Source: an uncultured Acidobacteriota bacterium (GTDB taxonomy: Bacteria > Acidobacteriota > Polarisedimenticolia > Polarisedimenticolales > DASRJG01). From it: DNA of 64,000 bases. Position numbers and translations under genes: made by a program. Below the pieces are notes generated by a model. The model did no database searches, was not told the DNA's origin, and saw only the letters and a list, made by a program, of their open reading frames with translations. The stretch's first letter is position 1. Every line of letters begins with the position of its first letter. This document shows, piece after piece, positions 1 through 64,000 of this stretch. The DNA lies in NCBI GenBank assembly GCA_964511835.1, contig CAZEII010000001.1, positions 52,957 to 116,956 on the forward strand, in the 5' to 3' direction.

Positions 1-228
1 GTCGCGCGGTTCCCGGCGTCGGGGTCGGCGCACATCGAGGCCGAGAGCCAGTACGGGCAGGTCGAATGCGAATTCGCGACGATAACTGTGGATTCCGATC
101 GTCGCAAGGCGACCGGCGTCATCGGTCACCCCGGCCCGGCGGTCGTTCACGTCGTGTCCGGCGGCGACGCTCGCTTGCTGGGACCGGAGCAGCCCGCCGC
201 CTCCTCGGCGCCGGACGAAGACCGCTAG
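1..228 (+). CDS. 3' end of an unidentified protein-coding gene (partial, runs off the left edge)
   Basis: Frame +1 is open from base 1 to TAG at 226-228 (..HVVSGGDARLLGPEQPAASSAPDEDR*). Third codon positions are strongly G/C, as in neighbouring real genes. It is absent from the ORF track because it has no in-window start. No family recognised. Confidence 0.4.
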   Translation, partial: VARFPASGSAHIEAESQYGQVECEFATITVDSDRRKATGVIGHPGPAVVHVVSGGDARLLGPEQPAASSAPDEDR

Positions 229-2015
229 GGGGTCGAGCGCCGGTGGGCGTCGATCGACGCCAAGCCACGGCGCGCGGCCTCGGATCGCGGATCGCGCAAC
301 AGCACGTCCCGGAGCTCCCGCTCGGCGTCGTCCCACGCTTCGCGTGCAATGAGCAGCCCCGCGAGATCGAGACGTGCGAGCACGAAGGTGGGGTCGATCT
401 CGACGGCGCTCCGCAGCGCCGCCTCCGCCCCGGCGCGATCCCCCCGCTTCTCGAGGATCGCGCCGAGCTGGGCCAACGCGACCGGCTGTCGCGGCTCGAT
501 GCGCAGCGCGTCGCGAATCTGCTCCTCGGCGCCGGCAAGATCGCCCGCTTTGAGAAGGACCCCCGACAGGTTGATTCGGGTCAGCACGTGATCGGGTGCG
601 AGAGCTGCCGCGCGCTCGAGGCGCGCGCGGGCTTCGTCGAGACGCCCGCGGGCCATGAGCTCGACGGCCAAGTTTCCAAGGACCTTCACGCTCCGCGGCG
701 CGGCGCGCTCGGCAGCTGAGAACAGCGTGAAATCGTCCCGCCATGTGCCGGCCGCGGCGACGGTCCGCGCCAGCGCGGCGATCAGCACCGCGCCGGAGGC
801 GAGGGTGGTGACCTTCGGTCCGCATCGGCGAGCCAGCGGCGCGGCGCACGATGCGAGCAGGAGGCAGAACGCCGTCGAGGGGAGATACGCGAGCCGCTCC
901 GCCATTCCGACGCCGATCGTCACGACGGTGTTCGAGACGATCGAGTACGTCGCGGCGCCGAAGGCGAGCTCCCACGCGACGACTCGGCGGCCGCGCAGGC
1001 ACACGACGAAAAGACAGCCCGCGCCTAGAGCCGCTGCCGCCCCCAAGAGGAGCATCGGATCGGCAAGGGAGGAAACGGGCTCCAGCTCGGCGAAGCCCCA
1101 ATCGGGGGAGAGCCGCACGGGCGCGACGAGCAGCATCACGTACCGGCCGAGGACCGCGAGCGCGCTCAGCAGTCTGGCGGGGAGCGGGAGCCCGACCAAC
1201 GGATTCTCGATGAGGCTGACGGACGCGGCGGGGACCAGAAGCCCGCCGAGCACGATGCGGCGCGCGAGGAGATACACCGTCACGGGCAGCACGGCCGCGG
1301 CGGCACCCGTCGCGAGATCGCGCCCGTTCCGCTTGACGAAGGCGCCGATCGGCACGCCCTCGCCGCGCTGGATGAGGAACTGCCAGGCGACCGCCGCCGC
1401 CGGAAAGGTGACGGCGGTCTCCTTCGAGAGCAAGGCGAGGAGGACGAGACCGCCGGTGAGGACGCGGCCGCCGGCGCTTCGCAGCCTTATGTAAGCGAGG
1501 AGCGCGGAGATGTAGAACAGGGAGCACAGGAGCTCCGCCCGCCCGGTGATGCCCGCGACAGCCTCTGCGTGAACGGGATGCGCAGCAAAGAGCGCCGCGG
1601 CGACCGCGGCGGGGATCAGCGGCATGGCGAGGGCGAGGGCCAGCTCCAGAACGAGGCTGGACACGAGAGCGTGGAGGAAGACGTTCGCCGCGTGGAACGC
1701 GAAGGGCCTCCCGTCGTGGAGCGCGTGCTGCGCGGCGAACGAGAGGATCGTCAACGGCCGGTACAGACCCGTTGCGACCGCCGGGCCGGGCCCCTGGTGA
1801 TAGGGCGTTGTGAAGGCTTCCACAAAGCGATGTTCGCGCACGACCTCCTGGAGCTGGATGACGGTGTCGTCGTCGAACACGAAACCGTCTCCGAGAGTGG
1901 CGAGATACGGGGTCACGGCGATGACGGCGATCGCCGCACGGACGACCAGCCGCGTGCGGCCCGACGCGCGAGGTGGAGAATCCAACGCGACGCAGGTTAC
2001 CATAGTGCGCCTCAT
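225..2015 (-). CDS. TMTC-like GT-C membrane glycosyltransferase (DUF1736/PMT-like polytopic N-domain) with C-terminal TPR repeats, paralog 1
   Basis: Track ORF 225..2117(-). Start placed at Met35 (2015); Met39 at 2003 is equally possible. It has the first-loop motif GDGFVFDDD, then YRPLT, HAANVFLHA, HPVHAEAV and SKE motifs shared with the paralogs at 3630, 5417 and 9176. The last ~170 aa are TPR-like. Confidence 0.8.
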   Translation of the reverse strand: MRRTMVTCVALDSPPRASGRTRLVVRAAIAVIAVTPYLATLGDGFVFDDDTVIQLQEVVREHRFVEAFTTPYHQGPGPAVATGLYRPLTILSFAAQHALHDGRPFAFHAANVFLHALVSSLVLELALALAMPLIPAAVAAALFAAHPVHAEAVAGITGRAELLCSLFYISALLAYIRLRSAGGRVLTGGLVLLALLSKETAVTFPAAAVAWQFLIQRGEGVPIGAFVKRNGRDLATGAAAAVLPVTVYLLARRIVLGGLLVPAASVSLIENPLVGLPLPARLLSALAVLGRYVMLLVAPVRLSPDWGFAELEPVSSLADPMLLLGAAAALGAGCLFVVCLRGRRVVAWELAFGAATYSIVSNTVVTIGVGMAERLAYLPSTAFCLLLASCAAPLARRCGPKVTTLASGAVLIAALARTVAAAGTWRDDFTLFSAAERAAPRSVKVLGNLAVELMARGRLDEARARLERAAALAPDHVLTRINLSGVLLKAGDLAGAEEQIRDALRIEPRQPVALAQLGAILEKRGDRAGAEAALRSAVEIDPTFVLARLDLAGLLIAREAWDDAERELRDVLLRDPRSEAARRGLASIDAHRRSTP

Positions 2016-3633
2016 GATCGAACGCGAAGGAGCGGCGCGCTTCCGGGTGAAAACGGTCTGGCAGACGACCACGCTCTTCTTCCTGGCCGCGTTCGTTCTG
2101 CAGACCGCGGGCAGCATGCGACTGTTCTCCGCGAGCAGCGACGAGACCTCCCACCTCCCCGCGGGCTACACCTACCTCGTGACGGGCGACTTCCGGCTGA
2201 ACCCGCAGCATCCACCCCTCGCGAAACTACTCTCGGCCGCGCCGCTCCTCGCGCTCTCGCCGCGACTCGACCTGACCGATCCTTCGTGGAGCGGGTCCCC
2301 TCCCGACGAGTGGCGGTTCGGGCAACGGTTTCTCTACGCGAACGATGCCGACCGCCTTCTGTTCTGGGGCCGGCTTCCCATGGTCGCGCTCGGCGTCGTG
2401 CTCGGCGTCTATACCTGGCTTTACGCGCGGGACCAGTTCGGCGAGTCCGCCGGCGCGATGGCCGCGCTGCTGTTCGCGCTCTGTCCGACGATCGTGGCGC
2501 ACTCGCACCTGGTCACGATGGACGTGGGCCTCGCGGCGTTCGCGGTCGCGGCGCTCTATCACCTGCGGAGCTACGCGCTGCACGATTCACGCGCGCACCT
2601 GCTCGCCTCCGGGGTCTTCTTCGGGCTCGCCCTGGCGACGAAGTTCTCCGCCGTGGCCCTCGGTCCGCCGATAGTTCTGCTCGTGATGCTCTCCGGGATG
2701 GGATGGGGCGGCCCGCGCGGGAACCCGGCGTCTCCGACCTCGGGGTGGGCGAAAGCGAGTGCTGCGTGCGCCCTTTATCTTGCCACCGCTGCGCTCGTCG
2801 TTTGGGCCCTCTACGCCTTTCCGAGGGACCCGCTCTTTTACTGGCACGGGATGCGCCTCGTGAATCGCGATCACAGCCCGGACGTTCCGGACTATCTTCT
2901 GGGGCAGTTTCGCGTCCACGGCTGGTGTTACTACTTCCCCCTGGCGTTTCTCTTCAAGACCCCTCTTCCGACGATCGGATCCATCGGGCTCGGCGCCTGG
3001 CGCTGGAGACGCTCGCGGCCGGCCGGGCGTCTGGACGGGGCGATCCTCCTCCTGCCCGCCCTGGGATTCACGGTCGCGACCGCGGCGCTCGCCGACAACA
3101 TGGGAGTGCGCTATCTCCTCCCGGTCCACGCGCCGCTCTTCGTTCTCGCCTCCTGCGCGGCGCCCTGGCTGCTTGTCACGTGGCCTGGGCGCGCCGCCGC
3201 GGCGGTCATCGCGACCTGGCTGATCGTCGGCGCGTGGCTGATCTACCCCGACCATCTTGCCTACTTCAACGAAGCGGTCGGCGGGCCCGCACGAGGGCCG
3301 CTTCTCCTCGACGATTCCAACATCGATTGGGGACAAGACCTGAAACGGCTGAAGCGTTTCGTGGATGACCACCGGCTGGCCAGTGTCCGGCTGCTCTATC
3401 CGTGGAACGGCTCGCCGCGCTACTACGGCATCGCCTCCGAGCCGGTCACGCGGGCCGACTGGCTCGAGCGTCCACGTCCCGGAGTCTACGCGATCAGCAC
3501 GATGGCGCTCGTTCGAGGGCGCCTGACGGCGCGGAGCGAGGGGGCTCACAGCGATTGGCTCGACCGGTACCGACCGGTCGATCGCGTCGGCTACTCGTTC
3601 TACATCTACGCGTTCGGGGCCCCGCCGCCATGA
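2014..3633 (+). CDS. Glycosyltransferase family 39 / ArnT-PMT_2-like polyprenyl-phosphate-sugar dependent membrane glycosyltransferase (no TPR)
   Basis: Track ORF 1810..3633. Start moved to ATG 2014 (MIEREGAARFRVKTVWQTTTLFFLAAF.., first TM helix). The loop SDETSHLPAGYTYLVTGDFRLNPQHPPLAKLL is typical of the family, with ~10 further hydrophobic segments. Confidence 0.8.
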   Translation: MIEREGAARFRVKTVWQTTTLFFLAAFVLQTAGSMRLFSASSDETSHLPAGYTYLVTGDFRLNPQHPPLAKLLSAAPLLALSPRLDLTDPSWSGSPPDEWRFGQRFLYANDADRLLFWGRLPMVALGVVLGVYTWLYARDQFGESAGAMAALLFALCPTIVAHSHLVTMDVGLAAFAVAALYHLRSYALHDSRAHLLASGVFFGLALATKFSAVALGPPIVLLVMLSGMGWGGPRGNPASPTSGWAKASAACALYLATAALVVWALYAFPRDPLFYWHGMRLVNRDHSPDVPDYLLGQFRVHGWCYYFPLAFLFKTPLPTIGSIGLGAWRWRRSRPAGRLDGAILLLPALGFTVATAALADNMGVRYLLPVHAPLFVLASCAAPWLLVTWPGRAAAAVIATWLIVGAWLIYPDHLAYFNEAVGGPARGPLLLDDSNIDWGQDLKRLKRFVDDHRLASVRLLYPWNGSPRYYGIASEPVTRADWLERPRPGVYAISTMALVRGRLTARSEGAHSDWLDRYRPVDRVGYSFYIYAFGAPPP

Positions 3634-5417
3634 GCTCGACGCGCCTGCGGCGCTTCCTTCCGACTCTCGCGATCGCTGTCGTCTCAGTCGCCGTCTACCT
3701 TCCGGGTCTCCCGGGAGAGTTCGTCTACGATGACCACCGGCTCATCGCGGATAACGACGGGCTCAAGCGTCCCTTCGATTGGAGGCGCTCCGTTCTCCGC
3801 GACTACTACGCTTCCGACATCGATCGTATCGGCCTCGGTTACTACCGGCCGGTCGCCCTCCTGAGCAACGAGCTCGACTATCGGCGGAGCGGCGGATCGC
3901 CCGCGGCATTCCATGCGACGAACATCGCGATTCACGCCGCCTGCACGATGCTCGTGGCCGCTCTCGCTGCCGGGCTGCTCGGGGTGGGGCCGGCCGCCTG
4001 GTCGGCCGCGCTCCTCTTTGCGGTGACTCCGGTGCACGCTGAAACGGTCGCCTTCATATCGGGGCGCGTCGATTCTTTGGCCGCGCTGTTCGGTCTTCTG
4101 GCGCTCCTGTGCCATCTCGCCGCGAACGCCAGTAAGACACCGGCCGTCTGGCGGGTCGGCGCCGGCGCGGCTTGGCTCCTGTCGCTCGGGTCGAAGGAGA
4201 TGGCGATCACGGTCCCGGTCGTCGCTCTGCTCGTCGAAACTTCCGAGGAGGGATGGCCGGGCGGCCGTCGCATGCTCGAGCGGCTCCCGCGCTACCTGCC
4301 GTACGTCCTCGCCTGGATCGTCTACCTGCCCCTGAGGATGGCGGCGCTGGGCTCGCTGATGCCGCCGAGCGCGCGGGGCGCGTCACTCGCGATCGCGCGG
4401 CCGCCCGTGGTCGTCGGGAGCTACGTCGCGTGGCTGATCGCACCGCCCCCCGGGCTGCACCTCGAGCCCGACCTGGCCGGCGGCGCGCTCGCGGTCGCCG
4501 CCTCGGTGTTGGCGGGGAGCGTGATCGTGGGTGTGGCCGTGCTTTGGAGGCGCGGCCTCAGGATCGAGGGAGCGCTCCTGGGCGCGTGCGTGGTGACGCT
4601 CCTTCCCGTCGCTCAGCTCAAGCCTCTCGAGACGACGCTCTCGGAGCGCTTCCTCTACTTTCCGAGCGCGATGGCGGCGGTGCTGGCGGGGGCGGTCGTT
4701 CGGCGCGCGGGAACGGGGCGACGGCTGGCGATCGCTGGGGCGACCGTGCTGCTGGCGAGCGCGGCGTACGCTTCAATCCTCGTCCCGCGCGCGCGCCTCT
4801 GGCGAGACGAGGTTGCGCTCTGGGAGGCCAAGGACCGAGAGTCCGGGGGATCCCTCAAGGCAAGACTCAATCTCGCACGGGCTTACGCCCATCGCGGAGA
4901 ACGCGAGCGAGCGGTCCGGGCCTACGACGCGGCGACGCGCCTCGCGCCCGAGCTGGCCGAGGGGCTCTCCGCCGAAATCGCAGCCGTGACGTCCGACGTA
5001 GGAAGCGCCGACTACGAGAAGAGCCTCTCGAAGTCACTGGCGGAGCTGCCCAACGACGCCACGCTCTGGAACAACCTGGGTTTCCACCGCTACCGGACTG
5101 GGGATCTGGCCGGAGCTCAAGACGCTTTCGCCCGGGCGACAGAGCTCACCCCGGCGCGCTCGACCGCCTGGCTCGGCCTCGCCTTGACCCATCTCGCCGC
5201 GGGCGAGCTTGCCGAAGCGGACGCTGCCGCCGTCCGGGCGCGGGCCATCTCGCCGGATCTCGGTGAGGCAGCCGCGATCCGGGTCGAGTGCGCGCTCAAA
5301 CTCGGGCGTCCTTGCGATGCGGTCGCCCTCGCCGCGGGCATCGAGCTCTCGGAGCCCGGAGAGCGCGCCGTGCTCGAGCGGATGGTGGCCCGGGCGCGGG
5401 CGTTGTGCGGGCGGTGA
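3630..5417 (+). CDS. TMTC-like GT-C membrane glycosyltransferase with C-terminal TPR repeats, paralog 2
   Basis: Track ORF 3402..5417. Start at ATG 3630 overlaps the upstream stop (ATGA). Motifs PGEFVYDDH, YYRPV, FHATNIAIHA, TPVHAETVA, SKE. The C-terminal third is TPR-like (LNLARAYAHRGERERAVRAYDAATRLAP..). Confidence 0.8.
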   Translation: MSSTRLRRFLPTLAIAVVSVAVYLPGLPGEFVYDDHRLIADNDGLKRPFDWRRSVLRDYYASDIDRIGLGYYRPVALLSNELDYRRSGGSPAAFHATNIAIHAACTMLVAALAAGLLGVGPAAWSAALLFAVTPVHAETVAFISGRVDSLAALFGLLALLCHLAANASKTPAVWRVGAGAAWLLSLGSKEMAITVPVVALLVETSEEGWPGGRRMLERLPRYLPYVLAWIVYLPLRMAALGSLMPPSARGASLAIARPPVVVGSYVAWLIAPPPGLHLEPDLAGGALAVAASVLAGSVIVGVAVLWRRGLRIEGALLGACVVTLLPVAQLKPLETTLSERFLYFPSAMAAVLAGAVVRRAGTGRRLAIAGATVLLASAAYASILVPRARLWRDEVALWEAKDRESGGSLKARLNLARAYAHRGERERAVRAYDAATRLAPELAEGLSAEIAAVTSDVGSADYEKSLSKSLAELPNDATLWNNLGFHRYRTGDLAGAQDAFARATELTPARSTAWLGLALTHLAAGELAEADAAAVRARAISPDLGEAAAIRVECALKLGRPCDAVALAAGIELSEPGERAVLERMVARARALCGR

Positions 5418-7204
5418 TGAGCCGTCCCAAGATCTCGGCTTGGATCGCGCTCTCGCTGTTTGCTGTCACGCTGATCTTGTACGCGCCCGTCGTCCGATTC
5501 GAGTTCATCCGCTACGACGATCCGGGCTACGTGGTTCTGAATCCTCGCGTGTCGACGGGCCTGAGCTGGTCGAACGTGGGCTGGGCCCTCACGGCGTTCG
5601 AGGTGGGCAACTGGCATCCTCTCACTCTGATCTCCCACATGACCGACGTGTCGATCTTCGGTATGCATCCCGGGGCGCATCACGCCGTCAATGCGACGCT
5701 CCATGCAGCCAACGCCGCGCTCCTGTTCTTGTTCTGGAATTTGGCGACGGGAAGGCCGTGGCCAAGCCTCCTCGCCGCGGGCCTATTCGCCGTGCATCCG
5801 CTGAACGTTGAGTCGGTCGCGTGGGTGGCTCAGCGAAAGAGCGTGCTCTGCATGCTCTTCGTAATCGCGAGCCTTCTCGCCTACGCGGGCTGGACGCGAC
5901 ACGCGGGGCCGACGCGTTACGCGCTCGCGTTGGGGTTCTTCGTGGCGGCATTGATGTCGAAGCCGATGGCGGTTTCCATGCCGGCCCTCCTTTTGCTTCT
6001 CGACGTCTGGCCGTTCGCTCGGATGGCGCCGGTGCGGCGACTTCTTCTCGAGAAGGTCCCATTCACCGTCGTCGCGGTGGCCGCGTCGGTTGTCGCATGG
6101 GAGGCTCAGCGCTCGGGCGGCGCGCTCGGGACGTTCCGCGACTATCCAATCGGGGTGCGTGCCGCCGACGCGGTGTTCGCAGGGGGGTGGTACGTGTTTC
6201 GCATGTTATGGCCGCGCAATCTCTCGCTGTTCTACCCGACGACGCTGGGGCCCCACGCGGCAATCGAAGTTGCCGGCTCCCTGCTCCTCATGGCCGCCGT
6301 GACCGCGCTCGTCGCGCTACTCGGCCGCTCGAGGCGATACCTCGTCCTCGGATGGGGCTGGTACCTCGCGGCGCTCGCGCCGGTCCTCGGCCTCGTGCAA
6401 TTCGGAACTCAGATCGTCGCCGATCGATACGCCTACCTCGCCTTGATCGGGCCGTTCGCGGCGATCGCGTTCGGTGTATCCGACATCGTCGCGGACTGGA
6501 CCGAACGGACCCGGCGACTCACTGGCGCCCTGGGCGCCGCGTCGTTCGTCGCCCTCGCGCTCGCGACGGGCACGGCGCTCGCGCCGTGGCGTGATTCGGT
6601 GTCGGTGCTGAGCCGCGGCTACGAACGGGCTCCGGACAACGTTCACGCTCTGACGAATCTTGGGCTCGAATTGGTCGAGCTGAATCGCTTCGAGGAGGGC
6701 ATCACCCTCCTCAGCAAGGCGGCGCGCTCGATCCCGCTCTACAGCACCGTGCACGTGAACCTCGGGTACGCTTATGCGAAGACCGGGCGGCTCCAGGACG
6801 CGCGGGCGGAGTACGAGATCGCCCTGCCGATGCGGCCCGACGATGCGAAGCTCGCGATGGAGCTCGGGCGGGTGCTCGTGCAGCTCGGCGAACGGAACGA
6901 CGCGGAAACGTGGCTTCGCGAATCGCTCGCACGCGATCCCGGGCTTGTGCAAGCATGGCTCTTTCTCGGGACGCTGTTCTACGCCGAGGGGCGGTACGCC
7001 GAAGGGGAACCGGTGTTCGAGCGGGCGGCGGAGCTGGCCCCCGGGGATGCGAGAGCGCTGACCGCGCTCGGCGTCAATCTCGCTGCCCTCGGCCGCCGCG
7101 ACGAGGCGATCGCCGTGCTTCGCAAAGCAACGGCCCTGGACCCGGGATTTGCGCGCGCGCGCACGGAGCTTCAAACTCTCATCGGGTCAGGAGACCCTCC
7201 GTGA
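5417..7204 (+). CDS. TMTC-like GT-C membrane glycosyltransferase with C-terminal TPR repeats, paralog 3
   Basis: Track ORF 5288..7204. Start at ATG 5417 shares its A with the upstream TGA. Motifs FEFIRYDDPGYV, NWHPLT, HHAVNATLHA, HPLNVESVAWV, SKP. There are ~200 aa of clear TPRs at the C-terminus (NLGYAYAKTGRLQDARAEYEIALPMRPDD..). Confidence 0.8.
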   Translation: MSRPKISAWIALSLFAVTLILYAPVVRFEFIRYDDPGYVVLNPRVSTGLSWSNVGWALTAFEVGNWHPLTLISHMTDVSIFGMHPGAHHAVNATLHAANAALLFLFWNLATGRPWPSLLAAGLFAVHPLNVESVAWVAQRKSVLCMLFVIASLLAYAGWTRHAGPTRYALALGFFVAALMSKPMAVSMPALLLLLDVWPFARMAPVRRLLLEKVPFTVVAVAASVVAWEAQRSGGALGTFRDYPIGVRAADAVFAGGWYVFRMLWPRNLSLFYPTTLGPHAAIEVAGSLLLMAAVTALVALLGRSRRYLVLGWGWYLAALAPVLGLVQFGTQIVADRYAYLALIGPFAAIAFGVSDIVADWTERTRRLTGALGAASFVALALATGTALAPWRDSVSVLSRGYERAPDNVHALTNLGLELVELNRFEEGITLLSKAARSIPLYSTVHVNLGYAYAKTGRLQDARAEYEIALPMRPDDAKLAMELGRVLVQLGERNDAETWLRESLARDPGLVQAWLFLGTLFYAEGRYAEGEPVFERAAELAPGDARALTALGVNLAALGRRDEAIAVLRKATALDPGFARARTELQTLIGSGDPP

Positions 7205-8277
7205 CGCGACGGCTCGATCCCGCCGTGGTCTCCCTTGCCGAGGCGCTCGATCGGCGCACGGTCGAAGGGTCGCTCTACGTCAAGCTCCCTGACGAGCGGG
7301 TCAAGTGCTTCGCCTGCGCCCATCGCTGCACGATCCTCCCCGGTCTGGACGGCATCTGCCGCGTGCGATCGAACCGCGGCGGGACGCTCATGGTCCCGCG
7401 AGGGTACGTCGCCGCGCTCCAGGACGATCCGATCGAGAAGAAGCCGTTCTTCCACGCCCTTCCCGGCGCGCGGGCCCTGTCCTTCGGGATGCTCGGCTGC
7501 GACCTTCACTGCTCGTACTGCCAGAATTGGGTGACCTCGCAGGCCCTGAGGGACCCCGCGGCGTTGGCGGGCCCGAGGGACGTCGAGCCGGAGGAGCTCG
7601 TCGCCTTCGCCGCGCGCCACGGCAACGCGGTCATGGTGTCGACCTACAACGAGCCGCTGATCACCGCGGAGTGGGCCGTCGAGGTGTTCGCGGCAGCGAA
7701 AGCCTCGGGCATCGTCTGCGGCTTCGTGTCGAACGGCAACGCGACGCCCGAGGTGCTGGAATTCATCCGCCCCTATGTCAGCCTCTACAAGATCGATCTC
7801 AAGGGGTTCACGGAGAAGCACTACCGGGGGCTCGGCGGAAAGCTCAAGAGCATTCTCGATACGATCGAGCGGGTCCACGCGATGGGTTTCTGGATCGAGA
7901 TCGTGACGCTCCTCATTCCGGGGAGCAATGACGACCCCGGCGAGATGCGCGACCTGACGGGTTTCGTGGCGTCGATCTCGCCCGACATCCCGTGGCACGT
8001 CACCGCGTTTCATGGCGACTACAAGATGTGCGCGACGCGCGACACGACGGCGGACGATCTCCTCCGCGCGGCGGAGATCGGCCGCGAGGCGGGACTGCGG
8101 TACGTTTACGCCGGAAACCTCCCGGGGCAGGTGGGCGATCTCGAGGACACGCGCTGCCCGTCGTGCGGGACTCCGGTGATCGAGCGGCGCGGCTTCCGCG
8201 TCGTCCGGCGCGCGCAGGCCGCCGATGGGTCGTGCCCGGCGTGCGGCACGGCGATCGCGGGATACTGGGCGGCATGA
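7201..8277 (+). CDS. amrS: AmmeMemoRadiSam system radical SAM enzyme (AmrS-type)
   Basis: Track ORF 6910..8277. Start at GTG 7201 (GTGA overlap). It has the N-terminal CxxCxHRC..GxCxxR cluster (CFACAHRCTILPGLDGICRVRSN), the radical SAM motif GCDLHCSYCQNW, and a C-terminal CPSCG..CPACG zinc-ribbon-like pair. Confidence 0.85.
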   Translation: MTRRLDPAVVSLAEALDRRTVEGSLYVKLPDERVKCFACAHRCTILPGLDGICRVRSNRGGTLMVPRGYVAALQDDPIEKKPFFHALPGARALSFGMLGCDLHCSYCQNWVTSQALRDPAALAGPRDVEPEELVAFAARHGNAVMVSTYNEPLITAEWAVEVFAAAKASGIVCGFVSNGNATPEVLEFIRPYVSLYKIDLKGFTEKHYRGLGGKLKSILDTIERVHAMGFWIEIVTLLIPGSNDDPGEMRDLTGFVASISPDIPWHVTAFHGDYKMCATRDTTADDLLRAAEIGREAGLRYVYAGNLPGQVGDLEDTRCPSCGTPVIERRGFRVVRRAQAADGSCPACGTAIAGYWAA

Positions 8278-9107
8278 CCGGTCCGCCCCGCAGCGTTCTC
8301 TATGTCCCGGCGTCGCGGCGGGAGTTCCTCGACAAGATCCCGTCGCTCCCCGCCGATCTGGTGCTCGTCGATCTCGAAGACGGCGTCGCACCCTCTCGCA
8401 AGGAGGAGGCGCGCGAGCACGTCCGCGGCGCGGTGACGTCCGGCCTGTTGGGCCCCGGCGCTCGCTGGATGCTCCGCGTCAACGGAGGCCTCGTAGGACC
8501 GCCCGCGGAGGACTTGAGGCTCATCGGGTTCGCCAAGCCGCCCGTCGTCGTGCTGCCGAAAGCCGAGGACGCCGGGCACGTCCGAACCATCGCGGCGCGC
8601 CTCGCCGAGCACGGCACGGCGGTCGCGCTGATGATCGAGACCGCCGCGGGCGTCGCCGCGGCCATGGATCTCTTGGGGGCTCACGACGGAATCTGCATGG
8701 CGATCCTGGGCTCGGCGGATCTGCAGCTTTCGCTCCGCGCGCGGCCCGACCGCGGACGCCGTTGGGAGCTCCACGCGTTGAGCTCAGTGCTCGTCGCCGC
8801 GCGGCGTCACGGGCGCGCGGCGATCGACTCCATCTACGTCCATTACCGCGACGAGGACGGCTTGCGCGAGCACGCCGCGATCGCCCGTGACCTCGGCTAC
8901 GACGGCAAGAGCTGCATCCACCCGGGACAGATCGCGACAATCCACGACGTCTACCGGAGCACCAAGGCCGAGGTCGCCTGGGCGCGCCGCGTTCTCTCGG
9001 CATGGGCCGACGGTAACGGGAAAACGAACGGCGTCGTCGCCGTCGACGGCGAGATGATCGAATCGCTCCACGTGACCGTCGCCGAGCGCATCCTCGAACG
9101 GCAATAG
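8274..9107 (+). CDS. HpcH/HpaI aldolase / citrate lyase beta subunit (CitE)-like acyl-CoA lyase family protein
   Basis: Track ORF 7992..9107. Start at ATG 8274 (ATGA overlap with amrS stop). The N-terminus SVLYVPASRREFLDKIPSLPADLVLVDLEDGVAPSRKEEAR and the later IHPGQI motif are typical of the CitE/malyl-CoA lyase-like family. Confidence 0.75.
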   Translation: MTGPPRSVLYVPASRREFLDKIPSLPADLVLVDLEDGVAPSRKEEAREHVRGAVTSGLLGPGARWMLRVNGGLVGPPAEDLRLIGFAKPPVVVLPKAEDAGHVRTIAARLAEHGTAVALMIETAAGVAAAMDLLGAHDGICMAILGSADLQLSLRARPDRGRRWELHALSSVLVAARRHGRAAIDSIYVHYRDEDGLREHAAIARDLGYDGKSCIHPGQIATIHDVYRSTKAEVAWARRVLSAWADGNGKTNGVVAVDGEMIESLHVTVAERILERQ

Positions 9108-9180
9108 GGGAGCGGAGAAATTCGGGACATTCTGCTCTTGACCAAAAGCAGAATGTCCCGAATTTCTCCGCTCCCCTATT
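9103..9180. terminator. 34-bp perfect inverted repeat (10-nt spacer) between convergent genes; putative bidirectional terminator / RNA stability hairpin
   Basis: The left arm 9103-9136 (AATAGGGGAGCGGAGAAATTCGGGACATTCTGCT) is the exact reverse complement of 9147-9180. Both arms include the stop codons (TAG 9105-9107 on +, TAG on - at 9176-9178). No U-tract follows on either strand. Confidence 0.65.
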
Positions 9181-10777
9181 CCAGCTCGCGGAGTCGCGGG
9201 AGAAGGTCGGTGCGGCCCAAGGCAACGGCACGCCGATAGGCGTCGGCCGCGTCACGCCGTCGGCCGGTCTCATAGCGGAGGTGCCCGAGCTCGGCCCACG
9301 CCCGCGCATCGCCTGGATCGAGGAGCAAGGCCTTGCGAACCTCGCGCTCGGCCGCGTCGAGCCGCCCCAGACGGTGCAGGGCGAGCCCCAGGCTGACGTG
9401 CGGCTCCTCGCGCGCGGGCTCGATCCGCACCGCCTCGCGAAACGCGCGCTCCGCGCCGCTGAAGTCTCCGGCCTTCGCGAGCTGGAGCCCCTTGTCGTGC
9501 CAGGGACCGGCGAATTCAGGCCAATGGGCGATTGCTTCGTCGTACCGCCCCAGCCAATACGGCGCGCGCGGGCTCTTCGGGTTGTTGCGCGCCGTCGCGG
9601 CGAAGATCGTCGCGTCGTCCTTCCAGTCGAGAGATCTCGCGAACATGAGCATGCCGAATACGGCGATGACGCCGATCACGACGGCGCGCACCGAGCCGCC
9701 GGCGCGCGAGATCGGAAGCGCTGCGAGCAAACAGAGTCCGGCCACGGGGAGATAGAGAAAGCGCTCGGCGAGGATGGCCCCAACCGGTACGAAGAGATTG
9801 CCGACGAGGAGGTAGGGGAGAAGGGTCATCGCGGCGAAGAGCGCCGCCGCCCGGCCGCGCGTCGCCGTCCACAGGAGTCCGGCGAGGAGGATTGCGCCCA
9901 CGATCGGCCGAACCCCGAAAATCGAGGACTCGATCGCGACCGACGCTCCCGAATAGTCGTTGGCGAGGCCGAGCGGGAGCACGACGATCCGGGCGTAGCG
10001 GGCGACGAGCCCGAGCGCCGTCGCCGCGTACCGGGCCCCGTGCTCTCGGACGAGCGGGTTGTCGATCACCGGGACGGTCTGCGGCATGAAGAACGTTTCG
10101 AGTGCTTCGGTCCGCATGACGAGGAAGACAGTGAGGGCGAGAAGGGACGGCGCGATCATCCCGACGACGTCGAGCGGCCGGCGCGCGCCGAGCGCGGCCA
10201 GGACGACCAGAGGGAAGGCGACGAGGCCGGTCTCCTTCGATCCGCAGGCGAGCAGCACGCAGATCGCCGCCCCCCACGCGGCGAGACGCGAACCCTCCTC
10301 CGACGCCAGTCGCACGGCGGCGAGCGTGAAGAGGGCGGCGAGCAGCTCGGCGCGGCCGACGACGTTCGCGACCGCTTCGGATTTCGACGGACAGACGGCG
10401 AACAGGAGGGCGGCGAGGAGCGCGGCCCGCGGATCCGCACCGTACCGGGCGGCCAGGCCGAAGACCAGCCAGCAGACCGCGGCGTGAAGCGCGAGATTGA
10501 TCGCGTGGGACACCTCCGGCCGCGCGGCGCCGGTCGCCGCGCGCTCGAGCGCGTAGCTCGCCACCGTCGTCGGCCTGTAGAGCGTTCTGTCGTCGCCGCG
10601 CGCTCCCTCCCAATAGGACGCGCCGAAGATCGACTCGAGGCTCCCCCGGGCGACGACGACGCTCCCCTCGACCGCGACATGGTCGTCCTGGACGTATCCG
10701 GCGGTGAGAAGCGGGAGGTGGGAGGCGAGAACGGCCGCGGCCAAGAGGCCGGCGGCGGCTTTGGGCCCGAAGGTCAC
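9176..10777 (-). CDS. TMTC-like GT-C membrane glycosyltransferase with C-terminal TPR repeats, paralog 4
   Basis: Track ORF 9176..11704(-). The first 309 aa overlap ftsK and are Arg/Pro-rich junk. Start set at GTG 10777 (VTFGPKAAAGLLAAAVLASHL..), overlapping the ftsK stop (GTGA). Motifs AGYVQDDH, LYRPTT, SHAINLALHA, CPSKSEAVA, SKE, with C-terminal TPRs. Confidence 0.8.
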   Translation of the reverse strand: MTFGPKAAAGLLAAAVLASHLPLLTAGYVQDDHVAVEGSVVVARGSLESIFGASYWEGARGDDRTLYRPTTVASYALERAATGAARPEVSHAINLALHAAVCWLVFGLAARYGADPRAALLAALLFAVCPSKSEAVANVVGRAELLAALFTLAAVRLASEEGSRLAAWGAAICVLLACGSKETGLVAFPLVVLAALGARRPLDVVGMIAPSLLALTVFLVMRTEALETFFMPQTVPVIDNPLVREHGARYAATALGLVARYARIVVLPLGLANDYSGASVAIESSIFGVRPIVGAILLAGLLWTATRGRAAALFAAMTLLPYLLVGNLFVPVGAILAERFLYLPVAGLCLLAALPISRAGGSVRAVVIGVIAVFGMLMFARSLDWKDDATIFAATARNNPKSPRAPYWLGRYDEAIAHWPEFAGPWHDKGLQLAKAGDFSGAERAFREAVRIEPAREEPHVSLGLALHRLGRLDAAEREVRKALLLDPGDARAWAELGHLRYETGRRRDAADAYRRAVALGRTDLLPRLRELE

Positions 10778-13080
10778 GTGACGGAGCCCAGCGTCTCGAG
10801 GATCTCGGGGCCCACGAGCAGCTCGCGCGGTTTGCTGCCGTCGGCCGGCCCTACGATCCCCTCCTGCTCCATCATGTCGACGATCCGCGCGGCGCGCGCG
10901 TACCCCAAGCGCATGCGGCGCTGAATCAGCGTGATCGAGCACATCCCTTCCTGGAGGACCAGGCGCACGGCCTCGACGTACATCGCATCGCGGTCCCCGG
11001 CCTCGAACGGCCCTTCGCGCTCTTCGTCGGGATCCTTCAGGACCGACTCGTCGTACACCGGCTTCGCCTGCTTCTTCAAGAACGCGACGATCCGGTTCAG
11101 CTCCGGCTCGGTGATGAACCCGGAGTGGAGGCGGAGGAGACGCCCGGAGCCCGACGGGAGGAAGAGCATGTCGCCTCGGCCGATGAGGTGCTCCGCTCCC
11201 TGCTGGTCGATGATCGTGCGCGAGTCCACGCGTTGGCTGACGCGGAAGGCGATGCGGGCGGGGAAATTCGCCTTGATGGTTCCGGTGATGACGTCGACCG
11301 ACGGCCGCTGCGTCGCCAGGATCAGGTGGATCCCGACGGCGCGGGCCATCTGCGCCAGCCGCATGATCGACTCCTCGACGTCGGCGGATGAGACCAACAT
11401 CAGGTCGGCCATCTCGTCGATCACGATGACGACGTAGGGGAGGGAGGAAAGGGGAGTCTCCTCGCCGGTCTTCTCGTCCTTGAGCGCGGCGCCGGGGCGC
11501 TCCGCGACCGCCTGGTTGAACTGCTCGATGTTGCGCACGCCGAGCGAGGCGAGCTTCTTGTAGCGTTGCTCCATCTCCCGCACCGCCCACTTGAGGGCGG
11601 TCGACGCGTGCTTGGGCTCGGTGACGACGGGGATCAGGAGGTGCGGGATCTCCGCGTAGATCCCCAGCTCGATCATCTTCGTGTCGATCATGATGAACCG
11701 GCACTCGGCCGGCGTCGCCTTGTAGAGGATGCTCGTGATCATTCCGTTGAGGCCGACCGATTTTCCCGCGCCGGTCGCGCCGGCGATCAAGATATGCGGC
11801 ATGCGCTCCAGCTCCGCGGTGAAGACGTCTCCCTTGATGTCCTTCCCGAGAGCGAGCGTCAGCTTGGACTTGCCTTGCCGGAATTTCTCGGAGCCCAGAA
11901 GCTCGCGGGGATAGATGACCTCCTGGTGCCGATTCGGGACCTCGATTCCCACGGTGGACTTGCCGGGGATGCGGTCGATGCGGATCGATTCCGCCTTGAG
12001 GCCGAGGCAGAGGTCGTCGACGAGTCCGACGATCTTCGAATAGCGGACGCCGGAGTCCGGAGCGAACTCGAACGTCGTCACGACCGGTCCCGGATGGATC
12101 GCGACGACCTTCCCCTCGACCGCGAACTCGCGGAACTTGTCGGTCAGCTGCTGGGCGCGCGCGAGGAGGTCCTTCTCGTTCTCACCCTCCTGCGGCAGCG
12201 GGTCGTTGAGAAGCTCGAGGGGGGGAAGGGCGTACGCGCCGGCCGGCTGGCTCTCGAGGAGCTGATGTTGTTTGAGAGCCGGGGCGGGCGTCGGCTTCGG
12301 GGTCCTCGCCGTCACCTTGGGGCGCGCCGGAGGCAGGTCGATCGCCGCGTCGTCTTCCAGCTGGATCGAAGGCCGGACCGACGATGGCGCGGGCGGTTCG
12401 GCAGCGATCTGGCGCTGGGCCGCCGACTTCGCGTGCTTCTTCTCGAGCTGCCGCTTCTGAGCGTCGCGGCGACGAGCTTCGCGGAACGCCGAAAGACGCT
12501 CCCATCCGCTGGCCAGCTTCCCGCCCACCCCGACGCCCACCTTTTCGGCGGTGCGGGCGAACGAGAAGCGGGTGGTCAGGACGATCGTCGCCGCGAGCAG
12601 CGTGCCTGCCGTCAGGATCGCGCCGAAAGGATTCATCAGCGCCGTCATCAATCCGGCGATCCGCGTGCCGACGTAACCCCCGGCCGGAAACACCTCGCCG
12701 CCGTAGCGGATGGAGCCGTAGAGGAGATCGAGGAGCGTGGCGAGCGACGCGACGAGCGCGAGCAGGCCGAGCAGCCGGCCGTAGGAGGACGCCACGCTGC
12801 GGCCGCGGAATCGATTCCACCCGGTGACGGCGAGAACGGCCGGAACGAAGAAGGCCGCCGTCCCCAGAAGCTGAAGCAGAAGCTCGGCGAGAGTGGCGCC
12901 GACCCGCCCCGTCCAATTCGCCGCATGCGCGAACGCCGGCTGCGACTGGAACCAAGTCGCATCGGTCGCCCGGTAGCTGGCGAGCGCGACGATCGTGATC
13001 GCCGTCAACAGCAGGAGCAGAAGCCCCGCGACCTCGTCGAACCACCCCTTCTGGCGAAGCTTCGAGAGCGTCACGTCCAT
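10774..13080 (-). CDS. ftsK: DNA translocase FtsK/SpoIIIE
   Basis: 768 aa. It has N-terminal TM helices, a Pro/Ala-rich linker, the Walker A motif GATGAGKS, and a C-terminal winged-helix gamma domain (SITLIQRRMRLGYARAARIVDMME). Confidence 0.95.
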   Translation of the reverse strand: MDVTLSKLRQKGWFDEVAGLLLLLLTAITIVALASYRATDATWFQSQPAFAHAANWTGRVGATLAELLLQLLGTAAFFVPAVLAVTGWNRFRGRSVASSYGRLLGLLALVASLATLLDLLYGSIRYGGEVFPAGGYVGTRIAGLMTALMNPFGAILTAGTLLAATIVLTTRFSFARTAEKVGVGVGGKLASGWERLSAFREARRRDAQKRQLEKKHAKSAAQRQIAAEPPAPSSVRPSIQLEDDAAIDLPPARPKVTARTPKPTPAPALKQHQLLESQPAGAYALPPLELLNDPLPQEGENEKDLLARAQQLTDKFREFAVEGKVVAIHPGPVVTTFEFAPDSGVRYSKIVGLVDDLCLGLKAESIRIDRIPGKSTVGIEVPNRHQEVIYPRELLGSEKFRQGKSKLTLALGKDIKGDVFTAELERMPHILIAGATGAGKSVGLNGMITSILYKATPAECRFIMIDTKMIELGIYAEIPHLLIPVVTEPKHASTALKWAVREMEQRYKKLASLGVRNIEQFNQAVAERPGAALKDEKTGEETPLSSLPYVVIVIDEMADLMLVSSADVEESIMRLAQMARAVGIHLILATQRPSVDVITGTIKANFPARIAFRVSQRVDSRTIIDQQGAEHLIGRGDMLFLPSGSGRLLRLHSGFITEPELNRIVAFLKKQAKPVYDESVLKDPDEEREGPFEAGDRDAMYVEAVRLVLQEGMCSITLIQRRMRLGYARAARIVDMMEQEGIVGPADGSKPRELLVGPEILETLGSVT

Positions 13081-13092
13081 ACGGGCGCCAGT

Positions 13093-14766
13093 CTACAACT
13101 CAACGATGACCGGAATGATCAGCGGCCTCTTTTGCGTCCGCTTCCGGAGGAATCGCCGCAGGCCGGCTTGGATCTTCGCCTTGAGGAGCCCCTCGTCGGC
13201 CCGCTCCTCGAGCGAGGTGTCGGATAGGGAGAGCGCGACCACGTCGCGCGCCTCGCGGAGGAGCTCCTCCTCGGTCGCGTCCGAGACGAACCCCCGGCTG
13301 GCGATCTCCGCCGGGCCCGACACCGAGCCGCTGTCCCGGTGCACCGCGACGACGGCGATCACGATGCCGTCGCCGGCGATCTGCCGCCGGTCGCGCAGCA
13401 TCGTGAAGTCCACCCGGTCGAGCGCCCCATCGATGAAAACCTGGCCGACCGGGACGCGCTCGGCGCGCCGGAACTCCTCGGCCGTCAACGTCAGCAGGTC
13501 GCCCGACTCCGCGAGCAGCACGCGCTCCGGGTCGAGCCCGCAGGCGCGGCCGATCGCCGCGTGCGCCGCGAGCTGCCGGTACTCCCCATGGATCGGGAGC
13601 AGGAATTTGGGACGCAGAAGGTGGAGGAGGAGCGACAGCTCGTCGCGTCGCGGGTGTCCGGAAACGTGAATCGGTGCGTCCTCCGACGTGACCACCGTCG
13701 CCCCCCGCCGGAGGAGGTGGTTGATCATCCGCCCGATGCTCTTCTCGTTCCCGGGGATCGAGCGAGCCGAGTGCAGCACCAGATCCCCGTCGGAGACGAC
13801 GACGTCGCGATGCTTGTCGACGGCGATGCGGGCGAGCGCGGAGGTCGGCTCGCCTTGCGAGCCGGTGACGAGGAAGAGCGATCGCTCCGGCGGCAAGTTC
13901 ATCGCGGCCTCGGGAGTCACGGACGTCCCCGGCGGAATGCGCAGCAGGCCCAGATGAAGGGCCACGTCGGTGTGGAACTCCATCGACGACCCGACGATCG
14001 CGACCTTCCTCCCGTGCGCGACCCCCGTGTCGATCACTTGCTGCAGCCTGTGAATGTTCGACGAAAACGTCGTGACCAAAACGCGCCCGCGGGCTCCTTC
14101 GATCGCCCGCGCCAGGGCCGGCCCGACGGTCCGCTCGCCCGCCGTAAACCCGGGAAGCTCTGCGTTGGTGCTGTCGGAAAGGACCGCGAGCACCCCCTTC
14201 TCGCCCAGACGCGCCAGGCGCGCGAGGTCGGTCCCCGGCCCGCTCAAGGGGTACGGATCCAGCTTGAAATCGGCCGTGTGGACGATCTTCCCGACCGGCG
14301 TGTCGAGCACCAGCATCGAGGACTGGGGGATCGAGTGCGAGACGGCGAGCGTCTCCACGGTGAACGGCCCGAGGCGGAGCGCGGTGCCGTCGGGCGGGAA
14401 AGGGACGAGGCGCGGGCTGGCGTCGAGCTCGTGCTGCGCGAGCCGGCCGCGGACCAGGCCCAGCGTGTAGGGCGTGCCGTAGATGGGGACGTCGCGCCGC
14501 GCGAGGAGGAATGGAATCGCGCCGATGTGATCTTCGTGGCCGTGGGTCAAGAGAGCGGCGTGGATCGCGCCGCAGTCGTCCAGAAAATCCATGTTGGGCA
14601 CGACGACGTCGACGCCGAGGTGCTCCGCACCCGGGAACATCATCCCCGCGTCGACGACGACACAGTCCCCGCCGTAGCGGTAGACCATGAGGTTCATGCC
14701 GAACTCGCCGAGACCGCCCAGGGGGACGATTTCGAGCCGGTGGGCGCGAGCCATCCGCGGCATCAT
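13093..14766 (-). CDS. rnj: Ribonuclease J (metallo-beta-lactamase / beta-CASP)
   Basis: 557 aa with the HGHEDHIGAIPFLL motif. Layout is the full-length RNase J type (MBL, beta-CASP, C-terminal domain). Confidence 0.9.
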   Translation of the reverse strand: MMPRMARAHRLEIVPLGGLGEFGMNLMVYRYGGDCVVVDAGMMFPGAEHLGVDVVVPNMDFLDDCGAIHAALLTHGHEDHIGAIPFLLARRDVPIYGTPYTLGLVRGRLAQHELDASPRLVPFPPDGTALRLGPFTVETLAVSHSIPQSSMLVLDTPVGKIVHTADFKLDPYPLSGPGTDLARLARLGEKGVLAVLSDSTNAELPGFTAGERTVGPALARAIEGARGRVLVTTFSSNIHRLQQVIDTGVAHGRKVAIVGSSMEFHTDVALHLGLLRIPPGTSVTPEAAMNLPPERSLFLVTGSQGEPTSALARIAVDKHRDVVVSDGDLVLHSARSIPGNEKSIGRMINHLLRRGATVVTSEDAPIHVSGHPRRDELSLLLHLLRPKFLLPIHGEYRQLAAHAAIGRACGLDPERVLLAESGDLLTLTAEEFRRAERVPVGQVFIDGALDRVDFTMLRDRRQIAGDGIVIAVVAVHRDSGSVSGPAEIASRGFVSDATEEELLREARDVVALSLSDTSLEERADEGLLKAKIQAGLRRFLRKRTQKRPLIIPVIVEL

Positions 14767-14781
14767 ACCGTAGCGTTCGCT

Positions 14782-15639
14782 CTATCCCGGCCAGGCGCGG
14801 GCGAGCGCGAGAAATCCTTCCGCCGGGACCCGCTCGGCGCGCAGCGAGCCGTCGATCCCGGCGCGCGCGAGGAGCTCCTCCGCGGCTTCGTCGCGCGGCA
14901 GTGCGGCGCGGAGGTTTCGCTTGATCGTCTGCCGGCGTCGCGCGAACGAAGCCCGCAGGACGGCTTGGAGCGGCGCGACGAGGGAATCGTCGAGCGCGGC
15001 GACCTCCCGCCGCGTCCATCGAGTCACGGTCGACGTCACCAAAGGCGGCGGCCGGAACGCACGGGGCGCCAGGTCGAAGAGGCGCTCGATCGCGTAAGCC
15101 TGTCCTGCCAGCACGCTCAGCGGGCCGTACGACCCGCTTCCCGGCACCGCGGTGAGGCGGTCCGCAACCTCGCTCTGGAACATGAGGACCGCGCGCGTGA
15201 CGTGAGATCGCTCCCGCACGAGCTTCATCGCCAGAGGTTTCGAGATGTTGTACGGGAGGTTGCCGGCGATCAGCAAGGGACGTCCGCCCGCCAGCTCGGA
15301 GAGCAGGACATCGAGGACATCGGCCTCGATCAACCGCAGGCGATCCTCCCGGAACCGCTCGCGAAGAACGACCCCCAGATCTCTATCGATCTCGATCGCT
15401 GCGATCCGCGGGACGGCCTCGAGCAACGCTGCCGTCAGCGCGCCGCGCCCGGGGCCGATCTCGAGGACGTTGTCGGTCGCCTTCGGATCGAGCGCGGCGA
15501 CGATGCGCCGAATCGCCTTGACATCGATCAGGAAATTCTGGCCGAACCGCTTGCGGGGCGGAGAGGGCCCCGCCCTCTTGGAGGCCGTGACGAGCGAACC
15601 CCGCGTGCTAGATTGCTTCCGTCGCACGGAACCCGTCAT
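14782..15639 (-). CDS. rsmA: 16S rRNA (adenine1518/1519-N6)-dimethyltransferase
   Basis: 285 aa with KRFGQNFLID, EIGPGRGALT and GNLPYNIS motifs. Confidence 0.95.
   Translation of the reverse strand: MTGSVRRKQSSTRGSLVTASKRAGPSPPRKRFGQNFLIDVKAIRRIVAALDPKATDNVLEIGPGRGALTAALLEAVPRIAAIEIDRDLGVVLRERFREDRLRLIEADVLDVLLSELAGGRPLLIAGNLPYNISKPLAMKLVRERSHVTRAVLMFQSEVADRLTAVPGSGSYGPLSVLAGQAYAIERLFDLAPRAFRPPPLVTSTVTRWTRREVAALDDSLVAPLQAVLRASFARRRQTIKRNLRAALPRDEAAEELLARAGIDGSLRAERVPAEGFLALARAWPG
15587..15614 (+). promoter_or_regulatory. Candidate extended -10 promoter for trxA (GTGACG-N16-TGcTAGATT)
   Basis: GTGACG lies at 15587-15592 and TGC-TAGATT at 15606-15614, 43 nt upstream of the trxA ATG. The RBS GGAGGAG lies between. 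The element is inside the 5' end of the divergent rsmA. Confidence 0.35.
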
Positions 15640-15656
15640 TCGCGGAGGAGTGGTCC

Positions 15657-15989
15657 ATGTCCAGCCCCCAGATCGTTCATCTTACCGACGACAGCTTCGA
15701 CGAGACCATCAAGAACGCCCGAGGTCCCGTCCTCGTCGACTTCTGGGCCGCCTGGTGCGGACCGTGCAAGATCATCGCCCCGTACCTCGATCAGATCGCC
15801 AGCGAGGTCCAGGGCAAGGCGACGATCGCCAAGGTCAACGTGGACGAGAACGGCGACCTTTCGGCGCGCTTCGGGGTCCGCAGCATTCCGACGCTCGTGA
15901 TCTTCAAGGACGGCCGGGTCGTCGATCAGACGATCGGCGCTCTTCCCAAGGAGCAAATCCGGAGCTGGCTGGCCAAGCACATGGCCTAA
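15657..15989 (+). CDS. trxA: Thioredoxin
   Basis: 110 aa with the active site WAAWCGPCK. Confidence 0.95.
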   Translation: MSSPQIVHLTDDSFDETIKNARGPVLVDFWAAWCGPCKIIAPYLDQIASEVQGKATIAKVNVDENGDLSARFGVRSIPTLVIFKDGRVVDQTIGALPKEQIRSWLAKHMA

Positions 15990-17893
15990 ACCAGCGGCAG
16001 ATTCGCCGGGTCGAGGACGAGCACGATCGCGCCGTTGTCGAGGATCGCCGCCCCCGAATAGCCGCGAAGGCCGGACAGCGGGAGCGGAAGCGGCCGGACG
16101 ACCAGCTCGCGTCGTCCCACGACCTCGTCGACTTCGATCCCGATCCGATCTCCGTGCGCCGCCTCGCCGATCAACGCCATGCCCGCGCCGGGAGGCGCGG
16201 ACGAGGGCGGGAGCTTGAGCACGTCGGCCAGCGACCAGACCGGCACTTCCTCCGAGCCGGAATTCCAGAACCGCCGTCCCTCCCGCCACATCGTTCCGTG
16301 GTCGTCCATCGACGCCATCCGGGTCAACGCGGCGAGCGGGACCGCGAACGAGACGTCGCCGGATCGCACGAGGTAGGCCTGTACGAGCGCCACGGTCGGC
16401 GGGAGAGCGAGCTCGAATCGCGCTCCGCGACCGGGCCGCGCCTGGATTCGCAGTCGCCCCCCTGCGTTCTCGACGGCGTGCTTGACCACGTCCATCCCGA
16501 CGCCGCGACCCGACACCTCCGTTGTCTCGTCGACGGTCGAGAAGCCCGGTCGCGTGATCAGATCGAGCGCCTCCTGCTCCGAGAGGCGAACAGCCTCGAG
16601 GGGCGTGAGGAGGCCTCGCTCCACGGCCGCCTGCTTCAGGGCGCGAGGATCGAGCCCGCGGCCATCGTCCTCGACGAGGATCGAGAGCCGCGATGCGTGG
16701 CGCTCGACGACGATCCTCACGCGCCCTTCCACGGGCTTGCCCCGGACCGCGCGTTTGTCCGCGGGCTCGATGCCGTGGTCGATCGCGTTGCGCACCATGT
16801 GGAGAAGCGGGTCCATCAGCCGCTCGAGCAGGCTGCGATCGAGCCGGACGCTTTCCCCATCCACTTGGAGCTGGATCGGCTTGCCCAGTTTCTTGGACAG
16901 CTCCTCCGCCGCGCGGCGCAGTCGCTGCGTGGCGACCTCGAACGGAACGAGACGCATCTCGACCAGACCGTCGTAAGCGCGGCGCGCGATCAGGCGGGCG
17001 GACTGCGCCTCCTTCGCGAGAGGCGAGCCGGGCATGAGGTCTGAGAGGCCGGCATCGAGGCGCCCGATCGAGGACATCATCTCGAGAACGTCCTCGATGA
17101 TGGCGTCGAGCCGGTCCGCGCGGATGCGCAGGGAAGCCCGAATGCCTTGGGGAGCCGGCGTCTCGGGAGGCGCTTCCAGGGGAGCGAGGGTGAAGCTGCC
17201 CACGTCCTCGAGCGCGGCGATTCTCGCCGCGAGCGCGCGCAGGGTGAGATCCGAGACGAGCGCGACCGACAGGCGTCCGTCGAACCTTCCCGTGCGAAGA
17301 GCGGCCATCGGAGGCTCGATCCGCTTGAGCGCGCCGAGCTTTCCGAGCTGTCCCAGGACGACCGCCGCACGCACCGACGGAAACGTGCGGTCGCGCCGCA
17401 CGATCAGAGCGACCTTCACGCAGCCCGCCGGGCCGGATGCCGACGCGTCCCCCGCGGGTCGGGCGCTTCCACCGGGGTCGGCCTCCGCATACGGGGGTTG
17501 CGCACCCGAGGTGCCGACCACGAGGCTACGTAGCAGCTCCTGCAGCGGCGCCCGCTCCTCGTCGTCCACCGTCTGCTTGGCTTCGGCGCGGTCGACCATC
17601 CGTTCGAGGCAGGCCAGCGCGTCGCACAACGCCCGCCGGGTTCGGCCCGTGGGGGTCCTGCGACCCTCGCGCAGCTGATCCATCAGCGATTCCGCCTCGT
17701 GGGCCAAAGAGCTCATCGCCGGGTATCCCATCGAGGCCGCCATCCCCTTGACCGAGTGAACGTGCCGGAACAGCTCGCGGACGGCCGGCTCCCCGCCGGC
17801 CCCCTCATCGGCCGACGCCGCGAGCGATGCCGCCGCGCCGATGTGCTCGCGCGCTTCGGCGACGAAGAGATCGAGATACGGAGTGAGGTCCAT
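15986..17893 (-). CDS. cheA: Chemotaxis histidine kinase CheA
   Basis: Track ORF 15986..18040. Start moved to ATG 17893, 1 nt after the cheW stop. It has the Hpt motif HSVKGMAASMG, a dimerisation region, the HATPase boxes (DHGIE.., GRGVGMDVV) and a C-terminal CheW-like domain. No receiver domain. Confidence 0.9.
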   Translation of the reverse strand: MDLTPYLDLFVAEAREHIGAAASLAASADEGAGGEPAVRELFRHVHSVKGMAASMGYPAMSSLAHEAESLMDQLREGRRTPTGRTRRALCDALACLERMVDRAEAKQTVDDEERAPLQELLRSLVVGTSGAQPPYAEADPGGSARPAGDASASGPAGCVKVALIVRRDRTFPSVRAAVVLGQLGKLGALKRIEPPMAALRTGRFDGRLSVALVSDLTLRALAARIAALEDVGSFTLAPLEAPPETPAPQGIRASLRIRADRLDAIIEDVLEMMSSIGRLDAGLSDLMPGSPLAKEAQSARLIARRAYDGLVEMRLVPFEVATQRLRRAAEELSKKLGKPIQLQVDGESVRLDRSLLERLMDPLLHMVRNAIDHGIEPADKRAVRGKPVEGRVRIVVERHASRLSILVEDDGRGLDPRALKQAAVERGLLTPLEAVRLSEQEALDLITRPGFSTVDETTEVSGRGVGMDVVKHAVENAGGRLRIQARPGRGARFELALPPTVALVQAYLVRSGDVSFAVPLAALTRMASMDDHGTMWREGRRFWNSGSEEVPVWSLADVLKLPPSSAPPGAGMALIGEAAHGDRIGIEVDEVVGRRELVVRPLPLPLSGLRGYSGAAILDNGAIVLVLDPANLPLV

Positions 17894-17894
17894 G

Positions 17895-18275
17895 TCAGTG
17901 GAAACTTCCCGCCCGTTTGACGAGCGCTTCGGCATCGAGAAGAGCGTGGAGCCTCCCGTCGATCCAGACGTGGCCGGGGCTCGCGGGCGTGCCGTGACCC
18001 GAGCCGATGGGCACGGGGACCCAGAACGCCGCTCCCGCAAGCGGCGGGGCGAGCCGCAATACGTGCGCCGCGCGGTTCCCGTCGATCGGGCCGACGTCCA
18101 GCAGGGAAGGAAGGTCGATCACCGCGATCGCCCTTCCGCGCTGCTCCGCGAGACCGAGCACCGCGGGCGGGGCCAGCGGCACCGGATGGATCGGGCCGGC
18201 CGGCGCGACGTCCGCCACGGACTCGAGGGCGATCGCGCAGGGCGAGCCGGGCAGATCGAAGAACAGGACGTCCAC
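17895..18275 (-). CDS. cheW: CheW-like coupling protein
   Basis: 126 aa with a GTG start. The CheW-domain pattern is FFDLPGSPCAIALESVADV...VLGLAEQRGRAIAVIDL. It sits between the MCP and cheA genes. Confidence 0.75.
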   Translation of the reverse strand: MDVLFFDLPGSPCAIALESVADVAPAGPIHPVPLAPPAVLGLAEQRGRAIAVIDLPSLLDVGPIDGNRAAHVLRLAPPLAGAAFWVPVPIGSGHGTPASPGHVWIDGRLHALLDAEALVKRAGSFH

Positions 18276-18277
18276 CT

Positions 18278-19519
18278 CTAGTCCCGCAGCCTGAAGGTCG
18301 CGATGAGGTTCTTCATCTGATCCGAGGTACGGGCCAGCTCGTGGGCCGACGTGGCGAGAGCGGCCATCGAGGCGGTCTGCCCGCTCGTCGCGGCCGAGGT
18401 CTCTTCCGTGCCGCGCGCGTTCTCGCGCGCGATGCGCACGATCCGCTCCAGCGCCTCGTCGACTTGGCGCGCGAGCCGGCGCTGCTCGTCGACGCCCCGG
18501 GAGATCGCACGCGCTCTCTCGGTCGTCCCCCGGGTGGCATCGAGCACGCCGTCGAACGATGCGGCGGCTCGATCGACCATCTCGCGCGCCGAGCCGGCGG
18601 CTTCGACGCTCTCCCGAATGCTGCGCGCCACCACGTGCGAGCCCCCCCGGATCTCGTCGCTCACGGAACCGATCTGGTCGGCAAATCCCCTGACGTGATC
18701 GGCCAGCCGCCGCACCTCCTCGGCGACGACCGCGAAGCCGCGCGCCTCCTCCCCGGCCCGCGAGGCCTCGATCGTGGCGTTGATCGCCAGCAGGTGAGTC
18801 TGCTCCGCGAGCGAGACGATGAACGTGACGATCTTGCCGATCTCGTCGGCGCGGATCTGGAATCCCTCGACGGCGTTGGCGCTGGAGTCGACGGCGGTCT
18901 TGAGCCCGATGATTCCCTCGGCGGCGCGGCGCGCGGCGGCGGCCCCCGTGTTCGCCCGGACCGAGGCTTCCTCCGCGGCTTCCTGCACGGACGCGGCCGC
19001 CTCGGCAACCCGATCCGCCGAGCCCGTGAGGTCGCGCGTCAGGGCCGAGGTCCGTGAGACGTCGTCAGCCTGGGCGTCGGCCCCGCGCGCGATCACGCGG
19101 GCGGCTTCGGCGATCCCGGCGGTCGCCGTATTGACCTCCTCGGAGGTCTTCGAGAGCGAGAGGGCCGAGCCGTAGAGCTGCTCGGCGCCGCTCCGAACCT
19201 CTTTGAGGACCGAGAGAAGGTTGACGAGCATCGCGTCGAACGATCGCGCCAGCTCCGCGGTCTCGTCCGAGCCTTCGACATCGATCGACTTGGTCAGATC
19301 GCCGCGGCTGATCAGCGAAGCCGCCGCGGCGAGGTGCCTGATGCGACGGACGACGAGCCAGGAGACCAGCCACGCGCCTCCCAAGCCGATCACCATGTCG
19401 AGGCTGACGACGAGCGCCGTCGTCCAGAACGGATCCGGCTGAAAGCGAGGAACCAGGACGGCTACCGCGGTGCAGAGGAACGTCACGAGGAGGAACGATG
19501 CGGCGAGCTTTTTTTGCAC
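18278..19519 (-). CDS. Methyl-accepting chemotaxis protein (2 TM + HAMP + signalling domain, essentially no periplasmic sensor)
   Basis: The conserved hairpin tip is [37 protein letters not shown]. Two TM helices are separated by ~8 aa. Start set at GTG 19519 ([14 protein letters not shown]..); the track start 19678 would add 53 soluble aa, so the start is uncertain. Confidence 0.85.
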
Positions 19520-19628
19520 GACACAACCCCAAGGAGTCGGAGCGCCAACCCTCCTGGCGCCCGTTGAGCCCCGGCGGAATATGGAGCCCGGTCCGACACC
19601 GGTCCACTTCGCGAGAAGCCGCGCCTTT

Positions 19629-19657
19629 TTGACACCCTGGACGACCGTTTCTACAAT
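19629..19657 (+). promoter_or_regulatory. Sigma70-type promoter of the MoxR/Bat operon: TTGACA-N17-TACAAT
   Basis: Perfect -35 TTGACA (19629-19634), a 17-nt spacer, and -10 TACAAT (19652-19657). It lies ~65 nt upstream of ATG 19723, which is preceded by the RBS GAAGGAGG. The element is in a 200-bp divergent intergenic region. Confidence 0.55.
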
Positions 19658-19722
19658 CGGGGTTCGTCCACACCTCAATGCCGGTCACGTGCTGGGACTG
19701 GAGCCATTCTGAAGGAGGTTCG

Positions 19723-20709
19723 ATGAGCGAATCGGTCCAAGAAGTCCAAGATCGGGTGCAGCGCGAGGGGGCTGCCGTCGAGCAGCTCTTCGGCGAGGTC
19801 CGGCGAGTGATCGTCGGGCAGAAGTACCTCCTCGAGCGCATGGTCATCGGGCTGCTGTCGCGCGGCCACCTGCTCCTCGAAGGGGTGCCGGGGCTCGCCA
19901 AGACCCTCGCCGTGCGATCGCTCGCCGGTGCGGTCAACGGCAGCTTCCGCCGGATCCAGTTCACGCCCGACCTTCTGCCCGCCGATCTCACGGGAACGCT
20001 GATCTACAACCAGAAGGACGGATCGTTCTTCCCGAGGAAGGGGCCGCTCTTCGCGAATTTCGTCCTGGCGGACGAGATCAACCGAGCTCCGGCCAAGGTG
20101 CAGAGCGCGCTCCTCGAAGCGATGCAGGAACGGCAGGTGACGATCGGAGATTCGACCTATCCGCTCCCCGCCCCGTTCCTCGTCCTGGCGACCCAGAACC
20201 CCATCGAGCAGGAGGGCACCTATCCGCTCCCCGAGGCCCAAGTCGACCGGTTCCTGCTGAAGCTCCGCGTCGACTACCCGTCCCCGGAGGAAGAGCGGTT
20301 GATTCTCGATCGCATGACCGGTTCCGACATTCCCGAGGTCAAGCCGGTCGTCGACCTCTCCGATCTCGAGAGGGCCCGCACCGCGATGCACGCCATCTAC
20401 GTGGACGACCGGATCAAGGACTACGCCGTCCGGCTCGTGCAGGCGACGCGGCGGCCGAAGGATTTCAAGCTCGACCTCGAAGGGCTGGTTCAATACGGCG
20501 GCTCGCCGCGCGCGACGCTGTCCCTGATCACCGCGGGGCGAGCGCACGCGTTTCTCCGCGGCCGCGGGTTCGTCTCGCCGGAGGACATCAAGGCGATCGG
20601 CCACGACGTGCTGCGGCACCGTCTGATCCTCTCGTTCGAGGCCGAAGCGGAATCCGTCACCCCCGACGAGGTGGTGCAGCGCGTGTTCGACGCGGTCGAG
20701 GTGCCGTGA
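19723..20709 (+). CDS. moxR: MoxR-family AAA+ ATPase
   Basis: Track ORF 19678..20709. Start at ATG 19723 behind a strong RBS. Walker A is EGVPGLAKT and Walker B is VLADEINRA. The motif QNPIEQEGTYPLPEAQVDRF is typical of MoxR. Confidence 0.9.
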   Translation: MSESVQEVQDRVQREGAAVEQLFGEVRRVIVGQKYLLERMVIGLLSRGHLLLEGVPGLAKTLAVRSLAGAVNGSFRRIQFTPDLLPADLTGTLIYNQKDGSFFPRKGPLFANFVLADEINRAPAKVQSALLEAMQERQVTIGDSTYPLPAPFLVLATQNPIEQEGTYPLPEAQVDRFLLKLRVDYPSPEEERLILDRMTGSDIPEVKPVVDLSDLERARTAMHAIYVDDRIKDYAVRLVQATRRPKDFKLDLEGLVQYGGSPRATLSLITAGRAHAFLRGRGFVSPEDIKAIGHDVLRHRLILSFEAEAESVTPDEVVQRVFDAVEVP

Positions 20710-21596
20710 ACCCACGAGAGGTGCTCCGCAAGGTGCGCCGCCTCGAGATCCGGACACGGCGCCTGGTCGACGAGAGCCTGGCGGGCTCCTATCACTCGGT
20801 GTTCAAAGGGCGCGGCGTGGAGTTCGCTGAGGTGCGGGAGTACGAGCCGGGCGACGACGTGCGAACGATCGACTGGAACGTGTCGGCCAAGATGGGGCAC
20901 CCCTTCGTCAAGAAGTTCACGGAGGAGCGCGAGCTGACCGTGGTGCTGGTCGTCGACGCTTCGGCCTCGGGCCGGTTCGGGAGCGCCGCGGCGACGAAGC
21001 TCGAGACCGCCGCCGAGATCGGGGCCCTCCTGGCGTTCTCGGCCATCCGGAACAACGACCGGGTGGGCCTGCTCCTCTTCACCGACCGCGTCGAGCGGTT
21101 CGTCCCGCCGCGCAAGGGAAGGCAGCACGGCCTGAGGGTGCTGCGCGAGCTTCTCGCCTTTCAGACCGAGGGGTCCGGCACCGATCTCGCCGGGGCGCTC
21201 GAGGTGCTCCGCCGCGTCGTCACCAAGCGCGCGGTCGTCTTCCTGATCTCCGATTTCCAGGCGGCGGGGTACGAGAAGACGCTGCGCGTGGTCAACCTGA
21301 AGCACGACCTGGTCGCGATGGCGATCTCCGATCCTCGCGAGAGCCAGCTGCCGAAGGCCGGATTCGTCGCGCTCCGCGACGCGGAGACCGGCCGGCCGGT
21401 CGTCATCGACACCGGCAACAACGTGGTGCGGCGCCTTTACGCCGAGCGCTGGGAGCGCGAGCGCGTGCGCACGCGCAACACCCTCAAGCGGACCGGCACC
21501 GAGATCCTCGAGCTGTCGACGGGCGCCGACTACGACCGCGAGCTGGTCAACTTCTTCCGCGAGCGGGCGCGGCGGGTCGCCCGCGCGGGGGCCTGA
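20706..21596 (+). CDS. DUF58 domain protein (MoxR-associated)
   Basis: GTG 20706 overlaps the moxR stop. The motif SVFKGRGVEFAEVREYEPGDDVRTIDWNVSAK is the DUF58 signature. Confidence 0.9.
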   Translation: MNPREVLRKVRRLEIRTRRLVDESLAGSYHSVFKGRGVEFAEVREYEPGDDVRTIDWNVSAKMGHPFVKKFTEERELTVVLVVDASASGRFGSAAATKLETAAEIGALLAFSAIRNNDRVGLLLFTDRVERFVPPRKGRQHGLRVLRELLAFQTEGSGTDLAGALEVLRRVVTKRAVVFLISDFQAAGYEKTLRVVNLKHDLVAMAISDPRESQLPKAGFVALRDAETGRPVVIDTGNNVVRRLYAERWERERVRTRNTLKRTGTEILELSTGADYDRELVNFFRERARRVARAGA

Positions 21597-21597
21597 C

Positions 21598-22554
21598 GTG
21601 AAGCGCTGGATCACCGCACTCGCCGTCGTCTGCGCGGTGCGCGGCGCACCGGCCGCGACGGCCACCCTGTCGCTCGAGCCGACCAAGGCTCACATCGGCG
21701 ACGCGATCAAGGCCAAGCTGACCGTCGACGCGGGCGCGGGGGAGAGCGTCGACACGTCCGCTCTCCCCGTGGAGTGGGGGCCGGCGCAGGTCCTCTCGGG
21801 GGCGTGGGAGACGCCCGCCCCGGGATCGACGATGCGCGTCTGGAGCGGAACGATCGCCGTCTACCAACTCGGGGCGGTCACCGTGCCTGAGGTCGTCGTG
21901 CCGGTCGTGAAGGACGGGCGGGCCGCGACGGTGGCGAGCGAGCCCGTCGCGCTCCTCATCGAAGCGACGCTCCCGGCCGCGAAGACGGGGGAGAAGCCTC
22001 CCGATCTCGCCGACCTCAAGCCGCCCGCGTCGATCCCACCGGATTTCCGGGCCCTCAAGTGGTCGATGGTTGCCCTCGCCGGCTTGCTCGGCGGGGCGGG
22101 GATCGCGTGGTGGCTCTGGAGGCGGTACGCGGCGAGGCTCGCGGCGATCGCCGCGCCCGTCGATCCGTTCCGGAAACTGCCCCCGCACGTCTGGGTCTAC
22201 GAAGAGCTGGAAAAGCTCCTCGCGCGGCGGCTCGCGGAGGAGGGAAAGATCGGCCTGTTCTACGACGAGCTGACGCACATCGTGAAGCAGTATCTCGAAG
22301 GGCGGTATCGCGTCGAGCTGCTCGAGCGCACGACCTCCGAGGTTCCGGGCGCCCTGCAGCGCGCGGGGGCTCCCGCGGATGCCGGAGTCCTGGCCCGCGC
22401 GCTCCTCGAATCCGGAGATCGCGTCAAATTCGCCCGCCTCGACGCCGGGCCGGCCGAGTGTCGTGCGGCGGTCGAGGAAGCCTACAGGCTCGTCGACATG
22501 ACGAAGCCCGTCGACACCCCTGCTGAGGCCCCGGTCGCGGAGCCCGCGCGATGA
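21598..22554 (+). CDS. Secreted beta-rich domain + TM + DUF4381-like protein of the Bat operon
   Basis: It has a signal peptide (MKRWITALAVVCAVRGAPAA), a ~130-aa domain resembling the BatD N-terminal region, a TM helix (WSMVALAGLLGGAGIAWWLW) followed by RRY, and a helical tail. Its position between DUF58 and batA is that of DUF4381 genes. Confidence 0.6.
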   Translation: MKRWITALAVVCAVRGAPAATATLSLEPTKAHIGDAIKAKLTVDAGAGESVDTSALPVEWGPAQVLSGAWETPAPGSTMRVWSGTIAVYQLGAVTVPEVVVPVVKDGRAATVASEPVALLIEATLPAAKTGEKPPDLADLKPPASIPPDFRALKWSMVALAGLLGGAGIAWWLWRRYAARLAAIAAPVDPFRKLPPHVWVYEELEKLLARRLAEEGKIGLFYDELTHIVKQYLEGRYRVELLERTTSEVPGALQRAGAPADAGVLARALLESGDRVKFARLDAGPAECRAAVEEAYRLVDMTKPVDTPAEAPVAEPAR

Positions 22555-23546
22555 GCCGACTGGCGACGCCGTGGGCCTTGACTCTTCTTCCCTTGGCGGC
22601 CATCGCCGCCTGGCTCCTGATCCGAAGACTCCGAGCCGGCGGCCCTCGCATCGCGTTTCCCGATGCCGCGGGTGTGGGAGCGCTTCCGCAGAGCCCTTGG
22701 GTCCGCCTCGAGGGACTGCTCCCGTGGCTGCGTGCCGCGGCGATCGTGCTCGTCGTCGTGGCGCTGGCCCGTCCTCAGTCCGGCTCCGCCCTGACGACCG
22801 TCTCGACCGAGGGCGTCGACATCGTCATCGCTCTCGACATCTCGGGCTCGATGCGCTGCGAGGACACGCGCCCGAGGAACCGCCTCTCGGTGGCGAAGGA
22901 CTGCATCTCCCGGTTCGTCGCAGGCCGTCCGGAGGACCGGATCGGCGTGGTCGCCTTCGGCAGCGTCGCGACGACCCGCTGCCCGCTGACGCTCGACCAC
23001 GACATGCTGCAGCGGTTCGTCGACGAGATCGACTTCGCACCGCCGGGGGAGGACCGCACGGCGCTCGGCATGGGGCTGGCGACCGCGGTCAATCGCATGC
23101 GGGCGTCGAAGGCGAAGAGCAAGGTCGTGGTGCTGGTCACCGACGGGCGGAACAACTCCGGGCAGCTCGGCCCGGAATCGGCCGGCGAGGCGGCCCGCGC
23201 CCTGGGCTACAAGGTGTACACGATCGGCGTCGGGTCGCAGGGTCCCGTTCAGTGCGCCGTCGACGACCCGCGGGTCGGGCGACAGTACGTTCAGGTCGAG
23301 GCCGATCTCGACGAAGAGCTCCTGGGGAAGATCGCCTCGACGACGGGGGGCCGCTACTTCCGGGCGGCCGATGCCTCGGGCTTCGCGAAGGCGTTCCAGG
23401 AGATCGACGCGCTCGAGAAGACCGAGATGCAGAGCCGGGTTCGTATTCTCTACTCGGAAAAGTTCATGCAGGCCCTCGTGCCCGCCGGTCTCCTTCTGGG
23501 ACTCGAGCTTCTCCTGGCCGGGACGCGTCTGCGGAGGATTCCCTGA
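22551..23546 (+). CDS. batA: VWA domain protein BatA
   Basis: It has N-terminal TM helices, a MIDAS motif (VIALDISGSM) and a C-terminal TM. ATGA overlap with the upstream gene. Confidence 0.85.
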   Translation: MSRLATPWALTLLPLAAIAAWLLIRRLRAGGPRIAFPDAAGVGALPQSPWVRLEGLLPWLRAAAIVLVVVALARPQSGSALTTVSTEGVDIVIALDISGSMRCEDTRPRNRLSVAKDCISRFVAGRPEDRIGVVAFGSVATTRCPLTLDHDMLQRFVDEIDFAPPGEDRTALGMGLATAVNRMRASKAKSKVVVLVTDGRNNSGQLGPESAGEAARALGYKVYTIGVGSQGPVQCAVDDPRVGRQYVQVEADLDEELLGKIASTTGGRYFRAADASGFAKAFQEIDALEKTEMQSRVRILYSEKFMQALVPAGLLLGLELLLAGTRLRRIP

Positions 23547-24556
23547 TGCGCTTCGCGGAGCCGGTCGTGCTGTGGGCGCTTCTCGCGGTGCCTCTCCTGG
23601 CCGTGGGAATCTTGGCGGCCGGAGCGTGGCGCCGACGCGCCCTTGCCGAATTCGCCGGAGGGGAGGCGCACGTCTCGCGGCTGCGCACCGAGGTCAGCTC
23701 ACACCGCCGAGCGGCGAAGACCATCGCGCTCCTCGTGGCGGCGACGGCGGGCGTCCTCGCGGCGGCGCGACCCCAGTGGGGGCAGGGGACGGAGTCGATC
23801 ACGAGAAAAGGGATCGAGCTCGCGATCGTCCTCGACACTTCGAAGAGCATGGCGGCCGCCGACGTGGCGCCGTCGCGTTTGGGGCGGGGCGTGCGGGCGG
23901 CATCGAGCCTCTTGGACCGCCTCGAGGGGGACCGGATCGCGCTGGTCACATTCGCCGGCAAGCCCGCGATCGCCTGCCCCCTGACCCTCGATCACGAAGC
24001 GGTGCGGCTGTTCCTTGACGCCGTCGACGTCGATGCGGTCTCGGTTCCCGGGACCGCCTTGGCCGCGGCGATCGAGGAAGGCGTGCGCGCCCTCGGTCCT
24101 GCCGCGGCCGAGGGGACCGAGGCCAAAGGACGGGCGCTGGTCCTGATCAGCGACGGGGAAGACCATGAAGGTGGCGTCGAGGGGGCGATCGCCGCCGCCA
24201 AGCGCGCGGGGGTGATCGTCTACGGGATCGGATGCGGGACCGATCAGGGGGCGCCGATACCGGAAGGGGGGTCCGGCGCGTATAAGAAGGATCGGCAGGG
24301 GCGCCTCGTCACGACGCGCCTCGATGAGCGGCCGATGCGCAATCTCGCGGTCGAGACGGGCGGCAAGTACTACCGCGCGACAGCCGCGGAAGGGGAAGTG
24401 GAAGAGATCGCCAAGGCGCTCGCTTCGCTGGACGCCGCCGGATCGGAGACCGTGCTCAAGACCCGCTGGGTCGAGCGCTTCCAGATCCCGCTGGCGCTCG
24501 CGCTCCTGGCGCTGGTCGTGGAGACCTTGGTGTCGGAGAGGAGGGAGGCCCCGTGA
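23546..24556 (+). CDS. batB: VWA domain protein BatB
   Basis: Track ORF 22571..24556. Start at ATG 23546 shares its A with the batA TGA. It has an N-terminal TM pair, a MIDAS motif (AIVLDTSKSM) and a C-terminal TM. Confidence 0.85.
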   Translation: MRFAEPVVLWALLAVPLLAVGILAAGAWRRRALAEFAGGEAHVSRLRTEVSSHRRAAKTIALLVAATAGVLAAARPQWGQGTESITRKGIELAIVLDTSKSMAAADVAPSRLGRGVRAASSLLDRLEGDRIALVTFAGKPAIACPLTLDHEAVRLFLDAVDVDAVSVPGTALAAAIEEGVRALGPAAAEGTEAKGRALVLISDGEDHEGGVEGAIAAAKRAGVIVYGIGCGTDQGAPIPEGGSGAYKKDRQGRLVTTRLDERPMRNLAVETGGKYYRATAAEGEVEEIAKALASLDAAGSETVLKTRWVERFQIPLALALLALVVETLVSERREAP

Positions 24557-25266
24557 TTCGCCCGATCACTTTCGTCCTTCTCGCGGGGCTGTCGACCCTG
24601 CTGGGCGGCGAGGCCCATCGTCGTACGGAGAAAGGGAACGCCCTCTACAAGAAGGGGCAGAACGACCCGGCGCTCAGGGAATACCAGAAGGCCCAAGCGG
24701 CGGTTCCCGAGGCGCCCGAGCTCCACTACGACATCGGCAACGTCCTCTACCGCCAGGAGAATTACGCGGGCGCCGCGGAGTCGTACGAGCGCGCCCTGGG
24801 AGCCGCGAGCCCCGATCTGGGATCCCGCGCCGCTTACAACCTGGGGAACGCCCTCTTTCACGACGAGAAGTACGACGAGGCAGTCAAGGCCTACACCCGC
24901 GCGCTGAAGACGAGACCGGGCGACGGCGACGCGAAGCACAATCTGGAGATGGCGCTTCGTGCGCTCGAGGAAAAGAAGAACCCGCCGCAGAAGCAGCCTC
25001 CGAAGAACCAAGACCAGCAGAAGAAGGACCAGAAGCCGCAGTCGTCCCCGAGCGACAAGCAGGACGACAAGAAGCCGGCGGACGACAAGTCGGCCCAGAA
25101 CAAGCAGAAAGGCGAAGCGAAGGACCAGAAGCCGCAGGCCGGAGGGATGACGCCGGAAGAGGCCGCGAAGCTTCTCGATCGCTTGAGCGATCAGGAAAAA
25201 CAGAACGTGAAAAAGGCCCAAGCCAGGCTGCCCAAAGACGACCAGACGCCGGAGAAGGACTGGTGA
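24553..25266 (+). CDS. batC: TPR protein BatC with Lys/Gln/Asp-rich disordered tail
   Basis: GTG 24553 (GTGA overlap). It has a signal/TM segment and ~3 TPRs (GNALYKKGQNDPALREYQKA..). The last ~100 aa are low complexity (KKNPPQKQPPKNQDQQKKDQKPQ..). Confidence 0.75.
   Translation: MIRPITFVLLAGLSTLLGGEAHRRTEKGNALYKKGQNDPALREYQKAQAAVPEAPELHYDIGNVLYRQENYAGAAESYERALGAASPDLGSRAAYNLGNALFHDEKYDEAVKAYTRALKTRPGDGDAKHNLEMALRALEEKKNPPQKQPPKNQDQQKKDQKPQSSPSDKQDDKKPADDKSAQNKQKGEAKDQKPQAGGMTPEEAAKLLDRLSDQEKQNVKKAQARLPKDDQTPEKDW
25023..25147 (+). repeat. 19-nt direct repeat GAAGGACCAGAAGCCGCAG (25023-25041 and 25129-25147) inside the batC low-complexity tail
   Basis: Exact copies were read in the sequence. 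Each encodes KDQKPQ. Confidence 0.9.
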
Positions 25267-27083
25267 TCCGCATCGCGCTGGCCCTGGGTGCTCTCGCTGC
25301 GTTCTCCGCGGCGACCGCGGAGGACGTGCGCGTCACGGCTCAGGTCGTCCCGCAAGGCCGGATCTACGACACCACGCAGGTCCGCCTGGTGATCAGCATC
25401 GACGGCTCGTCGATTCCCGACATCAGCTCGCCGAGACTCCCGACGATGAAGAACCTCCGGGTGGCCGGAGGACCGTCTACCTCGCGGAACTCGTCGTACA
25501 GCTTCGAGAACGGGCGGATTGCCAGCTCCAGCTCGCTCGTGCTGACCTACGTCCTGTTGCCGACTGGACCCGGGGAAGCGGAGATCCCCCCTCTCGACGT
25601 CAAGGTGGGCGGAACGATCTACCGCACGGACCCGCTGCACTTCACGGTGCTCGCCGGCCGGAGCGGTCCCGCGCCTCCCTCCCAGGGACAACGGCGGGGA
25701 GCTCCCGACGACAGCGACGACGAGGGCAACGTCGACGACGCCTCGGTCGACGTCTTTCTTCAGACCAAGCTCTCGTCGAACGGTGCGTGGAGCGGCCAGC
25801 CGCTCCGCCTCGACGTCACGCTGTATGCCGCCGCTCCCGTCAACGGCTTCTCGTGGACGGACCTCCCGTCACTCCCCGGGCTCTGGGCCGAGGACATCCA
25901 GGTCGATCCGGGGCGCGAGAGGCACGTCGTCGTCATGAACGGCCGCCAGTACAACGCGTACCCGGTTGCGCGAAAGCTGGTCGTGCCCACAGGCTCGGGG
26001 CCACTGACGATCCCACCGTTCTCGGCGCAAGTGCAGCTCCGCCGTTCGTCGCGCGATCCGTTTGCGTCGTTCTTCTCGCTGGGCGGATTCGTCAACGTCA
26101 TCCGAAAGACGGCCCCCGTCAAGCTCGACGTCAAGCCGCTCCCCGAAGTCGGCCGCCCCGCCAATTTCTCCGGCGCCGTCGGCTCGTTCCGGATGAAGTC
26201 GGTCGTGGACCGCGGCGCGGTGGACCTGGGTGATGCGGTGGCATTGCGCGTCACGGTGGAGGGGGAAGGATCTCTCCAATCCGCGGAAGCTCCCAAGCTG
26301 AACGCTCCACCGGAGGTCAAGGTCTACGATCCGAAGGTTCAGGAGAACACGACCACCGGCGCCGAGCACCTGGGAGCGAAGAAAGTCTGGGAGTGGGTCG
26401 TGGTGCCGCTGTCGCCCGGCACGCTCAAGGTCCCAGCGCCGTCTTTCGCCTACTTCGATCCCTCGACGGGAAGCTACCGTCAGTTGACCGGAGAGCTTCC
26501 GGGCTTGACGGTCCGGCGTGGCAGCTCCGGGGTCGAGCCGGTCATCTCCCGTGGCGAGGTCCAAGCCAACACGAAGGACATCGCTTTCCTCAAGATGCGC
26601 CGCGGGCCGCTCGCGGAGGCGAAGCCTCCTCTCCAAAGGCGCGCCTGGTTCGGGGCCCTCCTGGCGCTTCCTCTGGTCTTGGTGCCCGTGGGGATCGTGC
26701 TCGGCCGCAGGCGCGAGAGGCTGCTGTCCGATCGCGGCTTCGCGCGCGCCCGGCGGGCGGCGCGGCGGGCCGCCAAGCGCCTGGGCCGGGCCTCGAGCCT
26801 CGCGGCCGGCTCGCCCGCCACCTTCCACGAAGAGGTGGCGGGAGCGCTGGTCGATTACGTCGCCGACCGCGCCAACCGCTCGCCCTCGGGGCTGACCTAC
26901 GATCAGCTCGACGACATCCTCACGGCGAAGAGAATCCCCGAGGTGACGCGCCGCCGGTTCAGGGCCTGCCTCGAGACGTGCGATTTCGCTCGGTTCGTTC
27001 CCGACTCCGGTCAGCCCCAGGCCGTCGCGGACCTCGTGGCCGAGGCGCGCTCGATCCTCCGCTCCCTCGAGGACGTGGCATGA
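25263..27083 (+). CDS. batD: BatD-like protein (oxygen tolerance family)
   Basis: Track ORF 24324..27083. Start at GTG 25263 overlaps the batC stop. It has a signal peptide (IRIALALGALAAFSAATA), a long beta-rich ectodomain, a C-terminal TM (WFGALLALPLVLVPVGIVLG) and an Arg-rich tail. Confidence 0.75.
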   Translation: MIRIALALGALAAFSAATAEDVRVTAQVVPQGRIYDTTQVRLVISIDGSSIPDISSPRLPTMKNLRVAGGPSTSRNSSYSFENGRIASSSSLVLTYVLLPTGPGEAEIPPLDVKVGGTIYRTDPLHFTVLAGRSGPAPPSQGQRRGAPDDSDDEGNVDDASVDVFLQTKLSSNGAWSGQPLRLDVTLYAAAPVNGFSWTDLPSLPGLWAEDIQVDPGRERHVVVMNGRQYNAYPVARKLVVPTGSGPLTIPPFSAQVQLRRSSRDPFASFFSLGGFVNVIRKTAPVKLDVKPLPEVGRPANFSGAVGSFRMKSVVDRGAVDLGDAVALRVTVEGEGSLQSAEAPKLNAPPEVKVYDPKVQENTTTGAEHLGAKKVWEWVVVPLSPGTLKVPAPSFAYFDPSTGSYRQLTGELPGLTVRRGSSGVEPVISRGEVQANTKDIAFLKMRRGPLAEAKPPLQRRAWFGALLALPLVLVPVGIVLGRRRERLLSDRGFARARRAARRAAKRLGRASSLAAGSPATFHEEVAGALVDYVADRANRSPSGLTYDQLDDILTAKRIPEVTRRRFRACLETCDFARFVPDSGQPQAVADLVAEARSILRSLEDVA

Positions 27084-27847
27084 GTCGTTTCGCGCGAGGG
27101 CTGCTGGCGGCGGCGTTCGTGCTCGGCGCTCTCTCACGTGAGACTCGCGCCGAGAGCCCCGAGGATGCTTTCGACGCGGCCTGTCGCGCCTACGAACAGG
27201 GACACTGGGACGCGGCCGCGGAAGGATTTCAGAGCCTGCTGCGGTACGGATTCGCGGACGCCCGTCTGGAGTACAACCTCGCGAACGCCGAGTACAAGCG
27301 CGGGCGCGTCGGTGAGGCGATCCTCCACTACGAGAGGGCGCGCCGCCTGGCTCCCGCCGATCGCGATATCGCGGCGAACTTGGCTCTCGCGCGCGGCAAG
27401 ATCCGCGACGTGGTCGAGGACGACGACCCGGGGGGCACGCTCCATCTGCTGCGCGACGCGCAGGACCGGATCGGAGTCGAAGCGCAGGCCGGACTCGTTC
27501 TCGTCGGAGTCTGGTTGATCGCCGGGATCGTGACCTGGTGCGGGTCGCGCCCCGGGGGATTCACGCCCGCGTGGGGATGGACCTTGGCGGCAACGATCCT
27601 CGCCACGGTGACCGTCTTCCTCTCGTGGCGCGCGAGCTGGTCGCGCCTCGAAGGCACGCCTCGCGCGGTCGTGCTCAAGCCGGCGGTCGACGCACTGGCC
27701 GGCCCCGGCCTGAACAACGCTTCCCTTTTCACGCTCCACGAGGGAACGGCGGTGACGATCCAGAGCGAACGGGAGGGATGGCTGCAGGTGAGTCTCCCGA
27801 ACGGCCTGACCGGGTGGGTGGTGCGCGATGCCGCTGAGCGGATCTGA
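27080..27847 (+). CDS. batE: BatE-like TPR + SH3b protein
   Basis: Track ORF 26393..27847. Start at ATG 27080 (ATGA overlap). It has a signal peptide, a TPR (EYNLANAEYKRGRVGEAILHYERARRLAP), TM helices, and a C-terminal SH3b-like EGWLQVSLPNGLTGWV. Confidence 0.7.
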   Translation: MSRFARGLLAAAFVLGALSRETRAESPEDAFDAACRAYEQGHWDAAAEGFQSLLRYGFADARLEYNLANAEYKRGRVGEAILHYERARRLAPADRDIAANLALARGKIRDVVEDDDPGGTLHLLRDAQDRIGVEAQAGLVLVGVWLIAGIVTWCGSRPGGFTPAWGWTLAATILATVTVFLSWRASWSRLEGTPRAVVLKPAVDALAGPGLNNASLFTLHEGTAVTIQSEREGWLQVSLPNGLTGWVVRDAAERI

Positions 27848-29012
27848 GCTCCCCGCCGACCGCCGGATATCCGCCCTCCTCGGGATCTACCTCCACTTCC
27901 CGTTTTGCTCGGTCCGCTGCACGTACTGCGACTTCCCGACCGTCGCAGGGCGCGATGAGCGGATCGAGGCTTACCTGGACGCCCTCGTCGCGGAGATCGG
28001 CTCGTTGCAACCCGAGGCTCGGGGGGCGGCCGACACGGTCTTCTTCGGCGGCGGAACGCCGTCCCGCATGAGCGCGTCCCAGGCGGAGCGCGTGCTCGAC
28101 GCGGTTCGCGGACGGTTCGATCTGTCCCAGGACGCCGAGATCACGCTCGAGGGGAACCCCGAGTCGTTGACGGAGGAGTCGCTCGCGGGATTTCGCCGCG
28201 CCGGAATCACGCGACTCTCCGTCGGCGTGCAATCGTTCGACGACGCGGTGCTCCGGAGGGTCGGACGGGCGCACGACGGGGAGGGGGCAAAAGAGGCCGT
28301 TCTCCGGGCGCGCGCCGCGGGTTTCCACGACGTCTCGCTCGATCTCATCGCCGGACTTCCGGGCGAAGACTTGGCGCGATGGCCCGGCACGCTCGCCCAG
28401 GCCGTCGCGCTCGAACCGGACCACATCTCGGTTTACTTGCTGGAATCCGACAAGGACACGCCGCTCGGGAGATCCGTGCGCTCGGGGCGGCTTCGGCTCG
28501 AAGGGGACGATGCATTGGCGGATGCTTACGCCCGAACCGTCGCGGTCCTCGACGCGGCCGGGTATTCGCTATACGAGATCTCAAACTTCGCTCGGCCCGG
28601 CAGACGGTCGCGGCACAACCTCAAGTATTGGACCGATGCCCCCTACGTCGGATTCGGCTTGGGCGCTCACGGATATCTCGAGGGCGCCAGGCGCTCGAAC
28701 CGCGCGGATCTCGACGGTTACATCGCGGACGCGGCGGCCGCGCGGGATCCCGTCGCCTGGCGCGAGCCGTACGATCGCGTGCGCCGCCTCGAGGAGGCGC
28801 TGTTCCTGGGACTGCGGCTGGCCGAGGGCGTCGATCTCGCCGCGCTCGGCGCGCGCTACGATGACGATACGATCCGGCGCCTGGCGGCCGCTTGGGAGCG
28901 GGCCGGCGCGGCGGGACTGATCGCGTGGGAGGGCTCCCGCGTCCGGTTGACCGCGTCCGGGCGAGCGCGGTCCAACGAGCTCTTCACGGATCTGATCGGG
29001 GAGCCGGCATGA
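27828..29012 (+). CDS. hemW: Radical SAM family heme chaperone HemW (HemN-like, oxygen-independent coproporphyrinogen oxidase family)
   Basis: 394 aa with the motif YLHFPFCSVRCTYCDF. Overlaps batE by 20 nt. Confidence 0.9.
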   Translation: MPLSGSELPADRRISALLGIYLHFPFCSVRCTYCDFPTVAGRDERIEAYLDALVAEIGSLQPEARGAADTVFFGGGTPSRMSASQAERVLDAVRGRFDLSQDAEITLEGNPESLTEESLAGFRRAGITRLSVGVQSFDDAVLRRVGRAHDGEGAKEAVLRARAAGFHDVSLDLIAGLPGEDLARWPGTLAQAVALEPDHISVYLLESDKDTPLGRSVRSGRLRLEGDDALADAYARTVAVLDAAGYSLYEISNFARPGRRSRHNLKYWTDAPYVGFGLGAHGYLEGARRSNRADLDGYIADAAAARDPVAWREPYDRVRRLEEALFLGLRLAEGVDLAALGARYDDDTIRRLAAAWERAGAAGLIAWEGSRVRLTASGRARSNELFTDLIGEPA

Positions 29013-30040
29013 GCGTGCCCGTCGACCTCCGCAGCGACACCGTGACGAAGCCGTCCGCGGCGATGCGCCGCGCGATGGCCGAGGCCGAGGTCGGCGACGA
29101 CGTCTACAAGGAAGACCCGACCGTCGCCGCGCTCCAGGAGGAGGCGGCCGCCCTCATGGCTTTCCCCGCGGCCCTGTTCATTCCGTCCGGCACGATGGGA
29201 AACCTGATCGCCGTTCAGGTGCACGCGCCGCGCGGGACCGAGGTCGTCGTCGAAGCGCAAAGCCACGCCTACAACTCGGAGCTCGGGACGATGGCGGCGC
29301 ACGGCGGCGTGTTGCCCCGAGTCGTTCGCGGCGATCGCGGCGCCCCCGACCCCGGCGAGGTCGAGGTGCTCTGCCGGACGAAGGCCTACTACTACGCGCA
29401 GGTCGCACTTGTGCTCGTCGAGAACACGCACAACTACGCGGGCGGAAGCGTGCTCCGGATGGCCCGTAAAGAGGCTCTGATCGCCGCGGCCCGGTCCCAC
29501 GCGGTTCCCGTTCATCTCGACGGAGCGCGCGTTCTCAATGCCGCGGTGGCACTCGGGCTTCCGCCGTCCCGGGTCGTCGCGGGATTCGACTCGATGGGCT
29601 TCTGCCTGTCGAAGGGCCTGGGCGCGCCGGCGGGCTCGCTCCTCTGCGGAGCTGTGGAATTCATCGAAGCGGCGCGCGTGGCGCGAAAACGGCTGGGGGG
29701 AGGAATGCGGCAGGTCGGCGTTCTTGCGGCGGCCGGCCGGATCGCGCTGCGCGACAACGTGGAGCGGCTCGCCCTCGATCACCAGCGGGCGCGCCGATTG
29801 GCGAACGCGCTGGCCGGTCTCCCAGGGCTGCGGATCGATCCCAACGAGGTCGAGACCAACATCGTCATCGCGGCGGTCGATCCTCCGGATGCCCTTCCGT
29901 CCCGGCTCGACGCCCTGCACCGAGCCGGAGTGCTCGCCGGAACGGCCGGCCACGGCCGGATCCGCTTCGTCACCCATCTCGACGTCGACGATGCCGCGCT
30001 CGATCGCGCGATCGCAGCACTCCAACGGGTCTTTGCGTAG
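29009..30040 (+). CDS. ltaE: Low-specificity L-threonine aldolase
   Basis: Track ORF 28892..30040. Start at ATG 29009 (ATGA overlap). The motif is DLRSDTVTKPSAAMRRAMAEAEVGDDVYKEDPTV, with a PLP-lysine region FCLSKGLGAP. Confidence 0.9.
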   Translation: MSVPVDLRSDTVTKPSAAMRRAMAEAEVGDDVYKEDPTVAALQEEAAALMAFPAALFIPSGTMGNLIAVQVHAPRGTEVVVEAQSHAYNSELGTMAAHGGVLPRVVRGDRGAPDPGEVEVLCRTKAYYYAQVALVLVENTHNYAGGSVLRMARKEALIAAARSHAVPVHLDGARVLNAAVALGLPPSRVVAGFDSMGFCLSKGLGAPAGSLLCGAVEFIEAARVARKRLGGGMRQVGVLAAAGRIALRDNVERLALDHQRARRLANALAGLPGLRIDPNEVETNIVIAAVDPPDALPSRLDALHRAGVLAGTAGHGRIRFVTHLDVDDAALDRAIAALQRVFA

Positions 30041-30045
30041 CTCGC

Positions 30046-30051
30046 TATAAT
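30046..30051 (+). promoter_or_regulatory. Perfect TATAAT -10 hexamer upstream of acd (no convincing -35)
   Basis: TATAAT lies 31 nt upstream of GTG 30082, with the RBS GAGGAGG between. The -35 position reads CAACGG. Confidence 0.25.
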
Positions 30052-30081
30052 CCCGGGCGTTTCCTGGTTCGAGGAGGTCCC

Positions 30082-31230
30082 GTGGATTTCTCGTTCACCG
30101 AAGAGCAGGAGCTTCTCCGCCGCTCCGTCCGCGAGTTCGCCGAGACCGAGATCGGACCGCACGTGATGCGATACGACGAGGCGCAGGAGTTCCCGTACGA
30201 GCTCGTCAAGAAGGCCGCAGGCCAGGGTTACTACGGCGTTCTCTTTCCCGAAAGCCTCGGCGGATCGGGGCTCGGATACGTCGACTACGTCATCGTCATC
30301 GAGGAGCTCTCCCGCGTCGACGGCTCGATCGGCATTTCGGCGGCGGCTCACAACTCGCTCTGCTCGAACCACGTCTTCGCGTGCGGCAACGACGCCCAGC
30401 GGACGAAGTACATCCCGAAGCTGGCGTCCGGCGAATGGATCGGCGCGTGGAGCCTCACCGAGCCGACGGCGGGGAGCGATGCCGGCGGGACCAGGACGGC
30501 CGCGAAGCCCGCTCCGGGCGGCGGATGGATCCTGAACGGCTCGAAGACCTTTACGACCCACGGCTCGGTCGCCGACCTGACGATCATCTTCGCGGTGACC
30601 GATCCGACGCTCGACAAGAAGGGGATCTCGGCGTTCGCGATCGAGAAGGGAACTCCCGGGTTCCGTCCCGGCAAGAAGGAAAACAAGATGGGACTCCGAG
30701 CCTCCGACACCGCCGAGGTGATCATGGAGGACTGCCGGGTCTCGGCGGAGGCGATGGTCGGCGCGCGCGGCGAGGGGTTCGTCGACGCGATGAAGATTCT
30801 CGACGGCGGCCGGATCTCGATCGGCGCCCTGGCGCTCGGCATGGCGCGCGGGGCGTACGACGCCGCGCTCGCGTACGCGAAGCAGCGGCACCAGTTCGGC
30901 AAGCCGATCGCCGAGTTCCAGACCGTGCAGAACATGCTGGCGGAGATGGCGACGCGCATCGACGCCGCCTCCCTGCTCATCTACCGCGCCGCCTGGCTCA
31001 AGGATCGAGGGGCCAAGACGACGCTCGAATCGTCGATGGCGAAGCTGTACGCCTCGGAGATCGGCGTCTACGTCGCCGACCGCGCGCTCCAGATCTTCGG
31101 CGGCTACGGCTACGTCAAGGACTTCCCGGTCGAGAAGTACTACCGCGACATGAAACTGTGCACCATCGGCGAGGGGACGAGCGAGATCCAGCGCCTCGTG
31201 ATCGCGCGCGAGCTCTTGAAGGCTCTCTAG
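30082..31230 (+). CDS. Acyl-CoA dehydrogenase
   Basis: 382 aa, full-length ACAD layout. N-terminus FSFTEEQELLRRSVREFAE, and C-terminal motif QIFGGYGYVKDFPVEKYYRDMKLCTIGEGTSEIQ. Confidence 0.9.
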   Translation: MDFSFTEEQELLRRSVREFAETEIGPHVMRYDEAQEFPYELVKKAAGQGYYGVLFPESLGGSGLGYVDYVIVIEELSRVDGSIGISAAAHNSLCSNHVFACGNDAQRTKYIPKLASGEWIGAWSLTEPTAGSDAGGTRTAAKPAPGGGWILNGSKTFTTHGSVADLTIIFAVTDPTLDKKGISAFAIEKGTPGFRPGKKENKMGLRASDTAEVIMEDCRVSAEAMVGARGEGFVDAMKILDGGRISIGALALGMARGAYDAALAYAKQRHQFGKPIAEFQTVQNMLAEMATRIDAASLLIYRAAWLKDRGAKTTLESSMAKLYASEIGVYVADRALQIFGGYGYVKDFPVEKYYRDMKLCTIGEGTSEIQRLVIARELLKAL

Positions 31231-32165
31231 TGGACGTCGTCGACCGGGTCGTTCGCGGCGACGTCCGGGCGCTGGCTCGCGCCATCAGCATCGTCGAAGA
31301 CGACGCGGCGGGCGCGGCGCCGCTCCTCCGAAGCGTTTTTCCCCACACCGGCGCGGCGACGGTCATCGGCGTCACCGGCTCTCCGGGCGCCGGGAAATCG
31401 ACGCTCGTCGATCGCCTCGTGGCCGCGTACCGCAAGCAGGGGAAGCGTGTGGGTGTGGTCGCCGTCGACCCGTCCAGCGCCTACTCCGGCGGCGCGATCC
31501 TCGGGGACCGGGTCCGGATGCAAGGGCACGCGACCGACGAAGGTGTTTTCATCCGCTCGATGGCCAGCCGCGGGCATCTGGGCGGGCTGGCCCGGGCGGC
31601 CTCGGACGCCGTGGATCTCATGGACGCCGCGGGCTACGACCCGGTCATCGTCGAAACGGTCGGCGTCGGCCAGGACGAGATCGAGATCGCCCGAGCGGCG
31701 GACGTCGTCGCGGTCGTGCTGGTGCCGGGAATGGGAGACGACATCCAGGCGATCAAGGCCGGGATCCTCGAGATCGCCGACGTCTTCGTCATCAACAAGG
31801 CCGACCGTCCCGGCGTCGACAAGGTGGCGGCGGACCTCGACGCGATGATGGCGTTGGCGCCGGGCGCCTCCGCGCGGCCGCCGATCTTCCGAACGATCGC
31901 GACGACCGGCGAGGGGGCGGGGGAGCTGGGGGATGGCTTGTTGGAGCAGGTCGCGACCGCCGGAGGAGAGAGGCGCGATCGCCGCCGGTGGGAGCGGGCC
32001 GAGATGCGACTTCTCGGCGTCCTGACGGAGCGGTTCGAGCGCGACGTCCGAACCCGCCTCCTTCCGGGACGCGGGTTCGACGACCTGGTCAGCGAGATCG
32101 CGGAGCGCCGCGTGGACCCCTACAGCGCGGCCGACCGGGTGCTGAAGGGAGGACCCCAGGGATGA
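31230..32165 (+). CDS. meaB: Methylmalonyl-CoA mutase-associated GTPase MeaB/ArgK
   Basis: Track ORF 30381..32165. Start at GTG 31230 shares a base with the acd TAG. The P-loop is GSPGAGKST, and the NKAD motif is INKAD. Confidence 0.9.
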   Translation: MDVVDRVVRGDVRALARAISIVEDDAAGAAPLLRSVFPHTGAATVIGVTGSPGAGKSTLVDRLVAAYRKQGKRVGVVAVDPSSAYSGGAILGDRVRMQGHATDEGVFIRSMASRGHLGGLARAASDAVDLMDAAGYDPVIVETVGVGQDEIEIARAADVVAVVLVPGMGDDIQAIKAGILEIADVFVINKADRPGVDKVAADLDAMMALAPGASARPPIFRTIATTGEGAGELGDGLLEQVATAGGERRDRRRWERAEMRLLGVLTERFERDVRTRLLPGRGFDDLVSEIAERRVDPYSAADRVLKGGPQG

Positions 32166-32878
32166 TCGTGAAGGTCGATCACGTCGGCATCGCGGTCGCC
32201 GCGCTCGAAGAGCGCTTGAGCTTCTGGCGGGACGGCCTCGGCATGACGGTCGCCGGCACCGAGAGCGTGGCGACCGAGGGCGTGCGGGTCGCGTTCCTCC
32301 CGGCCGGCGAGTCCCGCGTCGAGCTCCTCGAAGCCACGCGCACGGACTCGGCCGTCGCGAAGTTCATCGCGAAGCGTGGGGAGGGGATTCACCACATCAC
32401 GTTCCAGGTCGAGGCGATTCAGCCGGTGCTCGACCGATTGAAGGCACGAGGCGTCCAGCTTCTCGACGAGGCGCCGCGGGCCGGAGCGGGCGGCACGAAG
32501 GTCGCCTTCATCCATCCCCGCGCCGCGGGAGGCGTGCTCGTGGAGCTCGTCGAGAGACCGGCGGTGACCGGCCGTGCGGGAATCGAGCCCGGCGATGCCG
32601 TTCTCGTCTACCTTCGAGACCCGCACGAGAAGATCTGGGGCGTCCTCCGCGCACGCGACGCCTCCGGCCTCACGGTCGAGGGTCTCGACCTGGCGTCGTT
32701 CGACTCGTGGACCACCCAGGTCGAGCGCGGCGAGGAAGGGATCTCGCCCTCGGTGCTCTTTCTGCCGATGTCCCGTGTCGAGCGCGTGCTCCTTGATCGT
32801 GGAACACCGTCGCTTCCATCGCTTTCCGAAGGCTTCCTCACGCGAACCGGACGGACGGTGCAAAGCGTACTGAGTTAG
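32162..32878 (+). CDS. mce: Methylmalonyl-CoA epimerase (VOC/glyoxalase fold) with ~103-aa C-terminal extension of unknown function
   Basis: Track ORF 31988..32878. Start at ATG 32162 (ATGA overlap). Residues 1-135 (VDHVGIAV..GIHHITFQV..GGVLVELVE) form a complete epimerase. Residues 136-238 are extra. Confidence 0.85.
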   Translation: MIVKVDHVGIAVAALEERLSFWRDGLGMTVAGTESVATEGVRVAFLPAGESRVELLEATRTDSAVAKFIAKRGEGIHHITFQVEAIQPVLDRLKARGVQLLDEAPRAGAGGTKVAFIHPRAAGGVLVELVERPAVTGRAGIEPGDAVLVYLRDPHEKIWGVLRARDASGLTVEGLDLASFDSWTTQVERGEEGISPSVLFLPMSRVERVLLDRGTPSLPSLSEGFLTRTGRTVQSVLS

Positions 32879-34440
32879 GCCGCGAAGGGAACCACGCGAT
32901 CGCGGCCGGCCCGCTTCGCCTGATAGAGCGCCTGGTCGGCGCGCAAGAGCAGCCGCTTGACGTCGCCGGCGTCGTGCTCCGGATACGACGCGATCCCGAT
33001 CGAGACCGTCGTCCGGAGCGTGGCCCCATCGACGTCGACGACCAGGGAGGCGAGGTCGCGGCGCAGCCGCTCTGCGATCAGCCGAGCGCCCGCGAGGTCG
33101 GTCTCGGGGAGGAGCACGCAGAACTCGTCGCCTCCGTACCGACACGCGATGTCGGCCCCGCGCATGCGGGCTCGGATCGCCGCGCCGAGCGCCCGCAGAT
33201 AACGGTCCCCCGCGAGATGCCCTTGCCGGTCGTTGATCTCCTTGAAGCCGTCGAGGTCGATCATCAAGAGCGAGAAGGCGCCCGCGTAGCGCTTGGCGCG
33301 CGCGTACTCCTCCTCGAACCGCCCAAAGAAATCGTCGCGAAGGTGGAGGCCGGTCAGCGAATCGACGGTGGCGAGCCGGTAGTTCCTCGCGTTTTCGAGC
33401 GCGACGGCCGCCTGCTGCGCGATCGTCGCGAGCACCGACAGCTGGTGGTCCTCGTAGGCCGCGGGACGCCGGCTCTGGACCGAGAGGACGCCGACCACCC
33501 GCTCGGCGACCAGAAGAGGCACGGCCAGGACGGATCTCACCGCGGCGTCGATCTTGTGAGGGCGAAACGGGAGCCCGGACGCGGCCGACGCATCGTCGAT
33601 CCGCAGCGGACGCTTCTCACGGACGATCCACGACGCGAGATCGTCGCCGACCGGGCGGAGCGTTTCCTTCGGCGAAGCCCGGCTCGAGCCCCGGTAGGTG
33701 ATGTGGATCTCGCTCGTGTCGCGGTCGACCACGCCGATGAACAGGAAGTCGATCTCGAAGATCTTGCGGCACTCGCGCTCGACGATCGCGAAGATGCGCT
33801 CTGGATCCAGGGTGGCCTGGATCTCGCGGCCGATCGCGTGGATGGTCGAGATCTCGGCGACCCGGGTGGCCAGCGCACCCTGGGCCTCGTCGGCGCGCCG
33901 ATGGTCGCGCGCCCAGGACGAGAGCGCGTAGGCGGCCCCCAGAACGGCGAGGACCGCGTACGCAAACGACCAGGCGTCGTCCGCACGAATCGGGGCTGCG
34001 AGCACCATGGCGGCCACCACGTTGGAAACCTCGAAGCCTTCTCTCGCCCCGGGGGATCGCCGAGCGCCGGAGACCGCGTCGACGGCGAGCACGGCCAGCA
34101 CCATCGAGCCGTAGAGGATGGTCGCTCCGGCGAGCGGCGGGAGCGAGCCGACCTCGAGCGCCCCCACCTGCAGTGCTGCAGCTGCGACCAGCCCCGGCAG
34201 CAGCGGATCGCGGCTGACGGCCAGCCCGGCGAGCGCGACCACCAGCGCGAAAGGCGGGGGGAGAGCCAGGGCGGCAGCGATCGCGAAGCTCGACGTCAAG
34301 CGCACCGGCCTTGGGCCACCCTTCGTGCTCGACGAGATCCATCCAGCGACGGCGGCGGCACCCATGAGCGTCAATGCAAACAGAATCGCATCGATATGTA
34401 CGCTCACGGTTCTACACAGACCTGTCCCCCGGGTTCGCAT
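32875..34440 (-). CDS. Membrane-anchored GAF + GGDEF diguanylate cyclase
   Basis: The active site is RYGGDEFCVLL. A GAF-like region lies upstream, and ~6 hydrophobic helices are at the N-terminus. Start uncertain: ATG 34440 or GTG 34407. The track start at 34578 is rejected. Confidence 0.85.
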   Translation of the reverse strand: MRTRGTGLCRTVSVHIDAILFALTLMGAAAVAGWISSSTKGGPRPVRLTSSFAIAAALALPPPFALVVALAGLAVSRDPLLPGLVAAAALQVGALEVGSLPPLAGATILYGSMVLAVLAVDAVSGARRSPGAREGFEVSNVVAAMVLAAPIRADDAWSFAYAVLAVLGAAYALSSWARDHRRADEAQGALATRVAEISTIHAIGREIQATLDPERIFAIVERECRKIFEIDFLFIGVVDRDTSEIHITYRGSSRASPKETLRPVGDDLASWIVREKRPLRIDDASAASGLPFRPHKIDAAVRSVLAVPLLVAERVVGVLSVQSRRPAAYEDHQLSVLATIAQQAAVALENARNYRLATVDSLTGLHLRDDFFGRFEEEYARAKRYAGAFSLLMIDLDGFKEINDRQGHLAGDRYLRALGAAIRARMRGADIACRYGGDEFCVLLPETDLAGARLIAERLRRDLASLVVDVDGATLRTTVSIGIASYPEHDAGDVKRLLLRADQALYQAKRAGRDRVVPFAA

Positions 34441-34478
34441 GAAAACTACGGTGATTTCGACTAGATGCAACGCCGTCA

Positions 34479-34502
34479 ATGCCGACAGCGCGTTGTCGGC
34501 AT
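34479..34502. promoter_or_regulatory. Palindrome ATGCCGACA-N6-TGTCGGCAT in the divergent DGC / yyaL-like control region (possible operator)
   Basis: 9-bp perfect arms were read in the sequence. It lies 11 nt upstream of the -35 element of the + strand promoter. Confidence 0.3.
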
Positions 34503-34512
34503 CGACCACGCC

Positions 34513-34541
34513 TTGACGCTCCCTACGGGCGCCCAGATAAT
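34513..34541 (+). promoter_or_regulatory. Sigma70-type promoter candidate TTGACG-N17-GATAAT for the yyaL-like/mtnP block
   Basis: The -35 is at 34513-34518 and the -10 at 34536-34541. ATG 34577 is preceded by GGAG. Confidence 0.45.
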
Positions 34542-34576
34542 GGATTCTTCGCGTTGCGCCCAATCCTGGAGACGAC

Positions 34577-36517
34577 ATGACCGGATCCTGCCGCTCTCTT
34601 TTCAGGCGGATAGCCGCCGCTCTGCCGGCGGCAGTTCTGCTCCTTCCGACCTCCTTGTACTCGGCTCCGGGCGACGAGCCTCCGGCCCCGCCGTCCCTTC
34701 CCTTCTATCTCAAGGGGGTGGACCTCAACCTTCCCGCGCAGGCGGCCTTCAAGGGGTGGCCTTCCAAGGAGCTGCGGGACCGCCCCTATTGGCTCACCTG
34801 GTCGACGCTCTCGCTGCAGAGAGCCGTGGTGTTCAACCAGCCGATCTTTCTCCTGGTGACCGTCCCCTGGAACCGGGCCGCGCAGCGCATGGCGCAAGAA
34901 GTTCTCGCCGACTCGCAGGTGCTGAGCGCGCTGAACCCCGACTACGTAGCTCTGCTCGTCAGCGCCGATCGACGCCCCGACCTCTACGCCCGCTACGGCA
35001 CGGGAAACTGGCCGGCGATTTCGCTCTTGCTGCCGAACGGCGCTCCGATGCTGAGCCAGGTCAACCCACAAAAGGTCGCGTTGCCGATCACGCTGGGCCC
35101 CACCGACGTCAAGGGCGTGCTGTTCAACCTCCAGGAAGGCCGGAAATACTTCGACCTATGGCAGAACGTCCTGCAGGGCGTCTCGCAGGTTTACGAGAAG
35201 CGGGTCGATCTCGAGGAAGCCAAGCCCGGCGCCGTCGACGAGAAATCTTCCGACCCGGTGGCTCGATGGCTTCTGGGGAACCTCGACGCGAAGAACGGCG
35301 GCTTCGGCGTCGCGCCGAAATACGCGCTTCCGGGGGTGATGGAGTGGGCTTTCCTCCGCGAGGACGGCGGCCGGCCGGGCCTCGTCGACGCGGCGCGGCG
35401 AACGCTGACCAAGATGGCAGCGAGCCCCCTCCACGACGAGAAGGACGGGGGATTCCACCGGATGGCCGCGGCGCCCGACTGGGGCGGCATCCAGTACGAG
35501 AAGCTGCTGGACGGAAACGCCGACCTGATGCGCGACATGGTCTTCGCGCTGCGGGAAGAGGACGACCCTGCGCTGCGCGCGGCGCTGGCCGACACGGCCC
35601 GCTTCGTCACGACGAAGCTCGCGCGCCCATCAGGAGGCTTCTTCCTGGGCCAGATGGCCGATCCGACGTCGCTCGATGGCGGGGGGTACTGGACGTCCGC
35701 GGAGCGGGATGCGGCGAAGGCGCCGCCAGTCGACAAGCTCGTGCTCGCGGGCTCGAACGCGATGGTCGGCGCCGCGCTTCTCAGAGCGGGCGCGATTCTC
35801 TCAGACGCCGCGCTGACCAAGGCGGGGCGGGACGCTCTCGATCTCGTGCTGCAGCGCGCGGTGGTCACGGGCCGCGGAGCGGGGCACGTCATCGAGTCGC
35901 AGCCCGTCGTCGAGCGATTTCTCGTGACTCAGACCGAGGTCGCGTTCGGCCTCCTCGACGGCTACGAGTCGACCGGCGACGCGCGGTACCTGGCCGCGGC
36001 CAAGGACGTCGCGGAGTTCGTCCGGAACAACATGAAGGTCGCCGGAGAGACCGCCTACCGCGACCACCTGCCGGTCGGGCGGGAGTTCGGCCTCCTCGAC
36101 ATGCCGCTGCGGCCGATGATCGACAATGCTCGCCTGGCCCGCGTGCTCATCCGTCTCGAGGCGCAGGGTGCCCTCGACGGGGGCGGGGCCGCCGCAAAGG
36201 AAATCCTCGGCAGCTACACGGGGGACCTGGCCTCGCACGGCGTCAAGGCGGTCGCTCCGGCGCTGGCGCTCGATGAGCTGGCGACCGAGCCGCTCGTTGT
36301 GACCATCCAAGGGAAGCAGGACGATGCGAAGACCCAAGGCCTCAGGCAAGCGGCGCTCAATATTCGGCGCGGATGGGTCGTGATCCGGACCGGCGATAAA
36401 GCGTCCTCGCCGGCCGCCACGCTCGCCCTGAAGGGGACGACGCGCAAGATCAACGATCCCGCCGCCCTGGCCGGCGAGCTCAAGGTCCTCTCGGACGAGG
36501 CGATCGGAAAGCCGTGA
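34577..36517 (+). CDS. Secreted YyaL/SPATA20-like protein (thioredoxin-like DUF255 N-domain lacking the Cys pair + alpha/alpha-barrel)
   Basis: It has a signal peptide (RRIAAALPAAVLLLPTSLYSAPG). The DUF255-like segment is QPIFLLVTVPWNRAAQRM..VSADRRPDLYARYG. The barrel motifs are DEKDGGFHRMAAAPDWGGIQYEKLLDGNADL. Confidence 0.75.
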   Translation: MTGSCRSLFRRIAAALPAAVLLLPTSLYSAPGDEPPAPPSLPFYLKGVDLNLPAQAAFKGWPSKELRDRPYWLTWSTLSLQRAVVFNQPIFLLVTVPWNRAAQRMAQEVLADSQVLSALNPDYVALLVSADRRPDLYARYGTGNWPAISLLLPNGAPMLSQVNPQKVALPITLGPTDVKGVLFNLQEGRKYFDLWQNVLQGVSQVYEKRVDLEEAKPGAVDEKSSDPVARWLLGNLDAKNGGFGVAPKYALPGVMEWAFLREDGGRPGLVDAARRTLTKMAASPLHDEKDGGFHRMAAAPDWGGIQYEKLLDGNADLMRDMVFALREEDDPALRAALADTARFVTTKLARPSGGFFLGQMADPTSLDGGGYWTSAERDAAKAPPVDKLVLAGSNAMVGAALLRAGAILSDAALTKAGRDALDLVLQRAVVTGRGAGHVIESQPVVERFLVTQTEVAFGLLDGYESTGDARYLAAAKDVAEFVRNNMKVAGETAYRDHLPVGREFGLLDMPLRPMIDNARLARVLIRLEAQGALDGGGAAAKEILGSYTGDLASHGVKAVAPALALDELATEPLVVTIQGKQDDAKTQGLRQAALNIRRGWVVIRTGDKASSPAATLALKGTTRKINDPAALAGELKVLSDEAIGKP

Positions 36518-37389
36518 GCGCGATCCGCGCCGACGTCGGGGTGATTGGCGGCAGCGGGCTGTACCAGCTCGCGGGGCTGATGGACGCCCGCGAGGTCGCG
36601 GTCTCGACGCCATTCGGGGATCCCTCCGACGCGCTCTTCGTCGGAAACCTGGGAGACCGTGCCATCGCCTTTCTGGCGCGGCACGGCCGGGAGCATCGGA
36701 TCTTGCCGAGCGAGATCAACTATCGCGCGAACATCTATGCGATGAAATCGATCGGCGTCGGGAGAATCCTCTCCGCCTCGGCGGTCGGCTCGATGAAGGA
36801 GGGGATCCGGCCGCGGGACGTCGTGCTCCCCGACCAGTTCATCGACAGGACGCAGCGGCGCGTGGCGACGTTCTTCGGAGACGGCATCGCGGCCCACGTC
36901 GGCTTCGCCGATCCGGTCTGTCCGGTGACGCGGAAAGCGCTCCTCGACGCGGCTCGGGCGGTGGGTGCGACGGCTCACGATGGCGGAACCTACGTCTGCA
37001 TGGAGGGACCGGCGTTCTCGACGCGCGCGGAGTCGGCGCTTTACCGGTCGTGGGGCGTCGACGTCATCGGCATGACGAATCTCACGGAAGCGAAGCTCGC
37101 CCGAGAGGCGGAGATCTGCTACGCCACCCTCGCGCTCGTCACGGACTACGACTGCTGGCACGAGGAGGAGGAGGACGTCTCGGTCGCCGCCGTGGTCGAA
37201 AACCTGAGAGCCAATGCGGCGTTGGCCGCCTCCACCGTCCACAACGCGGTGACGGCTCTCCCGCGCGAGAGGGCGGGATGCGCCTGCGCCGAGGCGCTGC
37301 GCTACGCCATCATCACGCCTCCCGCCGCGATCGGTAGAGCCGCGCGCGCGCGCGTCGGGCTCCTGATCGACCGATATCTCCCTCGATAG
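36514..37389 (+). CDS. mtnP: S-methyl-5'-thioadenosine phosphorylase
   Basis: GTG 36514 (GTGA overlap). Motifs are IGVIGGSGLY, RHGREHRILPSEINYRANI and GMTNLTEAKLAREAE. Confidence 0.9.
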   Translation: MSAIRADVGVIGGSGLYQLAGLMDAREVAVSTPFGDPSDALFVGNLGDRAIAFLARHGREHRILPSEINYRANIYAMKSIGVGRILSASAVGSMKEGIRPRDVVLPDQFIDRTQRRVATFFGDGIAAHVGFADPVCPVTRKALLDAARAVGATAHDGGTYVCMEGPAFSTRAESALYRSWGVDVIGMTNLTEAKLAREAEICYATLALVTDYDCWHEEEEDVSVAAVVENLRANAALAASTVHNAVTALPRERAGCACAEALRYAIITPPAAIGRAARARVGLLIDRYLPR

Positions 37390-37398
37390 GAGACCCTC

Positions 37399-38310
37399 GT
37401 GTCCATCCTCGTCGTCGGCTCGGTCGCGCTCGACACCGTCAAGACCCCCTTCGGAGAAGCGCGCGACGCCCTCGGCGGCTCCGCCACGCACTTCTCGATC
37501 TCCGCCTCGTTCTGGTCGCCGGTCCGGCTCGTCGCGGTGGTCGGCGAGGATTTCAGCGCGGCGCACCGCCAGGTGCTCCTGGACCGCAAGGTCGACCTCG
37601 CGGGCCTGACGACGGCGAAGGGAAAGACGTTTCGCTGGTCGGGAGACTACGACTTCGACCTCAACAACCCCCGCACGCTCGACACGCAGCTCAACGTCTT
37701 CGCGGCATTCCGGCCGGTGATCCCGGAAGCCTGGCGCGACACGCCGGTTCTCTTCCTCGCCAACATCGATCCGGAGCTCCAGACCGAGGTGCTGGATCAG
37801 GCTTCGGGCGCGGTCCTCGTCGCCGCCGATACGATGAACTACTGGATCGCTTCGAAGCCCGAGGCCTTGAAGCGGCTCTTGCGCCGCGTGCACATCGTCC
37901 TGATCAACGACGGCGAGATCCGGCAGCTGACGGGAGAGCGCAACCTTGTCAAAGCGGTGGGCGTCGTGCGCGCCTGGGGGCCGCGCGCGGTCGTGGTGAA
38001 GCGGGGGGAGCACGGCGTGCTCGTCTTCGACGCGCAGGGCGCCTTCGGGCTTCCGGCCTACCCGCTCGACAACGTCATGGATCCGACCGGCGCGGGCGAT
38101 GCGTTCGCCGGAGGGTTTCTCGGCTACCTCGCCTCGCAGGGGGTGGATGGGCACGGCGATCTACGTCGCGCCGCGGTGGTCGGATCGGTGATGGCGTCGT
38201 ACCAGGTGGAGGAGTTTTCGCTCGATCGCCTGAAGCGGCTGACGAACGAGGAGATTCGCGAGAGGTACGGTCGCTTCCTCGACCTCACGCAGTTCAAGCC
38301 ACTTCCATAG
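37399..38310 (+). CDS. PfkB-family sugar/nucleoside kinase
   Basis: 303 aa. The ribokinase-fold signature is DPTGAGDAFAGGFLGYL, with N-terminus ILVVGSVALDTV. Confidence 0.85.
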   Translation: MSILVVGSVALDTVKTPFGEARDALGGSATHFSISASFWSPVRLVAVVGEDFSAAHRQVLLDRKVDLAGLTTAKGKTFRWSGDYDFDLNNPRTLDTQLNVFAAFRPVIPEAWRDTPVLFLANIDPELQTEVLDQASGAVLVAADTMNYWIASKPEALKRLLRRVHIVLINDGEIRQLTGERNLVKAVGVVRAWGPRAVVVKRGEHGVLVFDAQGAFGLPAYPLDNVMDPTGAGDAFAGGFLGYLASQGVDGHGDLRRAAVVGSVMASYQVEEFSLDRLKRLTNEEIRERYGRFLDLTQFKPLP

Positions 38311-38352
38311 AACTGCTATACTTCCCGCCCTCCCAACGCCAAGGGGGGCGAG

Positions 38353-38820
38353 ATGCCGCCGGTCACCGAAGGTCAGCTCGACGCCAAGGGGTTCAAGGTC
38401 GCGCTTGTCGCCTCTCGCTGGAACGAGGTCGTCACGTCGCGGCTCGTCGAAGGCGCCCTCGAAGCTCTGACCCGCCACGGCGCTGACCCGGCCAACGTGG
38501 CGCTACACAACGTTCCGGGCTCGTTCGAGCTGCCGCAGGCGGCCGCCCGGATCGCCGCCCAGAAGCGGCACGACGCCGTGATCGCCCTCGGATGCCTGGT
38601 GCGCGGCGAAACCCCCCACTTCGACGTGCTCGCGGCGGCCGCCGCGAAAGGTCTCGAGGATGCGGCGATTTCGACGGGGGTGCCGGTGATCTTCGGCGTT
38701 CTGACGTGCAACACGATGGAGCAGGCGTTCGAGCGCGCGGGCGGGAAGGCGGGGAACAAGGGATGGGATGCGGCGCTGGCCGCCATCGAGATGATCGGCC
38801 TCTACCGCCGGCTGGGCTGA
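38353..38820 (+). CDS. ribH: 6,7-dimethyl-8-ribityllumazine synthase
   Basis: 155 aa with VALVASRWNEVVTSRLVEGA and GCLVRGETPHFD motifs. Confidence 0.95.
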   Translation: MPPVTEGQLDAKGFKVALVASRWNEVVTSRLVEGALEALTRHGADPANVALHNVPGSFELPQAAARIAAQKRHDAVIALGCLVRGETPHFDVLAAAAAKGLEDAAISTGVPVIFGVLTCNTMEQAFERAGGKAGNKGWDAALAAIEMIGLYRRLG

Positions 38821-38835
38821 GGCGAAAGGGGTGCC

Positions 38836-39282
38836 GTGGGTCAGCGCCGGCGCGCTCGTGAGTGCGCACTTCAGATGCTATTCCAGCTCGACATGGCCGG
38901 CGGCGCGCCGGCGGACATCTACCCGCATTTCTGGAAGGAGCACGACGCCGAAGCCGAGGTGAGGTCGTTCGCGCAAGACCTGGTGGAAGGGGTCATGAGG
39001 GAGCGGGAGAGCCTGGACCGGATCATCAGCGGCTCGGTCGAGAACTGGCGCATCGAGCGGATGGCGGTCGTCGACCGGAACATCCTCCGCGTCGCGGTGT
39101 ACGAGTTGGCGAGGCATCCCGACACCCCTGGCGTCGTGGTGCTCGACGAGGCGATCGAGGTCGGGAAGAAGTACGGCAGCGAGCAGTCGGGCGCGTTCAT
39201 CAACGGCATCCTCGACACCATCCGCAAGCGGATCGAGAGGGGCGAGGTGCCGTGGGCGCGTCCGGACGGGAATCGAGCGTGA
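38836..39282 (+). CDS. nusB: Transcription antitermination factor NusB
   Basis: 148 aa with ARECALQMLFQLD and FINGILD motifs. Shows the classic ribH-nusB adjacency. Confidence 0.95.
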   Translation: MGQRRRARECALQMLFQLDMAGGAPADIYPHFWKEHDAEAEVRSFAQDLVEGVMRERESLDRIISGSVENWRIERMAVVDRNILRVAVYELARHPDTPGVVVLDEAIEVGKKYGSEQSGAFINGILDTIRKRIERGEVPWARPDGNRA

Positions 39283-41768
39283 GCGACTACGATGCGAGGA
39301 CGGTCGAGCCGAAGTGGCAGGCCCGTTGGGCCGACGCGAAGGTGTTCCGCGTCGCCGAGGCGGACCCGGCGCGCCGTCCGTTCTACGCGCTCGAGATGCT
39401 CCCGTACCCGTCCGGCCGCATCCACATGGGACATGTCCGGAATTACTCGATCGGCGACGCGGTCGCCCGGTTCCGCCGCATGCGCGGCGAGCAGGTGCTG
39501 CACGTCATCGGGTGGGACGCTTTCGGCCTACCGGCCGAGAACGCCGCGATCCAGAACCACGAGGAGCCGCGCGCCTGGACGCTCCGGAACATCGATACGA
39601 TGCGCTCGCAGCTCAAGCGTCTGGGGACGACCTACGACTGGACGCGCGAGGTCGCGACCTGTCTCCCCGAGTTCTACAAATGGAATCAATGGCTCTTCCT
39701 CAGGATGCTGGAGCGGGGAATCGCGTTCCGCGCGAAGCGACACCTCAATTGGTGCCCCTCGTGCGCCACCGTGCTCGCGAACGAGCAGGTGATCGCGGGC
39801 CTCTGTTGGCGCTGTGACAATCCGGTGGTCCGGCGCGAATTCGAGCAATGGTTTCTCCGGATCACGGACTACGCCCAAGAGCTTCTCGACGGACTCGACC
39901 GCCTCGACGAGTGGCCCGAGCGCGTCGTCGCGATGCAGCGGCATTGGATCGGCCGGAGCGAAGGAGCGAACGTCCGGTTCGAGGTGGACGGGCTCGGCGA
40001 ATCGATCGAGGTCTTCACAACGCGGATCGACACGATTCACGGCGCGACCTACCTCGCCGTCGCGGTCGAGCACCCGCTCCTGTCGAGGCTTGCGGCGGGG
40101 ACGAAGCAGGAGAGCGCGGTCGAAGCGTTCGTCGCGGCGCAAGAGGCGCGCTCGGTGGAGGACCGCTTCGCCGAGGCCGCCGAGAAGCAGGGAGTATTCA
40201 CCGGACGATTCGCGCTGAACCCGTTCAACGGCCAGCGGATCCCGATCTGGGCCGCCAACTTCGTCCTGACCGACGTCGGTACCGGCGCGATCATGTGCGT
40301 GCCCGCCCACGACGAGCGCGACTTCACGTTCGCGCGAACGTACGGCCTGCCCGTCCGTCCGGTGATCCGTCCGCGGGATGGCACGGAGCTCGTCGGCGCG
40401 AGCCTCGCGGCCGCGTTCGCCGACGACGGAGTCCTCCACGACTCAGGAGCGTACGACGGGCTCGAGAGCGCCGCGGCCCGCGATCGGATGAGCGGGGACG
40501 CCGAACGCCGCCGGTTCGGAGAGAAGTCGACCACCTACCGGCTCAAGGATTGGGGCATTTCGCGGCAACGGTACTGGGGCACGCCGATCCCGGTCGTCCA
40601 TTGCCCGACCTGCGGGCCGGTCCCCGTGCCCGATGCGGACCTTCCGGTCCTCTTGCCCGAGAACGCACCCCTGACCGGCGAGGGGGGCTCGCCGCTGGCC
40701 CAGGTTCCGGAGTTCGTCGACACGACCTGCCCCCGCTGCGGCGAGAAGGCCAAGCGCGACACCGACACGATGGACACGTTCGTCGATTCGAGCTGGTACT
40801 ACTTCCGGTACTGCGATCCCGCGAACCGGGAACGGCCGTTCGACTGGAAGACGCTCGCCCCTTGGTTCCCGGTCGCGCTGTACATCGGCGGCATCGAGCA
40901 CGCGACGCTCCACCTGATCTACACCCGGTTCTGGTCGATGGCGATGCGCGATCTCGGCCTGACGAACATCGGCGAGCCGATCCGGGCGCTGTTCACGCAG
41001 GGGATGGTCGTCAAGGACGGCGCCAAGATGTCGAAATCGAAGGGGAACGTCGTCGATCCGGATCACATGGTCGAGCGGTACGGCGCCGACACGACCCGGC
41101 TGTTCTCCCTATTCGCCGCCCCTCCCGAGCGCGACCTCGACTGGAGCGACGCCGGGATCGAAGGGTGCGCGCGCTTCCTCGCCCGCCTCTGGCGGATCTT
41201 CGAGAAGGCCTTGCCCTCGCTTCCCCCGAAGGGCGCTCCCATCCCGGCTTCCGCCGGAGCCGGCGCGGCTCGCGCGCTTCGCCGAAAGACCCACCACACG
41301 ATCCGCAGGGTCACCGACGACCTCGGCCCGAGGATGCACTTGAACACCCCCCTCGCGGCGATCATGGAGCTCCTGAATCTCGTCGCCCCTCTGGTGCAGT
41401 CGGAGGCGATGGGGGACGGTGAGGCGTGGGCGGCGCGCGAAGCGTTCGAGACGATCGCCCAGCTCCTCAGCCCTTTGGCCCCGCACATGGCGGAGGAGTT
41501 GTGGGAATCCCTCGGCTTTCCGCCGTTCGTGGCCACGACCGCTTGGCCGATTCCCGATCCCGCGCTCCTGGCGTCGGACGTGGTGCTGCTGGTCGTCCAG
41601 GTCAACGGCAAGGTCCGCGGGAAGCTGACGGTCCCCGCCGGCACCAGCGAGGCGGACGCCATCGTCGCCGCGCGCGGCGACGCCAGGGTCGCGGCCTACC
41701 TCGACGGGCGGGCGATCCGAAAGATCGTGTTCGTTCCCGACCGGCTTCTCAACGTGGTGCTGGGATGA
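39279..41768 (+). CDS. leuS: Leucine--tRNA ligase
   Basis: Track ORF 38862..41768. Start at GTG 39279 (GTGA overlap). The HIGH-type motif is RIHMGHVRNY, the KMSKS motif is present, and the editing domain is present. Confidence 0.97.
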   Translation: MSDYDARTVEPKWQARWADAKVFRVAEADPARRPFYALEMLPYPSGRIHMGHVRNYSIGDAVARFRRMRGEQVLHVIGWDAFGLPAENAAIQNHEEPRAWTLRNIDTMRSQLKRLGTTYDWTREVATCLPEFYKWNQWLFLRMLERGIAFRAKRHLNWCPSCATVLANEQVIAGLCWRCDNPVVRREFEQWFLRITDYAQELLDGLDRLDEWPERVVAMQRHWIGRSEGANVRFEVDGLGESIEVFTTRIDTIHGATYLAVAVEHPLLSRLAAGTKQESAVEAFVAAQEARSVEDRFAEAAEKQGVFTGRFALNPFNGQRIPIWAANFVLTDVGTGAIMCVPAHDERDFTFARTYGLPVRPVIRPRDGTELVGASLAAAFADDGVLHDSGAYDGLESAAARDRMSGDAERRRFGEKSTTYRLKDWGISRQRYWGTPIPVVHCPTCGPVPVPDADLPVLLPENAPLTGEGGSPLAQVPEFVDTTCPRCGEKAKRDTDTMDTFVDSSWYYFRYCDPANRERPFDWKTLAPWFPVALYIGGIEHATLHLIYTRFWSMAMRDLGLTNIGEPIRALFTQGMVVKDGAKMSKSKGNVVDPDHMVERYGADTTRLFSLFAAPPERDLDWSDAGIEGCARFLARLWRIFEKALPSLPPKGAPIPASAGAGAARALRRKTHHTIRRVTDDLGPRMHLNTPLAAIMELLNLVAPLVQSEAMGDGEAWAAREAFETIAQLLSPLAPHMAEELWESLGFPPFVATTAWPIPDPALLASDVVLLVVQVNGKVRGKLTVPAGTSEADAIVAARGDARVAAYLDGRAIRKIVFVPDRLLNVVLG

Positions 41769-42289
41769 GCGGCCGGACTCGCGCCGGAGCCGCCGTCCTC
41801 GCTCTGGCTGCATGCGCCAGCGGTTGCGGATACAAGCTCGCGGGAACGACGTCGTTCCTTCCCAAGAACATCAAGACGATCGCGGTGGCTCCCTTCGAGA
41901 ATCGCACCGGCCGGCCGGAGATCGAGGTCCGCACCACTGAAGCGGTGGCGCGCGAGCTCTCCCGTCATGGCGGGTACAAGATCGTCACCGACAAGTCGGC
42001 GGCGGATGCCTATCTCGAAGGAGCGGTCACCGATTTCCACACGACCCCGGTTCAGTTCAACTCGGACGGACGGGCGACGAGGCTCGAGACCTCCGTCATG
42101 CTTCGCGCAAGCCTTCGGGACCTCGCCACGGGAGAAATCCTGTGGAGCCAGTCGAGCCTGCTCTTCCGCAACCAGTACGACGTCCAGCAGGAAGAGGCGA
42201 ACTACTTCGATCTCGAGACGACGGCCCTCGACGCCTTGGCCCGCGGCGCCGCGCAGACCCTGGTCAACTCGATCACGGAGGGGTTTTGA
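41765..42289 (+). CDS. lptE: LPS-assembly lipoprotein LptE
   Basis: Track ORF 41426..42289. Start at ATG 41765 (ATGA overlap). The lipobox is LALAACASGCGYKL. It is ~174 aa and shows the conserved leuS-lptE-holA order. Confidence 0.75.
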   Translation: MSGRTRAGAAVLALAACASGCGYKLAGTTSFLPKNIKTIAVAPFENRTGRPEIEVRTTEAVARELSRHGGYKIVTDKSAADAYLEGAVTDFHTTPVQFNSDGRATRLETSVMLRASLRDLATGEILWSQSSLLFRNQYDVQQEEANYFDLETTALDALARGAAQTLVNSITEGF

Positions 42290-43353
42290 TGGCCTTCGCC
42301 GCCCGCTCCGAGGGACCTTGGGGCGGCGCCGTGCTCAAGAGCGTTCTCGCGGCCCTCTCGAAGGGGTGGCCGCCGGGGCTGACGGTTCTGACCGGTGACG
42401 ATCTCTACCACCTCGACCGCGCGCAGGCCGCGCTGCTCGACCACCTGATTCCCGATCGCAGCGATCGGTTCGCGCTCTCGATCGTGGGCGGCGACGCGCT
42501 CTCGACGATGGCGCTCGTCGGGTCGGCGCGGTCGAGCGGCATGTTCTCCTCGCGCCGCGTGGTCTTCGTTCCCGATGTCGCGGTCCTCGAAGGAGACCCC
42601 GAGCCGCTGACCGCCTACGCGTCCCATCCACCGAAGGACAGTTTCCTGATCGTCCGGGCGCCGAAGCTCGAGCGGAAGCGCAAGCTCCCCAAAGCTCTCG
42701 CGGAGGCGGGGATCTGCTTGACCTTCCGTCACCCGACGACCGATACCGCGTTCCGGGAGCTCGCGGCCGAGATGAGCTCGCTGGCCGCGTCGCACGGCAT
42801 CCCGTTGGACGGACGCGCCGGAGAGCTGCTGCTCGAGGTTTGCGGGCCCGATCTCCATCGGATCGCCAACGAGCTGGAGAAGATCGCCATCTGGCGCGGG
42901 GCCGAAGGGGGAGCCGGCGAGCCTCTCGATGCTGCGACGGTCCGGGAGTTGGTGGTCGGCGGCGGAGCGCATTCGGTTTGGGAGCTGGCGGACGCGCTGA
43001 CGGCGCGCGAGCGCGAAGCCGCCGCCGCTGCGGCGCGTCGCGTGCTGGATGCGGGGGACGAGCCCATCAGGATCTTGGGCGCTCTCGCCTCGCGGACGCG
43101 CGCTCTGCTCGCCGCCAGGGCCATGAGCGATGCGGGAAAGTCCGCGAAGGACGCCGTCGATGCCGCGCGGGCCTGGTACTACCGGGACGCGCTGACGATG
43201 GGTCTTGCGCGCTACACGCTCGCAGAAGCCCTCGCGATGCCGGGGCGGCTCCTGGCGGCCGACCGCAGCCTCAAGAGCCGGTCTCTCGACAAAGGGGCCG
43301 TGCTGGAGGGACTCGTGCTCGAGCTGACCGCGCCCGCTGAGGAGCGCCGATGA
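42289..43353 (+). CDS. holA: DNA polymerase III subunit delta
   Basis: Track ORF 42142..43353. Start at ATG 42289 shares its A with the lptE TGA. It is 354 aa with the pattern [17 protein letters not shown], in the conserved position after lptE. Confidence 0.8.
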
Positions 43354-44897
43354 GCCCCTCTCACGAGCTGGTCGTCATCCTCGATTTCGGCTCGCAATAC
43401 ACCCAGCTGATCGCGCGCCGCGTCCGGGAGCTTCTCGTCTACTGCGAGGTCGTGCCGTTCCACGCGGGCGTCGAGGCCGTGCGGAGCCGCCGGGCCAAGG
43501 GAATCATCCTCTCCGGGGGCCCCGACTCGGTCTACGACGAGAAGGCGCCGAAGGTCGGGCGCGAGCTTTTCGAGACGGGCGTCCCCGTTCTCGGCATCTG
43601 CTATGGAATGCAAGTGATGATGTCGGTCCTGGGCGGGGATGTCCGGCCGGCGGCCGGTCGCGAGTACGGCCCGGCGACGGTGACGGTGACGAGCGCCGGC
43701 AGCCGCCTGTTCAAGGGGATCGGACCGGAGGAGCGGGTCTGGGCGAGCCACGGCGATGACGTCGCGGCGCCGGCCCCGGGATTCCGGACGGTCGCGTCCT
43801 CCCGGAATGCGCCGCACGCCGGTGTCGAGGACGTCGAGCGGAAGCTCTACGCCATCCAGTTCCACCCGGAGGTCAACAACACCGAACACGGGCGGGAGAT
43901 CCTGCGCAACTTCCTGTACGACGTCTGCGGCTGCCGCGGCGACTGGACGATCGCGTCGTTCGTCGAGGAGGCGGTCGCCGAGGTGCGCCGGACGGTCGGG
44001 GACGGCCGCGTCGTCTGCGCGCTCTCCGGCGGGGTCGATTCCGCCGTGATGGCGCTTCTCCTCCACCGCGCCCTGGGACCGCGCCTCACCTGCATCTTCG
44101 TCAACAACGGCGTGCTTCGGAAGGAGGAGGCGGAGCAGGTCGTGCGCGCCTTCCGCGATCGCTACAAGCTCGAGGTCCGCTACGCCGACGAGAGCGTGCG
44201 TTTCCTGTCGAAGCTCCGCGGCGTCGAAGACCCCGAGCGGAAGCGTAAGATCATCGGCGAGGAGTTCATCGCGGTCTTCGAGGAGCACGCGCGCGCCCTG
44301 GGGGAGGTCGAGTTCCTGGCTCAGGGGACGATCTACCCCGACCGGATCGAATCGGCGTCGGTGCGCGGCCCTTCGGCGACGATCAAGACGCACCACAACG
44401 TCGGCGGCCTCCCCGAAACGATGCGGCTGAAGCTCGTCGAGCCGCTCAAGGACCTCTTCAAGGACGAGGTGCGGCGCGTCGGGCTCGAGCTCGGGCTCGA
44501 CCCGGCGTTCGTGGGCCGGCACCCGTTCCCCGGTCCCGGGTTGGCCGTTCGCGTGCTCGGCGAGGTGACGGCGGCGCGCGTCGCCGTCCTTCAGGAGGCG
44601 GATGCGATCTTCCTCGCGGAGCTGCGCGCGGCCGGGCTCTACGACGCCGTCTCGCAGGCCTTCGCGGTCCTCCTCCCCGTCCGGAGCGTGGGCGTGATGG
44701 GCGACTACCGGACCTACGAGAACGTCGTCGCCCTTCGGGCGGTGACCACGCACGATTTCATGACGGCGGATTGGTCGCGGCTGCCGTACGATCTCCTCGC
44801 CAAGGTGTCGAGCCGCATTGTGAACGAAGTGCGCGGGGTCAACCGCGTGGTCTATGACGTGACGAGCAAGCCGCCGGGCACGATCGAGTGGGAGTAG
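43350..44897 (+). CDS. guaA: GMP synthase (glutamine-hydrolysing)
   Basis: 515 aa. It has a GATase domain (GICYGMQ), the ATP-PPase motif SGGVDSAV, and the C-terminal motif KPPGTIEWE. Confidence 0.97.
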
Positions 44898-44901
44898 ACG
44901 C

Positions 44902-48417
<3,516 letters not shown>

Positions 48418-48433
48418 CGCCCCCGTATGACCC

Positions 48434-48462
48434 TTGGGGAGAGTGCGCGGGGCTGCTACGAT
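48434..48462 (+). promoter_or_regulatory. Weak promoter candidate TTGGGG-N17-TACGAT upstream of metK
   Basis: It lies in the 74-nt dnaE-metK spacer. The -10 TACGAT is at 48457-48462. ATG 48492 is preceded by GGAG. Confidence 0.3.
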
Positions 48463-48491
48463 TCCGGACCCATACCCGGCCTGGAGCGATC

Positions 48492-49643
<1,152 letters not shown>

Positions 49644-49658
49644 GCGCGAGAGGCCGAG

Positions 49659-50882
49659 GTGTCCGGCGAGCGCCTCATCGCTTGGGCAGAACGCAACATG
49701 CCGGTCCTGCGGATCGTTCGCGAGCGCTTCGCGAAGGAGCGCCCTCTGGCCGGACACCGCATCGCCGCCTGCCTGCACGTCACGCCCGAGACCGCGAATC
49801 TGCTCTTGACGCTGAAGGCCGCCGGAGCCGACGTCGCGCTCTCCGCGAGCAACCCGACCTCGACCCAGGACGACGTCGCCGGCGCGCTGACTTCCGAGCT
49901 CGGCATCCCGACCTTCGCCGCCCGCGGAGAGAGCGCGGCGCGGCGCGCCGAGAATCTCGAGCGTGTGCTCGCCCTGAGACCGACGATCACGCTCGACGAC
50001 GGCGCCGATCTCGTGACGATCCTCCACGAAAGGAAGCGCGACTTGCTGAACGACGTCGCCGGCGGGACCGAGGAGACGACGACCGGCGTCATCCGTCTGC
50101 GCTCGCTCGCCGCCCGCGGACAGCTCTCCTACCCGATCGTCGCCGTCAACGACGCGGTGACGCGGCAACTGTTCGACAGCCGCCACGGCACGGGGCAATC
50201 GACGATGGACGGGATCGTCCGCGCGACAAACGTCCTCGTCGCCGGGATGCCGATCGTGGTCGCAGGGTACGGCTGGGTGGGGAAGGGGATCGCGATGCGC
50301 GCACGGGGGCTCGGTGCGCAGGTGACGATCTGCGAGGTCGCCCCCGTGGCGGCGCTCGAGGCCTGCATGGACGGCTTCCGCGTTCTCCCGATGAAGGACG
50401 CGGCGCGCGAGGGGCACGTCTTCATCACGGCGACCGGGAGCAAGAACGTCGTCGGGGGTGAGCATTTCGCGTTGATGCCCGACAGCGCGCTCATCGCGAA
50501 CGCGGGGCACTACGACGTCGAGATCGACGTGGGGGCCCTCGCGCGCCTCGCCGTCAAGCGCCGGCCTGTGCGCGACCTCGTCGAAGAGTTCGAGCTCCCC
50601 GACGGGCGGCGGATTCATCTCTTGGCCGGCGGCCGGCTCGTGAACCTCGCGGCCGGTGAGGGGCATCCCGCGACCATCATGGACATGACCTTCGCCAATC
50701 AGGCCCTTGCCGTGGACTTTCTCGTCGCACGCCGGGGAAAGCTCGAGCCGACGGTGCTGTCGGTCCCGAAGGAGATCGACCAGCATGTCGCGGCGCTCAA
50801 GCTGACGAGCCTGGGCGTGCGGATCGACGCACTCACGCCGGAGCAGCAGCGTTACCTCGCTTCGTGGAGCGATGGCGCCTAA
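49659..50882 (+). CDS. ahcY: Adenosylhomocysteinase (short ~407-aa form)
   Basis: GTG start. Motifs are CLHVTPETANL, EETTTGV and GYGWVGKGIA (NAD site). Confidence 0.95.
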   Translation: MSGERLIAWAERNMPVLRIVRERFAKERPLAGHRIAACLHVTPETANLLLTLKAAGADVALSASNPTSTQDDVAGALTSELGIPTFAARGESAARRAENLERVLALRPTITLDDGADLVTILHERKRDLLNDVAGGTEETTTGVIRLRSLAARGQLSYPIVAVNDAVTRQLFDSRHGTGQSTMDGIVRATNVLVAGMPIVVAGYGWVGKGIAMRARGLGAQVTICEVAPVAALEACMDGFRVLPMKDAAREGHVFITATGSKNVVGGEHFALMPDSALIANAGHYDVEIDVGALARLAVKRRPVRDLVEEFELPDGRRIHLLAGGRLVNLAAGEGHPATIMDMTFANQALAVDFLVARRGKLEPTVLSVPKEIDQHVAALKLTSLGVRIDALTPEQQRYLASWSDGA

Positions 50883-53850
50883 GCGCCTGCGGCGGTACGC
50901 GACCGTAGCCTTGGGCTCGGCCCTCCTCCTCTGGCTCGGTACAGGAGTTCACCGGCTCGACCCCGAGCGTCAATTCGCCGTTCGCTCAGGACTTGCCTCG
51001 GGCGGCCTCCCTCGAGTCTTCGAGCATCGGCGCCTCGTGCTCGCCCCTCCGGGACTGTTCCGACTGAGCGTCTTTCCTCGGCCCGCAGTCGAGCTGCCGC
51101 TCCCGGGCGCCGCCACGGCCATGCTCCCCAGCGCGGACGGGAGCCGCTTCGGCCTCATGGGGACCGCCATGGTCCGCGCGCTCCCCGAGGACGCCGTCGA
51201 GCTCGACCGCGCCGCCGAGGGGAAGGGGCTTCCCGCCGTGCTCTTAGCGGCGATCCGAGCGTCGTCGAGCGTCCTCGGCGACGCCGATCGAGAGGACCGG
51301 GGCGTGTCCACGCGAAGGCTTGCCTTCGAACGAGGTCTCCGCGCCGGGCTTTCAGAGCGGGGGGTGGCGCTCGAGCGTCTCACGCTTCAGGGATTCGACG
51401 ACCTGACCGCGAAATCCGGCCTGGCACGGATCCCCAAGGACGTGAAGGTGTTGGTCGTCGGCCTCGACGGTGCGGACTGGAAGATCGCCGATCCGCTGAT
51501 GGCGGCCGGCCGGATGCCGAACCTCGCCCGACTGGTCAAGGGCGGCGTGCGCTCGAACCTGCTGTCGATCCCGCCGATGCTCTCGCCGGTCATCTGGACC
51601 AGCATCGCGACCGGCGTCGAGCCGGCGCGCCACGGCATCCTCGATTTTCTCGCTCCGACGCCGAACGGGGAGCGAGAGCCGGTCACCTCCCGAGCGCGAC
51701 GCGTCCCCGCGGTATGGGACCTTCTGTCCGAGGCCGGGGCGAGGGTCGGGGTGACCGGCTGGTGGGCGACCTGGCCTGCGGATCCGGTCAACGGCTACAT
51801 GGTGACCGATCGAGTGGCCTACCAGCTCTTCGGTTACAGCTCCGATCCCCGCTCGGCCGCCGGGAAGACGTGGCCCGCCTCGGTGTACGAGACCGTCCGG
51901 CCGCTCATCGTCCCCACGGACTCGGTTCCGTGGAGCGACGTGACGCCGTACTTGGAGGGCCCGCGCCGGCGTCTCGAGGAATTCGACCCGGACGAACGCG
52001 AGCGCCTCGACGAATTCCGAACGCTGCTCGCGGCGGGGAAGACCTACCTCGACGCGGCGCTCGCGATGCGCGCGCGAGAGACGGTTCGATTCGAGGCGGT
52101 CTACTTCGAGGGCACCGACACCGCCGGCCATCTGTTCATGTCCTACCGGCCGCCGCGGCTCCCCTCGGTCGATCCGAAGAGCTTCGCGTCGTTCCGATCG
52201 ATCGTCGACCGCACCTACGAGAACGCGGACGCCATCCTCGGAAAGCTCCTCGAGGGACGCGAAGGGTGGACCGTCTTCGTCGTCAGCGATCACGGCTTCG
52301 CGTCGGATGCGACCCGGCCCTTGACGACGGACTCCCGGATCGGCCACGGCGCGGCGGCGGACTGGCACCGGCGATTCGGCATCCTCGTCATGAACGGACC
52401 GGGGGTGCAACGCGGCGTGACGCTCGAGGAAGCCTCCGTTTACGACATCGCCCCGACGATCCTCGCGCTCTTCGGACAGCCGGTGCCCAAGTCATGGCCC
52501 GGGCGCGTGCTCGGAAGGGGGCTCACGCCCGAGCTCCTCGCAGCGCATCCGGTTCGCTTCCGGACCGAGGACCCCGTGCTGGCGCGCATGGGGGAGTCGC
52601 CACAGCCGAGCGACGAGCGGGAATCGAACGAGCTGCGCGCAAAGCTCCAGAGCCTAGGCTATCTCTCCGCGAGCGACAACCTTCCGATGACCACCAAGAA
52701 CAACCGGGGCGTCGGGCTCCTTGCGGAAGGCAAGTACGCAGAAGCCGCGGCCGCCTTTCGCCAGGCCCTCGCCGACCAGCCCAACCAGGCGACGCTGATG
52801 ATCAACCTCGGGATCGCGCAGCGCTTTGCCGGCGAGCGGCTGGAAGCGAGGCTGCTCTTCGAGAAGGCGTTCGAAGCCCCCGAAGGACGGCGCGCCGCCG
52901 GGCTGCAGATCGCTCAGCTCGAGTTGGAGGACGGAGATCTGCCCGGGGCCGAGAGCCGGCTTCGCGCCGTGCTCGCGCTCGAGCCCGACGCCGGGGAGGT
53001 CAAGAACTCCCTGGGTATCGTGCTCGAGAAGCAAGGACGGGTGCGCGAGGCGGAGCGGGAATTCCTGGATGCGGCCAAGCTCGACGCCAACGCGGCCGAG
53101 CCCCGCAACAACCTCGGCAACCTCTCCCGGGGAGAGCACCATGACGACGACGCGGAGCGATGGTACCTGACCGCGATCGCCGCCGACCCGTATTTCGTCG
53201 GTGCGTACAACAACTTGGCGCTCCTGTGCCAGGATCGCGGCCAAATCGATCGCGCTATCGATCTGTACGGACGCGCGCTCGCGAAAGCTCCCAAGAACGC
53301 GGTCGTCATGAACAATCTGGCTTCCCTGTACTTCGCCACGGGGGAGAGCCGCGAGGCGCGCGCCCTGTGGAAGAAAGCGATCGAAGCGGACCCTACCTAC
53401 GCTTCGCCGCTCAACAACCTCGCGGGGCTCGCGCTCTCGGAAGGGGATGACGCGGCCGCAGCGGAGCTGCTCGATCGTGCGCTCGCACTCGATCCTGCCT
53501 ACGGAGATGCGCGGATCAATCGCTCGCTGATCGCACGGCACCGCGGAGACCTCGCTGCCGCGCGACGGGAGCTCGAGGAGGCGGTCAAGGATCCGCGATC
53601 CGTCGGAACGGCGCGGCTTCAGCTCGGGCTCTTGGATCTGTCGGCCGGCCGGCCTGCCCAGGCGGCGACGCAGCTCCGTGCGGCGCACGATGCGCTGGGT
53701 GACCGGACCGACGTGCTCAACGCTCTGGGGGAGTCGTACGCGCGCCTCGACGACCGCAAGAAGGCGCTGTCGGCCTTCAAGAGGTCGCTCGAACTCAACC
53801 CGGCGCAGGCAGTCGTCTCTGACGCCGTCAGAAAACTAGATAAACAATAA
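50872..53850 (+). CDS. Membrane-anchored alkaline-phosphatase-superfamily (type I phosphodiesterase/nucleotide pyrophosphatase-like) domain fused to a long C-terminal TPR array
   Basis: 992 aa with an N-terminal TM. The AlkP-core motifs are VLVVGLDGADW..SIPPMLSPVIWTSIATGVEPARHGILDF..FVVSDHGF. There are ~400 aa of TPRs (NNLASLYFATGESREARALWKKAIEADP..). Overlaps ahcY by 11 nt. Confidence 0.75.
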   Translation: MAPKRLRRYATVALGSALLLWLGTGVHRLDPERQFAVRSGLASGGLPRVFEHRRLVLAPPGLFRLSVFPRPAVELPLPGAATAMLPSADGSRFGLMGTAMVRALPEDAVELDRAAEGKGLPAVLLAAIRASSSVLGDADREDRGVSTRRLAFERGLRAGLSERGVALERLTLQGFDDLTAKSGLARIPKDVKVLVVGLDGADWKIADPLMAAGRMPNLARLVKGGVRSNLLSIPPMLSPVIWTSIATGVEPARHGILDFLAPTPNGEREPVTSRARRVPAVWDLLSEAGARVGVTGWWATWPADPVNGYMVTDRVAYQLFGYSSDPRSAAGKTWPASVYETVRPLIVPTDSVPWSDVTPYLEGPRRRLEEFDPDERERLDEFRTLLAAGKTYLDAALAMRARETVRFEAVYFEGTDTAGHLFMSYRPPRLPSVDPKSFASFRSIVDRTYENADAILGKLLEGREGWTVFVVSDHGFASDATRPLTTDSRIGHGAAADWHRRFGILVMNGPGVQRGVTLEEASVYDIAPTILALFGQPVPKSWPGRVLGRGLTPELLAAHPVRFRTEDPVLARMGESPQPSDERESNELRAKLQSLGYLSASDNLPMTTKNNRGVGLLAEGKYAEAAAAFRQALADQPNQATLMINLGIAQRFAGERLEARLLFEKAFEAPEGRRAAGLQIAQLELEDGDLPGAESRLRAVLALEPDAGEVKNSLGIVLEKQGRVREAEREFLDAAKLDANAAEPRNNLGNLSRGEHHDDDAERWYLTAIAADPYFVGAYNNLALLCQDRGQIDRAIDLYGRALAKAPKNAVVMNNLASLYFATGESREARALWKKAIEADPTYASPLNNLAGLALSEGDDAAAAELLDRALALDPAYGDARINRSLIARHRGDLAAARRELEEAVKDPRSVGTARLQLGLLDLSAGRPAQAATQLRAAHDALGDRTDVLNALGESYARLDDRKKALSAFKRSLELNPAQAVVSDAVRKLDKQ

Positions 53851-53856
53851 TAATTA

Positions 53857-56265
53857 CTAAGTCGGTATGTACAGCAAGAAGAGCGTGCCTATGGCCGCGA
53901 AGAACGCGTTGGGAGACCATGCGGCAAGCATCGGCGGCAGGATCGTTTCGAGGCCGAGGGCGTTGAAGATTGCCGCCGTCGCCCAGAAGACGATGGCCAG
54001 GAGGAGGCCGACGCCGACGCCGTAAGTCGACCCTCTGCGTCCAACCTTGAAGGCGAAGGGGAGTGCCAGCAGCACCGTGACGAGAGGTGTGGCGACCGCG
54101 GCCGTCTTTTGCCAATACTCGACGCGGAGCCGGGTCGTGTCGTAACCGCTCTTGGCAAGGCCCGCGATCTGCTCGTCGAGGTCGCCGATGGAGGCCTGCT
54201 GCGGCAGATCGGCGCCAGCCAGGAGCGTTCTCTCTCGGCGCGTGAAATTGTCGGGAAAATCGAAAACCGTGATCGCTTCCTTGTCGAAGCGTCGGTACTC
54301 GCCAGACGATCCGCGCTCTGGGAAGGTGCGATACCAACCCTTCTCCGCCTCCCACTTCGTGCCGTCCCACTTCGCCGAGGTGCAGAACCACTGCTCGAGC
54401 ACACGGGCCGCGGCGAGGTCGATCCTGAACACGGAGAGCCCCTGAAATCGCAGCGCCTGCGGATCGAAGATCCGGTAGTGGTAGAGCCTGCCGTCGCTCC
54501 CCCAGGTCCAGCGCCCGCCCGGCGACCATCCGTAGGTGCGCGGGCTGCGTCCTTGAATCGCATCCTTGACCGACTGCGCGCGGCGGTTCGTCTCGGGCGC
54601 AATCCGGTCCTGAACCAGGTGGAGGAGCCCGCAAAGCAAGAGCGTGATGAAGATGATCGGCGCACAGACGCGACGGGCGCTCATGCCGGAGGCCTTGATG
54701 GCTGTCAGCTCACCGTGGCGCGCCAGGAGCGTGACGGCGAGCACCGCCGCGATCATGGCGGCGAACGGCAGTGTGAGCACCAGCGCACCTGGGATGAAGT
54801 ACTTGAAGTAGGTGACGAGAAGGATCGGCGGCTGCTTCCGCTCGACGATCGCGTCCAACAGCCCCTTGAGCTCGACGAGCGAGAAGATCACATACGTCGA
54901 TGCGAGCGAGATGCCGAGCATGCGAAGGTAGAGAACGCCGATGTAGCGGTCGAGCACGGCGGCCAAGCGGAATCCGCGTGCCGGCGCATCCGACTCAGCC
55001 GGTGCTCCCGTGACCTCACGGGACGATGGACGCCGCCGGATCAGCGCCGAGGGGGACGCCAACAGCCACGTCCAGGCGCGGCGCGCGAGCCCGAGCCAGA
55101 CGGGAGTGCGGGCAGGGGAGCGCATCATCCGATAGAGGACGATCGTCCAAGCGGCCACGATCAGGTTCGCGCTCCAGACCCCCAGCGCGACGGGGACACG
55201 CCCGTCCCGGGCCTGCTCGAGTCCGAAGGTGAAGATCATCCAATAGACGAGAATGACCCCGAGGCTGAGCGCGAAGCCGGCGCCCTTGCCGCTGCGTGCT
55301 CGAGAGACTCCCAGGGGCAGCGAGAGCAGCGCGAACACCAGGCTCGCGAACGGGAGAGCCAGCCGTCGATGGGCCTCGGAACCCACGGCGCGGACGCGGT
55401 ACCCGCGGAGGAGCGGATTCGGCTCGTGGTGCGCCGCACGATACTCCTTCCAGAGCTCGCCTGGGAGCATGTCGGCGACCACCTTGTCCGGCCTCTCGCC
55501 GCCGGGCTGCATCCAGGGCGGAAGGAGGATCGGGCTTGGCGAGAAGGCGTCGAACTGGGAGCTGCGATAGGTCTCCGGATCGTTGGAGCGGAACGACTGC
55601 CACACGCCATCTCTGAACTCCAGGCGGAGCCGGGAATCTTTCGTGGCCGCTGGGCTCACCGTCGCGTGCTTGGCGACGATCAGCTGCTCGTTCGCGCTCC
55701 CTCCGTTCTCCGGGGCTTGATAGAGGACGGTCCTTTCAAGGACCCCGTTCGTACCCGCTCGCATTTCGTCGACGAACAAGACGTATCCCGGGAGCTCGTC
55801 GAAGAAGACGCGTGGCTTGATCTCCGTGGTGACGTTGCGCGCCGTCAAAAGGCGGCTCTGGATCGCGCGGAGCTCGTAACTGGCCCACGGCTGGACGAAG
55901 ACGTAGATCGAGAGCGCCACGGCCATCGCAGCCGCGCCATGCATCGCCAGCGGGCGCATCAGCTGCCATGGGCCCAGACCGCACGACTGACACGCGATCA
56001 TCTCGCCGTCGGCGGAGAGGCGACCGATCGCGATCAAGGACCCGAGCAGCGTACCGATGGGAATCGCCAGGACCAGCATGCTCGGCACGTTGAGCCCGAG
56101 GATCTGAAGGGTGATCCCGACGCCGAGATCCTTCTGGATGGCCTGGCGGGCGATGAAGAAGAAGTCGTTCATCATGAGAATCGCCGTCCAGAGGGCGATT
56201 CCCACGAACGTTGCCGCGGCAAGCTCGCTGAGGACGTAGCGGGTGAGACGCCGGGGTCGAAGCAT
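53857..56265 (-). CDS. Fused LptF-LptG LPS export permease (two YjgP/YjgQ modules in one polypeptide)
   Basis: 802 aa. Module 1 starts LTRYVLSELAAATFVGIALWT and module 2 restarts at ~aa 440 with LDRYIGVLYLRMLGISLAST. Each has 3 TM + periplasmic beta-jellyroll-like insert + 3 TM. Confidence 0.85.
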   Translation of the reverse strand: MLRPRRLTRYVLSELAAATFVGIALWTAILMMNDFFFIARQAIQKDLGVGITLQILGLNVPSMLVLAIPIGTLLGSLIAIGRLSADGEMIACQSCGLGPWQLMRPLAMHGAAAMAVALSIYVFVQPWASYELRAIQSRLLTARNVTTEIKPRVFFDELPGYVLFVDEMRAGTNGVLERTVLYQAPENGGSANEQLIVAKHATVSPAATKDSRLRLEFRDGVWQSFRSNDPETYRSSQFDAFSPSPILLPPWMQPGGERPDKVVADMLPGELWKEYRAAHHEPNPLLRGYRVRAVGSEAHRRLALPFASLVFALLSLPLGVSRARSGKGAGFALSLGVILVYWMIFTFGLEQARDGRVPVALGVWSANLIVAAWTIVLYRMMRSPARTPVWLGLARRAWTWLLASPSALIRRRPSSREVTGAPAESDAPARGFRLAAVLDRYIGVLYLRMLGISLASTYVIFSLVELKGLLDAIVERKQPPILLVTYFKYFIPGALVLTLPFAAMIAAVLAVTLLARHGELTAIKASGMSARRVCAPIIFITLLLCGLLHLVQDRIAPETNRRAQSVKDAIQGRSPRTYGWSPGGRWTWGSDGRLYHYRIFDPQALRFQGLSVFRIDLAAARVLEQWFCTSAKWDGTKWEAEKGWYRTFPERGSSGEYRRFDKEAITVFDFPDNFTRRERTLLAGADLPQQASIGDLDEQIAGLAKSGYDTTRLRVEYWQKTAAVATPLVTVLLALPFAFKVGRRGSTYGVGVGLLLAIVFWATAAIFNALGLETILPPMLAAWSPNAFFAAIGTLFLLYIPT

Positions 56266-56385
56266 CGGCGGCGGAGTTTAGCAGGCGGTTCCGATGGGAA
56301 TTCGAATCAATCCAACGTCCGATAATGCATATTATGTAAACTCATATCCCCGCGAAATGTCCCGAGCTGCCTATCGAAATCAAGA

Positions 56386-57285
56386 TCAGGCGCTCGCCTC
56401 CGGCGCCCTCGCCTTCCGCCCCCGGGAAGTGCCGGCGGCCGCCCGTCCATCCTCCTGAAGCTCCCGGATGAGCCTCTCCAGAATCGACTGCAGCGCGCTC
56501 ACCAGCTCCGTCTTCTGCACGTTCGGCCGAGGGAACGTCAGGCTGAACTGGAACGTCGCGTCCTCCGGTGCGTAGCGATAGACGAATCGCTTCTGGCGCC
56601 CGTCGTTCCGCGCCCCGCCTCGGTTGAACTTGCGCGCCTGCTCGCGCGTTATTCCGCCACCGGTGATCCGGTCGACCAACTTGTGCATCGCGTCTTCCGT
56701 CTCCTGACGTACGATCTGAAGGAGCATCGACTTGCTATCAATGTCGGCCTGCCGACATCGCTCCTGCACGCTCTCAGGCATCCGGTTGAGGCTCAGCGCT
56801 TCCGTGATCACGGTCCGAGATTTTCCGAGCTTCCGGGCGATCTCTTCGTGCGTGTAGCGGAACTGGTCACAGAGGCGCTGGATTGCGGCGGCCTCTTCGA
56901 ACGGCGTCAGGTCCTTCCGCTGCAGATTCTCGATCAGAGAGATCTCAAGCATCCCTCGATTGTCGACATCGACCTCGATCCCCGGAACGTGGCGCAGCCC
57001 CGCCATCTTCGAGGCCTGGTAACGACGCTCCCCGGCGATGATCTCGAAGCGCCCTCCCTCGATCGCGCGCACGAGGATCGGCTCGAGCACTCCCTTCTCC
57101 TTGATCGACGCCACCATCTCGGACAGATCGCCGAACTGCTTTCGCGGCTGATGTGGATTCGGCTCGATCCGGTCGATGTCGATAAGGCGGCCGATGGATT
57201 CCGATCGGCTCGAAGTGATCTCCTCGACAAAGTGGCTGTCATGGCGCATGCGTTTGTCCTGCGGCAGGCCCCGGAACTTAGACAC
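56386..57285 (-). CDS. parB: ParB/Spo0J-family partition protein (divergent N- and C-termini)
   Basis: ParB box IIAGERRYQASKMAGL, HTH THEEIARKLGKSRTVITEALSL, and IEPNPHQPRKQF. Overlaps parA by 8 nt. Confidence 0.9.
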   Translation of the reverse strand: MSKFRGLPQDKRMRHDSHFVEEITSSRSESIGRLIDIDRIEPNPHQPRKQFGDLSEMVASIKEKGVLEPILVRAIEGGRFEIIAGERRYQASKMAGLRHVPGIEVDVDNRGMLEISLIENLQRKDLTPFEEAAAIQRLCDQFRYTHEEIARKLGKSRTVITEALSLNRMPESVQERCRQADIDSKSMLLQIVRQETEDAMHKLVDRITGGGITREQARKFNRGGARNDGRQKRFVYRYAPEDATFQFSLTFPRPNVQKTELVSALQSILERLIRELQEDGRAAAGTSRGRKARAPEASA

Positions 57286-58042
57286 GAGCGATCACCTCCT
57301 CCGACAGACTGTAGTACTCGTTCGCACCCGACGACTGCGGCGCGAACGTGAAGATGCTCTGCTTGTAGGCCGGACTCTCCTCGAGTCGCACGCTCTTCGA
57401 GATCGTGGTCCTGAACACTTTGTCGCCAAAGACGTTCCGGATCTGCTGGTGGATGTCGCGGGAGAGGATCGTCCGCTTGTCGTGGAGCGTGACGACCACC
57501 CCGAGGAATTCGAGCCCCGGATTGGGCCGTGCCCGAATCTTCTCGTAGGTTTCGAGCAGGTCGTCGGTTCCCTCGAGCGCAAAGTAGGAGGACTGGATCG
57601 GGACCAGCAAGTGCGTACCCGCGACGAGCGCGTTGACGGTCAGGATTCCAAGCGTCGGGGGCGTGTCGATCACGACGTAGTCGTAGAGATCGCGGATCGG
57701 ATCGATCTTGTCCTTCAGGCGGAAGTGGCTGTCGAACTCCCCCACCAACTTGACCTCGGCCTTCGCCAAGGAGATCCGCGAGCCCATGACGTCGAGGTTC
57801 TCGTCCGAGGTCGTGCGGATCACTTGCTCCGGCGTGACGCTGGGATCGACGAGCAGGTCGTAGACGGTCTTTTCGGTTCCGTCCACGGGGACGAAGGAGA
57901 TCGTCGCATTTCCCTGCGGGTCGAGGTCGATCAAGAGCGTCTTGAGCTTCTTCTGAGCGAGCGCCGCTGCGAGATTGATCGCCGTCGTCGTCTTGCCGAC
58001 TCCCCCCTTCTGATTCGCGACCACGATCGTCATCGAGCCCAT
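57278..58042 (-). CDS. parA: ParA/Soj partition ATPase
   Basis: 254 aa with the deviant Walker A motif NQKGGVGKTTT. Confidence 0.95.
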   Translation of the reverse strand: MGSMTIVVANQKGGVGKTTTAINLAAALAQKKLKTLLIDLDPQGNATISFVPVDGTEKTVYDLLVDPSVTPEQVIRTTSDENLDVMGSRISLAKAEVKLVGEFDSHFRLKDKIDPIRDLYDYVVIDTPPTLGILTVNALVAGTHLLVPIQSSYFALEGTDDLLETYEKIRARPNPGLEFLGVVVTLHDKRTILSRDIHQQIRNVFGDKVFRTTISKSVRLEESPAYKQSIFTFAPQSSGANEYYSLSEEVIARV

Positions 58043-58149
58043 GGGCGAGTCTCTTCCTCGGCGTTTGTCGCCGGCTGAAACGAGGCCGCTTGATGTTGAG
58101 GAGTTTGAATCAGACGACGCAAGATGTTGTGCAGTGTCACGACGCCGCG

Positions 58150-58178
58150 AGTGTAGCGAGCGCAGAATCCCGCGTCAA
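58150..58178 (-). promoter_or_regulatory. Sigma70-type promoter candidate for parAB: TTGACG-N17-TACACT (minus strand)
   Basis: On the minus strand, TTGACG is the complement of 58173-58178 and TACACT the complement of 58150-58155. It lies ~105 nt upstream of the parA ATG. Confidence 0.45.
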
Positions 58179-58246
58179 CGGTTTAGACGACGAAATTGTC
58201 GGCGATGGATTCCCTGGTGTTGCCGCAACGATTTGGTTGCGGTCGG

Positions 58247-58732
58247 CTACATCTCGTAGCGGCCGAGCTCCTCGGGGTCGACTTTCTCGAGCCAACGCCG
58301 CAATCGCTCGGCTTCGTCGACCTGTCCTTCGTCACCGCTCGCCGATGACCTCTCGAGAACCGCGTCTTCGACGAAGATCGGCACCTTCACCCGAAGCGCT
58401 AGAGCCATCGCGTCGGACGGGCGTGAGTCGATCGCCAACTTCTCGCCGTTGCGATCGAGGTGAATGAGAGCGAAGAAGGTGTTGTCCCGCAGATCGGTGA
58501 TGACGACGCGATCCACGCGAGCGTGCAAAGCGTCGATCATGTTGCCGAGGAGATCGTGGGTCATCGGTCGTGGTGAGAGGCTTCCGTCGAGCTGCTGGGC
58601 GATGGCGTTCGCCTCGAACAAGCCGACGAAGATGGGAAGGAGGCTCTCCCCTTCCCGGGTTCTGAGGATCACGATCGGCATGCGGGACACCGGATCCCAC
58701 ATCAACCCTTTGACCTTCATCTCGACGGCCAT
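58247..58732 (-). CDS. Bifunctional nuclease family protein (DUF151/BFN)
   Basis: Track ORF 58247..58759. Met10 (58732) is the likely start. The DUF151-type pattern is PIVILRTREGESLLPIFVGLFEANAI..RPMTHDLL..DSRPSDAMALALR. Confidence 0.8.
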   Translation of the reverse strand: MAVEMKVKGLMWDPVSRMPIVILRTREGESLLPIFVGLFEANAIAQQLDGSLSPRPMTHDLLGNMIDALHARVDRVVITDLRDNTFFALIHLDRNGEKLAIDSRPSDAMALALRVKVPIFVEDAVLERSSASGDEGQVDEAERLRRWLEKVDPEELGRYEM

Positions 58733-58783
58733 GCGCTCTCCCGGCGGTCCACCATCCACTATAAGCGCCCCGTTTTGGCGGGG

Positions 58784-60148
58784 TCAAGTCCTGGCGACGA
58801 GCTCTCCGCGGAGCGAATAGGCGCTGGATTCGGCGATGCGCACGCACTCCAGGCGCCCTGGGGCTGATGAGCCGCCGAAATGCACCCAGCGGGCATCCGA
58901 GGTTCGCCCGGTCCATTCGCCGGCGTGCCGGACGTTCGGGCCGTCCACGAGAACCTCGACGTCCCGCCCGATCCAGCGGCGATTCCTCCGAGCCTGGATT
59001 CCCTTTTGTAGCTCGTTCAGCCTCGCCAAACGCTCGAATTTGACGCTCGGATGCAGGTCGGGACCGAGTCCGAGCGCCGCGGTGCCCGGGCGCACGGAGT
59101 AGGCGAAGGCGTAAACGGTGTCGTACTCGACCTCGGCGATCAGGGACAGCGTGTGGCCGAAGTCGGCCTCCGTCTCCGTCGGGAAGCCTACGATGACGTC
59201 GGTGCCGAAGCTGATCTCCGGCATGCGTTCGCGCAGCTTCCGGAGCTTCGCGAGGTACCCGTCCCGGTCGTATCCGCGCCGCATCGAGCGCAGAACGTCG
59301 GACGATCCCGACTGCACCGGAAGATGGAGGTACGAGCAGAGCTTCGGGCGCGCCGCCGCCATCGCGTCGATCAGCGCGTCGGTCATCTGAGCGGGATGCG
59401 ACGTGGTGAATCGCATCCGCTCGACGCCGTCGACCGCGGCGGCCGCGATCAGCAGATCTCCCAGAGTCTTCCCCTGAGCGTCCCGATAGGCGTTGACCGT
59501 TTGCCCGAGGAACTCGATCTCGCGGAAGCCGCGCTCGGTGAGCGCGCGCACCTCGTCGAGGACGTCCGCCATCTCGCGCGAGATCTCGCGCCCCCGCGTC
59601 TGCGGGACGATGCAAAAGGTGCAGCGGTGATTGCACCCTTCGATGATCGTGACGTAGGCCTTGGCCGGCCCCGCCGCGTCCCGGCGGATCTGGTCGAAGG
59701 GAAAGCGGATCGAGTCGTCCCGAAGCTCGACATCGACCGTGTGCCGGGCCGACTCGTCCCCCGACCGCAGGCGCTCGACGAGGACGGGAAGAGAGGCCGT
59801 GGCCCGAGTCCCGATGACGAAGTCCACGTGCGGCGCCCGCTCGAAGATCGCTCTCCCTTCCTGCTGCGCGACGCACCCCAGAACGCCGAGGATGACCTCC
59901 GGACGCCGGTCCTTGATCGGCTTCAGGCGCCCCAGCTCGGAGAACACCTTCTCTTGCGCTTTCTCGCGGATCGAGCAGGTGTTGAAGAGAACGACATCGG
60001 CGTGCTCCGGCGCGTCCGCGCGCCGGTAGCCGCGCCGCTCCAGCGCCCCCGACATCTTGTCGGCGTCGAGCGCGTTCATCTGGCAACCCCAGGTTTCGAT
60101 GTAGTAGCGCCCCCCTGTGCCGGGGCTGCTGGTCCCGTCGCCTCTCAT
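58784..60148 (-). CDS. miaB: tRNA-2-methylthio-N6-dimethylallyladenosine synthase
   Basis: 454 aa. It has the UPF0004 motif YYIETWGCQMN, the radical SAM motif CNHRCTFC, and a C-terminal TRAM domain. Confidence 0.95.
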   Translation of the reverse strand: MRGDGTSSPGTGGRYYIETWGCQMNALDADKMSGALERRGYRRADAPEHADVVLFNTCSIREKAQEKVFSELGRLKPIKDRRPEVILGVLGCVAQQEGRAIFERAPHVDFVIGTRATASLPVLVERLRSGDESARHTVDVELRDDSIRFPFDQIRRDAAGPAKAYVTIIEGCNHRCTFCIVPQTRGREISREMADVLDEVRALTERGFREIEFLGQTVNAYRDAQGKTLGDLLIAAAAVDGVERMRFTTSHPAQMTDALIDAMAAARPKLCSYLHLPVQSGSSDVLRSMRRGYDRDGYLAKLRKLRERMPEISFGTDVIVGFPTETEADFGHTLSLIAEVEYDTVYAFAYSVRPGTAALGLGPDLHPSVKFERLARLNELQKGIQARRNRRWIGRDVEVLVDGPNVRHAGEWTGRTSDARWVHFGGSSAPGRLECVRIAESSAYSLRGELVART

Positions 60149-60441
60149 CGTCCTTCGGCGGGCCCGTGGCCGTTGATCAGGTCGCGAAGCTCCTTCCCGG
60201 GCTTGAAGTACGGGATGCGCTTGGAGGGCACGTCCACGCGGTCTCCGGTCTTCGGGTTCCGTCCGAGCCGCGAGCGGCGCCGCCGCACTCGGAAGCTCCC
60301 GAAGCCGCGGAGCTCGATCTTGTCGTCGCTCCGGAGCGCTTCCATGATCTGGCCGAAGACCGTGTTGACGACGTTCTCAGCATCCTTCTTGCTGAGATCG
60401 GCGACCCGGATGACTTCCTCGACCAGATCGGCCTTCGTCAT
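60145..60441 (-). CDS. Integration host factor / HU-family DNA-bending protein
   Basis: 98 aa with the motif GFGSFRVRRRRSRLGRNPKTGDRVDVPSKRIPYFKPGKELR. ATGA overlap with miaB. Confidence 0.9.
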   Translation of the reverse strand: MTKADLVEEVIRVADLSKKDAENVVNTVFGQIMEALRSDDKIELRGFGSFRVRRRRSRLGRNPKTGDRVDVPSKRIPYFKPGKELRDLINGHGPAEGR

Positions 60442-60458
60442 GCTGCCCGCTCTTCCGG

Positions 60459-62219
60459 TCAGTCGGCGTCGCGCTCGTCGTCCGCATCGGACGCGGAGCG
60501 GCGCAGGTCGCCGGCGACGTCACCCAAGGTGGCGCCGCCGTCACCCTGCTGGCTCTCGCGGTACGAGTGGATCGAGCTGTCCTCCGGCTCGTCGAGAGCC
60601 GCCTTGATCGACAGGCCGATCTTCTTCTCGACGGCGTCCATCTTGATGATCTTGACCCGCGTCTCCTGCCCGACCTTGAAATGGTCCGCGGGGTTCTCGA
60701 TGCGCTCGGCCGACATCTCGGAGACGTGGACCAGCCCCTCGATCCCTTCGAACAGCTCGACGAACGCTCCGAACTCGGTCAGGCGGACGATCTTCCCGGT
60801 CAGCACGTCCCCCACCCCGTGGCTCCGGAAGAAGTCCTCGAGCACGTTCGGCTGGAGCTGCTTGATCCCCAGCGAGAGACGCTGGTTCTCCGAGTCGATC
60901 TTCAGGATCACCGCCTCGACGTCATCCCCTTTCTTGAGGACCTCGCCGGGGTTCTTGATCCGGCGCGTCCAGGAGAGGTCGGAGATGTGCACGAGGCCGT
61001 CGACCCCTTCTTCGACCTCGACGAAGGCTCCGAAATCCGTGATGTTCCGGACCTTGCCGTGGATGACGTCGCCGACCCGATACTTGGTGTCGATGAGATC
61101 CCACGGGTTGGGCTCGGTTTGCTTCAATCCGAGGGAGAGCCTCCGCCCTTCCTGATCGATGTCGAGAACGACGCACTCGACCCAGTCCCCGGCGTTCAGG
61201 ATCTTCGAGGGATGCTTGACTCGCTTGGTCCAGGACATCTCGGACACGTGGATCAGTCCCTCGACCCCCTCCTCGACCTCGATGAAGGCGCCGTAGTCCG
61301 TGAGGCTGACGACCTTTCCGCGGATCCGCGTCTGCGGCGGGTACTTCGAGGTCGCCGTCTCCCACGGGTCGTCCTGGAGCTGCTTGAAGCCGAGAGAGAC
61401 CCGCTCGCGCTCGCGGTCGAACTTGAGGACGACGACGTCGACCTCGTCCCCGATCTGGAATTTCTCCGACGGATGGTTGATGCGGCCCCACGCCATGTCG
61501 GTGATGTGAAGGAGGCCGTCGATCCCCCCGAGATCGATGAACGCTCCGTACTCGGTGAGATTCTTGACGGTGCCCCGCAGGATCTTCCCCTCTTCGAGAT
61601 CTTCGAGGGTCTTTTTCTTCTTCTCGGCGTTCTCCTCTTCGAGAACGGCCTTGCGCGAGAGCACGATATTGCCCCGGCGCTTGTTGACCTTGATGACGCG
61701 CATCCGGAACTCCTGCCCGCGGAGCGCGTCGAGGTTGCGAACCGGACGCACGTCGACGAGCGAGCCCGGGAGGAACGCCGGGACCCCGATGTCGACCTTG
61801 AGCCCCCCCTTGATGCGGTCGATCACGCGGCCCAGGACCGGCTCGCCCGTCTCGAAGGCGCGCTCGACGTCGTCCCAGACCTTCATCTTTTCCGCCTTCT
61901 CCTTCGAGAGCACGACGTACCCGTCGTTGTTCTCGGTGCGCTCGAGGAGAACCTCGATCCGGTCGCCGACCTTGACCGTCAGCTGGCCGTCGTAACCCTT
62001 GACCTCGTTGATGTCGATGACGCCCTCGGATTTGAATCCGATGTCGACGACGACTTCCTTCTCGAGGATTTTGAGAACGCGTCCGGAGACCACGTCCCCT
62101 TCCTTGAGGGACTTGAACCCGCTCTCCCAGGCCGCGAGCGCCTTGCCGAAGTCCTCGGCGTCCTCGATGGCATCGTGTCCGGGGGGGGCGACGACTTTTT
62201 CGTCTTCCTGAATGCTCAT
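60459..62219 (-). CDS. rpsA: 30S ribosomal protein S1
   Basis: 586 aa with six S1 (OB) repeats of the type G.V..ITDFGAFV.. and an acidic tail. Confidence 0.97.
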   Translation of the reverse strand: MSIQEDEKVVAPPGHDAIEDAEDFGKALAAWESGFKSLKEGDVVSGRVLKILEKEVVVDIGFKSEGVIDINEVKGYDGQLTVKVGDRIEVLLERTENNDGYVVLSKEKAEKMKVWDDVERAFETGEPVLGRVIDRIKGGLKVDIGVPAFLPGSLVDVRPVRNLDALRGQEFRMRVIKVNKRRGNIVLSRKAVLEEENAEKKKKTLEDLEEGKILRGTVKNLTEYGAFIDLGGIDGLLHITDMAWGRINHPSEKFQIGDEVDVVVLKFDRERERVSLGFKQLQDDPWETATSKYPPQTRIRGKVVSLTDYGAFIEVEEGVEGLIHVSEMSWTKRVKHPSKILNAGDWVECVVLDIDQEGRRLSLGLKQTEPNPWDLIDTKYRVGDVIHGKVRNITDFGAFVEVEEGVDGLVHISDLSWTRRIKNPGEVLKKGDDVEAVILKIDSENQRLSLGIKQLQPNVLEDFFRSHGVGDVLTGKIVRLTEFGAFVELFEGIEGLVHVSEMSAERIENPADHFKVGQETRVKIIKMDAVEKKIGLSIKAALDEPEDSSIHSYRESQQGDGGATLGDVAGDLRRSASDADDERDAD

Positions 62220-62333
62220 GTGGGGATCGTGCCTCCTGGTTCGGGCCGGCGTCCCGATCCTAAGCGCGCCGACTCCGTTGGTACCCGCTTGCGCGGGCTG
62301 CCGGTGTCGAGTTTCCGACCCGACAAAGGCGTC

Positions 62334-62362
62334 ATCGTAGAGAACGGCCGAAAGACTGTCAA
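62334..62362 (-). promoter_or_regulatory. Sigma70-type promoter of rpsA: TTGACA-N17-TACGAT (minus strand)
   Basis: TTGACA is the complement of 62357-62362 and TACGAT the complement of 62334-62339. A ~110-nt leader contains the hairpin CCCGC-TTGC-GCGGG and the RBS AGGAGG before ATG 62219. Confidence 0.5.
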
Positions 62363-62381
62363 GAATCGATCTGTCAGAGAA

Positions 62382-63143
62382 TTACGACGACCGGCGGCGT
62401 CCTGCGGTCGGGAAATCGGGGCGTGCGCCGGCCGCCCGCCTGAGCTCCGCGATCTCGCGTGCCGTCAGCGCCCTCACCCCCCCCGGCGGGAGCGTACCCA
62501 AGGAGACTCCTCCGTAGCGCAGGCGGCGAAGCCGCTGCACGGGATGCCCGACGGCTTGGAGCATGCGGCGGACCTGGCGGTTTCTCCCCTCCCCGATCGT
62601 GATCTCGATCCAGGCGTTGTCGGCCGGCCGGACGATGCGCACCTGCGACGGTCCGGTCCGCTTGCCGTCGAGCGGGATTCCGCGCGCCAGACGCCTTAGG
62701 GCCTCCGCGGCGGGAAGCCCCCGGACCTTCGCGAGGTAGGTCTTGAGCACGCCGCGGGACGGGTGCATCAGGTCGCGGGCGAGCGCCCCGTCGTCCGTGA
62801 GGATCAGGAGCCCCTCACTGTCATAATCCAGGCGGCCGACGGGATAGACGCGCGTCGACAGGCCGCGCAGGAAGTCCTTGACCGTGGGGCGTCCCTCCGG
62901 ATCGCTGAGCGTGGTGACGACTCCGCGGGGCTTGTGGAGTGCGAGGTAGGTGCGGCCCGCGGGGGCGGCTCCGATCCTCTTGCCGTCCACCTTGATCGCA
63001 TCGCGCGAAGGGTCGACCTTGGTGCCGAGCTCGACGACCACCGATCCGTTGACGGTGACCCGCCCCGCGGCGATCAAGCGCTCGGCGGCTCGTCGCGAGG
63101 CGAGCCCCGCGTGCGCGAGAACCTTTTGGAGCCTCTCGGTCAT
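62382..63143 (-). CDS. rluB: 23S rRNA pseudouridine synthase (RluB/RsuA family)
   Basis: Track ORF 62382..63788. Start at ATG 63143 (ATGA overlap with scpB stop). It has an S4 domain (ERLQKVLAHAGLASRRAAERLI) and the catalytic motif GRLDYDSEGLL. Confidence 0.9.
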   Translation of the reverse strand: MTERLQKVLAHAGLASRRAAERLIAAGRVTVNGSVVVELGTKVDPSRDAIKVDGKRIGAAPAGRTYLALHKPRGVVTTLSDPEGRPTVKDFLRGLSTRVYPVGRLDYDSEGLLILTDDGALARDLMHPSRGVLKTYLAKVRGLPAAEALRRLARGIPLDGKRTGPSQVRIVRPADNAWIEITIGEGRNRQVRRMLQAVGHPVQRLRRLRYGGVSLGTLPPGGVRALTAREIAELRRAAGARPDFPTAGRRRSS

Positions 63144-63748
63144 TCGCTCGCGGGCGGTGCCTCGTCCGTTTCCGGGACCTTCCCGCTCTCCATCGCTCCC
63201 AGGAACTGATCGAACTCCTCGATCGAGGGTAGGTCTTCCAGCCGGTTGAGGCCGAAGTGAACCAGGAACTGCTTCGTGGTGCCGTAGAGCAACGGGCTGC
63301 CGACGACCTTTTTCCGTCCGAGGATCCGGACCATCGACTTCTCGAGCAGACTCTTGAGCGCGCCGGTCGGGTCGACCCCGCGCATCGCCTGGATCTCCGG
63401 GACCGTGATCGGCTGCCGGTACGCGATGATCGCCAGCGTCTCGAGACCCGCCGGCGAGAGTCGCGTGCGATTGCGCTGGCGGAAGAACTGCCTGACGGTC
63501 GGACCGATCTCGGGCTTGGTCGCCAGGCGGAAGGCACCGGCGACCTGCTCCACCGTCAATCCGCCCGGACCTTGCACGTAGCGCGCGCGGAGCGCCTCGA
63601 TCGCCGCGTTGACGTCGGCTTCGGTCGCCCCCTCGAAGGCCGCCGCGATCTCCTTCGGATGCACGGGCTCGGCCGCGGCGAACAACACCGCTTCGACGGC
63701 GGCGACCAGATCCGCGGCGGGAGGCGGCGGCTCCATCGACTCGGTCAT
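63140..63748 (-). CDS. scpB: Segregation and condensation protein B
   Basis: 202 aa with LVAAVEAVLFAAAEPV and LETLAIIAYRQPITVPEI motifs. Confidence 0.9.
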   Translation of the reverse strand: MTESMEPPPPAADLVAAVEAVLFAAAEPVHPKEIAAAFEGATEADVNAAIEALRARYVQGPGGLTVEQVAGAFRLATKPEIGPTVRQFFRQRNRTRLSPAGLETLAIIAYRQPITVPEIQAMRGVDPTGALKSLLEKSMVRILGRKKVVGSPLLYGTTKQFLVHFGLNRLEDLPSIEEFDQFLGAMESGKVPETDEAPPASE

Positions 63749-64000
63749 GCTGTCTCCTCGGGATCCTTGCGGAGCGCGATGCGGACATCCCCCGACAGCG
63801 CGCGCTGGAAGACGACGATCACCTGGAGCCGGACCAGCTCGAGCACCGCGAGGAAAGCTGCGATCCGCTCGGTGCGATTCGGAAGCTCGGCGATCAGCGA
63901 GAGGAGATCGACCGAGCCTTTCTCTTCGAGGATGTCGCTCAGCCAGGCGACCTTGTCGGCCACCGACACGTCGTCCCGGTGCATTTGGAGCCTGGCGTCT
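63745..64000 (-). CDS. scpA: Segregation and condensation protein A (C-terminal part, runs off the right edge)
   Basis: The frame stays open upstream of the track Met (63984) to the window end. The C-terminus is RIAAFLAVLELVRLQVIVVFQ. ATGA-type overlap with scpB. Confidence 0.8.
   Translation of the reverse strand, partial: DARLQMHRDDVSVADKVAWLSDILEEKGSVDLLSLIAELPNRTERIAAFLAVLELVRLQVIVVFQRALSGDVRIALRKDPEETA

Follow-up and report, generated by a model that had tools for sequence, protein, structure and literature searches.

The radical SAM enzyme AmrS, AMMECR1 (AmrA), and Memo (AmrB) form a trio that has been kept from archaea to humans (as far as humans for AMMECR1 and Memo), and its chemistry has not been established; literature searches on the biochemical function of the AmrS family yielded comparative-genomic predictions only. 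In the radical SAM superfamily at large, a CX3CX2C motif holds a [4Fe-4S] cluster, and S-adenosylmethionine is cleaved to a 5'-deoxyadenosyl radical. One of the loci that we retrieved, L173 (GCA_035515795.1), is a verified AmrS-AmrA-AmrB operon, whose AmrA scored 187 bits against TIGR04335 and whose AmrB scored 269 bits against TIGR04336. The window, by which we mean the whole 64-kb stretch of DNA analyzed here, encodes an AmrS with 58% full-length identity to the L173 enzyme. Unlike the L173 operon, however, it has neither AmrA nor AmrB in its 64 kb, and its amrS gene overlaps a gene for a CitE-like lyase (Table 1).

Table 1. Features around the amrS gene (window positions)
Feature	Position	Strand	Basis
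C-terminal tail of ~486-aa gene; window begins inside gene	7-195	+	tblastn with L004 protein
TMTC-like membrane/TPR protein, first gene of variable slot	225-2117	-	TPR + sub-threshold TMTC_DUF1736
GT-C fold glycosyltransferase (PMT_2)	2014-3633	+	PF13231, PF02366
Polytopic membrane protein, C-terminal TPR repeats ("TMTC-like" 1)	3630-5417	+	TPR matches
Polytopic membrane protein, C-terminal TPR repeats ("TMTC-like" 2)	5417-7204	+	TPR matches
AmrS, AmmeMemoRadiSam-type radical SAM enzyme, 358 aa	7201-8277	+	TIGR04337
CitE-like/HpcH-family CoA-ester lyase, 277 aa	8274-9107	+	PF03328
Perfect palindrome, 34-bp stem	9105-9178		Fold energy
Conserved convergent TPR-membrane gene, first of conserved block	9176-10780	-	70% identical to L004 orthologue
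ftsK (conserved block)	10774-13080		Pfam
rnj (conserved block)	13093-14766		Pfam
ksgA (conserved block)	14782-15639		Pfam
trx (conserved block)	15657-15989		Pfam

The radical SAM enzyme and its partner genes

The window protein scored 264.1 bits against the TIGR04337 model (AmmeMemoSam_rS; cutoff, 220), which lies in the range of the trio-linked AmrS proteins used for comparison (257, 270, and 290 bits; orphan AmrS proteins scored 271 and 281). The next-best model, PFLA, gave 55.4 bits against a cutoff of 231.75, and the activase models as a group gave 24 to 55 bits against cutoffs of 131 to 500. The protein is thus of the AmrS type, as had been proposed from the sequence, and not PFL activase-like. 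Its GTG start codon follows a GGAGA located 7 to 11 nt upstream and is backed by orthologues with N-termini that align from residue 1.

Beyond the radical SAM cluster motif (C100-x3-C104-x2-C107), AmrS carries two further invariant four-Cys sites, represented by an N-terminal motif (C36/C39/H41/C43/C53) and a C-terminal motif (C319-x2-C322...C345-x2-C348). These Cys and His motifs were 100% conserved in an alignment of 172 homologues, 10 of them trio-linked, and at least 97% identity was found at 112 of the 358 columns of this alignment, in which we found no positions specific to the CitE-linked clade. The window protein is 60 to 63% identical to the AmrS proteins of L021, L031, L036, L061, and L064, whose genes adjoin Memo-AMMECR1 fusions. 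Its score falls within the range of trio-linked members of the family, its identity to them is 58 to 63%, and its radical SAM and accessory Cys motifs are the same as theirs. The AlphaFold2 model (pLDDT, 84) had PFL-AE (3c8f) as its best fold match in the PDB, and no solved fold is closer than that of PFL-AE (3c8f/3cb8), with a Foldseek E value of 6e-11 and a TM-score of 0.74 normalized to PFL-AE. In this model the core of AmrS is a PFL-activase-like partial TIM barrel, which the two proteins share together with an N-terminal CX3CX2C cluster site; they are only 19% identical, however, and AmrS exceeds PFL-AE by ~110 residues and has two Cys4 modules more.

The original prediction had reported that AMMECR1 and Memo are missing from the window, and this was borne out by Pfam scans of the ~48 called genes, by a custom Memo-AMMECR1 HMM run on the six-frame translation of the 64 kb (E ≤ 10), and by tblastn of verified AmrA and AmrB against the window at 1e-3, none of which gave a match. 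It had also taken the missing partners to be remarkable, which they are not: among the matches listed, ~90% of the closest homologous loci likewise lack AmrA and AmrB nearby. This figure comes from two adjacency surveys, one of genomes and one of metagenomes, which were seeded by AmrS only and covered the best 80 matches each, mainly from Acidobacteriota, rather than a census of the family. Of the matches listed, 76 loci from genomes and 45 from metagenomes extended 1.5 kb or more downstream, and 7 and 2 of them, respectively, had AmrA or AmrB nearby; when a flank of 8 kb or more was required on each side, the count was 5 of 48 species-level loci from genomes. Over the ~120 homologous loci listed that had enough downstream flank (58 to 80% identical), the proportion was 4 to 10%. 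A search with AmrA listed no organism named Polarisedimenticolia among its best 120 matches, a result that is uninformative.

The CitE-like lyase and its pairing with AmrS

The gene that follows amrS encodes a protein that matches PF03328 (HpcH_HpaI) with 124.5 bits against a cutoff of 25. It resembles the stand-alone lyases Rv2498c of Mycobacterium tuberculosis (6aq4), 3qll of Yersinia, and human CLYBL (5vxc) in its HpcH/CitE fold, its aligned motifs, and its length of ~275 aa, and it differs from all three in being uniquely paired with AmrS. The M. tuberculosis CitE protein Rv2498c was the best solved relative (E = 1.9e-32), and the metal-binding (Mg) and catalytic motifs of the lyase (DLEDGV, RVN, IET, and SADL) align with it. 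We rejected an identity as CitE proper or RipC, since the scores fell below the equivalog cutoffs (134.9 versus 443 bits for CitE and 138.9 versus 375 bits for RipC) and the window scans contained no CitD/CitF or RipA/RipB; neither citrate-lyase subunits (CitD/CitF) nor itaconate-pathway partners adjoin the gene. The lyase would be a catalytically competent beta-hydroxyacyl-coenzyme A (CoA) lyase of the malyl-, citramalyl-, or 3-hydroxy-3-methylglutaryl (HMG)-CoA type.

The adjacency of AmrS and the lyase recurs in relatives. Of 15 related loci that we fetched, 14 have it, and the 4-bp overlap (ATGA or GTGA) was kept in 14 of 15; several of these loci are redundant (L001 does not differ from the window, one protein is common to L003 and L004, and another to L170 to L172). 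The overlap persists as AmrS identity drops from 80 to 65% and CitE identity drops to 55%. In a neighbor-joining tree the CitE-linked AmrS loci were monophyletic, forming a clade related to Polarisedimenticolia and to "Ca. Polarisedimenticolaceae" in which the cassette lies beside ftsK-rnj-ksgA, and neither survey listed the pairing outside this clade among its best 80 matches. AmrS occurs without the lyase in L007 (67% identical) and L091 (68%), and in L169 a CitE-like orthologue (56% identical) lies between infC and pfkB, with no AmrS beside it. The genes upstream of the pair vary (RNase III, x486, ThiF-rhodanese, ThiE, or GT-C). We concluded that AmrS and the CitE-like lyase are a stable two-gene cassette in one acidobacterial lineage.

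The surroundings of the cassette follow a recurrent order, x575TPR, x166, RNase III, x486, a variable slot, AmrS, CitE, and then, on the opposite strand, TMTCd, FtsK, RNase J, and KsgA, which is complete in L005, L006, and L092 and is followed in L004 and L170 as far as their contigs reach, that is, to a point within or just after the TPR-membrane gene. The order of the TPR-membrane gene and the ftsK block is also found in L002, L005, L006, and L092; in L168 the block is present with the TPR-membrane gene displaced between rnj and ksgA. In relatives, AmrS or the slot comes after a gene of ~486 aa, and the C-terminal tail of this gene is present at the left edge of the window, where tblastn matched residues 423 to 486 of the L004 protein (34% identity; E = 9e-6). 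In L002 and L088, the closest relatives among the matches listed (79 to 80% identical), RNase III is directly upstream of AmrS. In L005, L006, and L092 the gene upstream of AmrS is on the opposite strand, and the cassette must therefore have its own promoter there.

Upstream membrane genes, overlaps, and the terminal hairpin

In the window, the variable slot is occupied by four GT-C/TPR membrane genes (225-7204), three of which read into AmrS. The GT-C glycosyltransferase gene passes the PMT_2 model (PF13231, 60 bits; PF02366, 22.7 bits), and its start codon is uncertain because a start at 2014 would overlap the start, at 2117, of the divergent gene. The other four such genes of the window have a common architecture: a hydrophobic N-terminal domain is followed by TPR repeats at the C terminus, and an FxYDD-type motif lies close to the N terminus (EFVYDD in "TMTC-like" 1). 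The two genes immediately preceding AmrS differ from the TMTC and PMT_2 families in that Pfam recognizes nothing in their membrane domain: only their C-terminal TPR repeats match Pfam, and their N-terminal 400 aa gave no match at E ≤ 1. The label "TMTC-like" is thus based on their architecture and on their being paralogous to neighbors with sub-threshold TMTC_DUF1736 matches. The signal for that domain is confined to paralogues and is below the cutoff even there (23.2 to 23.8 bits against 27 bits in the first gene of the slot, which also has TPR matches). The two genes are themselves paralogues, 27% identical over their full lengths. Orthologues of the first gene of the slot, 40 to 41% identical, hold the same slot in L005, L006, and L092, whereas no orthologue of "TMTC-like" 2 was found at its position in the relatives sampled. 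Linkage of AmrS to GT-C genes is not conserved; those next to it in the window are directly upstream of AmrS in no relative sampled.

All four start/stop overlaps described in the original prediction are present (ATGA at 3630-3633, TGATG at 5415-5419, GTGA at 7201-7204, and ATGA at 8274-8277), and the chain is unbroken from 3630 to 8277. With the open reading frame starts used here, however, 16 of the 35 codirectional neighbor pairs in the 64-kb window overlap, unrelated pairs such as HolA-GuaA, MiaB-HU, and NusB-LeuS included, and the chain consequently does not exceed chance by much. For annotation this is a caution: in genomes that are compact and high in GC, an overlap of start and stop codons should not be read as evidence that two genes share a function.

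The chain ends, as had been described, at a hairpin with a 34-bp stem, which we found to be perfect (-69.2 kcal/mol; z = -14.5). The hairpin fills the whole gap between the convergent lyase and TPR-membrane genes, its ends coinciding with their two stop codons, and both of these TAG codons lie within its stem. It is unique in the window and was absent from the 174 loci fetched. It is probably a bidirectional transcription stop; it has no U-tract, and the terminator scan made no call.

What the locus suggests about AmrS

The window gene is probably an ordinary, vertically inherited AmrS orthologue, and this is the best explanation of the locus. AmrS would then perform the same, not yet defined, hydrogen abstraction that it performs where the trio is complete, the genes for AmrA and AmrB would lie in another part of the genome or not be needed, and the GT-C chain would be a local accident of gene order in a compact, high-GC genome where overlaps are the default. 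One point against this reading is that GT-C/TPR genes recur around the cassette (TMTCd downstream, x575TPR upstream, and PMT_2 in L002), which may reflect a loose association with the block. The original prediction offered, beside a split trio, the option that AmrS has been recruited to a different context, for example to modify a glycosyltransferase substrate or cofactor. In this view AmrS would belong to a glycosylation unit and act on a substrate or a carrier of the upstream GT-C transferases, for instance a polyprenyl-phosphate lipid. The unbroken chain and the recurrence of membrane/TPR GT-C paralogues near the cassette in the clade are consistent with this idea, and a 2019 study by Burroughs et al. 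in J Biol Chem reportedly tied Memo-AMMECR1-rSAM contexts to isoprenoid modification. However, the gene directly upstream in relatives is RNase III (in the closest ones among the matches listed), an opposite-strand gene, or ThiE; among the matches listed, GT-C genes are absent from AmrS neighborhoods outside the clade; overlaps are the default in this genome; and AmrS shows no change in sequence against its trio-linked orthologues and no clade-specific substitutions. We therefore consider such recruitment very improbable. A misassigned PFL-AE-type activase of a glycyl-radical enzyme is next to inconceivable, even though PFL-AE is the closest solved fold, 3c8f is the only sequence match in the PDB, and many JGI records label the homologues "pyruvate formate lyase activating enzyme": in addition to the scores given above, the scans of window genes revealed no glycyl-radical enzyme, and PFL-AE, at 245 aa, has no extra N- or C-terminal Cys modules and covers about half of the model (TMq, 0.52).

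The alternative that deserves more weight than these two, while still being unlikely, is that AmrS and the lyase are a functional two-enzyme module that replaces or supplements AmrA and AmrB in the clade, with AmrS acting on a CoA-ester or a 2-oxo/hydroxy-acid made or cleaved by the lyase, or the reverse. The pair stays together while its upstream genes differ, the 4-bp overlap survives in 14 of 15 loci at identities down to 65% for AmrS and 55% for CitE, and the catalytic residues of the lyase are intact; retention of the overlap over such substantial divergence, beyond the usual drift of synteny, may mean a real functional link. Against this stand the restriction of the pairing to one clade among the matches listed, the lack of clade-specific substitutions in AmrS, and the loci that have the lyase orthologue without AmrS (L169) or AmrS without the lyase (L007 and L091), and we know of no chemistry that connects the two families. 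On the preferred reading, that of an ordinary AmrS, the lyase would be coexpressed with AmrS, and membership of the same pathway is not demonstrable.

Among the matches listed, AmrS is rarely found beside AmrA or AmrB in the sampled acidobacterial branch, yet it is very strongly conserved there, with ~60% identity between phyla. Whether the three proteins make up a "system" is therefore a matter for genome-wide co-occurrence and should not be taken from the name. A bolder and quite unlikely proposal is that AmrS does not need AmrA and AmrB in most Acidobacteriota, so that the system is not obligate, and that in the Polarisedimenticolia-related clade it works with the cotranslated lyase. Translational coupling of AmrS to a CoA-ester lyase in one lineage is in any case a cheap lead to a substrate, and if AmrS does work with the lyase, a small organic acid or a CoA ester would be indicated as the substrate of an enzyme family to which no chemistry has been assigned since it was defined.

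Gene identities and the overlap chain

An unbroken chain of start/stop overlaps had been claimed to lead from the GT-C genes through a radical SAM gene to a CitE-like gene, and all four overlaps were found in the sequence at the positions claimed. The GTG start at 7201 is preceded by GGAGA, 7 to 11 nt upstream. The assignment of its product to the AmmeMemoRadiSam family (AmrS) was borne out by a TIGR04337 score above cutoff, whereas the PFL activase model, representing the subfamily named as an example of a competitor, gave 55 bits against 264.1 and the remaining activase models scored lower still. We therefore rejected a glycyl-radical activase identity on the basis of the HMM scores. An AlphaFold model of AmrS (pLDDT 84) was closest to PFL-AE (3c8f; TM-score 0.74 on target, 19% identity), with which it shares a radical SAM core carrying CX3CX2C (C100/C104/C107 in AmrS), and AmrS has two more invariant Cys4 sites besides this motif. 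PDB sequence and fold searches found no solved structure of any AmrS.

The downstream protein is an HpcH/CitE-family lyase that falls under the equivalog cutoffs of both CitE and RipC. The GT-C labels held only in part: the PMT_2 assignment was matched in Pfam, and the membrane domains of the next two genes had no Pfam match, even at E≤1. Because of this, we use "TMTC-like" for them as a description of their architecture, which is supported by their paralogy to neighbouring genes whose TMTC_DUF1736 matches are sub-threshold. The proposed PMT_2 ATG (2014) would overlap the ATG start (2117) of a divergent gene by ~100 nt, so one of these starts probably lies further in; alternative PMT_2 starts are ATG 2116 and GTG 2179.

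Features of the window (positions in nt)
Feature	Position	Strand	Remarks
Tail of ~486-aa gene	7-195		tblastn match
Four GT-C genes	225-7204		fill the slot 5' of amrS
GT-C protein, PMT_2	2014-3633	+	Pfam match
TMTC-like gene	3630-5417	+	only Pfam matches, C-terminal TPR families
TMTC-like gene	5417-7204	+	only Pfam matches, C-terminal TPR families
AmrS	7201-8277	+	358 aa; TIGR04337 264.1 bits (cutoff 220)
HpcH/CitE-family lyase	8274-9107	+	277 aa; PF03328 124.5 bits
Stop/start overlap	3630-3633		ATGA
Stop/start overlap	5415-5419		TGATG
Stop/start overlap	7201-7204		GTGA
Stop/start overlap	8274-8277		ATGA
Palindrome	9105-9178		perfect 34-bp stem, -69 kcal/mol, z = -14.5
Aerotolerance-type operon	19678-27083		MoxR, DUF58, VWA/BatA, TPR, BatD; BatD-like ORF third-position GC 0.73, lower than neighbours
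1-kb stretch	23546-24553		no confident gene call
TPR-phosphodiesterase	50872-53850
802-aa ORF	53857-56265	-	two LptF_LptG matches; apparently a fused LptF-LptG permease

AmrS without AmrA and AmrB alongside

The AMMECR1-like (AmrA) and Memo-like (AmrB) partners had been reported missing from the window, and this was confirmed in three ways. Neither an AMMECR1 nor a Memo domain turned up in Pfam scans of the ~48 genes called in it, an HMM made from Memo-AMMECR1 proteins adjoining AmrS homologues had no match in the six-frame translation at E≤10, and tblastn with AmrA and AmrB from the verified AmrS-AmrA-AmrB operon of GCA_035515795.1 (TIGR04335, 187 bits, and TIGR04336, 269 bits, respectively) gave nothing at 1e-3. 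The other window genes are housekeeping genes (ftsK, rnj, ksgA, trx, cheA/W, the MoxR/Bat operon, leuS, holA, guaA, dnaE, ahcY, lptFG, parAB, miaB, hupB, rpsA and scpB). An AMMECR1-domain profile run against a 5.8-billion-protein database returned Kryptoniota, Bacteroidota, Bryobacteraceae and other taxa as its best 120 matches, a result that says nothing about the window's own genome.

That the absence is remarkable was not borne out. With AmrS as the sole seed, we surveyed the best 80 species-representative genome loci and the best 80 metagenome loci, among which many close relatives known from protein search do not appear. The homologues were mostly 58-65% identical and came chiefly from Acidobacteriota, the remainder including some Ignavibacteria, Kryptoniota, Chloroflexota, Omnitrophota and others. 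Within these two sets of best 80, AmrA/AmrB was nearby in 7 of 76 genome loci and 2 of 45 metagenome loci with at least 1.5 kb downstream, and in 5 of the 48 genome loci that have flanks of 8 kb or more to either side. The trio-linked loci formed two small groups in a neighbour-joining tree, a Bryobacteraceae subclade and Kryptoniota. We concluded that a lone amrS is the rule within the sampled part of the family.

Nothing in the sequence suggests that the window AmrS is altered relative to its family. Its full-length identity to AmrS of the canonical GCA_035515795.1 operon is 58%, and AmrS proteins whose genes lie immediately 5' of Memo-AMMECR1 fusions share 60-63% identity with it. Its TIGR04337 score (264) lies among the scores of trio-linked (257-290) and orphan (271-281) homologues. 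In an alignment of 172 AmrS sequences, 112 of 358 columns were at least 97% identical, all Cys/His motifs were invariant and no column separated the CitE-linked clade from the others; since clade-specific positions were not found, neofunctionalisation of AmrS in that clade was rejected.

AmrS is unusually conserved, at 58-65% identity across MAGs of Acidobacteriota, Ignavibacteria, Kryptoniota, Chloroflexota, Omnitrophota, Verrucomicrobiota, Poribacteria and Planctomycetota (survey loci L008-L167). The window protein is identical to a public protein (P0001) found on a 2-kb Logan contig, and its nearest named relative in protein search was from a Ca. Polarisedimenticolaceae MAG (70% identity); an exact-protein look-up of the 630-aa window gene product gave no match. 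Among the 87 loci fetched first, chiefly from Terriglobia-type Acidobacteriota, the recurrent neighbours were a ~570-aa protein (26 loci) and a ~200-aa protein (17 loci), which by eye resemble a PilZ-GAF-Sel1-type protein and a lipoprotein.

The variable slot upstream of amrS

A synteny map gave the clade's gene order as x575 (GT-C/TPR), a 166-aa gene, RNase III, a ~486-aa gene, a variable slot, AmrS and CitE on the plus strand, then a TPR-membrane gene, FtsK, RNase J and KsgA on the minus strand, followed by a plus-strand thioredoxin gene. Because the start of the window matches the tail of the ~486-aa gene, its four GT-C genes fill the variable slot. The slot is empty in L004 and L170; it holds a single TMTC-like gene on the opposite strand in L005 and L092, DUF8201 with minus-strand TMTC-like and ThiF-rhodanese genes in L006, and ThiF, rhodanese and ThiE in L168, which lacks the x575-to-x486 genes upstream. 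In the closest relatives (L002 and L088, 79-80%), RNase III lies directly 5' of AmrS. Across the window, L002, L004, L005, L006, L092, L168 and L170, the genes that have accumulated in the slot differ from one relative to the next and are often TMTC-like/TPR membrane-protein paralogues. The window itself has five GT-C/TPR genes as well as a TPR-phosphodiesterase. We rejected a recent tandem duplication as the origin of the GT-C genes, the paralogues being just 27% identical.

None of the sampled relatives shares the window's GT-C arrangement. Start/stop overlap is also the norm in this genome: of 35 adjacent gene pairs on the same strand in the window, 16 overlap with longest-ORF or chosen starts, unrelated pairs among them (HolA to GuaA, 43350-43353; MiaB to HU, 60145-60148; NusB to LeuS, 39282). 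Translational coupling of the GT-C genes to amrS, though real in the sequence, is no evidence of shared function. A loose association of GT-C/TPR genes with the AmrS block may exist, since such paralogues are abundant across the block in the whole clade. In L005, L006 and L092, gene orientation implies that AmrS-CitE is an independent unit.

The AmrS-lyase pair

Adjacency of AmrS and the lyase did recur, in 15 loci (L001, which is identical in sequence to the window, L002, L003/L004, L005, L006, L008, L088, L089, L090, L092, L168 and L170-172), or about ten independent lineages once the several loci that duplicate a sequence are collapsed. A 4-bp stop-start overlap was present in 14 of the 15 (ATGA; GTGA in L008) and was kept while identity dropped from 80% to 65% for AmrS and from 74% to 55% for the lyase. 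A neighbour-joining tree places the lyase-paired AmrS proteins in a single clade, and among the surveyed loci listed the lyase never stood beside AmrS outside it. AmrS occurs without the lyase in L007 (67%) and L091 (68%), and a 56%-identical lyase orthologue occurs without AmrS in L169. L171 (GCA_035543755.1, DATKJH010000273.1) is labelled Candidatus Bathyarchaeia archaeon and has the bacterial order RNase III, AmrS, CitE, FtsK, RNase J; its contig is probably mis-binned.

The chain ends, as described originally, at a 34-bp hairpin, which reaches exactly from the lyase TAG to the TAG of the convergent TPR-membrane gene, with both stops within the stem. The palindrome is the entire gap between these genes and, judged by eye, is more AT-rich than the window (68% GC); related loci have overlapping gene ends or a ~40-nt gap in its place. 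With no second copy in the window or in 174 fetched loci, a repeated mobile element was rejected. Rfam gave no match in the window at gathering thresholds.

The lyase aligned best with M. tuberculosis Rv2498c/CitE (6aq4; E = 1.9e-32). Because the DLED, Arg, Glu and Asp motifs of that enzyme are conserved, the lyase is probably an active CoA-ester lyase, its CitE-type active site being intact as judged by these residues. It would cleave a beta-hydroxyacyl-CoA and would be co-expressed with AmrS, which would reductively cleave SAM and then abstract hydrogen from its substrate. That substrate would be the same as in trio-bearing organisms, with AmrA and AmrB either encoded elsewhere in the genome or dispensable. 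A functional link between AmrS and the lyase seems to us improbable.

Burroughs et al. are said to have suggested, in 2019, nucleotide-base or isoprenoid modification for the trio. Literature searches on AmmeMemoRadiSam, AMMECR1 with radical SAM, and Memo found no experimental function, only comparative-genomic ideas. Balaji & Aravind 2007 (PMC2034487) described AMMECR1 in one gene neighbourhood with a radical SAM enzyme and a dioxygenase, and predicted RNA base modification; PMC7159879 mentions the subject in passing.

The observation behind the original prediction was confirmed and its interpretation only partly supported. The window amrS is a typical representative of a known but uncharacterised family, and its "missing" partners and GT-C neighbours are unremarkable. 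AmrS and the lyase form a conserved bicistronic arrangement, ending in the window at a strong palindrome, and this lineage-specific, stably overlapped pair is the sole feature with some novelty.
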